Shown: in pieces, positions 1 through 64,000 of the stretch
Layout of the letters: every line of letters starts with the position of its first letter
How positions within the stretch are numbered: position 1 is the first letter of the stretch
Origin: Malacoraja senta
Taxonomy: Eukaryota
Reading direction: 5' to 3'
Length of the DNA: 64,000 bases
Assembly (NCBI GenBank): GCA_038087875.1
Contig: CM075988.1
Coordinates: 4,712,001-4,776,000 of the forward strand
Translations under genes and position numbers: made by a program
Notes under the pieces: model-generated
The model's input: only the letters and a program-made list of their open reading frames with translations
Told to the model about the DNA's origin: nothing
Databases searched by the model: none

Positions 1-181
1 GAGAGGGGGGCGGGAAAAAGAAAGGAAGAGGCGGTGACAAAAGGCTTGTGGGAGAGCTGGGAAGGGGAGGGGAAGGAGGGAGAAAGCAAGGACTACCTGA
101 AATTGGAGAAGTCAATGGTCGTACCATAAACTACCCTCGCAAAATATGAGGTGCTGCTCCTCCAATTTGCGGTGGGACTCA
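1..181 (-). mobile_element. Inverted Penelope 3' segment (partial pLTR/GIY-YIG end) fused head-to-head with the Penelope body
   Basis: 146-181 is the reverse complement of ~1143-1180 (CACCGCAAATTGGAGGAGCA.CACCTCAT), and ~60-117 mirrors ~1217-1270. Truncated by the window start. Confidence 0.85.
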
Positions 182-1435
182 TCCCCAAACTCTACCTCTG
201 CTACATTGACGATTACATTGATGTTACCTCCTGCACCCATGCAAAACTCATTGACTTCATCCATTTCACTGCTATCTTCTATTCAGCACTCAAATTCACC
301 TGGACCATTTCCGACATCTCCCTACAGTTTCTAGATCTCACTATCTCCATCGCAGGTTACAGACTACCGACCGACATCTACTATAAACCCACTGACTCCC
401 ATGGCTATCTGGACTACACTTCTTCCCACCCTGCTTCCTGTAAGGTCTCTATCCCCTGCTCCCAATTCCTCTCTCTACGCCGCATCTGCTCCCAGGAGGA
501 GGTGTTCCAAACCAGGGCATCGGAGATGTCCTTATTCTTTAGGGAATGGGGGTTCCCCTCTTCGATTATAGATGAGGCTCTCACCAAGATTTCTTCTATA
601 TCCCGTAGATCCGCACTCACTCCCCATCCCCTCACTCGTAACAAGGACAGAGTCCCCCTTGTCCTCACCTTCCACCCTACCAGCCGTCACATACAACAGA
701 TAATCCTCCGACATTTTCGCCACCTCCAACGGGATCCCACCACTGGCCACATCTTCCCATCTCCTCCCCTTTCAGCTTTCTGCAGAGAAGACTCCGTAAC
801 TCCCTGGTCAATTCGTCCCTTCCCACCCAAACCACCCCCTCCCCTGGTACTTTCCCTTGCTCCGCAGGAAATGCTACACTTGTCGTTTTACCTCCCCCCT
901 TGACTCCATCCAAGGACCCAAGAAGTCTTTCCAGGTGAGGCAGAGGTTCACCTGCACCTCCTCCAACCACATCTGTTGCATCCGCTGCTCTACATCGGTG
1001 AGACCAAGCACAGGCTTGGCGATCGCTTGGCCGAACACCTCCGCACAGTTCGCATTAACCAACCTGATGTCCCGGTGGCTCAGCACTTCAACTCCCCCTC
1101 CCATTCCGAATCCGACCTTTCTGTCCTGAGCCTCTTCCATGACCAGAGTCTCACCGCAAATTGGAGGAGCAACACCTCATATTTCACTTGGGTAGTTTAC
1201 ACCCCAGCGGTATGAACATTGACTTCTCCAATTTCAGGTAGTCCTTGCTTTCTCCCTCCTTCCCCTCCACATCCCTGCTCACCCACAGCCCACTGTCTCT
1301 GCCTCTTCCTTTCTTCTTCCCACCCCCCCCCACCCCCACATCAGTCTGAAGAAGGGTCCCGACCCGAAACGTCATCTATTCCTTCGCCCCATGGATGCTG
1401 CCTCACCCGCTGAGTTTTCCAGCATTTTTGCTACC
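182..1435 (+). mobile_element. Penelope-like element, 5'-truncated: RT C-terminus, GIY-YIG endonuclease and pLTR (frameshifted)
   Basis: ORF 151-903 has YIDD, FLDLTISI, TDIYYKPTDSHGYLDYTSSHP. Downstream FTCTSSN..C..C..YIGETK is the GIY-YIG motif. Hammerhead-type core at the 3' end. Confidence 0.92.
1346..1373 (+). ncRNA. Minimal type I hammerhead ribozyme core in Penelope pLTR
   Basis: CTGAAGA-A-GGGT(CCCG)ACCC-GAAA-CGTC: catalytic boxes, 4-bp stem II, palindromic ACGT stem III, GUC cleavage triplet. Confidence 0.7.
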
Positions 1436-1889
1436 ACAAATTTTAATTTCTCTCATAAATGTTAATAGTGTTTTAAATTATTTATAATTATTTTATATTA
1501 AATATATTTAGAATGAAACATCCTTAATTTGAATTTTTTTTCTCGTTTTCGGCTCGCCTACATGATACTTTAATAACCTTTTAATTTTTATTTTAACTAT
1601 TATTTTGTATTGAATTACACTATATTATTATTATTATTATTATTTTTAAACCTTCTCATACAGTAGACCCAACATTTTTAAGCAATGTGGACTAAGCATG
1701 ATATTCACCTCCAGAAAAAAAGTAGGAAGTATTGGCCGGGGGTCCAGGAGGTTGGCTAGGCCCTGGTGGGGTCCAGGGCAGCGCCCCCGGTGGGGGTTCA
1801 GAGGGCAACGTCCCCTGAAGCCCCTGCGTTTTCAATAAATTGAAAGTGATTCTCAAGCTTTCTGCTGGTAATTTACATAACAGAAGCTT

Positions 1890-2567
1890 AGAATTTTTCT
1901 AACACATAAGCAGTAAAATAACCCCCAAACGATATATATTTCATGAAATAGACAATAGACAATAGACAATAGGTGCAGGAGAATGCCATTCGGCCCTTCG
2001 AACCAGCACCGCCATTCACTGTGATCATGGCTGATCATCCACAATCAGTACCCCGTTCTTCCCTTCTCCCCATATCCCTTGACTCTGCTATCTTTAAGAG
2101 CTTTATCTATCTCTCTCTTGAAAGCCTCCAGAGAATTGGCCTCCACTGCCTTCTGAGGCAGAGAATTCCACAGATTCACAACTCTCTGTGTGAAAAAGTT
2201 TTTCCTCATCTCCGTTCTAAATAGCCTACCTCTTATTATTAGACATGTGGCCCCTGGTTTTGGACTCCCCCAACATCGAAAACATGTTTCCTGCCTCTAG
2301 CGTGTCCGAACCCTTAATAATCTTATATGTTTCAATAAATGGCCTCATACAGCTAAAAAAATCTTTACGTTACCTGAAATGTCTCGTTGCCTAGCACTGA
2401 GATGAGAAAAAACTTTTTCACCCAGAGTTGTGAATTTGTGGAATTCTCTGCCACAGAAGGCAGTGGTCTCGTCTCCTTCAGCAGTACCCCGGTCTCCCTT
2501 CCTGAGCTCAGACATCCACTTCTCCGCACCTCACCTACGCTCACGTCCCCTTACCCACACATCTACA
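1890..2567. repeat. 678-bp direct repeat, copy 1 (left flank of L1)
   Basis: Same sequence as 5835-6512 (offset 3945); identical ORFs at 1973 and 5918. Confidence 0.95.
1947..2336 (-). mobile_element. CR1 (HER1-type) LINE 3' end, also duplicated at ~5892-6281
   Basis: (ATAGACA)n tail and typical CR1 3' UTR/ORF2-end sequence on the minus strand. Confidence 0.85.
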
Positions 2568-5500
2568 AGAATGAACAAAGACAGTTAGAAGAACTTATTA
2601 GACAAATGGATATAGATAATGCTAAAGATCCAACAATAGATAAACATAATAAAATAATAATTTTAAAATTTAAATTAAATAAATTATTATCTGCCAAACT
2701 TATAAGACTTTTTCAAATTACAAAACAAGAGCACTTTGAATTTGGGGATAAACCGCATAAACTTTTGGCTCGCCAGTAAAAAAACGAGGAAAAGGAACAT
2801 ACTATACCAAAGATCAAATCAGATAAAGGGGAATTATTAACAACACCGAAGGATATTAATAAAAGATTTGCGCAATTTTACGAGAATTTGTATACATCTA
2901 AAACGATAATTGATTCCAATAATATCACAAAGTTCTTGGATACCTGTAATCTTCCAAAGTTAGAGCTGAAGGAACAAGAGGAACTGGGTGCACAAATCTC
3001 AATTAAGGAATTAGAAGATACAATAAACTCACTAAAAAATGGAAAAACACCAGGCCCTGATGGATTTACTAATGAATTTTATAAAAACTTTTATGAAAAA
3101 ATAATACCAAGATTACAAAAAATGTACCAATACGCTTTTAAAAAACGAATACTACCTGATACATTAGCGGAATCAACGATTACATTAATACCTAAGAAAA
3201 ATAAGGATTTAGAAGATCCTGGCTCATATAGAGCTATAGCATTGTTAAACACAGATCAAAAAATATTAGCGAAAACATTAGCCAGAAGATTAAGTAAATA
3301 CATTAGTAAATTAATAAACCCAGATCAGACAGGGTTTATCCCTAAGAGATACTCTTCTAATAATATGAGACGTCTACTCAACATAATGCACTCACACAAA
3401 TCTGAAGATCAAGAATTATCAATTATTTCGCTGGATGCTGAAAAAGCATTTGATCAAGTAGAATGGAATTATATGGATAAAGTATTACAAAAATTTCAAC
3501 TGGGAGAGAATTTTATTTTATGGATTAAGTTACTATATAACAAACCTACAGCTAGAATACTTACTAATAACATATTATCCTCGAAATTTCAACTATCAAG
3601 GGGAAATAGACAAGGATGCTCATTATCACCACAGCTGTTTGCTCTCATTATTGAACCGCTAGCAGAAAAAATTAGAATACACCCTGATATTCATGGATAT
3701 AATACTAAAGACTCATATAATAAAATATCTTTATACGCGGATGATATATTATTGTATATCACAAAACCTCAAATCACTATACCAAATATATTAAATTTAA
3801 TTGAAGACTTCGGATCTTTTTCTGGATATAGAATAAATTGGAATAAAAGTGAAATTATGTCAATAAAACCGAAAGATTCAACACATCTTTTAAAATTCCC
3901 TTTTAAAATAGCTACAGAAAAATTTAAATATTTGGGAATCGAAATTACCAGAGCATATCAAGGTATGCTCAGGGCAAATTTTGACCCCCTACTTAATAAA
4001 CTGAATACATTAATTAAATTCTGGAAAACGCTTCCGATGTCTTTAATAGGCCGAATAAACGCAATAAAAATGATCTTTTTACCACAAATTTTATACCTAT
4101 TTCAATCAATTCCTATATACTTACCTAAGAAGTTTTTTAAAAAACTCGACTCAGATATCACTAATTTTATATGGGACTATAAATCACATAGAATACAAAA
4201 AACCCATCTGAATAAATCTAAAGTATTGGGGGGTCTAGCACTACCCAATTTTATGTATTATTATTGGTCAGTAAATATTAAAAACATGATTCAACTGATG
4301 GATAACTCCGCCCAGCAAGTAGACTGGATTGTAATGGAGAAAGAGGATTGCTCCTCTAGAAACATTGGAGCGATCCTCCTCTCTCCAATGAAATTGAATA
4401 ACATAAACTATAATAAGAACCCAATTATTCATAGTACAATCCGTATTTGGAAACAAATAAAACAAAATTTAAAATTAAGAAACTTATCACTTTTATTACC
4501 TATAGTCAATAACCCTTCGTTTAGTCCTTCTATTATAGATAAAGCTTATACACAATGGGATAGACTAGGAATTAAAACGCTTGGTGACTTGTATGAAACT
4601 GGAAAATTACTTTCATTTCAACAATTACAAATAAAATATAAACTCGGAAATAATCAATATTTTAAATACTTTCAAATATGCGACTATTTGAAAAAATATA
4701 TAAAAGATCATCATAATAACCCAGCAGATGTACTGGACGAGGCAATGCAGACAAAAGCGGAATCAGCAAACTTAATATCATATTTGTACAATATTATCTT
4801 AAATGTACAAATACCATCTACGGAGGGTATCAGAAGAGACTGGGAACAAGAGTTAGCCATTAAAATTTCAAAGGAAAGTTGGAATGAATACTTATTAAAA
4901 GTACATAAATGCTCGATTAATGTAAGACACACTTTAATACAATTTAAAATTTTACATAGATTATATTATTCGAAAACTAAAATTCATAAAATTTTCCCAA
5001 ACGTATCATCTATTTGTGATAAATGTCAATCCCAAGAAGCAACTATAGCGCACTCATTTGTCTTCTGTACAAAAATTCAAAAATTTTGGAATGAAATTTT
5101 TGAAATCTTTACAAAGTTATTTAAAACAAGACTGATACCCAAAGCAGAATGGATTATCTTCGGAATAACGGAAGATGATCCAGAACTAAATGTGTTTCAA
5201 AAGAAATTAATGGAGTATGGGTTAATAACTGGAAAAAAGCTAATTCTAAAATTTTGGAAGAAGGCTCCAATACCAACTATAAATATGTGGATTTCAAATA
5301 TGTTTGAAACACTACACCTTGAAGAGATAAGACTCCTCCTAGCAGGTAAACCAGATCACTTCCACCTGACGTGGTCTGCATTTATAGAATTATTACAAAC
5401 ATAGGGTGCAAAAGTACTTTAAAAAAATAAAAAATTGAGGTCGGGTAAGGGGGGATGATAGTTGAAGAGTTGGTATGTCCTATTTACGTGATGCTCAAAA

Positions 5501-5834
5501 AAAAAAAACATTTGTTTTTCTTTTTTTCTCTCTCTCTTTTCTTTTCTTAGGGCCTATTTCTTAACTCCTTTTTTTTTTTGTCTTTAATTTCGCTTTCATA
5601 GGGTCCTCGTCCTTTTTTTTTTTTTTGTTTGTTGTTACATTTTCTACACTTTTCTACACTTGCACTTTTTCCTTCACTTTCTTCTCTCTTTCAATCTTTT
5701 CTTTCTTTAGCGTAAAAAAAAAATAAAGGGAGTACATTAATTGTAAGAAGATATAAATGACGAGTATTAATGTATGTGGCTGTGATGTAATGTACTTCTA
5801 ATAAATAAAAATTAAAAAAAAAAAAAAAAAAAAA
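2568..5834 (+). mobile_element. L1-clade LINE, 5'-truncated, young
   Basis: ORF2 from the linker through RT and the C-terminal Cys knuckle, T-rich 3' UTR, AATAAA at ~5800, poly(A) at 5814-5835. Confidence 0.96.
2888..5404 (+). CDS. L1 ORF2p fragment (reverse transcriptase + CCHC domain; endonuclease missing)
   Basis: 838-aa ORF with [36 protein letters not shown] (3734-3745), KYLG and CDKC..H...C. The same frame extends back to 2568 with one stop at 2777-2779. Confidence 0.93.
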   Translation: MYTSKTIIDSNNITKFLDTCNLPKLELKEQEELGAQISIKELEDTINSLKNGKTPGPDGFTNEFYKNFYEKIIPRLQKMYQYAFKKRILPDTLAESTITLIPKKNKDLEDPGSYRAIALLNTDQKILAKTLARRLSKYISKLINPDQTGFIPKRYSSNNMRRLLNIMHSHKSEDQELSIISLDAEKAFDQVEWNYMDKVLQKFQLGENFILWIKLLYNKPTARILTNNILSSKFQLSRGNRQGCSLSPQLFALIIEPLAEKIRIHPDIHGYNTKDSYNKISLYADDILLYITKPQITIPNILNLIEDFGSFSGYRINWNKSEIMSIKPKDSTHLLKFPFKIATEKFKYLGIEITRAYQGMLRANFDPLLNKLNTLIKFWKTLPMSLIGRINAIKMIFLPQILYLFQSIPIYLPKKFFKKLDSDITNFIWDYKSHRIQKTHLNKSKVLGGLALPNFMYYYWSVNIKNMIQLMDNSAQQVDWIVMEKEDCSSRNIGAILLSPMKLNNINYNKNPIIHSTIRIWKQIKQNLKLRNLSLLLPIVNNPSFSPSIIDKAYTQWDRLGIKTLGDLYETGKLLSFQQLQIKYKLGNNQYFKYFQICDYLKKYIKDHHNNPADVLDEAMQTKAESANLISYLYNIILNVQIPSTEGIRRDWEQELAIKISKESWNEYLLKVHKCSINVRHTLIQFKILHRLYYSKTKIHKIFPNVSSICDKCQSQEATIAHSFVFCTKIQKFWNEIFEIFTKLFKTRLIPKAEWIIFGITEDDPELNVFQKKLMEYGLITGKKLILKFWKKAPIPTINMWISNMFETLHLEEIRLLLAGKPDHFHLTWSAFIELLQT

Positions 5835-6512
5835 AGAATTTTTCTAACACATAAGCAGTAAAATAACCCCCAAACGATATATATTTCATGAAATAGACAA
5901 TAGACAATAGACAATAGGTGCAGGAGAATGCCATTCGGCCCTTCGAACCAGCACCGCCATTCACTGTGATCATGGCTGATCATCCACAATCAGTACCCCG
6001 TTCTTCCCTTCTCCCCATATCCCTTGACTCTGCTATCTTTAAGAGCTTTATCTATCTCTCTCTTGAAAGCCTCCAGAGAATTGGCCTCCACTGCCTTCTG
6101 AGGCAGAGAATTCCACAGATTCACAACTCTCTGTGTGAAAAAGTTTTTCCTCATCTCCGTTCTAAATAGCCTACCTCTTATTATTAGACATGTGGCCCCT
6201 GGTTTTGGACTCCCCCAACATCGAAAACATGTTTCCTGCCTCTAGCGTGTCCGAACCCTTAATAATCTTATATGTTTCAATAAATGGCCTCATACAGCTA
6301 AAAAAATCTTTACGTTACCTGAAATGTCTCGTTGCCTAGCACTGAGATGAGAAAAAACTTTTTCACCCAGAGTTGTGAATTTGTGGAATTCTCTGCCACA
6401 GAAGGCAGTGGTCTCGTCTCCTTCAGCAGTACCCCGGTCTCCCTTCCTGAGCTCAGACATCCACTTCTCCGCACCTCACCTACGCTCACGTCCCCTTACC
6501 CACACATCTACA
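5835..6512. repeat. 678-bp direct repeat, copy 2 (right flank of L1)
   Basis: Starts directly after the L1 poly(A) and matches 1890-2567. Confidence 0.95.
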
Positions 6513-7212
6513 CCTCAACTAAAGCCCTTGTCTCGACGATACCTCACTACCAAACTTCTCCTCACACCTAAACCTCGCCTCGACTAAACTGTACCTCACT
6601 AAACGTCGCCCCTCAAATAAACCTCACACCTCACCTCACACCTTAACCCCACCTCAACTGAACTAAACTCAACCTCACGACTAAACTCCACCTCACACCT
6701 AATCCGCACCTCGACTAATCACCGCCTCTCTCCCGCTCCCACTATTTATAGCCCCCCCCGGCTGTTGGCGGTGCCTCATGTGAGCGTAATGGCTCCAACT
6801 GGGGGGCGGGGCCGAGAGTGGCACAGGCACATTGCCCGAGAGAGCCAGTGGGTGGGGAGGGGCGCACGCGCGCTGAGGTTGACGTTGAGCCCAAGCCCCG
6901 CCCACGGTGGCCGCAGCCCCTCCCCGTGAGAGCGGGAGAGAAACCTCGATTAGTCGAGGCGGGGCTTATGTGTGAGGTGGGTGGTTTAGTTGAGGCAAGG
7001 TCTAGTGAGTTGAGCTTTAAATGTGAGGTGAAGTTTAGTCGAAACGAGGGGTTTAGTCGAGGTGAAAAATCAGATTAATTTCTAGGAAAACAAAAAAATC
7101 GGAATTCCGAGTTAAATCGGAAGAATATCTGGACTAGTCGTTTCTGGGGCTCCTCCGGGATTAGGGGCCCTGAAGCTTAAGCTTCATTAGTTTCAGAGTG
7201 GATCCGCCCCTG
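6410..7212. mobile_element. Probable non-autonomous DNA-transposon interior with fold-back repeats
   Basis: CTCGACTAA/CCTCAC-type motifs at 6510-6720 are mirrored as TTAGTCGAG/GTGAGG at 6940-7065. CpG-rich centre; ends in GGATCCGCCCCTG. Confidence 0.4.
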
Positions 7213-7214
7213 TT

Positions 7215-7789
7215 CCACAGTCAAAAAGGCCCAACAGTGGATGTACTTCCTGCGGCAGCTGAGTAAACACAATCTGCCACCAGCAATGATGGTCCAGTTT
7301 TATACTGCCATCATAGAGTCTGTCCTCACCTTCTCCATCACGGTCTGGTTTGGCTCAGCCACCAAGCACGACACCCGGAGGCTGCAGCGAATCGTTCGAT
7401 CTGCCGAGAAAGTTGTTGGCAGCAACCTTCCCCCCATCGACAAACTGTACACTGCAAGGGCCAGGAAGCGAGTGGGTAAGATCCTCTCTGACCCCTCTCA
7501 CCCTGGCCACAAACTCTTTGAAGCACTTCTCTCTGGATGGCAACTTCGGACTGTCAAAGCTGCCACAGCCAGACAAAAAAACAGCTTTTTTCGACGAGCA
7601 GTGGCTCTACTGAAGAACCAAAAGTCTGTCGACTCCTTCTGCTCTGGTATTTTATTTAATTCTTCACATGTTTAAATTATAATGTTATTTGTGAGCAAAG
7701 CCCCAAGGCAAATTCCTTGTATGTATACATACCTGGCTAATAAAATTTATTCAATTCGTATTCAATTCAATTCCAATTCCAATTCAATT
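7215..7789 (+). mobile_element. Rex1/Babar-type LINE 3' end
   Basis: KKAQQ.MYFLRQL..FYTAIIESVLTFSITVWFG...SHPGHKLF (DUF1891-like), followed by an (ATTCA)n tail. Confidence 0.85.
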
Positions 7790-8000
7790 TAATAGCCTGA
7801 ATGGCTGTAGGGTGGAAGCTGTTCCTGAACCTGGATGGTCACAGTTTTCAGGCCCCTGTACCTTCTTCCTGATGGCAGGTGTGAATGAGAATATGGGTCT
7901 CTGATGATGCTGGCTGCCTTTTTGAGGCAGCGATTCCGATAAATCCCATCGATGGTGGGGAGGTCAGAGCCGGTGATGGACTGGGCAGTGTTCACAACAG
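7790..8000 (-). mobile_element. Rex1/Babar-type LINE fragment
   Basis: VVNTAQSITGSDLPTIDGIYRNRCLKKAASIIRDP...LPSGRRYR. Confidence 0.8.
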
Positions 8001-8159
8001 TCATGTAACAGGAACAGGCCATTTAAATCCCTCAAGCATGCTCCACCATTCATCTCCATGGCTGAATGGTCATTTCAATTCTGTTTTATTGTGCAAACTC
8101 CCTTATCGTATGATTCCGTTTGTATGTCTATCAATCTCATCTAACAATTGAACACACGT

Positions 8160-8415
8160 GGACCTTGAGGAGTTTAATAGGAATCCGAGGGGTAACTTTT
8201 TCACACAAAGGGTGCTGGGCGTGTGGAGCGAGCTGCCAGAGGAGGTAGTTGAGGCTGGGGCTATCCCAACATTTAACAGTTAGACAGGTACATGGATAGA
8301 CAGATTTGGAGGGATATGGACCAATTATGGGCAGGTTCGGACTAGTGTAGCTGGGACATGTTGGCCATTGAGGGCAGGTTTCCACATTTTATCACTCAAC
8401 GACTCTATGACTATA
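8160..8415 (+). mobile_element. CR1 LINE 3' fragment
   Basis: Homologous to 10095-10360 (NFFTQRV..VW..LPEEVVEAG plus 3' UTR). Confidence 0.8.
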
Positions 8416-9454
8416 ACCTTAACACAGCTTGCTGTTCAATAAAGGCTATCTTCACTTCAAACCTGGTTATCTATCCTGACGCTGCTGCTATGTTCTAAAC
8501 TCTCCTCCAGAAAGATGCCTATCAGTATCTAAGATAGACACAAAATGCTGGAGGAACTCACCAGGACAGGCAACATCTCTGGTCGAGGGTCCTATTTCAG
8601 ACTGAGAGTCAAGGGAGAGGGAGACATAGAGATATGGAAGGGTAAGATATATAAAACACAGATCAAAGGGGACGATGATCAAGGGAAATAGAATGGTTTC
8701 ATTGTTAGCTGAGGGGAAGGTGACAACAAGGCATACAATCAGTAAATTTAATCAGGAGGACAGTGAACTAATCAGAATACTAGAATGGGGAGGGGTGGAA
8801 AGAGAGCTCCAATGCCCAAAAGTCTTGAAGGGTTAACCTTTCAATCTGTGTGGGGTTTGCAAGTTCTCCCTGTGATTGTGTGGGTTTCCTCTGGGTGCTC
8901 TGGTTTCCTCCCACATCCCAAAGTGCGGATGCGTAGGTCAATTGGCCTCTGTAAATCACTCCTAGTGTGTAGCATAATGGATGAGAAAGTGGGATAACGT
9001 AGAACTATTCTCAACGGGTGATCAATGGTCAGTGTTGGCCCGGTAGGTCGAAGGGTCTCCAAACTAAACTAATCTCTCTGTTTCCACACAACCCCACTCA
9101 TCAACCCCGTGAATCTCTGCTGCATCGACTCCAAGACAAGAAGACCCAAGATTCAGGGCTCCAAATATGTAGGAAGGAACTGCAGATCCTGGTCTACACC
9201 AAAGATAGACACAAAATGCTGAAGTAAACTCAGCGGAGTCACACCAGCATTTTGTGTCTATCCCCAAATATGTACATATTTTTCACACTACCTTACAGCA
9301 TAGAAATATGCCATTTACGAGTACTATGTTGTCCACAGATCAATCCTATTCCCCATTAATTTTCCCTGTGAACTGTTCTTCCCACATTTCCAACAACTCC
9401 CCAGTCTACCATAAGACCGTAGGGCGTAGGAGCAGAATTAGGCCATTCGACACA

Positions 9455-10362
9455 TGATACAAAAGTTAGTGGTTTTGCAGAGACTGAAGATGGTTGTGAA
9501 CGATTGCAGCAGGATCTGGATCGATTGGCCAGGTGGGCAGAGGAGTGGTTGATGGAATTTAATACAGAGAAGTGTGAGGTGTTGCATTTTGGGATGTCGA
9601 AACAAGGGCAGGACCTACACAGCAAAATGGTAGGCCTCTGGGTAGTGTTGTACAGCAGAGGGATCTAGGAGTACAGGTGCATGGTTCCTTGAGGGTCGTG
9701 TCGCAGGTAGATAAGGTGGTCAAAAAGGCTTTTGGCACTTTGGCCTTCATCAGTCAGAGTATTGAGTATAGAAATTGGGAGGTAATGTTGCAGTTGTATA
9801 AGACGTTAGTGAGACCACATTTAGAATATTGTGTTCAGTTCTGGGCACCATGTTATCGGAAAGGTATTGTCAAGCTTGAAAGGGTTCAGAAAAAGATTTA
9901 CGAGGATGTTGCCAGACTAGAGGGTGTGAGCTATAGTGAGAGGTTGAGTTGGCTGGGTCTCTATTCAATGGAGCGTAGGAGGATGAGGGGAGATCTTATA
10001 GAGGTGTACAAAATCATGAGAGGAATAGATTCGGTAGTCTTTTATCCAGAGAAGGGGGCATCGAGGACCAGAGGACATAGGTTCAAGGTGAGGGGGAAAA
10101 GATTTAATAGGAATCCGAGCGGTAACTTTTTCATACAGAGGGTGGTGGGTGTATGGAACAAGCTGCCAGAGGAGGTCGTTGAAGCTGGGACTATCCCATT
10201 GTTTAAGAAACAGTTGGACATGTACTTGGATAGGACAGGTTTTGGAGGGTTATGGGACCAAGCGGCAGGCAAGTGGGCAGGATAGCTGGGACATTGTTGG
10301 CCGGTGTGGGCGAGTTGGGCCGAAGGGCCTGTTTCACACTGTATTAATCTATGACTCTATGA
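9455..10362 (+). mobile_element. CR1 (HER1-type) LINE 3' part
   Basis: ORF 9677-10285 has LYKTLVRPHLEYCVQFWAP, RRRMRGDLIEVYKIM and TRGH; GACTCTAT tail. Confidence 0.92.
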
Positions 10363-10629
10363 GTCTACTCAGCCATTCAATCATGGATGATCTATTTTTC
10401 ACTCTTAACCCCATTTTCTTGCCCTTCTCCCCATAACCCCTGACACCCATGGTAATCAAGTACCTATCAACCTCAGCTTTAAAAATACCCAATGTCTTGG
10501 CCTCCATTGACGTCTGTGGCAATCAATTCCATAGATTCACCACCCTCTGGATAAAGGAATTCCTCCTCATCTCATTCCAAAGGTAAGTCATTTTATTCTG
10601 AAGCTGTGCCCTCTGGTCTTAGACTCTCC

Positions 10630-12815
10630 ATTGCACAATTTAGCCAAAGGAGCACAGTGGTTAATGCTGGAGAAAAATCAGGCAGAGACCTAGAAACTGG
10701 AGAAGATCTGGAGATAATTTAACGCCCTGTAACATCATCACTGGGTGTCACACTGAGGTGCACCTCACTTAAAGAACTCAGACCATGTAAAAGACCATGG
10801 TGAGAATCTTTAAACTGAGGTTATGAACAAAGTGGAAGATCATGGGATTTCCCTTCGCATGAGTACATTCTAAAGGTACATCCCTTCATTCTAAGGCCGT
10901 GTCCTCTGGTTCTAGAACCTCCACTGGTGGAAACATCCTCTCCATGTCCAATCCACATACTGAACGCTGGAGGTCAGGATTAAACATGGGGCACTAGCTC
11001 TACCAGTAGCAACAGTGTCTGAACAAAGACCTGTGCAATCTCAGTAGGACCTCTCTGATATTGTGCTCCAACCCTTGCACAATAAGAAGAACAAACTACC
11101 TTATCTCAAAAATCTCCTTTGCACCTCTCAGGTAATGGATCAAAACTCACTCACTACTGCACCAGTGGCCTCAAAACACTCTATAAAATTGTAACAAAAC
11201 TAACGTATTTCTAAACTCCAACCCCTTTGCAATAAAGACCAATATTCCACTTCCTCACATAGCTACAGACTGCACTTGCAAACTCAGTCTGAAGAAGGGT
11301 CTCGACCCGAACCGTCACATATTCCTTCTCTGAGTTCTCTCCAGAGATGCTGCCTGATCCGCTGAACTGCTCCAGCTTGTTGTGTCTATCTTCGGTGGAA
11401 AGCAGCACCTGCAGTTCCTTCCAACACATTTTGCCTGCACTTGCAACTTCAATATCACAGGATCCTCACACCACAGAACTGTTCAGTCAAGGCATCTGAA
11501 GCCCGATATAATGGGAGCCGTGGGAGGACATTAAGTGATGGTGGGAATGCTCCTGGCCTTCCCAAGCTGGGATTTATTGCCCGCTGTGGTCAACAAGCAG
11601 TTGAAAAGTATGCTGAATACTGCACAATGAACAATTTAGCCAAAGGAAGACAGCAGTTAATGCTGGAGAAGAAACAGCAGAGACCCTGAAGCTGGAGAAG
11701 ATCTGGCGATAATTTAATGGCCTGCTACATCATCACTGAGGAGCACCTCACTTAAAGAACTCAGACCATATAAACACAGATCTAGTGAGAATCCTCAACC
11801 TGAGGTTATAAACAAAGTAGAAGTTGATGGGATTGCCCATAGCATTGTTATATTCTCATCCTTTTACTCCAAGGCTGTGTCACCTGGTTCTAGATGAAAG
11901 ATATGCTGAACACCGCACAATGCACAATTTAGCCAAAGGAAGACAGTGGTAAATGCTGGAGAAGAAACAGGCTGAGACCCTGAAGCTAGTGAAGATCTGA
12001 AGATAATTTAATGGCTTGCTACAGCAAATTAGCAATGTTTTACAGTGTCACAGATATTAAAGATTTAATTGAATAGTTCTAACAGTGGCTTGTGGAATCA
12101 GGTATAGTCTGAATAAGATTAGCTCCAAAAATTTTAAATTACCTAAAGTATTACAATGAACACTATGCATTTAATAAACTCCATATCAAAAATTAATAAA
12201 CCAGAACCCATGACAATAGTAAGTGTGTCACTTTGAGGAGCACCTCAGTTAGGGCGGCACGGTGACGCAGCGGTAGAGTTGCTGCCTTACAGAGCTTGCA
12301 GCTCCGGAGACCCGGGTTCGATCCCGACTACAGGTGCTGTCTGTACTGAGTTAGTACGTTCTCCCTGTGACCGCGCGGGTTTTCTCCAAGATATTTGGTT
12401 TCCTCCCAGGTTTGCAGGTTAATTGGCTTGGTGTAAATGTAAAATTATCCCTAGTGTGCGTAGGATAGTGTTAATGTGCGGGGATCTCCGGTCGGTGCGG
12501 ACGCGGTGGGCGGGCTTGATTCCACGCTGTATCTCTGAACTAAACTAAACTTAACTAACTCATTGACAAGACTCTTCTATCTATCATTCAAAAATGGGCT
12601 GGCAAGATGTGGAGAAGGAACTACATTGCCCTCTATTTCTTGTTCGCAAATGCTGGTTGACCGGTTGAGTATTTTCGAGGACTTCGGTGGGCCGAAGGGC
12701 CTGTTTCCAGGCTAAAACGAAACAAAAAACTCAGACCATGTAAAGACAGATTTGGTGAAAATCTTCAACTGAGGTTGTAAACAGTGGTGGAAGACCCTGG
12801 GATTCACCTCCGCAT
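10630..12815 (+). repeat. Diverged local repeat of a ~110-230 bp unit (copies ~10630-10860, 11620-11850, 11915-12022, partial 12225-12250 + 12727-12815)
   Basis: Recurrent GCACAATTTAGCCAAAGGA..AATGCTGGAGAA..GAAGATCTG..GATAATTTAA and AACTCAGACCAT..AACTGAGGTT. Confidence 0.75.
12251..12555 (+). mobile_element. tRNA-derived V-SINE (HE1-like)
   Basis: GGGCGGCACGGTG head, A box, B box GGTTCGATCCC, central GGTTTCCTCCCA domain, (ACTAA)n tail. Confidence 0.9.
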
Positions 12816-12874
12816 TGTTGCGTGGTGTGGGGGCTCTGACTCCCCTGTCACCATCACCTGGCAGGGGTGTCTGG

Positions 12875-13090
12875 TGGACCAAAGATAGATGCAAAAACCG
12901 GGGTAACTCGGCATCAGACACACAGCATCTCTGAGAGAAGGATAGGTGACGTTTCGGTCCAGACCCATCTTCAGACTGCTGAAACGGCTGTCCGATCTTT
13001 CTCCAGAGATGCTGTCTGACCCGCTGAGACTCCAGCTTTTTGTGTCTATCTTCGGTTTAAACCAGCATCTGCAGTTTCTTCCTGCACATT
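12875..13090. mobile_element. Palindromic Penelope-terminus-derived short element
   Basis: Two inverted arms (AGCATCTCTG..GTGACGTTTC..TTCAGACTG / CTCCAGAGATGCTG..TGTGTCTATC). Confidence 0.75.
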
Positions 13091-13239
13091 GTGTCTGATG
13101 GACTTTCTGGCTTCCCAATGTGCAAGGACTTCCTGCTGCATGTTCCCATCGGCCAGACATGGATGTCCCTTTGAGTGAAGTTTGGACCTATCTCCACTGC
13201 CTTGAGGTCAGTGTCGACAACATGATGAAGACCAGTGGT

Positions 13240-13525
13240 GTTTATGATGCTGTCACTGCGAGTGTGGTTCCACCAAGATGCAGCACAGAACACCACTGGA
13301 GATCCTTCTTCCCTGTGGCTATCAAACTATACAACTCCTCCCCCTTCTGTCGTGGGGTAGGACTGAGACTGACTCCCTCCCACCCCCCATCCCTCCCCAA
13401 TCTTTGCACTTCCCCAATGCTTTCCACTCGTCACTTTAATTTCATGTTTCATGTATTTTGTGCTTTATTATGAATGTTGGCAGATCAATTTGCCTCCTGG
13501 GATAAATATTCTATCGTATCGTATC
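13240..13525 (+). mobile_element. Rex1/Babar-type LINE 3' end
   Basis: PRCSTEHHWRSFFPVAIKLYN followed by a UTR and (ATCGT)n tail. Confidence 0.7.
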
Positions 13526-13559
13526 ATTAACACTACATTATAAAGTGCCAGAATAAGTG

Positions 13560-14192
13560 GGTGACACAGAGGCACAGCTGGTAGAGCAGCTGGCCTCACA
13601 ATTTCCATCTTGTCCATGTGTGCTGTCAGTGTGGAATTTGCCCCAGTTTGTTCTTCCTGTGACCACGTGGGTTTCCTCCGGGTGTACCGGTTTCCTCCCA
13701 CATCCCAAAGACGTGCAGGTTTGTAGGTTAATTGGCTCCTGTAAACCACCCCAAGCATGCTGGGAGTGGATGGCAAAGTGGGTTAACATAGAATGAGTGT
13801 GAATGTGATCCAATTGGTCGGCCTGCACTTGTTGGGCCGAAGGACCTATTTCCATGCTGTATCAATTCAATCCATATGTGGGAAATTAGAGCAGGCACGG
13901 TGGCATCGCAGTAGAGCTACTGCCTTACAACGGGTTCAATCTGACTATTGGTGCTTGTCATGTACGGAGTTTGTTACGTTCTCCCTTGACCTGCGTGGGT
14001 TTTCTCCGAGAGCTTCAGTTTCCTCCCACATTCCAAAGACATGCAGGTTTGTAAGTTAATTGGCTTGGTGTAAATGTATAAACGTAAATTGTCCCTAGTG
14101 TGTCTATAGGATAATGTTAATGTGTGGGAATCGCTGGTACAGAATCGGTGGGCCGAAGGGCCTGTTCTGCGCTGTATCTTTAACTAAACTAA
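13560..14192 (+). mobile_element. Two tandem V-SINE (HE1-like) copies
   Basis: V-domain and GGGCCGAAGG tail occur twice (~13560-13870 and ~13893-14192). Confidence 0.8.
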
Positions 14193-14454
14193 GAATTGAC
14201 CCAGTTCCAATGTATCATATACTTCTGGATACAAACCACCCTCAAGCCATTTCAAGTTGCATTTTAGCCACTCTGCTTTTCCTGCAGGAACATAATCAGA
14301 TGTTAAAATTTAAAACATCTATGATTTAGCATTCCAGAATTATCTGCAATGCAATGTTCAGGCTAAAGTGCTTTGCATGTAGAAAACTACTTTGCACCAG
14401 AAAAAGACAAATAATTAATAATTCCCTTTACGATGCTACAGATATTAAAGACTA

Positions 14455-14955
14455 TGTTCACCTGCACCTCCTCCAACCTCATCTGCTGCATCCGCTGTTC
14501 TAGATGTCAGCTGCTCTACATCGGTGAGACCAAGCGCAGGCTTGGCGATCGCTTCGCCCAACACCTCCGCTCAGTTCGCATTAACCAACCTGATCTCCCG
14601 GTGGCTCAGCACTCAACTCCCCCTCCAGTTCCGAATCCAACCTTTCTGTCCTGGGCCTCCTCCATGGCCAGAGTGAGTCCCACCGCAAATTGGAGGAGCA
14701 GCACCTCATATTTCGCTTGGGTAGTTTACACCCCAGCGGTCTGTACATTGACTTCTCCAATTTCAGGTAGTCCTTGCTTTCTCCCTCCTTCCCCTCCCCA
14801 GCTCTCACACAGCCCACTGACTCCGCCTTTTCCTTTCATCTTCCCACCCCTCACCCCACCCCCCACATCAGTCTGAAGATGGGTCTCGACCCAAACGTCA
14901 CCTATTCCTTCGCTCCATAGATGCTGCCTCACCAGTTCTCCAGCATTTTTGTCTC
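14455..14955 (+). mobile_element. Penelope 3' fragment (GIY-YIG + pLTR)
   Basis: FTCTSSNLICCIRCSRCQLLYIGETKRRLGDRFAQHL; closely similar to ~945-1430. Confidence 0.9.
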
Positions 14956-15209
14956 TTAAAAAATCTCTTAAATAGTTTAAACAATAGCTTGAGGAATCAG
15001 ATATATCTGAATATTATCTCCAAATTTACCTAAAGTATTACAATCAATTTAATGATAGTCTTCATATCAAAAATTAATAAACCAGAACACAAGAAAATAG
15101 AAATGTAGCAGCATTTGCTCTTCACCTATATTTCAGGTCTTATTGTGATTTAATAGATCTAAATTCAAGCCTTTTTGAACAAACCTTCTTGGTTGTTCCA
15201 CAGCGCCTC

Positions 15210-15439
15210 TCAGTATCCCTTTCTCTCAGTTAATTTGTTCTTTGCTGCACTGATCTTAATACTTCGACCAGCACAACTAAATCCAATCACTTCACCATCT
15301 TTTCTTTGAAGTGTCAGCACCAATTTAATGTTGAAATCATCTGACTCAGATGCAAAGAACGCAGCCCTCAAGGAACCATGACTGATTCCCCGTGACTTCC
15401 TCTGGGGAGAGATCTGAATCACACAAAGGCTGGTAGAAC
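15210..15439 (-). other. Candidate coding exon or pseudo-exon of an unidentified host gene
   Basis: Non-repetitive; TTCCAG acceptor, then 75 open codons (STSLCVIQISPQ...IKLVLTLQRKDGEVIGFSCAGRSIKISAAKNKLTERKGY*). No partner exons established. Confidence 0.3.
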
Positions 15440-15459
15440 CTGGAACACTCAACCAAAGC

Positions 15460-15787
15460 AGCACGGTGGCACAGCAGTAGAGTTGCTGCCTTACAGCATC
15501 AGAGATCCGGGTTCGATCCTGACTACGGGTGCTTGTCTGTACGGAGTTTGTACGTTCTCCCCATGACCTGCGTGGGTTTTCTCAGAGATCTTCTGTTTCC
15601 TCCCACTCTCCAAAGACGATCATTTTTGTAGGTTAATTGTATTGCTATAAGTGCATAAATGTGCATAAATGTGAATTGTCCCTATCGTGTAGGATAGGGT
15701 TAATGTGCGGGGATTACTGGTCGGTGCAGACTCAGTGGGCCGAAGTGCCTGTTTCCGCTCTGTATCTCTAAACTAAACTTAACTAAA
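15460..15787 (+). mobile_element. V-SINE (HE1-like)
   Basis: A/B boxes, V-domain, (ACTAA)n tail. Confidence 0.88.
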
Positions 15788-15914
15788 GCTCTCTGGTTAC
15801 TGTGGCACATTGAGAACGACCAAGACAGCAATTGATAGATATTAATGAAAGTTAAACCTTGTTGACAGTGGCGCAGCTGGTAGAGCTGATCTGTCACAGT
15901 GCCAGAGACTCAGT

Positions 15915-17155
15915 TACAATGATCCATGGTTCTTTATTAAGGGAACTCAAGGTAAAGGAACCACTGGGAGGTAGCGACTACAACATGATACATTTTAATC
16001 TGCAATTTGAGAGGGAGAAGGTGAAATCAGAAGTGTCAGTGTTACAACTGGGCAAAGGGGACTATGGAGGCATGCGGGAAGAGCAGGCCATAGTTGACTG
16101 GAAGGGACCCTAGCAGGGATGATGGTGGAACAGCAATGGCAGGAATTTTTGGAATAATCCAGAAGATGCAGGATTTTTTATTTCAAAGAGGAAGAAAGAT
16201 TTTTAGGGTGAGAAAAGGCAAGCGTGGCTGACAAAGGAAGTCAAGGACAGTATAAACTAAAAGAGGAGTACAACAAAGCCAAAGATTAGTGGGAAACCAA
16301 AGGAATGGGAAGATTTTAAAGAACAACAGAAGGTAACTAAAAAGGCAATACGAGGAGAATAAATATAAAAGAGGATAGCAAGAGTTTCTTCAGTTTATAT
16401 AAAGAGTTAAGAAGAGGCAAGAAATGGATGTTGGAACGCTGGAGAATGATGCAGGAGAAGTGATAATGGGGAAAGAAAGGAAATGGCAGAGAGTTGAATA
16501 ACTTTTAGCATCAGTCTTCACAGTGGAAGGCCCCAACAACGTGCCTGAAATTCAAGAGAGTCAGGGGTGGAAGTTAGTGGAGTGGCTATTGCCAGGGAGA
16601 AGGTGCTTGGGAAGCTGAAAGGGCTGAAGGTGGATAAATCACCTGGACCCAGATGGACTGTACCCCAGTGTTTCTGAAAGGGTGGCGTTTGAGACTGTGG
16701 AGGCATTGACACTGATATTTCAGGAATCACTAGAGTCAGGAGTGGTCCCAGATGATTGGAAAATTGCTAATATTACCCCGCTGCACAAAAAGCGAGCAAG
16801 GAAGAATAGTGGGAACTATGGGCCAGTTATTTTGACTTTGGTGGTTGGTAAAATGTTAGTCCATTATAAGGATGAGGTTACGGAGTACTTAGAAGTTTAT
16901 GATAAAGTAGGCCAAAGTCAGCATAACTTTGTGAAGTGAGGTCTTGACTGATAAATTTGCTGGAATTTATTGAAGAAGTAAATTGCAGGACAGACAAAGG
17001 TGAGTCAGTAGATGTTGTATACCTAGACTTTCGAAGCTTTGGATAAGGTGTCACACATAGGGCTGCTAAGGAAGATGAGAGCCTACGGTATCAAAGGGTA
17101 GATATTGCTGGATATCAGGTTGGCTGGGTGGCAGAAAACAAAGAGTGGCAATAAA
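15915..17155 (+). mobile_element. Degenerate CR1 LINE ORF2 (EN end to RT start), interrupted by L1 and resuming at ~19508-19950
   Basis: EPLGGSDYNMI, KSPGPDG, VPDDWKIANITPL, SQHNFVK and VDVVYLDF motifs, with stops and frameshifts. Confidence 0.88.
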
Positions 17156-17160
17156 GTAGA

Positions 17161-19504
17161 ATGGAATTATATGGACAAAGTATTACAAAATTTCAACTGG
17201 GGGAGAATTTTATTCTATGGATCAAGTTACTATATAACAAACCTACAGCTAGAATACTAACTAATAACATATTATCCTCAAAATTCCCAACTATCAAGGG
17301 GAAATAGACAAGGATGCTCATTATCACCACAGCTGTTTGCTCTCATTATTGAACCGCTAGCAGAAAAAATTAGAATACACCCCTGATATCCATGGATATA
17401 ATACTAAAGATTCCATATATAAAATATCTTTATACGCGGATGATATATTACTGTACATTACAAAACCTCAAATCACTATACCAAAATATATTAAATTTAA
17501 TTGAAGATTTTGGATCTTTTTCTGGATATAGAATAAATTGGAATAAAAGTGAAATTATGTCAATAAAACCGAAAGATTCAACACATCTTTTTAAAATTCC
17601 CTTTTAAAATAGCTACAGAAAAAATTTAAATATTTGGAATCGAAAATTACCAGATCATATCAAGGTATGTTTAGGGCAAATTTTGACCCCTTACTTAATA
17701 AATTAATACACTAATTAAAATTCTGGAAAACGCTCCCGATTTCTTAAATAGGCCGAATAAACGCAATAAAAATGATCTTTTTACCACAAATTTTATACCT
17801 ATTTCAATCAATTCCTATATACTTACCAAAGAAGTTTTTTAAAACTCGACTCAGATATCACTAATTTTATATGGACTATAAATCACATAGAATACAAAAA
17901 TCTCATCTGAATAAACCTAAAGTATTAGGGGGTTTAGCACTACCTAATTTTATGTATTATTATTGGTCAGTAAATATTAAAAGTATGATTCAACTGATGG
18001 ATAACTCCACCCAGCAAGCGGACTGGATAATGGAGAAAGAGGATTGCTCCTCTAGAAACATTGGAGCGATCCTCCTCTCTCCAATGAAATTGAATAACAT
18101 AAATTATAATAAGAACCCAATTATTCATAGTACAATCTGAATTTGGAAACAAATAAAACAAAATTTAAAATTAAGAAATTTATCACTTTTATTACCTATA
18201 GTCAATAACCCTTCGTTTAATCCTTCTATTATAGATAAAGCTTATACACAATGGGATAGATTAGGAATTAAAACGCTTGGTGACTTGTATGAAACTGGAA
18301 AATTACTTTCATTTCAACAATTACAAATAAAATATAAACTCGGAAATAATCAATATTTTAAATATTTTCAAATATGCGACTATTTGAAAAAATATACAAA
18401 AGATCATCATAATAACCCAGCAGATGTACTGGATGAGGCAATGCAGATAAAAGCGGAATCAGCAAACTTAATATCATATTTGTATAATATTATCTTAAAT
18501 GCACAAATACCATCTACAGAGGGTATCAGAAGAGACTGGGAACAAGAGTTAGCTATTAAAATTTCAAAGGAAAGTTGGAATGAATACTTATTAAACGTGC
18601 ATAAATGCTCGATTAATGTAAGACACACTTTAATACAATTTAAAATTTTACATAGATTATATTATTCGAAAACTAAAATTCATAAAATTTTCCCAAATGT
18701 ATTATCTATTTGTGATAAATGTCAATCCCAAGAAGCTACCATAACGCACTCATTCGTTTCTTGTACAAAAATTCAAAAATTTTGGAATGAAATTTTTGAA
18801 ATCTTTACAAAGTTATTTAAAACAAGACTGATACCCAAAGCAGAATGGATTATCTTCGGTATAACGGAAGATGGTCCAGAACTAAATGTGTTTCAAAAGA
18901 AACTAATGGACTATGGGTTAATAACTGGAAAAAAGCTAATTCTAAAATTTTGGAAGAAGGCTCCAATACCAACTATAAATATGTGGATTTCAAATATGTT
19001 TGAAACATTACACCTAGAAGAGATAAGACTCCTCCTAGCAGGTAAACCAGATCACTTCCACCTGACGTGGTCTGCAATTTATAGAATTATTACAAACATA
19101 GGGTGCAAAAGTACTTTAAAAAAAAAAAATTGAGGTCAGGTAAGGGGGGGATGATAGTTGAAGAGTTGGTATGTCCTATTTACGTGATGCTCATAAAAAT
19201 ATTTGTTTCTCTCTTTTTCCTCTTTCTCTCTTTCTTTCTTTCCTAGGGTCTATTTCTTAACTCTTTTTCTTTTGTTTTTAATTTTGCTCTTATAGGGTCT
19301 TCGTCCTTTTTTGTTGTCACATTTCCTACACTTTCACTTTTTCCTTCACTTTCTTCTTTCTTTCAATCTTTTCCTTTTCTAGTGTAAAAAATAAATGGAG
19401 TACATTAATTGTAAGAAGATATAAATGACAAGTACTAATGTATGTGGTTGTAATGTAATGTACTTCTAATAAAATACAAATTAAAAAAAAAAAAAAAAAA
19501 AAAA
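17161..19504 (+). mobile_element. L1 LINE copy 2, 5'-truncated, same subfamily as 2568-5834
   Basis: Colinear with ~3463-5835; ORFs 17871 and 18285 are near-identical to ORF2 segments; poly(A) tail; 8-bp TSD AAAGTAGA (17153-17160 / 19505-19512). Confidence 0.95.
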
Positions 19505-20054
19505 AAAGTAGAGGGGCAGGTAGTGTAGATAAATCACTGGTTCTCCAGAAGGACTTGAACAGGTTGGGAGACTGGGCAGAGAAGTAGCAGATGGAATATA
19601 GTGCAGCAAATTGTGGAGTCATGCATTTTGGTAATAGGAATAAAGGCAATAAATCAATAAAAGGCAATAAAGCCAATGGTAATAGGAATAATAAGAATAA
19701 ATCACTTTTGGGGAGAGAATCCAGAAATTAGAAGGTGTAAAGGGAATTGGGAGTGCTGGGGCAGGATTCCCAAAAAGTTAATCTGCAAGTCGAATTGGTG
19801 GTAAAGAAAACAAACTCAATGCTTGCATTTATTTCAAGAGGGCTTGTATACAAAAACAGGGATGGAATGTTGAGGCTCTGTAAGGCCACATTTGGAATAT
19901 TGAGAGCAAATTTGGCACCATATCTGAGGAAGTATGTGCTGGCTCTGGTGTCAGCGGGACAGGCCGCATCCCTGGATAGAAGGAATGGGAGAGAAAGCAA
20001 ACTCAATGCTAGCATTTATTTCAAGAGGGCTTGTATACAAAAAACAGGAATGTA

Positions 20055-20265
20055 AATAGTGGAGACTTTGAAGCAGGCAGGGACAGTACAGGTTTGCAGG
20101 GACTGGTTGAAAATGTCTGTGTAGACTGGTGCCAGTTGTTCAGCACATAGCTTGAGAGTAGAGGGGGAAACATTGTCCAGTCCTCGAGATTTACGGCTTT
20201 TCTGACTTCTGAACAGCCACTCCAACTCCTCTATTTTTATTGTTGATGATGGAGAAGTGATGTTG
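20055..20265 (-). mobile_element. Rex1/Babar-type RT N-terminal fragment
   Basis: KSRGLDNVSPSTLKLCAEQLAPVYTDIFNQSLQTCTVPACFKVSTI. Confidence 0.8.
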
Positions 20266-20399
20266 TGGAGGCAGATACGATAGTGTTGCTTAATAGCTTG
20301 TAGATAGGTTCATTGAAGTACAGGGATTAGAGGGATATGGATCATGTACAGGCAGTAACTTGGCACCATGCTGGGCACAAACATTGTGAAATGAAGGGG

Positions 20400-20825
20400 C
20401 CCTTCCATTGACTCCATTTACACCTCACGCTGCCTCGGCAAGGCCACCAATATAATCAAGGACGAGTTGAACCCTGGCAACTCCCTCTTCTCCCCTCTCC
20501 CACCGGGCAAAAGCTGTAGAAGTGTGAAAACGCACACTTCCAGATTCAGGGACAGTTTCTTCCCAGCTGTTATCAGGCAACTGAACCCATCCTCTGAACA
20601 GCCAGAGAGCTACTATCTACCTCATTGGAGACCCTTGGACTTTCTTTGATTGGACTTTACTGGACTTTATTTTGCACAAAATATTATTCTCTTTATTCCC
20701 TTTATCATGTATCTGTACCCTGTGGATGGCTCGGTTTGTTGTCATGTATTGTCTCTCTGCTGACAAGTTAGCACACAACAAAAACTTTTCACTGTACCTC
20801 GGTACATGTGACAATAAGCCAAACT
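20400..20825 (+). mobile_element. Rex1/Babar-type LINE 3' end
   Basis: SLFSPLPPGK..RSVKTHTSRFRDSFFPAVIRQLN plus a 3' UTR ending GTGACAATAA. Confidence 0.8.
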
Positions 20826-21244
20826 AATTGGGGTTGTATGCAGGTTTTAATGAAAAACCGAACAATATGCAAGCCATTGACTGACCACAAATGTTGAGTA
20901 AAAAACTCTTTGGCTCTTTTAATTGGAAATGCATGGCCAGTATTTACAGAGATCTCCAATCTTCTAGGTGAAGCTAGTTGAAGAGCGGAGCTAAAAGAAA
21001 ATTGCCCTCACATTAATCACCGTACATTTTGTAACAGCTAGTTAAAATATTTGCATTTACATGGTGCTTTTTGAAACATTTTCAGAGTATACTTTGCAGA
21101 CAATGATGTTTCAAGTGTGTTTTGTAGGATAGTTTCCTCAATAGCAATCTGCTTCTCATTGTTAGAGACAGGAATACATATTGCTCAGGACATCAGGAAA
21201 GCCCTCCTGTCTGGTCCCTTAAAATAGACCCACTAGACCTTTGA

Positions 21245-21865
21245 AGGCAGCACAGTGCTGCAACTAGTTGAGTTGATGCTTCACAGTGCCCAGAGACCCG
21301 GGTTCAATCCTTACCTCGGGTGCTTTGTGCAGAGCTTGCACATTCACCCTGAGACCAGATTCCTCCCACATCCAAAATACATGCAGGCTGGTAGGTTAAT
21401 TGGCCCTCTGAAAATTACCCCTGAAATGCAGGGAATGGATGTACAAATGGGATTACAAAGAACTTAGTTTAGTTTAGTTTGGAGATACAGCGCGGAAACA
21501 GGCCCCTCAGCCCACCGAGTCCGCACCAGCCCACATATTAACACTATCCAACACACACTAAGGACAGTTTACATTTATACCAAGCTAATTAACATACAAA
21601 CCTGTACGTTTTGGAGTGTGGAAGGAAACCAAAGATCTTGGAGAGTTAACCCACGTGGTCATGGGAAGAACGTGAAGACAGACAGACAGAACTGTGGTCG
21701 GGATCGAACTCGGGTCTCTGATGCTGAAAGCGCTGAGAGGCAGCAACGCCACTGCTGCGCCACCGTGCCGCCACTGCAACTAGTGCAAACAAGTGATCGA
21801 TGGTCATCATGGACTCAGTGGACTGAAGGGCGTCTTTCCACACTGTGTCTTTCAATCCATTCAAT
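21245..21865. mobile_element. Nested V-SINEs: minus-strand copy ~21465-21775 inside a plus-strand copy
   Basis: The plus copy breaks at ..CAAAGAACT and resumes at ACTAGTGCAAAC..GATCGATGGTC. Confidence 0.75.
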
Positions 21866-21919
21866 CAATCAATCTTTACAACCATCCTTAGCTGATAGTC
21901 TCGTCCAGGGACGCTATGA

Positions 21920-22118
21920 CATAAAATGCTCAGCGGGTCAGACAGCACCTCTGGAGAAAAGGAATAGGTGACGTTTCAGGCGGAGATCCTTCTTCAGGCT
22001 CGACCTGTAACGTCACCTATTCATTTTCTCCCGAGATGCTATCTGACACGCTGAGTTACTCCAGCATTTTGTGTCTATCTTCGGTTTAAACCAACAATCT
22101 GCAGTTCCTTCCTACACA
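21920..22118. mobile_element. Palindromic Penelope-terminus-derived short element
   Basis: GGTGACGTTTCAGG ... CCTGTAACGTCACC with inverted flanking arms. Confidence 0.8.
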
Positions 22119-22392
22119 CTATGATACATACTCTATTCTGCACGGCAGCGTCACCCTGAAGCCATATGTTCAGCTCATTCAGATGGGGCCTGAATCATAA
22201 AGCACTAACAACCAGTGAGGCACAAGTAACAAGACACATCCCAGTACTGGATGCATTCTTCCAGTGTATGGTAAATCACAGGGAACGTGAGTACAATTGT
22301 GTCATTGCAGTTCATTGTGCCTGTTCATTTCCTAATCTTTCCCTCGACCAAAGGCAGCATCCTGCTTCCTACATGGAAACCCAACCCATTCC

Positions 22393-22787
22393 CTGGCGTA
22401 TTTTTCAACATGTTGAAAAATGCCCGCGAGTACAAAAATGTCGCCATGGAAACAAATCGCTCCTTTTTTTACTCGTAGGTTTAGTCGTAGTAGGTCGTAG
22501 TAGGTCGGCATGTTAGTCGTAGGTAATCGAGGGTAGTCGAAAGTAGTCAAAGGTAGTCGTAGATAGTCTTCATCATAGTCGAAGGGAGGTCGAAGGAGAT
22601 CGAAGGAGGTCGTCTTCACTCTTCACTATTCGGTGTCCAATTTTCCCGAAGTTAGTCGTAGCTAGTCGAAGCTAGTCGTCAACATAGTCGAAGGAGGTCA
22701 AAGGAGGTCTTCAACATGACATTTTTTCAAACTCTCCTAAACTCTTCTAAACTTGCCAATTAGGTCGCCCAAGTGGGACAGCCCCTT
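22393..22787. mobile_element. Partial PIF/Harbinger-type MITE
   Basis: TCGTAG-rich interior and one terminus (AAGTGGGACAGCCCCT); same family as 54021-55073. Confidence 0.75.
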
Positions 22788-22996
22788 TACACACCAAGCA
22801 GTCTATCAATGGCTGCGCCTACACAGTGAATGGCATGGCTCGGGACAGTGTTGTAGAGCAGAGGGATCCAGGAATGCAGATTCCTTGAAAGTGGCATAAC
22901 AGGTGGACAGGGTGGTCAAGACGGCTTTCAGCACATTGTCCTTCATTGGTCAGAATATTGAGTACAGTAAACACAAAATGCTGGAGTAACTCAAAG

Positions 22997-23640
22997 AGTG
23001 CCTTCATAACAAGAGGAGTTGAGTCTACGAGCAAAGAGGTCCTTCTGCAGTTGTACAGACCCCTCATGAGACCACACCTGGAGTATTGTGTGCAGTTTTG
23101 GTCTCCAAATCTGAGGAAGGAAATTCTTGCTATTGAGGGAGTGCAGCGTAGGTTCACAAGGGTAATTCCTGGGATGGCGGGACTGTCATATGTTGAAAGA
23201 ATGGAGCGGCTGGGCTTGTATATCCTGGAATTCAGAAGGATGAGAGGGTATCTTATTGAAACATATAAGATTATTAAGGGATTGGACATGCTAGAGGAAG
23301 GAAACATGTTCCCGATGTTGGGGGAGTCCAGAACCAGGGGCCACAGTTTAAGAATAAGGGGTAGGCCATTTAGAACGGATATGAGGAAAATCCTTTTCAC
23401 CCAGAGAGTTGTGAATCTGTGGAATTCTCTGCCTCAGTAGGCAGTGGAGGCCAATTCTCTGGATGCTTTCAAGAGTAAGATAGAGCTTTTAAAGATAGCA
23501 GAGTCAAGGTATATGGGGAGAAGGCAGGAATGGGTTACTGATTGTGGATGATCAGCCATGATCACAATGAATGGCGGTGCTGGCTCGAAGGACCGAATGG
23601 CCTATTCCTGCACCTATTGTCTTTTGTTTATTGTCTATTG
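22997..23640 (+). mobile_element. CR1 LINE 3' end
   Basis: LYRPLMRPHLEYCVQFWSP...TRGHSLRIRG; (TGTCTAT)n tail. Confidence 0.9.
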
Positions 23641-23704
23641 ACAAGCAGCATCTCTGGATAGAAGGAATGGGTGACGTTTTGGGTCTAGACCCTTCGTCAG
23701 ACTG

Positions 23705-24310
23705 AGCTATTGACTATAACATTTGGGAAGTAATGTTGCAGTTATATAAGACATTAGTGAGGCCACATTATTGTGTTTAGTTTTGGACATCATGTTGTAG
23801 GAAAGATGTTGTCAAGCTGGAAAGGGTACAGATAAAATTTACCAGGATGTCGCCAAGACTCGAGGCCCTGAGCTACTGTATAGGGAGAGGTTGAATAGGC
23901 TAGGACATTATTTCTTGGAGCACAGGAGGCTGAGGTGATCTTATAGAGTTGTACAAGGTCATGCGAGGAATAAATCAGGTAAATGCAGAAGAGTCTTTTC
24001 CACAGAGAACAGGAATCGAGAACAAGAGGACATAGGTTTAAGGTGAGGTTGGGAATGATTGAGTAGGAAACCGAGGGGTAATTTTTTTAATACAAAGGAT
24101 GGTATTGAACGAGCTGCCAGAGGAGGTAGTTGAGGCAGGTACTATTGTTGCATTTAAGAGACATTTGGACAGGTACATGGATAGGACAGGTTTAGAAGGT
24201 TATAAGTTAAACGCAGGCAGGTGGGACTAGTGTGGATGGGGCATGTTGGTCGGCGTGGGCATGTTGGGCCCAAGGGCCTGTTTCCACGCTGGGTGACTCT
24301 ATGGACTCTA
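23705..24310 (+). mobile_element. Degenerate CR1 LINE 3' end
   Basis: Colinear with ~9760-10360; GACTCTAT tail. Confidence 0.85.
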
Positions 24311-24883
24311 CGTAACTGTCAGAGCTACGTTCTGCTGCCCAATATCATCATCCAGGTGGCCTCGGGCTTGTAACATCATTTATTGCAAGAAAGGCGGAAT
24401 AATGCTTTGATCCAGGGCAAAGAAGGGCTGAAGGAGAGAAAGCAATGGGGTGGGATTGCTCCATTTCAAACTCATTCAAATCTCACTGAAAATCCATACA
24501 CATCTTCCCTGTGCAGGGCGTTTGGCCTTGGTGAATGAACCATTTATGAATTTGCAAGAAGAAATGGTTTCTGGGAGAATCTGTCCTCATTTATGTAAGA
24601 CCACCACACATCACACTGTAAATAAAACCGGTTGTTTCACATTTCTGCTTGCCCTAACTTTCCATGCTTTTGTTCACTTCAATTCTTTCAGCATCAGCTC
24701 AGGAACATTATCAGCAGACCCACACTGAACCAATTAAAGGAGAGTGGTGTTGGTGACAGGGCCCCAATTCCAAGTAATAGGTGACAATTGTATGGTTGAT
24801 TTCACACGGAGATCCAAAATGAGACTGTAGATAACAATAAAAGGCCATTATCATGCATCATGTACGTAATCTGGAAGCTTTTT

Positions 24884-25838
24884 TTTTTTTAAATATTTTT
24901 ATTTTATTAGAAGTAAGTACAATCATATGGCACCAAAGTGCCTAATATATATTGACATCATACATTTTATGTACAGCTTCTTATTTTTTTTATTATTATA
25001 ATGCAGAAGAAAAAGAGAGAATAGATAACAAAAGATAGAAAAACGTGTGATATATAGTGTGTGAGAAAGAAAAAAGGGTGAAAGAAGAAAAGTGAAGAAA
25101 AGAAGATAGAAAGAAACAGAGTAGAAAGTTAAAAAAAATAATTAAGGAGATCATTATTTATAATCTGGACCATCCCTCACCCAGTCACGAGACAGTTAGC
25201 TTCTACAATTGTGTTGCACCATATGCTTCCAGAAAGACGACAAATGGAGACCAACTCGTTAAGAATTGGTCTGATTTATCTATTAGGAGAAATCGCATTT
25301 CCTCAAGGTGTGCGGTGTCCAACATGCTTGAAATCCACATTTTAAGCGTTGGTATTGGTGCATTTTTCCAAAATTTAAGTATTATTTTTTTGCCATTATT
25401 AAACCATAACTAAAAAATTAATTTTGAGATGAGTTCAATTTATTCCCGTCTTCCATTACTCCAAATATAATCATTTCAGTATTAGGTTCCATTTTTATCT
25501 TGAATAATTTTGTAAATATTTCAAAAATATCACTCCAAAATTTATAAAGTTTTATGCAGGAAACGAAAGAGTGTTTTGGAATAAACATTTATCACAAATG
25601 GGGGACATATTTGGGTAGAATTTATTCAATCTAGTTTTTGAATAATATAATCTATGTAAAATTTTAAATTGAATTAAATTATGTCTTACATTAATCGAAC
25701 ATTTGTGTATATATATCAAATACTTTTGCCATGTTTCCTTCGTAATTTTTTCATTAATTCTCGTTCCCACTCTTCTCTAAGTGCCTCTGTCGATGGTAGT
25801 TCTATATTTAAAATACTATTATAGTATTTCTATTTATA
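24884..25838 (-). mobile_element. L1 LINE 3' fragment, divergent subfamily
   Basis: Poly(T) at left; HKCSINVRHNLIQFKILHRLYYSK..ICDKC; TSD TAATCTGGAAGCTTTTT at 24867 and 25839. Confidence 0.92.
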
Positions 25839-25855
25839 TAATCTGGAAGCTTTTT

Positions 25856-26153
25856 AGTTTAGTTTAGAGATACAGCGCGGAAACAAACCCTTCGGTCCAC
25901 CGAGTCCGCACCGACCAGCGATCCCCGCACACTAACACTATCTTACACACACTCAGGATAATTGTCCACCTACACCAGGCCAATTAACCTACATACCTGT
26001 ACGTCTTTGGAGTGTGCGAGGAAACCGAAGATCTCGGAGAAAACCCACGCGGTCATGAGGAGAACATACAGACTCCGTACAGACAGCACCCTTAGTCGGG
26101 ATCGAACCCGGGTTTCCGGCACTGCAAGCGCTGTAAGGCAACAACTCTACCGC
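25856..26153 (-). mobile_element. V-SINE (HE1-like)
   Basis: Reverse-complement B box, V-domain and (TTTAG)n tail. Confidence 0.85.
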
Positions 26154-26174
26154 TGGCTTGTGTGTGCTAAACCA

Positions 26175-26390
26175 GAGTGCTGCTGGAGTAGCATCTCTGG
26201 AGAGAAGGAATGGGCGACGTTTTGGGTCGAGACCCTTCTTAGGACTGATCTGGATCAGTCTGAAGAAGGGCTTGACCCGAAACGTTGCCCATTCCTTCTC
26301 TCCAGAGATGCTGCCTCACCCGCTGAGTTACTCCAGCATTTTGTGTTTACCTTTGATTTAAACCAGCAACTGTACTTATTTCTTACACAC
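26175..26390. mobile_element. Palindromic Penelope-terminus element with hammerhead core at 26260-26286
   Basis: Inverted arms around GACTGATCTGGATCAGTC; CTGAAGAAGGG..CCCGAAACGTT. Confidence 0.8.
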
Positions 26391-28246
26391 GTGTTGCTGG
26401 AGTAGATGGTATTAGTCATAAGGAGAGGTTGGACAATCACAAGACCAGTGAGCGGAGGTTTGCTATATTTTAATTGAATTTACTGCCAGGTCTACACACT
26501 GCGGGGAGACGGGAGATGAAATCTTTGAATGTGGACGGATGTCTCCGGGCCTGCTTGTTCTAAGCGGAATATATTTTTAGATGCCTTTCAAGCCGGGCTT
26601 TGGTTTTGTTCCTTGTTTTTGTTTATTCGCCCACACTTTTCATGTGTGAGGGTATGAGAAGTCCATGCAGGGTGCCGGCGGGCCGCAGCCGCTGTTCTTT
26701 CACATCAGTTGCACATCAGATTGTTGGGAGACGGAGCTCAGGGTTCGCCTCCTGAGCTGCTTTGGTGCCCAGGCGTGAGTTGAGGTAGAGGGAGGGCGTC
26801 ATTAATCTATCTGGGGTGACAAGGCTCTTGGGTTAGGCTGGGATCATTCTCTGCGGGATGATCTTAGTACGGGAGACAAGTGTAGGAGAGGTGTACTGAC
26901 TGTGTGGGCAGACACTTTGGTAGTGATTGCCCACCAGTCTCAAAAGCCGCTGTGTCTCCCTGTCCCTGGGATAGCAGGGGGCGATCAAACAGCACAATAC
27001 CCCCCTCCCCCTCCACGCCAACACGAAGGGCAACGATCCCAAGGCTTTAGCATCAGAAACTGCGGGCAGGCGACAATCACCCGCCATAACACGAGAGAGA
27101 TCATGAACTATTGTAGGTCTCCTTTACACGTCGGTGTTTCTGTCTTTCTCCATCTCATTGTTGGCCCTGTCTGTCGCCACCCCCACCCCCACCCCTCTGC
27201 TTCCCGGCCATGTGTGTGACCCCTTCCCTCCCCTCTCCAGCTCCCCGCCCATTGCACCGGGCGCGGGGGCTTTGCACTGTCTTCACGTTGGTGATGCCAG
27301 CAGGTCAGTGCCCGTTGACCCGGGGCAAATGCTCGGGGGCTCTCTCCCAGCGCGGCCCCGGACCGGGGGGGGGGGGGGGGATGGGAGTCAGTGGGCACGC
27401 CGGCTCTGCCACACCATGGGCCGCCGCCAACCAAGCCACCCGTCCAAGTCCACACGCTCGGTAGAACAGGAGCTGAGACTGAGAACTGTACCGCCCTTGC
27501 CCCCTCCCTCTGCAACTGCAAACAACCCCACTCTCCTGCTCACCTAACCCGCCCATCCCTTCTCTCTGGGTATTGAAAGCGCTTCTGGTCTGCAGTGTGC
27601 AATAGTCACCAAAATACACTGCATCTTTAGAAAGGAAAAACACAAAACATGTAAATCCCACTGGATAGGCTTTGTACCACACGGAAACAGGTCCTTCGGC
27701 CCAGATAGGCCGTGCCGTCTAAGTTGGCGTCTTGGGGTAGTCCTATTTGCCTGCATGTGGCCCATAGCCCTCTAAACCCTTCCCATCCATTTATCTGTCG
27801 TTAATAACCTCAAGAAAATTCCTGCAAATGGGTCCAACTCAGAGAGAAGTCTCCCCCCTTTCCAGGGTTAATCGCTCCACTGTTTATAATGCTTCCTGCA
27901 TTATGAAGTCCTCGACAGTGAACCCCATGGGCAATCACTACCAAAGTGTCTGCCCACACAGACAGTACACTTGTCTCCCGTACTAAGTCACCCCAACCCC
28001 CCCCCCCCCCCCCCCCCCACACCTTTCCCTCCCAACTCCAGTCCCGTCCCGACCCTCTGGGAAACTGAAGGGAGCGACAATCAACTGCCACGGATACAAA
28101 TAATGTCATACACAAGAAAGGGCAGATGCTGGTTGACAAAAAGTGAACACACGGTGCTGGAGTTACACAAAGACACAGCAGAATTTGGAAATGTCATCCC
28201 ATCACCCATTCCTTCTCTCCAGAGATGCTGCCTGCCCGCTGAGTTA

Positions 28247-28557
28247 AAGAGTTCCCACGGTAGACTCACGAGTCACTAAGGTAAACGCACGGGCCACTGC
28301 GTTCTTACAACGTGTTTAAATGTTTCAAGTTTTAACCTCAAGAGTACATTTTACTTGTGGAAAAGTTTAAACATGTTTGAATTTTTCCAAGAGTTAACAA
28401 GTGTCACGGGTACCTGCCGTTAGCGCCAAGAGTCGCTAAGTTGCGTCCACGAGTTCCGACGTTCCCGCTACGTTAATCGTACGTGATTACCACGAGTTAA
28501 ATTTGTTTTATGCTCGGGGTACCTCGTGGGTCAGCTCGCACCGTGAGACAGGGGTTT
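28247..28557. mobile_element. Probable Harbinger-type MITE (second family)
   Basis: Right end CACCGTGAGACAGGGGTT resembles the TIRs of 48827-49325; CACGAG/CTCGTG-rich interior. Confidence 0.55.
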
Positions 28558-28579
28558 AACACTGTGTCACTGTGCTGCC

Positions 28580-28958
28580 CTAAGGGAGACCTGATAGAAG
28601 TATTTAACATTATTTGAGGCATAGATAGAGATTATTTGAGGCATAGATAGGGAAGACAATATGAGCCTTCTTCCCAGGGTAGAAATGTCAAATACTGGAG
28701 GGTGTACGTTTAAGGTGAGCGAGGCAAGGTTTAACGGAGATGTGCGGGGCAGATTTTTACACAGAGGGTTGTGGGTGTCTGGAACCCACTGCCAGGGGTG
28801 GTGTTGGGGGCAAATACATTTGTGAAGTTTTGCAGGTTTTAAGATAGGCACGTTAATATGCTGGGATTGGAGGATATGGATCATGTTCAGCCAGAGGGGA
28901 TTATTTAACTTGGTAACATGTTTGGCACAGACACAGTGGGCTGAAGTTCCTGTGTTGT
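28580..28958 (+). mobile_element. Degenerate CR1 3' fragment
   Basis: GGAGACCTGATAGAAGT ... TTTTTACACAGAGGGTTGTGGGTGTCTGGAAC. Confidence 0.75.
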
Positions 28959-28959
28959 A

Positions 28960-29675
28960 CAATAGACAATAGACAATAGGTGCAGGAGTAGGCCATTCGG
29001 CACTTCGAGCCAGCACCGTCATTCACTGTGATCATGGCTGATCATCCACAATAGTACCCCGCTCCTGCCTTTTCCCCATATCCCCTGACTCCACTATCTT
29101 TAAGAGCTCTATCTAACTCTCTCTTGAACGCATCCAGAGAATTGGCCTCCACTGCCATTTGAGGCAGAGAATTTCACAGATTCACAACCCTCTGTATGAA
29201 ATCGTTTTTCCTCATCTCCGTTCTAAATGGCTTACCCCTTATTCTTAAACTGTGGCCTCAGGTTTTGGACTTCCCCAACATTGGGAACATGTTTCCTGCA
29301 TCTAAACCTTTAATAATCTTATATGTTTCAATATGATATCCTCGCATCCTTCTAAATTCCAGAGTATACAAGCCCAGCCACTCCATTCTATCAACATATG
29401 AGTCTCGCCATCCCGGGAATTAACCGTGTGAACCTTCGCTGCACTCCCTCAATAGCAAGAATGTCCTACCTCAAATTTGGAGACCACAACTGCACACAAT
29501 ACTCTAGGTGCGGTCTCACCAGGACCCTGTACAACTGCAGAAGGACCTCTTTTCTCTTATACTCAACTCCTCTTGTTATGAAGGCCAACATGCCATTAGC
29601 TTTCTTCATTGCCTGCTGTACATGCATGCTTACTTTCAGTGACTGATGAACAAGGACCCCCAGATCTCGTTGTAT
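28960..29675 (-). mobile_element. CR1 LINE 3' end
   Basis: (ATAGACA)n tail; antisense of LVRPHLEYCVQ and TRLIPGMA. Confidence 0.9.
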
Positions 29676-29817
29676 ATAGTTCTGTTTAGTTCTGTAATTT
29701 CTGTTTAGATTAACAATAACATTGTAGAATACAATGCAAGGACATTCCGATACATCAGGTCCTTAATACAGAACTTCTGAATTGTGCCTGTAAGCAGTAC
29801 CGATATATGGTGTGTAA

Positions 29818-32080
29818 GGGGCAGCACGGTGATGCAGCGGTAGAGTTTCTGCCTCACAGCACCAGGTTCGATCCTGACTACGGCTGCTGTCTGTATGGAG
29901 TTTGTACATTCTCCCCGTGACTGCGTGGGTTTTCTCCGGGTGCTCCGGTTTTCTCCCGCACTCCAAAGACGTACAAAGGTTTATAGTTTAATTGGCTTCT
30001 GTAAATTGTCTCTTGTGTGTAGGATAGAACTAGTGTATGGGTGATCGCTGGTCAACAATTGTAAATTGTCACTAGTGTGTAGGAAAGTGTTAGGATACAG
30101 GGTGATCGCTGGTCGACGCCGACTCGATGGGCCGAAGGGCCTATTTCCGCGCTGTATCTCTGAAGTTAAAACTCTGAGGAAAGATAATCCATGCTTATAC
30201 TGCAGACAGGATTTCATAGATTCCTACTTTACACACACCCGCAAAACACGCAACACAATGTTTTCCACTGTACCTCTGTACATGGCAATCATAAACATGA
30301 ACCTAAACCACCAATTTGTGCCATTCCAAAACTCTGACAATTCTGTCTGACAAGCAACAATTCCCTGCACTCTTTGCTTCTGTGTTGGTCAATATTTGCT
30401 ACTGGACATTTTTCTCCTCATTTCTAGTTTATTTTCGAGATAAAGAAACAGTTTTTTCAGCCCACCGAGTCTGCACCGACCAGCAATCCCTGCACATTAA
30501 GACTATCCTACACATACTAGGGACATTTTTTTTACAATTTTACCAAGTCAATTAACCTACAATCCTCTACGTCTTTGGAGTGTGGGAGGAAACCGGGGCA
30601 CCCGGGGAAAACCCACGCAGGTCACAGGGAGATCGCCGTACAGACAAGCACCCACTGTGGGGATCGAACCCAGGTCTCTGGCGCTGTAAGGCAGCAACTC
30701 TTCCGCTGAGCCACTGTGCTGCCCTTGCTTCACAAGGCCACTCCACTCTCCTCCTGGAAACCCTGCTGATGTCAGCAAACCTCTGGGATTTGCCACGATT
30801 TCAAAGCGCTGCACAAGCACAACATATTTTTAGCCGCTGGTGAGCATTGTAAAACGTAGCAGGGTCTGTGATAGAATCCCTCTTCCCCTCTGACAGGTAA
30901 TCTGATAGCTGTTCGTGAAGAGTTATTCTCGACCTGTTGCCCTCCAGTGTGTAATCAGAGGTTAAAACTGGAGCTCTAATCTATAGATTTCCTGTAGGTG
31001 CTACGAAATAACTGTCCTCAGGGGCTTGGCAGTTAATAAGTTCGGCTGTGAAACAAACATCAATACATAAACAGCTATTCGAACCTGACTTACTCGACAA
31101 AGTACTGACGGGATTGAAGGTAACATCAGCATCTGTGTTTATCCTCTGTGCTAATGTGAACAAAATGTAAAGGACATTTGGATAGGAAAGGTACAGAGAG
31201 ATAAGGGCCAAAAAGGGGGCAGAGGGACTAATGTATATGGGGCATCTCAGTTGGTATGGGCAAGTTGGGCCGAATGGCTTGTTTCCATGATGTATAATAT
31301 ATAACTCCATGTTTTAGTTTAGTTTAGAGATACAGCGGGGAAACAGGCCCTTTGGCCCACCATGTCCGTGCAGACCAGCGATCCCCGCACACTATTACTA
31401 TCCTGCACACACTAGGGACAATTTACAATTATACCAAGCCAATTAACCTACAAACCTGGATGTCTTTGGAGTGTGGGAGGAAACTAGAGATCCTGGAGAA
31501 AACCCACGCAGGTCACGGGGAGAACGGACAAATGCCGTACAGACAGCACCCGTGGTCAGGATCAAACCCGGATCTCGGGCGCTGTAAGGCATCAACTCTA
31601 AAGCTGTGCCACCATGGTGGAGAGTCATATTAGGACAGGGTATGAACTTGACATTCCATCCAACTCTGGGAGTTTCCATCTCAACATATTAGGTTAAGAA
31701 CCTCAAGGTTGTTTTAGTTGTGCGGAGAGAGTGCAGCAAGAGCCTTTATTGCCCATATAATAACAATGAACTGCAGATGCATGTTGATACACACAAGTAC
31801 ACGCTGGGGCAGTGGTAGAGTTGCTGCCATACCGCACCACAGACCTCGGTTCGATCCTGCATACGGGTGTTTACAGAGTTCGGATGCTCTCCCCGTGACT
31901 GCGTGGGTTTTCTGCGGGTGCTCCAGTTCCCTCCCACACTCCAAAGACGTAAAGGTTTGTAGGCTAATTGGCTTCTGTTACTTGTAAATTGTCCCTAGTG
32001 TTCGTGGTAGTGCTCGTGCACGGGATCGGCATGGACTCGTTGGGCCGAAGGACCTTCTTCCACGCCGTATCTCAAAAGTC
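29818..32080. mobile_element. Cluster of V-SINEs (+29818-30165, -30425-30725, -31312-31618, +31800-32075)
   Basis: Each has tRNA-like A/B boxes, the V-domain and the CR1-shared tail. Confidence 0.8.
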
Positions 32081-32085
32081 ATTGC

Positions 32086-32322
32086 TGTCGCGGCACCTGC
32101 TGGTGCTCGCAGGTAGTCGAACCCTGCGGTCGGGTTCCTCGGGCATGTGACACTGGGAGGGGTTGCGTTTTCGTGCGCTTTCAGGGCGATGCCCTTTCAG
32201 TCGCTCTAGACCACCGTTGTGGCTGGATCTGTTTTGTAGGTTGTGTGGGACCCATCGTTAGTTTAATCGTTTTTCAAATAAAACTTAATTTTAACCATCG
32301 ACTCTTGTCTCCATCCGCCAAA
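32086..32322 (+). repeat. Gypsy 5' LTR
   Basis: TGT start; about 14 differences from the 3' LTR by eye; contains AATAAA. Confidence 0.93.
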
Positions 32323-32323
32323 T

Positions 32324-32337
32324 TGGTGACCCCGACG
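32324..32337 (+). promoter_or_regulatory. Primer-binding site complementary to the tRNA-Trp 3' end
   Basis: TGGTGACCCCGACG directly after the 5' LTR matches the known tRNA-Trp PBS, TGGTGACCCCGACGTGAT. Confidence 0.85.
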
Positions 32338-35300
32338 CGTCCATCCGAAGTTGGACGAAGAGATGCAGGACGATTATCTTCCTGCCAGCGCTTCCAGCGT
32401 CCATCAGAATGCTGTCAGCCTGAGACTTCCCGAGTTTTGGCCCGATTAATCTCCGGTGCGGTTCGCCCACGTCGAGGCGCAGTTTCATCTGCACCACATC
32501 GTTGCAGATGAGACGAGATACTTCCACGTGGTGGGAGCTCTGCCGCAGGAGTCTGCCTCCCATCTACTGCCTTACCTTCGGGATCCACCGGCAGCTGCCA
32601 AGTATAAGGGCCTCAATGCTCTCCTGCTGCACACCTTCGGACTCAGCCGACGGGACCGTGCCGCCCGCATCCTGCACATGGACAGCTTGGAAGATCGGCA
32701 GCCGTCCGTCCTGATGGCCAGGATGCTCACGCTCATGGACGGCCATGTTCAAGCAGGCGTTGCTTGAACAGATGCCCGATGATATCTGTCTGATGCTCGG
32801 ATTTCCAAGATCCCCAGCAGCTTGCGGAGCGGGCTGATGAGCTCTGGATGACCAGGCATCAGGATGTCTGTGCCATTGACCGCGTGCCCGCATCAGCACG
32901 CCTTTCACCTCAGCGGCTCCGCGAGGAAGGCATGCCCTCAGCCTCCACTGAAGAGCCGCAGCAGCAGCCTGAGACTCGCGGTAAGCACTGTTGGTGCTAC
33001 TACCACCTCCGTTTTGGTGCGGAGGCTCGCCGCTGCCGCCAGCCCTGCACGTTTCAGGGAAATGCCTCAGCCGATCGTCTGTAGAGGCAATCACGATCGG
33101 CCAGAACGAACGTCTCTACATCCGCGACCGCCATTCCGGCCGCCGTTTCCTGGTGGACTCCGGCACGATCATCAGCATTCTCCCCCCGACCGGTCGTGAT
33201 ACCCATGCTGGTAAGTAGGGCCCTGTCCTCTCGGCCGTTAACGGGAGCGACATATGAACGTACGGTACGCGGACCTTTACCCTCACCCTCGACTCCCGCT
33301 CGTACATATGGAAATTTATCATTGCCCAGACGCTCTTGGGAGCCGATTTCCTGCGCGCGTTCTCCTTCGTCGTCAACTTGCGGGGCGGTCGCATGGTTCC
33401 TCGGTCGGACATCAGCCCCGCTGCACCGCGCAGCCCGCCCCGGCCTGTCCCGCAGCTTGACGCTGTTGCCGAAGTCGAAGGCCCGTTCACCGCCTTGCTC
33501 TCCGATTACCCCGAGCTCCTTATGCCCCGTTTCAGCGGGGCGGCTCCCCGACACGGGGTCGTGCACCACTTCTCCACCGAGGGCCCCCCGGTGCATGCTC
33601 GGGCGCACCACCTCCCGCCGGACAAGCTGCGCATCGCCCGGGATGAATTCCAACTGATGGAGGACATGGGCATTGTCCGACGGTCTGACAGCCTGTGGGC
33701 CTCCCCGCTACATATGGTCCCAAAAGCATCTGTGGGGTGGAGACCGGTGATTACAGGCGCCTGAACGCGGTAACCACAGCGGACTGTTATATCCTGGATT
33801 TCTCCGCGCACCTCGAGGGCGCCGCTTTCTTCCTGTTGGTGCACCCGCGCGTGTCCGCCCCCACAGAGCTCACCATCGACGCCTCGGATGCTGCTGTTGG
33901 TGCAGTTCTGGAGCAGTTCATTGACAACCGCTGGCAGTCGCAAGCGTTTTTCAGTTGGCAGCTGCGTGCTCCAGCGTGCAAATACAGCGCTTTCGACCGA
34001 GAGCTCCTTGCGTTCTACCTAGCCATCAGGCATTTCAGATATTTCCTCGAGGGCCGCGCTTTCACCGCATTCACGGACCACAAGGCCCTTACGTTCGCCC
34101 TCAGTAAAATTGCGGATCCGTGGTCCGCCAGGCAGCAGAGGCACCTTGCCTACATCTCGGAATTCACGACAGATATCCGCCACATAGCTGGGAAGCTTAA
34201 CGTCGTTTCAGCTCTCGACCAGGGCGTCGACTATGGTGAGCTGGCAGCAGCGCAGCAGGCTGATGCCAGTATGGCAGACTATCGCACCGCCAGCTCTGGC
34301 CTCCGGCTAGCTGAAGTGCCTTGCGGCACAGCCGGTACCGTGGTCCTGTGCGATATCTCCTCAGGACGTACCCTCCCAGTCATCCCCGCCAGTTGGAGAT
34401 GGCGGGTTTTCGACGCGGTCCATGGTTTAGCCCACCCGTCCATACGTGCGACGTCTGCCCTGTTGGCTGCCAAGTTCGTCTGGCATGGACTCCGTAAGCA
34501 GGTAGCTGCCTGGGCCTGTGCCTGCATCCCGTGCCAGACCTCCAACATCCAGCGACACGTGCAGCCTCCGGTGCAGGATTTTGCCGTCTCCGAGGGCGGG
34601 TTCCTGCACGTGCATGTGGATCTCGTTGGTCCCTTACCACATTCCTGAGGCATCACGCACCTGCTCACCATCGTGGACCGTTTCATGAGGTGGCAGGAGG
34701 CGATTCCACTTTCTAATACCTCCGCTGAGGCTTGCATGCGGGCTATGTCGCCCCACTGGATCGCCCGGTTCAGGGTGCCCTCCGACACCACCACGGACCG
34801 TGGTGCCCAGTTCACCTCTTACTTGTGGTCGGCCCAGGCACAGCTCTACGGCGCCCGGTTACACCATACGACCGCCTATCACCCGGAGGCTAACGGGCTG
34901 GTCGAAAGGTTCCATTGGCACCTTAAGTCGGCGCTGAAGGCCCGGCTGACGGGTCCGGACTGGGTGGACCAGCTGCCTTGAGTCCTCCTGGGTATCCGTT
35001 CCGCGCCTAAGGAGGATTTGGCTGCTTCCTCGGCTGAGCTCCGTAAGCAGACAGGAAGATTTGGCCTCGGCGTTGCAGGCCGGCCATCGTGAACGGGTGC
35101 GCACTTTGGCTCCCGTCCCCAATTCCAGCATGGGTCACCCGCGGTGTTACAACAGTGTGCTTATGTTTTCATCCGCAGGGAGGCTCACTGCTCGCCACTG
35201 CAGCGGGTCTATGAGGGGCCTTTTCGAGTGCTGCGGGTCGGAGTTATCACGTTCACATTGGACGTGGGTGGCCGGGAGGAGTTCGCCTCCATCGGCCGTT

Positions 35301-35584
35301 TCAAGCCCGCCCACTTGGATGGGGACAGACCGGTGGTCGTTGCTCCACCGCGATGTAGGGGTCGTCCGCCGGCCATTCCGCCCGTTCTGAGCACACCTGT
35401 TCCTGGCTTTGTTCCGCCGGCCCCCATTGTTATGACCGTCCCAATTCCGTGGCCCTCACGTCCTCCTGGCCCTGTTTTGCCGGCCCCTACCTGTTACGCC
35501 CACCCCGCTTTCGAGAACCATGCGTTCCGGACATGTCATCCAGGTCCCTCCTCGGGTCCGTACCTCGGGTTCTGGGGGGTGCCA

Positions 35585-35822
35585 TGTAGCAGCTCCTACT
35601 GGCGCTCGCAGGTAGTCGAACCCTGTGGTCGGGTTCCTCGGGCATGTGACACTGCGGAGGGGTTGCGTTTTCGCGCGCTTTCAGGGCGATGCCCTTTCAG
35701 TCGCTCTAGACCACCGTTGTGGCTGGATCTGTTTTGTAGGTTGTGTGAGACCCATCGTTAGTTTGATCGTTTTACGAATAAAATTTAATTTAAACCATCG
35801 ACTCTTGTCTCCATCCGCCAAA
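35585..35822 (+). repeat. Gypsy 3' LTR
   Basis: Direct repeat of 32086-32322, preceded by a G-tract. Confidence 0.93.
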
Positions 35823-36479
35823 CTGCGTTAATATTCTCACAAAAGCTATGTGAAAACTTTACAGTAGATGGATTTATTATGGATATAATAATCACCGTGT
35901 GGATGGATGGAAAGGGCCTGTCTCCACGTTGTGTCTCCAAAGTAAAATAAAGACACAAAGTGCTGGAGTAATTCAGCAGGTCTGGCAGCATCTCTAGAGA
36001 AAATGTATAGGTGATGTTTCAGGTCGGGACCCTTCTTCAGACTCAAACAGTAAATAGTAAACAGAAAACAGGCACCTTTATTGCCAGTTGCAATCAAAAG
36101 GTGGGAATGTATCTTCCATTTGAAACATAATGATGATACTTCTTCATTGTGATTGCTTTTGCAAGTAGCTTGGTTCATTACTTTGGAGGTTGTTGAAAGT
36201 GTTATAACGCCAGCATGTTATAACGCCAGCTTTGGTTCGATGATTGGACTCTAGCCTCTGAGATGGAAGGTGTTGTATATAATTCGCAAACTTGAATAAA
36301 TGATGTAAGGCAACATTTCGTTGTGAAAGATCATTTACCAACATTCAGTAATGAGGAAGGGAGTTATGCAAAGTGTCCCCGGCAGTACTTATCCCGCAGA
36401 TACCATCAATAAAAGAGATTATCTGGTCATTATAAAGCCCAGTTTATCTTCCTTTGTGGAAAGTCTACTTTTTCTTCCT

Positions 36480-37438
36480 TCTGCCGGAAGCCACCGGAAG
36501 GGTTTCAATCGATTCAGTAGATTACTTTTTTCTATTTTCTTTTCTTTCTGCACCAGTAATTTCCATCATTCTATGGACTTGTGAATTCGCCTAACTGTTA
36601 GCAGGTGTGAGGCTTAATGTTAATATTGACGTCTCACGAGAGGATTAGATGGCCATATCTAAAGGCATTGCCATAACTTGTACATGTGCGTCCAGAGAGT
36701 TTAAGATCCCTTCCCAACTCACCATGCACCAACTCTGCAGAAGGCATGGAGAGCCTCCACATATGTTAATTTGCCCTATACATTAACTGCTTCCATGCAC
36801 TCACAAGACTCTTTATCCTTAGCTTAGGTCCACGATGTCTGGCTTATATCTTGTAATCTTTTTGAATTAGGTGTATGTTTTAATAATTCATGAGTTTTTA
36901 AAAGTGATGAGAGCTCTTACAATATCTTGAACCCACTCCATCATCCAGCTGCCGTGTGGAGCCCAATGCAGCAATTATTTTATCGTTCTAGTCTGCTGTA
37001 TTAGGAATCGATCCAATTCCGTTTTGATGGTTTCAGTGGAATCTATGTTCTCTACTTTGGGTTTCGCAGCCTAGTGACACAGCGCTTGGAAAATATAACC
37101 GTGATGGCTACATTAACTGCCTCGTCCTCATTTGCTGAAGATGATCTTTCTCACCCGTCACCTTACAAATGTTCCAATGAATCTACAGAGCAGTGTGAAC
37201 GTATTCACTTCCGCAATATCTCCAGCGAGTACATCAGACTCCCCCTCTTCACAATCAATCGCACATTTCCTGGACCCACACTTGCAGCCTTCAATTCAAT
37301 TTTAACCATTTCACCATCATCCCCCCACAGCCTTGAGTTTGGGGCCCGCGGGAAAAGTGCAAATCCTCTGTGAGGAACCTTTGGAAATTTAGCAGGTGGC
37401 CATTCAGCCCACCTTCTGGTGATAGCTCTTCTTTTTGC
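36480..37438 (-). pseudogene. Highly decayed PNMA/Gypsy-gag-like coding remnant (tentative)
   Basis: Broken frames give, in order: RRWAEW..HRGFALF, DDGEMVKIELKAASVGPGNVRLI, IAEVNTFTL, KTELDRFLIQQTRTI, EWVQDIVRAL, KRLQDISQT/RGP/AKD, YVEALHAF. By eye this resembles PNMA-type gag. Confidence 0.4.
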
Positions 37439-37479
37439 TAATTAAGTACTTTTGGCTTGTCCTCGCGCACTTTTGTGCG

Positions 37480-37927
37480 ACGATGGGAGCTGCGAGCTTC
37501 CATCGTCGGGAGCTCGCAGGTCACAGGTGGGTGACCTGTTTTTCTGGGGCTCCCGCAACTACAGCTGCGTCCGCTGGACTGGAGGGCGGCAGCTTCGGCC
37601 ACCCCGGGCCTCGGAGTTTGAACCGGCCCGTTCGCAGACGGAGCACGGATTCAGCCGCGGGACTGACTTACCATCACCCGGCGGGGCCACAACATCAGAA
37701 GCCTGGATCGCCTCAGCGCAGAGGGAGAACAAAGAGGGAAGAGACAGAGACTTTAAGACTTTTGCCTCCATCACAGTGAGGAGATGCCTGGTGAACTCAC
37801 TGTGGTGGATGTTAATTTATGTTTATTGTGTGTTTTGTTATTTATTATATGTATGACTGCAGGCAACGAAATTTCTTTCAGACCGAAAGGTCTGAATGAC
37901 AATAAAGGAATCTAAGTCTAAGTCTAA
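37480..37927 (+). mobile_element. 5'-truncated copy of a non-coding retroposon (same family as 62045-62879)
   Basis: Near-identical to the reverse complement of ~62060-62480; (TCTAAG)n tail. Confidence 0.85.
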
Positions 37928-38245
37928 GATAGACACAAAATGGTGGAGTAACTCAACGGGACAGGCAGCATCTCTGGAGAGAAAGAATGGGTGACGTTTC
38001 GGTTAGAGACCCTTCTTCAGACTGTGAGTCAGGGGAGCAGGAGACACAAAGATAAGGAAGGGTAAAGCGTGAAAATGAGACATCAAAAGAGATGTGGTTC
38101 AAGAAAAATGTAGAAAAGATCAGTGAATGGGTGACCAAAATATCACCCATTCCTACTCTCCAGAGATGCTGCCTGTCCCACTGAGTTACTGCAGCATTTG
38201 TGTCTATCTTTGATGTAAACCAGCATCTGCAGTTCCTTCCTACGC
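37928..38245. mobile_element. Palindromic Penelope-terminus element
   Basis: Inverted arms; minus-strand hammerhead core at 37993-38020. Confidence 0.75.
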
Positions 38246-38327
38246 AACAGTTAGTGAGATTTTTGAATACTTAATCCAAGCAATGAAATGGCACAGTTCA
38301 GAGCCTTTGTTTGGATTTTAATAATTT

Positions 38328-38725
38328 GGTTTAGTTTTGTTTATTTTGTAGTTCAGAGGTACAGCATTGAAACAGACCTTTCGGCCCACTAGTCCATGCC
38401 AGCCATTGATCACCTGTTCACACTAGTTCCATGTTATCCTACACTTTCATAGAAAATAGGTGCAGGAGGAGGCCATTCGGCCCTTCGTGCCAGCACCGCC
38501 TGCTTTCATCCACTTCCTGCGCACTAGGGGCAAATTTTTCAGAGGCCAATTAACCTACAAACCCGCACGTCTTTGGGATATGGAGGGAAACCAGAGCACC
38601 TGGAAGAAAGCCAGGCGGTCACAGGGAGAACGTACAAATTCTGAATGTACATCACAGGTCGGGATCGAACCCGGGTCTCTGGTGCTGTGAGGCAGCAGCT
38701 CTACCAGCTGTGCCACCGTACTGCT
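38328..38725 (-). mobile_element. V-SINE with a short CR1 tail inserted
   Basis: Reverse SINE motifs; CATAGAAAATAGGTGCAGG at ~38448. Confidence 0.8.
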
Positions 38726-38954
38726 CTTTAGCACAAAATCAATATTCCTTCTCCTTCACATCAATTATCCTGTTCTCGTCCGTTGATGCTGAGCTGTGTG
38801 GCTTTCAGTATTGATGTATAACCCTGGTTTCTGCAAGTTGTGTCAATAACCCACAAGTAACTCCCACCTCAGATGTCTTGATTCCACGTAAAGACCATGT
38901 CCTCTTATTACTTCTGTCAATATGGCCAATGTTTGAAGCCAACACCACATTCAT

Positions 38955-39225
38955 TGTGTAGGAAGGAACTGCAGATGCTGGTTTAAACCAAAGACAGACA
39001 AAAAAATCTGGAGTAACTCAGTGGGTCAGACAACATCTCGATAGAACATGGAGAGGTGACGTTTTGCGTTGGGACCCTTTTCCAGACTGGGTCTTCTTTG
39101 GACTGAGGAAGGGTCCTGACCCAAAACGTCACGGATCCAGGTTCTCCAGAGAAGCTGCCTAACTCACTGAGTACTCCAGCATTCTGTTTTTTTCCCTGTA
39201 AACCAGCATCTGCAGTTCCTTGTGT
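38955..39225. mobile_element. Full-length palindromic Penelope-terminus element
   Basis: AAGGAACTGCAGATGCTGGTTTA ... TAAACCAGCATCTGCAGTTCCTT, arms of about 130 bp. Confidence 0.85.
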
Positions 39226-39399
39226 CCTTAAGTCCGGATGTTGACTTGCTCGATCAATGTGATTTAGTTGTTGATTCAGCCGATTTATCCACAACGTTAT
39301 TATATTCACAAAATTCTGCTGCAAAGAAGTTTGGACTTTATAAATCCATCTGCAGTAACATTTTTACATAGCTTTTGTAAGCATATTAGTGCAGTGATT

Positions 39400-39698
39400 T
39401 TCGAGATAAGGCGTGGAAACAGGCCCTTCGGCCCAGTGAGTCCATGCTGACCAGCGATCATCTCTTACACTAATACTATCCTACACACCAGAAACAATTT
39501 ACAATTTACAGAAGCCAGTTAATCTTACAAACCTGTACGTCTGGAGGTGTGGGAGGAAACCGGAGCACCCGAAGAAAACGCACGTGGTCTAGAGGAGAAT
39601 GTACAAACTCCGTACAGACAGCACCCGTAGTCGGGATCGAGCTTGGGTTCCTGGCCCAATAAGGTAGCAAGACTACCGCTGCGTCGCCGTGCCGCCCA
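39400..39698 (-). mobile_element. V-SINE (HE1-like)
   Basis: Ends CCGTGCCGCCC, the reverse complement of the SINE head. Confidence 0.88.
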
Positions 39699-40107
39699 AG
39701 GTTTAAGTTATTGGTGAAACAGCTGAAACTCAAGGATCCAGACACTTAAGTTTGAATCCCACGAGGCAACTGGAGAATTTACAATCGAGTAATTAAGTCA
39801 ATTTTGAATGTTTTTCAGTAAGTTTTAATGTCAGTGACAGCGACTGAGCTACTAAGACCAAAGTGCATGTATAATCCCACCAAATTCATGAATGTCCCTC
39901 AGGTATAGAAATCTGCCATCCTGACCTGGTCCGATATGTAGGTGACTCCAGACCCAGTCACGTTTGGCGCCTGAAGAAGGGACCGACGCAGAAAGTCGCC
40001 TGTCCATTCCCTCCACAGATGCTACCTGACACATTGAGTTTCTCCAGCACTTTCTGTTTTGCTCCATCAATGCTATTGATTCCTAACTGGTTCCTCAGTT
40101 TATGAGC

Positions 40108-40922
40108 AACATGGGAAGGCAAATAAATGTTGTCGTTGCCACCGCCTGTGAAAAAAAGTAAAAATAGAGAGAACAATTTAAACTTTTTGGGGAGAGGGTG
40201 AGGGGTAGGGGAGAGGGGGGCGAGGGGGAGTGTGGGTAGAGAGAGGGGGGAAGGGGGAGAGGAGGGGGAGGGGTGCAGAGGAATGTGGAAGGAGGGAGAG
40301 AGGAGGGGGAAGGAGGGTGGAGAGGAGGGGAGTGAGGGGGGTGGAGGGGGAGAGGAGGGGGAGGGGGGGGAGGGGGGGAGGGGGTGAGAGAGAGGGAGAG
40401 GGCGGACGAACTCAGCGAGCGGGTGGCGCGGACGGGGCCGACTGCGAATGGGCGGCAGGCCTCGGCAGCTCTCGAGACCTCGCGGCACCTCTGAAGCCCT
40501 CGGAAGCACAACCAAATTACTGCGTGTTTAGCGGGGGTTAAGTAATCCAAAGCCCTGGGGGTGGAGGGCGGGGCGCTGCGGACGGCCGGCCGAGTGCGAA
40601 TTATGCGGGAGGGGGTTGCGTAACTTGCAGCTCGTTGAAAACAGTGCCCAGCAGGCTGCGCATTGAAAACTGCGCAGCTCGCCGCGAGGTGCAGAGGCAT
40701 TGTGACGTCATCCAACTTGGTGAACAATTTTAGTAAAAAACTCGGGAAATAATGAATCAAAAATAATGAATCAGATTTTCGAGATCATGAGGTAAATCTC
40801 TACCAGAATATGTAAAATTTTCACCATTAGCTCGTCGGGTTTTTGAGGAGATGTGAATCACAGACAAGCAAGACACACACAAATAAATACATCCACATCC
40901 AAGATCAGAATTTTATATTATA
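40108..40922 (+). mobile_element. Helentron/DINE-1-like non-autonomous element A (tentative)
   Basis: G/A-rich microsatellite core, GGCATTGTGACGTCA, TAAATCTCTACC, ACAC repeats, TTTTATATTATA end. Confidence 0.5.
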
Positions 40923-42092
40923 ACTAGACCAAGTGCAGACCCGTTGGGTCTGTTCCTCCAAAGCACGGTTGCGGGGTGGGAATCTGGCACCCACAAACAC
41001 ACACACTCAACACACCCCTTGATATTATCTTAATTTTATTAATTGGCTTCTTTTATCCCATCTCCAACCTACCCACTGACGAATAGCCCTCACCTCTCAG
41101 GTGCATCTAGGGGGGGGGCAGAGAGAGTGTGCACAGAGTGCAAGAGAGAGAGAGAGAGAGAGGACAAAGAAAAAGATAAAGATCAAAGAGAGAGAGAGCA
41201 GAGATAGGGGTAGGGGGTAGAGGGAAGGGGATGGGGGAGGGAAGGGGGTGGGGGGAGGGGGGTGGGGGAGAGATGGAAGGGGTGGGGGAGGGAATGGGGG
41301 AGAGGGAAGGGGGGGTGGGGGAGAGAGGGATGGGGTGGGAGGAGGAGGGAGAGGAGAGGGAGAGGGGGAGGAGAGGGAGATAGAGAGGGGGAGGAGAGAG
41401 GGATAGGGAGGGGGAGAGAGGGATGCGAAGGGGGAGAGAGGTGTGGGGGAGGGGGGAGGGATGGGGGAGGGAGGGGAGGAGGGAGATGGGGTAGGGGAGG
41501 GAGGGGGAAGAGTGTGGAGAGAGGGGGAGAGGGGTGGGGGAGAGAGGGTAAATAGTGGGGAGGGAGAGTGGAAGGGGGAGGGGTAGGGACAGTCCATCTG
41601 TTCCCCATTCCCTATCACCCCCAATCCTCTTTCTCTATTCCCACACACGTGATGACGCCCTTCGACACAGGCTGCGGGGGTGGGGAGGAGGGGCTGGGGC
41701 TGGGGCTGCTGCAAAGGCATATGTAAATGGATCCATTCCGATTGGACATCTGTGAGCATTGGGCATTGTGACATCACACGATGGAACGTTCACCAACATT
41801 CTATTGGTGAGAGCTGTTTTTTTTAAACATTTTGAAATTTTGTGGGGGGGGGAGAAGGATTTTATTAAAAATGTGTACATAAACACGACGAAATTTAATC
41901 AGGAGTGGATACTTGGAATGAAAAGTTAAATCTCTACCGAAATGGAAAAAATCTTGGCGTTTCTGCGTGTGGTGTTGGCGTAGCAACGAATCAAAGGAAG
42001 GCTGGCACCCACAAGACAGGCAGAAACACACACACGCACACAGAAACACACACACACACACACACACAGTTTTAAATATAGATAGATAGATA
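40923..42092 (+). mobile_element. Helentron/DINE-1-like non-autonomous element B (tentative)
   Basis: ACTAG start with GACCC-GTT-GGGTC hairpin, purine tract, motifs shared with element A, (CA)n, TTTTAAATATAGAT end. Confidence 0.55.
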
Positions 42093-42249
42093 GATATATT
42101 CCATCTGATTTGTCCTTGAAGAAATCCAACAGAAAAGACAACATGGAGAGATATAGAAAGGCTGCTAATCCACAGTCTGTTTCAAAGTTATAGGGAAATA
42201 TCCTCCCTTCAGAGAGTATGTTGTTGGAGTGAAGAGGAATAACTACTTA

Positions 42250-42810
42250 AAGCATTGTGTTCCGTTCTGGCCACCAAGTTATGGGAAAGATGTTGGCAAG
42301 CTGGAGAGGATGTAGAGAAGATTTACGAAGGTGTTGCCAGGACTAGAGGGTCTGAGCTATAGGGAGAGGTTGAGTAGGCTGGGACTCTACTCCTTGGAGC
42401 GCAGGAGGATGAGGTGTATAGCGGTGTGTATAGGGATGATCTTATAGAGGTGTATAAAATCATGAGAGAAATAGATCAGGTAGCTGCACAATGTCTCTTG
42501 CCCCGAGTAGGTGAATCGAGGACCAGAAGACATAGGTTTAAGGTGAAGGGGAAAAAATGTAATAGGAATCTGAGGGGTAACCTTGTCACACAAAGGGTGG
42601 TGGGTGTATGGAACAAGCTGCCAGAGGAAGTAGTTGAGGCAGGGACTATCCCAACATTTAAGAAACAGTTACAGGTGCATGGATAGGACAGGTTTGGAGG
42701 GATATGGGCCAAAAGCAGGCTGGTGGAACAAGTGTATCTGGGACACATTGGCTGATGTGAGCAAGTTGGGCTGAAGGGCCTGTTTCCACGTTGCGTCACT
42801 CCTTGACTCC
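42250..42810 (+). mobile_element. CR1 LINE 3' end
   Basis: DLIEVYKIMR...TRRHRFKV...TQRVVGVWNKLPEEVVEAG. Confidence 0.88.
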
Positions 42811-42919
42811 ACAATTTAAACATGAACACCTACATTACATTTGAAATAGTTTCCAATTCAATGGGCAGCAACTTTCTGAACATTCTTTGTGACATTGTCA
42901 CCTCAAACCAGCTACTGTT

Positions 42920-43545
42920 TTAGTTTTAGTTTAAGAAACACAGCACAGAAACAGGCCCTTTGGCCCACTGAGTCCGTGCCAACCAACGATCCCCATACAC
43001 TGGAACTATCCTACACACAAGGGACAATTTACGATTTTTAGTGAAGTATGTCTTTGGAGTGTGGGGCACCCGTAAAAACCTACACGGTCCCGTGGAAAAC
43101 ATACCAACTACGTACAGACAGCACCCGTAGTCAGGATTGAACCCGGGTCTCTGTCGTTGTGAGGCAGCAACTCTACCGCTGCACCACTGTGCCATCTCGC
43201 CTCGGTACTTCTATGTTCAGGGTCAGAATCATTATCACTATTTTTGATATAAAGATCATTGCATAAGAGCGGCAGATGGTAGAGCTGCTGCCTTACGGCA
43301 TCAGAGACCAGGGTTCGATCCTGACCTCTGGTGCTGCCTTTGCTGAGTTTGCACATGCTTCCTGAGACCGAGTGGGTTTTCTCCCGGTGCTCCAGTTTTC
43401 TCCCACATTCCAAAGACGTGTAGGTTTGTAGGTTAATTGGCCTCTGTAAATAGTCTCCAGTGTGTAGGGTAGAACTAATGCACGGGTGATCAATGGCCAA
43501 CAGGAACTCAGTGTTTCCACGCTGTTTCTCTAAAATTAAAACTAA
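42920..43545. mobile_element. Two divergently oriented V-SINEs (-42920-43195, +43270-43545)
   Basis: SINE head, V-domain and tails on opposite strands. Confidence 0.8.
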
Positions 43546-45844
43546 AAACAATGACAATTTTCACCAGCACTGGGACAAATCTCCCACCAATTAGTTTAGT
43601 TTGGAGATACAACATGGAAACAGGACTGACAGACATTTAGAGATACAACGTGGTGGTCTGACAGATAAGTCATTTGAACTGTTATCTCTGTAAAGATCTA
43701 TTCTATAATCTTCAGCTTCAAAGTGACTAACACACAAATATTCCAAAATGGGGGTCTTCATTGTTGAGCCTGTTGGTCACGCAGACTTCAAATCAAAGTA
43801 CTTTCAATGGGAAGACCGCATAAGGCTGATATGTGGACCAAAGATACTAGAGGAGCAGGATAAACCACTCGACGAAAAAGACGTAGTACGGTCATTGGCT
43901 CATGGGTATTTTTATTCGCGCCATTTTGGGAATCATATAAATGAGGGGTTTTTTTTAATGGGCTTCTGTCATGGCGTCAACATCTACCAGCGTAGCGAGC
44001 CGTTCTGCTTTAGTGCTCGAATCGCGAATGTAAGCGATTCAAGCACTTTATTGCAGTCTTTCTTCCGGTTCCCCACTAAAGACGAAAGGTAAGAAAACAA
44101 TTATAACTTTGTCTTGAGGCCTGCCCCATTTCTTCCTATTGCTCAGATCGCGGAGCCGGGGGTCGCCTGAAGAATTGCTCTACTCGCTGGCCCGCGGACT
44201 ATAACACCCTGAAGCCGCGGTGTGCGGTGCTTCTTATCGCGGGGGCAGCGTGCACTTTCCCTCGTGGAGTCTGGGATTCCTCACCGGAGAAGAGCTCCGA
44301 CCGCCGGCCCGCGGCCCATAACATCATGAAGCCCCGGTCTCCGGTAGGAGGCGGCCGATTCAGGACCTCCAAGCCGCGGAGATCCCGAATCGGCTTGTGT
44401 TTAAGCCGGTTTGAAATAGTGTTTAAAATACAAGATAAATGTGTTAAATGACTGTAACATATATAATTCTATTCTTATGATCCTGATAATGTATTAGATT
44501 ATATGACATTTTTTGGTACAAGAGCAAGTTATAGAAAGTTTTTTATAAACCATTGAAAGTCTTCTTTTATAGATCTAGACTTAGCACAATAATAAAGGTA
44601 GACAAAAATACCAGAGATTTCTCCAGCATTTTTGTCTACCTTCGATTTTCCAGCATCTGCAGTTCCTTCTTAAACAATAATAAAGGTATCAATTATTACA
44701 CTGCTGTACATTTTTGGTTTTGTTCTTGTTGTAAGGCATGCATGGTATTGTAAGCTCTTCTACATTTAAGATAAATCAAGTCAAGTCAAGAGAGTTTATT
44801 GTCATGTGTCCCTGATAGGACAATGACATTCTTGCTTTGCTTCAGCACAATAGAATACAGTAGGCATGAATACAGAATTTATTCAGTAGGCATAAATTGA
44901 CCTATTAGAGGGAAAATGCATCTTCAATATACGTCCCTCCCCACCCCTGAAAACAATTGCATTTAAGTGACATATCATCCATTCTGCAGTTATGTAGTTA
45001 TAATCAGATTTGTTCTTATAAGCTAATTCTATATGATATTTTACTGTAATTTCAGATGTTGACAGTGGGTCCAGAATACTCGTTGATAAGATCTCCTACA
45101 GCGAACTACGGAATACTTGTCAAAGAACTGCCGTCTTTGTTCTGAACACCCTGTATATCTCACACATAAAGAAATAAATTATGTAAATCTTACCATAAAT
45201 GACAGAAATAAAAAGTGTTATCCTTGTTTATGAATTTTGTTGTAGAATTATTTAAAATTGAGTGGATTGATGCAATATACTGCTAACCCACAAATGTTTA
45301 GTAATGAGATATTCACATTTAAAAACTCAGAGCTCGGGTGGCTGCGAGCGGCCGCCGGGACCGGACAGCAGAACCGCAGCTAGACCCGGGGCTCACAGGT
45401 GACCTGGGAACTGCAGCTAGTCCCGGAGGGTCCTGGCCCCTATGCAAAAAAGGCTGCGGACCCCTGGACTAAAACCAAACCCTCCATCCTGTCCTGCCAT
45501 CCTTTTAAATAAAAATTAGCAACTCAAATGGTGGTGCGTCTTCATTGCCGGGAAATACGGTGACTCACTTCCCTCAAATATATGTCAGATTTTCCTCAAT
45601 TATATGTTAAATTAAAAACTAAACTATGGTAGCAATGCACAGTATTCATGTCTAAAGCTCGCACTTCTGCATCAATGTAGGTATGTATACACTATATTTC
45701 TTTACACTAATATAGAATGAAAGAATATCTTGGCGTGTGTTCATTATTTTATTCACTATATTGGGATTTTGGAAAGAGGTTGAATGAAAGAAAGAAAAAG
45801 GTTTAACAAATAAAGAGGAGAGAACAAGAAATAAACTAGAGAAA

Positions 45845-46060
45845 TACATATATGTGTGTGTTTTATATATTTACATACATATATCACACATATATACGCA
45901 TCATATATATATATATATATTGAATATATGTGTGTGTATATATATAAGACACTAGAGAAATATGTATATGTGTTAGATAATTATATACATCAATATCACA
46001 TTTATATACATGTGTATATCATATATATATAATATATAAACGTGTTTATTATATACAAAT
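45845..46060. repeat. Degenerate (TA)/(TG)/(CA) microsatellite
   Basis: Alternating purine-pyrimidine tract. Confidence 0.9.
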
Positions 46061-46229
46061 ATTGGAATATATAATTTGCCTTTATGGCTTATGTCCCTTA
46101 TATCTTATAGGCAAAAAAAATAAAAGCAAATATAATTGCCTTTATGGCTTATGTACATCATGAAAATGGCTCATGTACATCATGAATTGCTTTAAATCAG
46201 TGTTGCTTATAACCCATGAGGAACTTTGA

Positions 46230-46623
46230 AATCTATTATCTCTATCTTGCCTCTCACACACAGAAACACACACATACCGTTCCCCCACTGATTAAACCAA
46301 AGATAATAATGCATATGGTCTAGAGACCTTTCATTGCGCATTGCCGCTCATTTTATACGCAGTTTCCCTTTAAATTTTTTTTTTTTAAGAAGCACCTTAT
46401 TTATTATAAACAAAGATCGTAATGGTCTATCATAGAAGGCTAAAATAGACCAAGATTAACTGCAAACTTCAATGGACTGACGTGGATTAAACTGCGAGAG
46501 GCATAATGGGGATCGGGGTCTTATTCCTAAAATGGCGGAAGTGATGTTCCGTTCAATTCCAATCCGTACTACATGTCAGTCCATTGGATTTCGTGGGAGT
46601 GGTCTATCTTGCTCCTCTAGTAT
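46230..46623 (-). mobile_element. Possible Helentron-like element on the minus strand
   Basis: Minus strand starts ATACTAGAGG.. and ends (GT)n..ATAATAGAT, similar in layout to 40923-42092. Confidence 0.35.
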
Positions 46624-46718
46624 CGTTGATGTGTACTGCCCGCCATGGAACAGGTGTAGGTTCATCTTGCATTGTAGTCTGCACGCCCGCTTTTAAGGTC
46701 AGTCATCTTTGGCTCCCC

Positions 46719-47233
46719 TCTCCCCGTTGGATTGCAACCTTGTCGTGGTCGGGGAGCTTGTGTGTCTCAGTGACCCCTAGAGCTATGCCAGTGGGAGATT
46801 CGTCTCCTGTTAGGGTTTCCCATGCTGGACAGGTCGGCGAGACCGAGCGATCCACTGATCCTCCAGGTTGGAGGTTGAGCACAGGGCTAACAACCCTGTC
46901 TCATATAACAAATATGTTACGGAAACAGCAACTGAAGGAATCGACACTACTGGGCGTGATGAACTTCCAGGGCTATCGACAGATGCTAGGATGAATGTTA
47001 ACCAGACAGCATCCCAAGAATAGCCCTGCACTGGACACCGGAAAGGGAAAGGAAAAGAGGGAGACCCAAAACCACCTGGCGTCAAACTGTAGAGGAGGAA
47101 ATGAAAACAATGGACCTGACCTGGGGTAGTGTCCAGAAGCTAGCCCAGAACAGACAGGAGTGGAGGACCTTCATTGCTGCCCTACATGCCAGGAGGCATA
47201 GTAGGCAGTAAGTAAGTAAGTAAGTAAGTAAGT
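46719..47233 (+). mobile_element. Bipartite non-autonomous RTE element (5' UTR fused to 3' end)
   Basis: RTE-type 5' end CCTTGTCGTGG; 3' coding remnant PRIALHWTP..KRKRGRPKTTWRQTV..LAQNRQEWR; (TAAG)n tail; 14-bp TSD ATCTTTG(G/T)CTCCCC at 46705 and 47234. Confidence 0.85.
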
Positions 47234-47839
47234 ATCTTTGTCTCCCCCAAGTCCCATTTTTTGATGCAGGGAAAGTTCAGACACAAGGAACTGCAGATGC
47301 TGGTTTACAAAAAACAAAACAAAGTGCTGGAGTAACCCAACGGGTCAGCCACTGGTCATCATGGATGGTTGACCTTTTGGGTCGGGATCCTTCTTCAGAC
47401 TGATTGTAGGAGGGAAGAAAGCTGGAAGAGAGGTGAAGAGGAGGCAAGAAGTTGCAGAGATTGTTGAGAGACCCAGCAAGCTGTAAAATTTATCAACCTT
47501 CCACCCCAGCCTCTCCAGTAGTGCCCTTGCCTGTCAGACACACAGTACACACAATAGACACAAAAAGCTGGAGTAACTCAGCAGGACAGGCATCATCTCT
47601 GGATAGAAGGAATGGGTGACGTTTCAGATCGAGACCCTTCTTCAGACTGAGAGTTGGGGAGAGGGAGACACAGAGATCAGATGAGACAAGGATCTGACTA
47701 ATTGGATGTTGACATCCCTAACTTCAAGTAACCCTTGCTTTCCCTCTCTCTCCATCCTCTCCCACTCCACCACTGGAGGGGCTGGGATGGGAGGGGTCTT
47801 CCCTCCAGATCCAGGTCTGCTTGCGGTGGGTGACAGATA

Positions 47840-48212
47840 CAGGTCCACCACTGATTTCTGTCACCCTTGGTTCCAGAGCCTTTGCCGGATTATCCGCTTA
47901 CCAGACCAGTTGAACAACACACCACTGACCCACCAGTTACACCCCCTCCCCTGTCTCTAAGATGCAAACAATTATCTCTTTCGGGACGGAGCCATAAGCA
48001 GCGCCATCTGTGGCCACCCAGTGAACTGGTCTGGAGGTCAATAGACAATAGACAATAGGTACAGGAGTAGACCATTCGGCCCTTCGCGCCAGCACCGCCA
48101 TTCAATGTGATCATGGCTGATTATCGCTGGGATTTCACGTGCGCTCTCGGAATTCTTGCCGGATTAAAGGAGGTGCTGGATCATCAGTTGCCGGAAAATC
48201 GACGGAGTTATG
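47840..48212. mobile_element. Tc1/pogo-type MITE with nested CR1 tail
   Basis: TA-flanked, CAGGTCCACC end; family match to 59594-59910; CR1 tail at ~48040-48125. Confidence 0.65.
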
Positions 48213-48826
48213 TACAAGCACCAAAAAGGCAGGACTGGGATTAAATCAGGAGCGTCTACTGACTGGCTTTACTATCTGCCCCTTCTGTGTATTTTCTTTG
48301 AGTGTTAACTACTTGTGTGTAAGCATCTTCACATGGCACCCTGTACTATATATGTATGAGTGAGCAGTACATGCCGTTTCACAATTTGCAAAGCACTCCT
48401 GCAGTCATCAAAGGGCAGTATTGAGGTCAATTCTCTGCTGTTAAAAACTCCAGTGATTATGCAAGGATCCAAGGCAAGCTGGCTAATTGGATATCAACTT
48501 CTCTAATTTAAAGTTACCCTTGCTTACCCTCTCTCTCCACCCCTCTCCATCCAAGTTCTCCGGCCAATCTGACTGGCCCCTTGATTAAATTTTATCTTTG
48601 TATGCTTCGATGTCAGCTTCCCCAAGCTAACAAGCTTGTTAAATTAACAAGCTACGATCTATTATACATTTTCCTTGACCTTCGACGCCTTTGATATCTC
48701 GTTTTCACACCTTACCCATCTATATTTCTGTGTCTCCCTCTCTCCTGACTCTCAGTCTGAAAATGGGTCTCGACCCCAAACCACTCATTTCTTTCATCTA
48801 GAGATGCTGCCGGAACCATTGAGTTA

Positions 48827-49325
48827 AGGCTCTGTCTCACGGTGTTGCGGTCATCGGCGGTGAAGCGCGGTGAAGCGCGGCTTAGCCTGTAGAGGGGACC
48901 GCACGGCAAAGGCGAGAGCGCCGAGGCTATGCCACGGGAGCGCCGCACGGGTGCTGCGCGGGGGCCGAGTGATTTAAGTACGGCTGGTCCCACGAGTTTG
49001 CGGTAAGTTAAAAAAAAGGGCGGGCCGACTGCGATGACGTCATTTCGGATCTGCGGGGCTGTGGCGGCGGCCGTGCTGATCGCGGCGCTGTGGTGGCGGC
49101 TGTGGCGGCGGCCGTGCCGCACTCGTGCCTCACTGGCGGAGGCTGTGCGGTAGGAACATATTTTTGAACAGTGTTGGTTTTATTTTAGCACCGTGCGGTG
49201 TTGGGAACAATGCCGCACGGCCCCGGAATTGTGCGTTTGACCGAGTGCGCGGTCTATGGTGGCCCAGGAGCGGTAGATTCTTCCTGTTTCGCTGCCAATG
49301 ACCGCAGACTCGTGAGACAGGCCTT
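48827..49325. mobile_element. PIF/Harbinger-type MITE, GC-rich
   Basis: TIRs AGGCTCTGTCTCACG / CGTGAGACAGGCCTT; TTA duplicated; splits a Penelope-type repeat at GAGTTA|CTC. Confidence 0.82.
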
Positions 49326-50299
49326 TTACTCTGGCATTTTGTATCTCAATTGTATCCAAAATTGGCTTGGTGATGGAATGCAGAGACTGGAGCTGGAAGT
49401 AGTAAATAGCAGAGTGGACTTGATGGGCCGAATGTCCTAATTCTGCTCCTATAACTTGAGAACTGGTGATTGGATTAGCAGGACTTGTATTTCCTGGAAC
49501 AAAGGAGGCGGAGAGATGACCTGATAGAGGTCTATGTTCATGAGAGGGTAGATAGACAAAATCTTTTTTTTCCCCATGATCGGGGTATCAAATATAAGAG
49601 GTCTAATGGAAGCACAAGAGACTGCACAAGTAGGAAAATGGAGCAGCAAATAACCAGATGGAGGAATTCAGCAGGTTGACGATAGGTTTACGGTGAGAGG
49701 GAGGAGTTTTGAAGAGAATCTGAGTGGTATGTTTATTCAGATAATTGTCGATATTTGGAACATGTTGCCAGAGAATAGGAAGGAATCAAATAAAGGTATA
49801 ATGTTTAAGAGCATTGAGACATATATTTAAAGAAGCAAAGGATTGAAGGATATGGTCCTAATGTGGCCAAATGGGATTAGAAAAAGTCAAGAATTGTCAA
49901 ACTAACAATTAAAATTAAATTCTTACAGCAGCATAACAGGAATTATAAATGCAATACACACTGATAAAATATAACACTTGAAACAATACAATACATTAAT
50001 AACAGCTAAACTAGATAGCTATGATAGTGTAAAAACCAAGGTCCATAACACACGCAAAGGCACATGTCATAGAAGCCCATAGTTGAGGTTGGTTGCTGAA
50101 GTGCATAGTCGCTGTAGGAAAGACACAAAATGCTGGAGTAATTCCGCGAGTCAGACAGCATCTCTGGAGAACATGGAATGGTGATGTTATGGGTCAAGAC
50201 ATTTCTTCAGACTCTGAAGACTCTGAAGTTTGAAGAAAGGTACCCGCACGAAAAGCACCAATCCATGTTCTCCAGGGATGCTGCATGACCTGTTGAATT

Positions 50300-50830
50300 A
50301 CTGTGAGCAAATTTGGGCCCCATATCTGAGGAAGGATGTGCTGCCTCTGGAGAGGGTCCAGAGCAGGTTTACAAGAATGAGTTGGTTAGCATATGATGAG
50401 CGCTTGACAGCACAGGGCCTCTACTCGCTGGAGTTTAGAAGGTTGAGGCAGGACCTCATGGACATCTACAGAATAATGAAAGGCATAGATAGAGAGGATG
50501 TGGAAAGGATGTTTCCATTAGTGGGAGATTCTAGGATCAGAAGTCACAGCCTCAGAATTAAAGGGTGCTTGTTTAGAAAGGAGGTGAGCGGAACCTCTTT
50601 AGTCAGAGGGTAGTTAATCTGTGGGACTCATTGCCACAGAGGGCTGCGGAGGCCAAGTCAGTGGATATATTTAAGGCAGAGATAGACGGGTTTTTGATTA
50701 GAACGGGTGTCAAGGGTTATGGAGAGAAGGCAGGAAATTGGGATTAGGTGGCAGAGATCAGCCATGATTGAATGGCGGAGAGACTCGATGGGCCGAATGG
50801 TCTAATTCTAATCCTATAACTTGTGAACTG
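50300..50830 (+). mobile_element. CR1 LINE 3' end
   Basis: YCEQIWAPYLRKDV..LYSLEFRRLR.DL. Confidence 0.85.
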
Positions 50831-51633
50831 CAACATTCTGTGTCTTTCCTTGTTAAACCAGCATCTACTGTTCTTTGTATCCTCACTGTCAGATCCTCGC
50901 TTGGATCCAAATGTAGTCAACATGCATCAAGGACACTGAGCATAAACATTTTGCTTTATTCATCCGCCATTCCTTTAGATCCTGGCCACACGTGTCCTCT
51001 GACCTTTGTGACTCATAGTAACACGTGATACATTTAAATATATTATGTCAGTTACCATGACACACATAATCACTGCAGTTAGGCACAAATGGCTGGCGTG
51101 GACATGGTGGGTCGAAGGGCCTGTTTCTACATTGTGTTTGACTCACTGACTCTATGTATTAGCCAATTTCACCCAAACCTCTCCGCTCAAGTCTTCCAAT
51201 TAAACAGTGCTTGTCATTATCGATTAAGGATTTTGCCATGAGATATGGGAGCTTGTTTCTCAGAATGTTAATTTTGCTCATTTCAGTTCTACAAAGTGCA
51301 CAGAATGTGGTGACCAATAATGAAAATGTATGAAACATTCCATCATTTGAATAATTTATTTAGAAATTTTAATGTTTCATTGCATAAAAAGGATTTTCAA
51401 TATGGGGATGAAATGTGTGGAAAGTACATTAGTCACAAGGATTTTACAATGCATTGAGCTGATTCCTAACTGTCCCTTCGTCTCTGGTACTCACTTTCCT
51501 AAAACACCATGTCATAACTTTAGCAAATGAAAATCAAATCAAAGACTGCAATTGCTGGAAATCTGAAACAAAAACAAAATGCTGGAAGCACTCAGCAGAT
51601 CAGGCAGCATTTGTGGAGAGAGAAACATAGTTA

Positions 51634-52172
51634 AGGGCCTGTCCCACTTTCACGTGATAATTCACGAATTCTACAGAGTTTTCTCCTGATTCAAACTCGC
51701 AGAATGTTCGTAACGAGTCCGTAGGAGGCCGTAGGAGTTCGTAGATATATCGTAGCGGCTCGTTATGCTAGCCGTAGGTACTCGGGGCATCAGATAAGTC
51801 GGGACGTTTTTTCCAGCCCGATGAAAAATGTCCACGAGCAAAAAAATAGCCGGGATGAAAAAAATTGCAACTTTTTACTCGTAGTTAGTTCGTTGGCAGA
51901 CCGTAGTAGGCCGTGAGAGTACTCGTAGATATTCGTGGGCACTCGTAGATATTCGTGGGTACTCGTAGCTCGGCAGCTGGACAGAGAAAAAAAGGTGAGT
52001 GAAAAAAAAGGCTTAAGTCAACATCAGCACGTGACCTCTGTCACTCCAGTTCGTGAGCGTATTCGTGGAAGGTCGTAGGAGTTTGTGGATTACCAAAATC
52101 TAGATTTTGTTTTTTAGGTCCTTTAAACTCGTCAGAGGTTTTGGATTAAGTCGTGAAAGTGGGACAGGCCCC
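51634..52172. mobile_element. PIF/Harbinger-type MITE
   Basis: TIRs GGGCCTGTCCCACTTTCACG / CGTGAAAGTGGGACAGGCCC; TTA TSD (51631-51633, 52173-52175); TCGTAG-rich interior. Confidence 0.88.
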
Positions 52173-53409
52173 TTACTGTTACAGATTCTGACTCAGAAAC
52201 GGATTCTGACAACGGTTCTGGTTGTGCCAAAGAATCTTTATAATAATAATAATAATAATAATCATTTTATTTACTGGCGCCTTTCTAAAACCCAAGGACA
52301 CCTTACAATGCATAGAATCACAACAAAACAAAAAAAACACATAATCGGAATAAATTCAATAAAAAAACACCACAGTACACAAATCAAGGACAGAATTCAA
52401 TTTCAAAAGCACAAAAAGAAAATAAGAAACACAAGTTTATTCTTGCATCTCCTCTCTCTCCATCTCTCCCACACTCAGGTCTTGCCAGCTTCAAAGTTGT
52501 CTTGTTGAGTCTCAGTGTGTGAACTTGTTCTCACCTCGCCCACGGCTAACAATGGCCTGTCCCCTTTATCATCCTTACTTTGTTGCATATCTTTCATTGA
52601 TTTGTTCTACATCACCGTCTATATCTCTCATTTCCCTTTCCCCTGACTCTCAGTCTGAAGAAGGGTCTCAACCCTAAACTTCACCTATTCCTTTTCTCCA
52701 GAGAAGCTGTCTGATCCGTTGAGTTACTCCAGCTTTTTGTGCCCATCTTTGAAATATTACCTCTTTTGCTTTCCATAGATGTTGCCTGCTTCAGATCCCT
52801 ACAAACAGGTAGATACCTACATCAAGCCCTGAACAGAGGGTCAAAGATAGAACAAGGTGCTGGAGCAACTCATCGGGTCAGGCAGCATCTCTGGAGAAAA
52901 GGAATAGGTGACATTTCGGGTCAAGATATTTCTTCAGACTGAGAGTCAAGAGTGAGGGAAACTAGAGATATGAAGTTACGAAGAACAAATGAATGAAAGA
53001 TATGGAAATAACAAATCAAAGCCAATCAGATGACTCAACCTGACCCGACCCAAAACGCCTATTCCTTTTCTCCAGAGATACTGCCTGAACCACTGAGTTA
53101 CTCCAGCATTTAGTGTCTATCTTCGGTGTAAACCAGCATCTACAGTTCCTGCCTACACATGGATTGTCAAAGATCATTTTACAGTGACATCATCGATCAA
53201 CAATGGCACTGAGTAATAAAAGCCTGATAAATTAAAGTTAGGCATAGGTTAGTAGAGGGATATAACTCATACTTTAGGGTGGCACAGTAGCGCAGCAGTT
53301 GAGTTGCTGCCTTACAGCACCAAAGACTCAGGTTTGATTCTGACAAAGGGTGCTGCCTGTGTGGAGTTTGTACGTTCTCCCAGTGACCGCTACTGTGCTA
53401 CTGTTACTG

Positions 53410-53688
53410 CATAATGCTGTGGGTCTATAAGGCGCTGGCCAAGCCGCATTTGGAATATTGTGAGCAATTTTGGGCACTATATCTGAGGAAGGATGTGCTG
53501 GCTCTGGAGAGGGTCCAGAGGAGGTTTACAAGAATGATCCCAGGAATGAGTAGATTAACCCATGATGAGCATTTGTCGGCACTGGGCCTGTACTCGCTGG
53601 AGTTTAGAACGATGAGGGGAGACCTCATTGAAACATGGAGAACAGTGAAAGGCTTCGAGAGAGTGGATGTGGAGAGGATGTTTCCAGC
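53410..53688 (+). mobile_element. CR1 fragment between V-SINE pieces (duplicate at 56998-57276)
   Basis: YKALAKPHLEYCEQFW..RRFTRMIPGM..GDLIET. Confidence 0.85.
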
Positions 53689-54020
53689 TGCCTTACACTG
53701 CTTACAATGCCAGAGACCAAGGCCACGGGTGTTTGTCTGTACGGAGTTTGTACGTTCTCCCCGTGACCTGAGTGTGTTTTCTCTGAGATCTTCGGTTTCC
53801 TCCCATGCGCCAAAGACGTGAAGGTTTGTAGGTTAATTGGCTTGGTATCATTGTAAAAAATTGTCACCAGTGTAGGTGCGGGGATCCCTGGTCGGTGCGG
53901 ACTCGGTGGGCCGAAGGGCCTGCTTTAAACTAAACTAACTATTGGGGTCAGATACAATATTTTTGGGTTTTAGATTTAGTTTTAGAGATACAGAGCAGAA
54001 ACAGGCCTTTTGGCCACTGA

Positions 54021-55073
54021 AGCCCCTGTCCCACTTTCATGACCTAATTGGTAACCTCTGCCGAGTTTACCCTTGACCCATACTGGCAGCATGGTCACCA
54101 CAAGGTCGTAGGAGGTCTTCGTAACTCTTCCTCATGCTTGTGAGTGGTCTCCGCATACTCGTGGCCTCAAGTAGGTCGCGGCGTATTTTCCAGCCTGATA
54201 AAAAATGTCCATGAGTAAATAAAAGGTCGGAATTCAGATTCAGATTCAGATTCAGAAAACTTTATTGTCTGTCGTAACAGAAAATCTTCTATGGCGTGGC
54301 TCAACATACAAACAGGACAATGTACTGATAAGCAGTCATACAACACAGATTTCTGCGAGCACACACCGTGTGTATAGATCTTAAAAGCAAGTATAAGGAT
54401 TAAAAACTGTAAAAATAGACAAGATGAAAGTTATGGATACGTGTAAAGTGACAGTGCGTCAGGGTTAATTTGTCCATTGTTCATTTTTTATTTAAGCTGT
54501 TTATGGCAATGGGTATGAATGAGTTTTTGTGGATGTTTTTCTTAGATAGGGGGACTTTATATCGGCGGCCTGATGGCAGAAGTTGGAAGGACTTGTGCAG
54601 GGGGTGGGTGGGATCCTGTGTAATGAGGTTGGCTTTCCTTTTAACTGCCTGGGTGTGAAGTACTGATAATTGATTTTGAGTTTGAGATAATTGATTTTGA
54701 GGCATGGAAAAAATTGATACTTTTTACTCGTAGGTAGGTCATAGGTAGGTCGTAGTAGGGAATGATGGTAGTCGTGGGTAGGTCGTAAGTAGTCGTAGGT
54801 AGTCGTAGGTCAGTAACTGGCCCGAGAAAAAAAATGCAAACATGTGATCATTTTCCACTCGTAGCTAGTCGTAGTTGGTCTTAGGTGTGGAAGACTGAGG
54901 TCGAGGGGGGTCGTAGGGGGTCATAGACATAGTTGTAGGAGGTCGTAGACATAGTCGTAGGATGTCGTAAGAGGTCCTTTACTTTGGCGAGTCAACACGA
55001 CCTTGACATTTTTTTCAACTCGTCTAGGGTCTTCTAAACTCGTGGATTAGGTCGTCCAAGTGGGACAGGCCCA
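54021..55073. mobile_element. Harbinger MITE inserted in a V-SINE and containing a Rex-type LINE end (duplicate at 57609-58661)
   Basis: TIRs CCTGTCCCACTT/AAGTGGGACAGG; TGA TSD; nested minus-strand DPTHPLHKSFQLLPSGRRY..SFIP with (TCTGAA)n tail at ~54229-54700. Confidence 0.85.
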
Positions 55074-58000
55074 TGAGTCCACTCCGACCAATGTTCCTGG
55101 AGAAAACCCATGCAGGTCATGGGTACAAACTCAGTCCAGACAGCACCCGTAGTCAGGATCGAATCCCTGTCTCTGGCGCTGTAAGGCAGCAACTCTACCG
55201 CTGCGCCACCGTGCCACCCCTAATGTTTTTTTCTTGTAGACACCACATATGTAAAAACAAATAGCTGCAATTTAAATCCATTGGTGTGACATCCCTTTGA
55301 ATGCCAGCCTGAAATTCAGACAACAGGGCCAGATATATCGTAGCGGCTCGTTATGCTAGCCGTAGGTACTCGGGGCATCAGATAAGTCGGGACGTTTTTT
55401 CCAGCCCGATGAAAAATGTCCACGAGCAAAAAAATAGCCGGGATGAAAAAAATTGCAACTTTTTACTCGTAGTTAGTTCGTTGGCAGACCGTAGTAGGCC
55501 GTGAGAGTACTCGTAGATATTCGTGGGCACTCGTAGATATTCGTGGGTACTCGTAGCTCGGCAGCTGGACAGAGAAAAAAAGGTGAGTGAAAAAAAAGGC
55601 TTAAGTCAACATCAGCACGTGACCTCTGTCACTCCAGTTCGTGAGCGTATTCGTGGAAGGTCGTAGGAGTTTGTGGATTACCAAAATCTAGATTTTGTTT
55701 TTTAGGTCCTTTAAACTCGTCAGAGGTTTTGGATTAAGTCGTGAAAGTGGGACAGGCCCCTTACTGTTACAGATTCTGACTCAGAAACGGATTCTGACAA
55801 CGGTTCTGGTTGTGCCAAAGAATCTTTATAATAATAATAATAATAATAATCATTTTATTTACTGGCGCCTTTCTAAAACCCAAGGACACCTTACAATGCA
55901 TAGAATCACAACAAAACAAAAAAAACACATAATCGGAATAAATTCAATAAAAAAACACCACAGTACACAAATCAAGGACAGAATTCAATTTCAAAAGCAC
56001 AAAAAGAAAATAAGAAACACAAGTTTATTCTTGCATCTCCTCTCTCTCCATCTCTCCCACACTCAGGTCTTGCCAGCTTCAAAGTTGTCTTGTTGAGTCT
56101 CAGTGTGTGAACTTGTTCTCACCTCGCCCACGGCTAACAATGGCCTGTCCCCTTTATCATCCTTACTTTGTTGCATATCTTTCATTGATTTGTTCTACAT
56201 CACCGTCTATATCTCTCATTTCCCTTTCCCCTGACTCTCAGTCTGAAGAAGGGTCTCAACCCTAAACTTCACCTATTCCTTTTCTCCAGAGAAGCTGTCT
56301 GATCCGTTGAGTTACTCCAGCTTTTTGTGCCCATCTTTGAAATATTACCTCTTTTGCTTTCCATAGATGTTGCCTGCTTCAGATCCCTACAAACAGGTAG
56401 ATACCTACATCAAGCCCTGAACAGAGGGTCAAAGATAGAACAAGGTGCTGGAGCAACTCATCGGGTCAGGCAGCATCTCTGGAGAAAAGGAATAGGTGAC
56501 ATTTCGGGTCAAGATATTTCTTCAGACTGAGAGTCAAGAGTGAGGGAAACTAGAGATATGAAGTTACGAAGAACAAATGAATGAAAGATATGGAAATAAC
56601 AAATCAAAGCCAATCAGATGACTCAACCTGACCCGACCCAAAACGCCTATTCCTTTTCTCCAGAGATACTGCCTGAACCACTGAGTTACTCCAGCATTTA
56701 GTGTCTATCTTCGGTGTAAACCAGCATCTACAGTTCCTGCCTACACATGGATTGTCAAAGATCATTTTACAGTGACATCATCGATCAACAATGGCACTGA
56801 GTAATAAAAGCCTGATAAATTAAAGTTAGGCATAGGTTAGTAGAGGGATATAACTCATACTTTAGGGTGGCACAGTAGCGCAGCAGTTGAGTTGCTGCCT
56901 TACAGCACCAAAGACTCAGGTTTGATTCTGACAAAGGGTGCTGCCTGTGTGGAGTTTGTACGTTCTCCCAGTGACCGCTACTGTGCTACTGTTACTGCAT
57001 AATGCTGTGGGTCTATAAGGCGCTGGCCAAGCCGCATTTGGAATATTGTGAGCAATTTTGGGCACTATATCTGAGGAAGGATGTGCTGGCTCTGGAGAGG
57101 GTCCAGAGGAGGTTTACAAGAATGATCCCAGGAATGAGTAGATTAACCCATGATGAGCATTTGTCGGCACTGGGCCTGTACTCGCTGGAGTTTAGAACGA
57201 TGAGGGGAGACCTCATTGAAACATGGAGAACAGTGAAAGGCTTCGAGAGAGTGGATGTGGAGAGGATGTTTCCAGCTGCCTTACACTGCTTACAATGCCA
57301 GAGACCAAGGCCACGGGTGTTTGTCTGTACGGAGTTTGTACGTTCTCCCCGTGACCTGAGTGTGTTTTCTCTGAGATCTTCGGTTTCCTCCCATGCGCCA
57401 AAGACGTGAAGGTTTGTAGGTTAATTGGCTTGGTATCATTGTAAAAAATTGTCACCAGTGTAGGTGCGGGGATCCCTGGTCGGTGCGGACTCGGTGGGCC
57501 GAAGGGCCTGCTTTAAACTAAACTAACTATTGGGGTCAGATACAATATTTTTGGGTTTTAGATTTAGTTTTAGAGATACAGAGCAGAAACAGGCCTTTTG
57601 GCCACTGAAGCCCCTGTCCCACTTTCATGACCTAATTGGTAACCTCTGCCGAGTTTACCCTTGACCCATACTGGCAGCATGGTCACCACAAGGTCGTAGG
57701 AGGTCTTCGTAACTCTTCCTCATGCTTGTGAGTGGTCTCCGCATACTCGTGGCCTCAAGTAGGTCGCGGCGTATTTTCCAGCCTGATAAAAAATGTCCAT
57801 GAGTAAATAAAAGGTCGGAATTCAGATTCAGATTCAGATTCAGAAAACTTTATTGTCTGTCGTAACAGAAAATCTTCTATGGCGTGGCTCAACATACAAA
57901 CAGGACAATGTACTGATAAGCAGTCATACAACACAGATTTCTGCGAGCACACACCGTGTGTATAGATCTTAAAAGCAAGTATAAGGATTAAAAACTGTAA

Positions 58001-59147
58001 AAATAGACAAGATGAAAGTTATGGATACGTGTAAAGTGACAGTGCGTCAGGGTTAATTTGTCCATTGTTCATTTTTTATTTAAGCTGTTTATGGCAATGG
58101 GTATGAATGAGTTTTTGTGGATGTTTTTCTTAGATAGGGGGACTTTATATCGGCGGCCTGATGGCAGAAGTTGGAAGGACTTGTGCAGGGGGTGGGTGGG
58201 ATCCTGTGTAATGAGGTTGGCTTTCCTTTTAACTGCCTGGGTGTGAAGTACTGATAATTGATTTTGAGTTTGAGATAATTGATTTTGAGGCATGGAAAAA
58301 ATTGATACTTTTTACTCGTAGGTAGGTCATAGGTAGGTCGTAGTAGGGAATGATGGTAGTCGTGGGTAGGTCGTAAGTAGTCGTAGGTAGTCGTAGGTCA
58401 GTAACTGGCCCGAGAAAAAAAATGCAAACATGTGATCATTTTCCACTCGTAGCTAGTCGTAGTTGGTCTTAGGTGTGGAAGACTGAGGTCGAGGGGGGTC
58501 GTAGGGGGTCATAGACATAGTTGTAGGAGGTCGTAGACATAGTCGTAGGATGTCGTAAGAGGTCCTTTACTTTGGCGAGTCAACACGACCTTGACATTTT
58601 TTTCAACTCGTCTAGGGTCTTCTAAACTCGTGGATTAGGTCGTCCAAGTGGGACAGGCCCATGAGTCCACTCCGACCAATGTTCCTGGAGAAAACCCATG
58701 CAGGTCATGGGTACAAACTCAGTCCAGACAGCACCCGTAGTCAGGATCGAATCCCTGTCTCTGGCGCTGTAAGGCAGCAACTCTACCGCTGCGCCACCGT
58801 GCCACCCCTAATGTTTTTTTCTTGTAGACACCACATATGTAAAAACAAATAGCTGCAATTTAAATCCATTGGTGTGACATCCCTTTGAATGCCAGCCTGA
58901 AATTCAGACAACAGGGCCAGAATAGCAATCAGCTACCAGTGGCCAAACACTGTGAGAGGGTTCAGATCTGAGAAGAGAATGTTTTGAAATTAAGTTAAGG
59001 ATAAACAGCAAAGGTGTTCATGCAAGCAGACAACTAGTCCAGTGACTAGTCATATCCCACCACAAACTAACTTTGATTTTAAATCTAGTATCTGTCAAAC
59101 TGGCAACATTTTATGAGATAGTCACTAACAAATAGTTGTTCCAATAA

Positions 59148-59560
59148 TAGAAACATAGAAAATAGGTGCAGGAATGGGCCATTCGGTACCTTCGAGCCAG
59201 CACGGCCATTCAATATGATCATGGCTGATCATCCTAAATCAGTACCCCGTTCCTGCTTTCTCCCCACATCCCTTGATTCCGTTAGCCCAACGAGTTAAAT
59301 CTAACTCTCTTGAAAACATCCAGTGAATTGGCCTCCACTGCCTTCTGTGGCAGAGAATTCCACAGATTCACAACTCTCTGGGTTTTCCTCATCTCAGTCC
59401 TAAATGGCCTACCCCTTATTCTTGAATTGTTACCTCTGGTTCTGGACTCCCCCAACATTTGGAACTTTTTTCCTGCATCTAGCCTGTCCAATCCCTTAAG
59501 AATTTATATGTTTCTACAAGATCCCTTCTCATCCCTCTAAATTCCAGTGAATCTAAGCCC
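59148..59560 (-). mobile_element. CR1 LINE 3' end
   Basis: ATAGAAAC tail; LGESRTRG..QRVVNLWNSLPQKAVEA. Confidence 0.88.
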
Positions 59561-59593
59561 TGTTCTTTCATGTTCTAGTTTAGTTTAGAGATA

Positions 59594-59910
59594 CAGATAC
59601 ACCATCGATTTTCCGGTTCCAGAACCTTGCCGGATTATCCATTTTGCCGGACCAACAGAGGTCACTAAATAATAATTCAACAATACACCTCTCACCCACC
59701 AATTATATTTCTCCTGTGTCTCTAAAGCACCAAGGACAGCTAGAAACTTAAATAAAGAATTAACAATTAACAACAAATTAAATAATTAATCATTTCAGGG
59801 CGGAGGCACACATCCCGGAAGAGCGGGTGCGACATGCAATGCCAACATAAATTTGTTCGGATAAAGGAAGTATCGGACCATCAGTTGCTGTAAAATCCGT
59901 GGTGGACCTG
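59594..59910. mobile_element. Tc1/pogo-type MITE inserted in a SINE tail
   Basis: TA|CAG ... CTG|TA; imperfect TIRs; host SINE AGAGATA|CAGC resumes afterwards. Confidence 0.7.
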
Positions 59911-60047
59911 TACAGCTTGGACACAGGCCCTTTGGCCCATCAAGTCCACGCCCACCATTGATCACCCGTTCACACTTGTTCTATATTATCCCACTCTCTC
60001 TACACATTAGGGGTAATTATTCAGAGGCCAAAGTTGCAGGTCTTTGG

Positions 60048-60480
60048 TGTGTAAGAAGGAACTGCCAATGTTGATTTAAACGGCATTGATAGACACAAAA
60101 TACTGGAGTAACTCAGCGGGTCAGGCATCATCTCTGGAGAAAAGGAATAGGTGACTTTTCGGGTGGGAGGTGAAAATGAGTTACAGACAATGAGACTCAA
60201 CCAGACAACTTTGAAGCTGGTTTTGTTGAGTCTCATTGTCTGTAACTCATATTTATCTAGCACATAGCTAAAAATAATCTGTTTCCTTTATCATTGTTAC
60301 TATTTTGCATATCTTTCATTCATGTGTTCAATATCTCTCTACATCACCGTCTATATCTCTCGTTTCCCTTGCCCTGACTCTCAGTTGGAAGAAGGGTTCT
60401 GACCCGAAACGCCACCTATTCCTTTTCTCCAGAGATGTTGTCTGACCCACTGAGTAACCCCAACTTTTGTTGTGTCTATC
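60048..60480. mobile_element. Palindromic Penelope-terminus element
   Basis: Inverted GATAGACACAAAA..GGAATAGGTGAC arms. Confidence 0.75.
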
Positions 60481-61696
60481 ATCTGCATGTCTGTGGGACA
60501 TGGGGGGAAACCGGCTGAAACACTCGCGGCCGCAGGGAGAACGTGCAACCTCCACACCGACGGTACCCAAGGTCAGGATCGAACCCTGGGTCTCTGGCAC
60601 TGTGAGGCAGCAGCTCAACCAGCTGAAGGTAGATATTCTCCATTCTTACCCAGAGCCAGCCATCCCCTCACAATACTGGAGACCAGGACATTATTACCCC
60701 ACTGCACAAGAAGGGAGCAAAGCAGAATAGTGGGAACTACAAGCTGGTTAGAGTAGAATTAATGGGCCGAATCACCCAATTCTACTCCTATCCCTTATGA
60801 CCTTCTGACCTTATTACATCGCAACCCTTCCAACACAATCAATATAAGAATGAGTTCCAGGTTAGTTTATTGTCACGTGTACCGAGGTACAGTGAAAAGC
60901 TTTTGGTGCGTGCTAACCAGTCAGCAGAAAGGCAATGCATGATTACAATCGATCCATTTAGAGTGTACAGATACATGATAAGGAAATAACATTTAGTGCA
61001 AGGTGAAGCAGCAAAGTCCGATCAAGAATGGTCCGTGGGTCATCAAAGACGTAGCACGAAAGCTTTTCACTGGACCTCGGTATAAGTGACAATAAACTAA
61101 ACTGAAACTGAATTTAATTTTCAAAATCAAAGACATCTTGCATATTATGCATATTATCTACTTTCTGTTATTACCTAAAGGGAAGCTTTATTGATTGTAT
61201 TCTGGGGACTGTGTCGTGTTTTGCCTGCCATTGTATCTTTATATATTGTGAAATTGAGCTGTTTAATGGTTCATTTCAAGACTTCAAGTCTTTAAATATA
61301 ACCTCAGTTCACCTTCAAGGAGAGCAATGTGCTTGAGTGAAAGGCGTAAAGATTTGGTTCAGGTGACAAAGGAACACTATTGTTAGTTCCTTGGAATTAA
61401 ACTAATGTTCAGGAATACTGAGTATTCACAAGTTGTTTGTCACAGAAGTACCCCTCTCAGACTGTTTGAAGGAGTGAATAGCACCTACAAAACCATGAGA
61501 TTGACATCAAGTATAGGCTCCACCAAAGATAATTTGACCTAACTATGTCAGACTAACAATGTCAGATGCTGGCTTATACCAAAAATAGACACAAAGTGCT
61601 GGAGTAATTCAACGGGTCAGACAGCTTCACCGGAGAAAAAGGATAGGTGACGTTTCGGGTCGGTGATGATCCGAAATGTCATCTATCCTTGCCGCT

Positions 61697-62012
61697 GGGC
61701 GGCACGATGGTGCATCGGTAGAGTTGCTGCCTTACAGAGCCAGAGACCCTGGTTCGATCCTGATTATGGGTGCTGTCTGTATGGGGTTTGTACGTTCTCC
61801 CCGTGACCTACGTGGGTTTTTTTTTCCGGCTGCTCCAGTTTCCTCTCATACTCCAAAGACATACAGGTTTGTAGTTAAATTGGCTTGGTATAATTGTAAA
61901 CTATCCCAAATGTGTATGATAGTGCTAGTGTACAGGGATTGCTGCTTTGCAAGGACTAGATTGCCGAATGGCCTGTTTCTGTGCTGTATCGCTAACTGAA
62001 ACTAAACTAAAA
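61697..62012 (+). mobile_element. V-SINE (HE1-like)
   Basis: GGGCGGCAC head, GGTTCGATCC B box, (ACTAA)n tail. Confidence 0.88.
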
Positions 62013-62044
62013 CATTTAATTATGCAAATATGTTATTTATATGA

Positions 62045-62879
62045 TTAGATTAGATTAGATTAGATTCCTTTATTTGTCATTCAGACCTTTCGGTCTGAAC
62101 GAAATTTCGTTGCCTGCAGTCATACACATAATAAATAACAAAACACACAATAAACACAAATTAACATCCACCACAGTGAGTTCACCAGGCACCTCCTCAC
62201 TGTGATGGAGGCAAAAGTCTTAAAGTCTCTGTCTCTTCCCTCTTTGTTCTCCCTCTGCGCTGAGGCGATCCAGGCTTCTGATGTTGTGACCCCGCCGGGT
62301 GATGGTAAGTCAGTCCCGCGGCTGAATCCGTGCTCCGCGACGGGCCGGTTCAAACTCCGCGGCCCGGGGTGGTCGAAGCTGCCGAAGCTGCCGCCCTCCA
62401 GTCTAGCGGACGCAGCTGTAGTTGCGGGAGCTCCAGAAAAACAGGTCACCCACCTGTGACCTGCGAGCTCCCGACGATGTCGTCCACTGGGCCTGCCGCG
62501 GCCGAGCCCCGGATTCAGGTCACCACCAATGTCTTTGGTCGCCACTGCCGGAACGCCACCGAAGTCGGCCGGCCTCGCGTTGGTAAGTCCTGGCTCTGCC
62601 TCCGGAGCCTCGAGGTCGGTCGCAGTTGGAGGCCGCCAGCTCCGCCATTAGGCCTCAGTGCAGACGGAGGCAGAGAAGGGGGATACGACAAGAAAAATTC
62701 GCATTCCCCCGAAGGAAGAGACAAAAATCATGTTTCCACCCACCCCCCCCCCCCCACACATACACAACCCAATAAACTAAAATGTAACTAAAACAGGACA
62801 AAAGAAAACAACAACAAAAAGTAAAAACAGACGGACTGCAGGCGAGCCGCAGCTGTGCAACAGCACCGCCACTTCCGGA
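62045..62879 (-). mobile_element. Full-length ~830-bp non-coding retroposon with 3' hairpin and (TCTAA)n tail
   Basis: 5' CCGGAAGTGGCG, GC-rich body, TTCAGACC-GAAA-GGTCTGAA stem-loop, AATAAA, pentamer tail; second copy at 37480-37927. Confidence 0.8.
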
Positions 62880-63224
62880 CATTAGTTAGGTAAAGAGTTA
62901 AATCATGTAATTAAATTTTAAACCCTGGAACTGTAAATGTAAAGATGGAATCACTAATCTTGCCAGATGAGTTTGTCCACATTCTTGTTGTCACACCATT
63001 GGCACCCTTTGTTGTGTTGCCTCAAAGAAATGGGTATGCCAATTTAGAGTACGAAAATATGAGTGATAATATGCATGATTACTTGTAGAAAATTGCAAAG
63101 ATTAAAGAAGTTTGGGACCATGATACAGAAGGGAATGGAAAATGGTGGAGTTGATTTAGTTGAGGGTATGTCTAATTCAGATAGTTGGTGAGCTGAGTGT
63201 GGAATATCGAGATGGGTAATATGT

Positions 63225-63525
63225 GTTTAGTTTAGTTTATTTTAGAGACACAGCGTGGAAATAGGCCCTTCAGCCAACTGGGTCCATGCTGACCAGTGAT
63301 CCCCACGCACTAACATGCACAGAAGGTCCAATTTACAATTTTAACAAAGCCAATCAACCTATAAGCCTGTATGCCTTTGGACTGTGAGAGGAAACTGGAG
63401 CACCTGGAACAAACCCATGCAGGTCACAGAGAGAACGTACAAACGCAGTACAGACACCTCTGTACAGACCGAACCGGGGTCTCTGGTGCTACAAGGCAGA
63501 AACTCTACTGCTGTACCACCGTGCA
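63225..63525 (-). mobile_element. V-SINE (HE1-like)
   Basis: Reverse SINE motifs and (TTTAG)n. Confidence 0.82.
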
Positions 63526-63607
63526 TAAATTTGTGCATAACCTTGGTGGTAGTATCTGCTGCATGAACATTTCCAACAACAAGATGCAGCTCTATAAGAA
63601 GAAGGGT

Positions 63608-63635
63608 CTGAAGAAGGGTTTCGACCCGAAACGTT
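63608..63635 (+). ncRNA. Minimal hammerhead ribozyme core in a solo Penelope pLTR
   Basis: GGT-CTGAAGA-A-GGGT(TTCG)ACCC-GAAA-CGTT-GCC: UUCG-capped stem II and a 3-bp stem I (GGU/GCC). Confidence 0.68.
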
Positions 63636-64000
63636 GCCTATTTCCTTCGCTCCATAGATGCTACCTCACCCGCTGAGTTTCTCCAACATTTTTGTCTACC
63701 GCAGCTCTAGAAGACTTTGGTTAGCCCGCAATTGGAGTATTGAATGCAGCTCTGGTCATCTAGATGTCAAGTCAAGTCAAAAGTGTTTTATTGTCATATG
63801 TTCCAAAACTAAAACAAATTGTTACTTGCAGAATCACAACAGATATTTAAACATGTCTGTTTACAGGTTGTGGGGGCTTTGGAGAGGGTGCAGAGGATTG
63901 GACTGGGTGGTTTTAGCTACAAGGAGCAGTTGGACAACCTTGGATTGTTTTCTCTGGAATGTTGGATATTGAGGGGAGACCTGACAGAAGAATATAAAAT

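Follow-up and report, generated by a model that had tools for sequence, protein, structure and literature searches.

An exact 678-bp direct repeat around a 5'-truncated L1: a candidate large target-site duplication

A 5'-truncated L1 element is bracketed by two copies of a 678-bp direct repeat, and the best single explanation of this arrangement, which we hold to be moderately probable, is that the duplication is a large target-site duplication (TSD) made in the course of one L1 insertion. An exact-match scan of the window, that is, the whole 64-kb stretch of DNA analysed (0 N), confirmed the proposal of the first-pass annotation that positions 1890-2567 and 5835-6512 are identical (678/678 bases) and showed that the match stops at both ends, with no extension on either side (Table 1). 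The repeat ranks second by length among the exact repeats in the window, and since the next in length reach at most 103 nt and represent L1-L1 or LTR matches, it did not arise by chance. With 0 differences in 678 bp, the divergence of the two copies is below 0.44% (95% bound). The duplicated DNA is itself old repeat sequence and includes a LINE 3' fragment, which we take to be CR1-like. This fragment shows 81-90% identity (10-19% divergence) to three further copies in the window and attracts very high depth in the sequencing runs mapped there; being so diverged from its window relatives, it long predates the duplication, the two copies of which are identical. The duplicated DNA has no ORF of at least 150 aa in the ORF list and yields 0 Rfam matches, and, as old repeat sequence with neither, it is not expected to exert a functional effect.

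Table 1. Features of the duplicated locus (positions in the window)
Feature	Position	Strand	Basis or remark
L1-endonuclease-type first-nick site, GCTT/AGAATT (break 1889/1890)	1886..1895	+	lies within older multi-copy repeat
Copy 1 of 678-bp repeat	1890..2567	+	exact match to 5835-6512
Old LINE 3' fragment	1947..2338 in copy 1, 5892-6283 in copy 2	-	window paralogs
L1 5' junction: A2567 overlap, then AGAAT, L1-derived	2567..2572	+	paralog contigs
5'-truncated L1 ORF2, RT and C-terminal part, no EN domain	2568..5404	+	ORF, domain and homolog searches
L1 3' UTR	5405..5813	+	common to second L1 at 17151-19507
Poly(A) tail, 21 A	5814..5834	+	directly adjoins copy 2
Copy 2 of 678-bp repeat	5835..6512	+	exact match; continuous with native right flank
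Imperfect fold-back, predicted outermost pair 6511:7064	6511..7064	.	folding; 554 nt

The spacer between the copies comprises 3267 bases and is occupied by the truncated element (hereafter L1a). Its reading frame (2567-5404) contains a single internal stop codon, at 2777-2779, followed by 874 open codons (2780-5404), and is otherwise open up to the junction. Paralog contigs carry other letters at the stop, which is either private to L1a or a consensus error. In a domain search, the L1a ORF2 matched the RT domain (PF00078; E=8e-40) and, weakly, zf-RVT. The best protein relatives are full-length ORF2 proteins with EN and RT domains, about 50% identical (49-56% at best), and those that are named belong to teleost fishes; a 1266-aa full-length EN+RT ORF2 is 53% identical to the L1a product over 940 aa. 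Judging by its repeats, the host may be a cartilaginous fish. The kinship of the RT to those of EN+RT L1 elements, the 3' UTR ending in poly(A), and the 5' truncation assign the element to the L1 clade. The A-run at its 3' end counts 22 A (5814-5835), the final one doubling as the first base of copy 2, so that copy 2 indeed begins right at the end of the poly(A), as the annotation had it.

The left boundary, GCTT/AGAATT, likewise retains its earlier assignment as an endonuclease-type site. Compared with the L1 endonuclease consensus (PMC2912911), the poly(A) join at TT/AGAA is one purine change away from TT/AAAA, and the motif type, TTA[AG][AG]A, is present at 0.15% of positions in the window. 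The joins were further examined using sequencing runs. A run search listed 22 runs (best word share 0.68), four of which (X1, X15, X16, and X17) were aligned, to 1440-3000 only. These runs derive from animals other than the source, as nearly full-depth differences from the window at several flank sites indicate for X15 and X16; of the 30 bins, X1 covers 19 and X17 covers 21, with little of the flanks included. Among the 32 pieces listed, six paralog pieces, about 90% alike, bridge position 1889/1890 (X15 #13 and #14; X16 #20-23), which implies that this position lies inside an older multi-copy element that was cut by the poly(A) join. At the other extremity, an inverted-arm match of 6500-6587 to 7028-6950 spans position 6512/6513. 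Both outer joins, between the left flank and the repeat and between the repeat and the right flank, appear native by these sequence comparisons, and in view of the bridging paralogs and the continuity of the fold-back, the pre-insertion site probably consisted of flank, one copy, and flank, although these comparisons turned up no orthologous empty allele. Another piece, X16 #24, also speaks for a native right join: it fits 2443-2560 and continues with 76 letters that have no fit to the stretch.

At the 5' end of the element, both long L1 paralog contigs listed (X1 #8 and X17 #29, from different runs) start their fit at 2567, preceded by 134 and 161 unaligned letters, respectively, that probably represent upstream L1 sequence. 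On the strength of these fits, the L1 begins at 2567/2568, sharing a single base with copy 1 (A2567), and no filler intervenes; the start at 2568 given by the first-pass annotation therefore holds up to that one shared base. None of the 32 pieces listed bridges the junction between copy 1 and the L1 (2567/2568), which is not evidence against the junction, because the runs come from other animals, a further 179,703 pieces lie outside the listing, and rare variants are lost from contigs. Scanning metagenomes for the same junction returned 0 matches, an uninformative result. In the protein homologs, the column at the first L1 codon holds K or R; at 49-56% identity at best, these homologs are too distant for DNA-level microhomology to be judged from them.

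The L1 bases that follow copy 1, AGAAT, are the same as the first five bases of the target (1890-1894), and such a match of at least five bases to the target start is found at 10 of 2816 positions in L1a. We considered the possibility that AGAAT is target rather than L1 sequence, which is ruled out by the fit of the paralog L1 contigs from 2567 onward. Because of this five-base match, the locus can also be parsed as an ordinary insertion with a 5-bp TSD and an extra 678-bp copy in front.

The end of the duplication, in turn, lies 0-1 nt from the predicted foot of a hairpin. Folding of 6440-7100 as single-stranded DNA gave a z-score of -6.85 against 20 shuffles, and the pair 6511:7064 opened the outermost stem in 6/6 folds, made on both strands of three folding windows, with a predicted pair probability of 0.71-0.93. 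As the 64-kb window holds 21 local fold-back clusters, the chance of a foot falling within 2 nt is about 0.2% and within 12 nt about 0.8%, both values being post hoc. No listed fold-back foot coincides with the ends of a second, 3.6-kb duplication in the window; the cluster closest to them starts at 51629, 114 nt from 51743. The choice of the second-strand cut has been argued to be structural (PMC12809410), a view that would accommodate a nick at the hairpin foot but provides no evidence for one. The endonuclease mismatch rule in the same source (a cut 2 nt from A-G, T-G, or U-G) was tried at 6512/6513, where the position fits and the predicted mismatch is A-A; this result was left uncounted.

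Were the duplication a large TSD, ORF2p would have nicked the bottom strand at TT/AGAA and reverse transcription would have been primed by the poly(A), as the endonuclease-type site and the tail suggest. The usual second cut, 8-17 bp off as in the two neighboring L1s, would have failed to resolve the intermediate, and the upstream end would have gained 678 nt either by break-induced synthesis on the intact strand or through a distant top-strand nick and strand displacement. The resulting tract, ending at the fold-back foot (6511/6512), would then have been end-joined to the truncated cDNA. We favor break-induced synthesis on two counts: stalling of the polymerase at the base of the hairpin accounts for where the duplication stops, and the five-base match would follow if the cDNA end had initially docked at the nick and been trimmed there. 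Thus, the distant second-strand cleavage invoked by the first-pass annotation is a published route, but one of two, the other being synthesis from the reciprocal end. All tested hallmarks of large TSDs are present: the direct repeat is longer than 100 bp, adjoins both ends of the L1, and starts at an endonuclease site beside the poly(A). To that extent, the earlier description of a retrotransposition-driven segmental duplication is supported in part, as the best single explanation, but the mis-assembly alternative has been strengthened. The wording also requires correction: the usual size cut-off for a segmental duplication is 1 kb, so that the 678 bp represent a small tandem-type duplication.

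A more specific version of the large-TSD reading, which strikes us as unlikely in its full detail, takes the locus for a natural germ-line fossil that records the steps of large-TSD formation. Microhomology of 5 bp would have docked the cDNA end at the nick, as happens when this family inserts in the ordinary way, and the truncation point would thereby have been fixed. That join would have failed, and break-induced synthesis would have lengthened the upstream end as far as the base of the 554-nt fold-back, where it stalled; the stalled end would have been ligated to the trimmed cDNA.

The most serious competitor, clearly less probable than a large TSD in our estimate and still to be given real weight, is mis-assembly at a heterozygous, ordinary L1. 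The filled allele would carry a 5-bp TSD (AGAAT) consisting entirely of microhomology, and the assembly would follow the empty haplotype for 678 bp before jumping to the first base of the insertion in the filled haplotype. The five-base match, expected by chance at few L1a positions, is thus explained directly, with no special mechanism. The second L1 of the window (L1b) shows the same pattern: in agreement with the earlier observation that the other two L1s have ordinary TSDs, L1b has one of 8 bp (17153-17160/19505-19512), 7/8 bases of which are L1-encoded, and the third L1 has one of 17 bp (24867-24883/25839-25855). L1b also bears signs of a consensus built from noisy reads, its 5' half containing 15 indels in 869 aligned bases (13 of a single base, many in homopolymers) and its 3' half 3 indels in 1070 aligned bases; the 5'-half indels are likely unpolished long-read error. 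Further, the window contains a second perfect duplication 45 kb away (51743-55333/55331-58921; 3591 bp, 0 differences). It displays a 3-bp microhomology (chance about 5%), however, and perfect identity would be improbable for two haplotypes (P<=0.03 at a heterozygosity of at least 0.1%) unless polishing homogenized them. The five-base match, the hairpin foot, and this second duplication were all absent from the first-pass annotation.

False duplications favor heterozygous boundaries and are sometimes joined by unsupported sequence with no N gap, but they are most often gap-separated (PMC9516828), and no gap is present here. The join also contains no left-flank bases, which a join by overlap usually carries along. 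The absence of differences between the copies speaks against two haplotypes, and yet it is compatible with a haplotype join, the computed probability of 0 differences in 678 bp being 0.26-0.71 at a heterozygosity of 0.2-0.05%. The hairpin foot, for its part, could mark the point where reads or a contig end. Overall, the haplotype-join artefact that had been named as the alternative gains support from the 5-bp parse, the indel-rich L1b, and the second duplication, but ranks below a large TSD.

Two biological steps could produce an identical final structure, and the presence in the window of three L1s and another young duplication provides some context for such a history, which we nevertheless judge improbable in both of its forms taken together. 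In one, an ordinary L1 insertion came first, and the empty and filled alleles later underwent unequal exchange or a non-homologous switch; in the other, a crossover between same-family L1s located 678 bp apart on homologues left a chimeric L1 between the copies. Such a history would require either a further event at precisely one base or a pair of insertions no more than 678 bp apart, and substitutions between L1a and L1b are spread rather uniformly over ORF2 (4-11 per 200 bp), with no switch, although a single comparator gives this test little power. A 678-bp tandem duplication that was hit later by an L1 at its exact junction, with a TSD of 5-6 bp (2567-2572/5834-5839), is highly improbable: a six-base match is present and an L1-free tandem duplication does occur in the window, but the six matching bases are L1-derived, the TT/AGAA site, absent from such a junction, would be an accident, and the insertion must strike one exact base.

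Large TSDs are a published class, known from cultured cells and tumors, and not a new phenomenon; judged by its sequence features, the locus appears to belong to this known, rare class. Their frequency in the germ line is poorly measured, since the genome-wide surveys of endogenous elements that we consulted were limited to TSDs of 5-30 bp (PMC2912911, where work on longer TSDs is called for) or 5-25 bp (PMC12016303). An endogenous case verified by reads would be informative, and the five-base match and the hairpin foot, as footprints of the event, give testable predictions on second-strand resolution. Should the fossil reading prove general, DNA secondary structure would determine how long L1-made duplications become, and slow-evolving vertebrate genomes might harbor such events unnoticed, given that TSD surveys go no further than 25-30 bp. 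Should the locus be an artefact, it would illustrate how an L1 in the heterozygous state can pass for a giant TSD.

Among known systems, the false heterotype and homotype duplications of Ko et al. (2022, PMC9516828) resemble the locus in their identical neighboring copies, the likely heterozygous site, and the signs of assembly error. Unlike them, the locus has no gap (the window contains 0 N), and both junctions bear coherent retrotransposition marks; by their heterotype criterion, 0/678 differences separate the copies, an outcome to be expected often at low heterozygosity. Our literature search found no endogenous large TSD in fish or germ lines, which does not imply absence in print, and no large-TSD case was encountered in the available text of PMC10249811 and PMC12350158, whereas long TSDs form a named category in PMC4245944.

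With engineered human L1 in HeLa cells, TSDs longer than 100 bp arise in up to 10% of events, and in NER-deficient cells in 57-91% (Servant et al. 2017, PMC5223499, where Gilbert 2002/2005 and Symer 2002 are cited). The model proposed there combines a distant second nick with strand displacement, and large TSDs are predicted to be short-lived because the copies recombine. These insertions share with the present one a poly(A)-tailed, 5'-truncated L1 and a direct repeat of more than 100 bp that extends from an endonuclease site; they are de novo events in cultured cells, whereas the present locus is an endogenous one in the assembly of a non-mammalian vertebrate. L1-associated tandem duplications of 1-10 kb have been 'regarded as large TSDs' and attributed to break-induced replication, with synthesis from the reciprocal end (bioRxiv 10.1101/2024.12.14.628481), and an L1-bridged tandem duplication of 22.6 Mb was reported in a tumor (Rodriguez-Martin 2020, PMC7058536). 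These cases are somatic or experimental and larger, and the available text of the two reports mentions no end-point hairpin or nick-site microhomology; the architecture is the same, and either reciprocal-end synthesis or sister-chromatid bridging fits. Finally, zebrafish ZfL2-2 produced a TSD of 1228 bp in 1 of 25 inserts in chicken DT40 cells (PMC2666801). This element belongs to the L2 clade and the case is an assay insert rather than an endogenous copy, but it resembles the locus described here in involving a fish LINE and a TSD of similar size, which was formed in repair-proficient cells.

The head-to-tail duplication of 3591 bp, in which 51743-55333 and 55331-58921 are exact copies with a period of 3588, has a 3-bp CAG microhomology at its junction and no inserted sequence between the copies; it is either a genuine tandem duplication of recent date or a false duplication. 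Among the retroelements, L1b, the second L1, is flanked by an 8-bp target-site duplication (TSD), seven bases of which are L1-encoded, and the many 1-bp indels in its 5' half are likely unpolished read errors. The third L1 has a 17-bp TSD at the site CT|AAAA. The LTRs of the Ty3/gypsy-like element (32086-32325 and 35585-35825) are 93.8% identical, and it carries RNase H and integrase zinc-binding domains.

Retroelements accompanying L1a, the 5'-truncated L1
Feature	Position	Strand	Relationship or state
L1b	17151-19507	+	same family as L1a, 93.5% overall
Short L1	24884-25838	-	more distant, 72% to L1a
Ty3/gypsy-like LTR retrotransposon	32086-35825		degenerate

Within the 678-bp segment duplicated around L1a, LINE fragments at 2143-2219 and 2392-2466 form an inverted pair (77 bp, 90%), which recurs in copy 2 (6088-6411). 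The fold-back element at 6511-7064, with a GC-rich core and short sub-terminal repeats, is possibly a non-autonomous DNA transposon; no further copy was found within the 64-kb window. Elsewhere, long G/A-rich low-complexity tracts (40189-40406 and 41206-41589) are potential G-quadruplex or triplex sequences, and inverted dispersed copies at 37501-37927 and 62050-62479 (437 bp at 94%) probably represent a young non-autonomous element.
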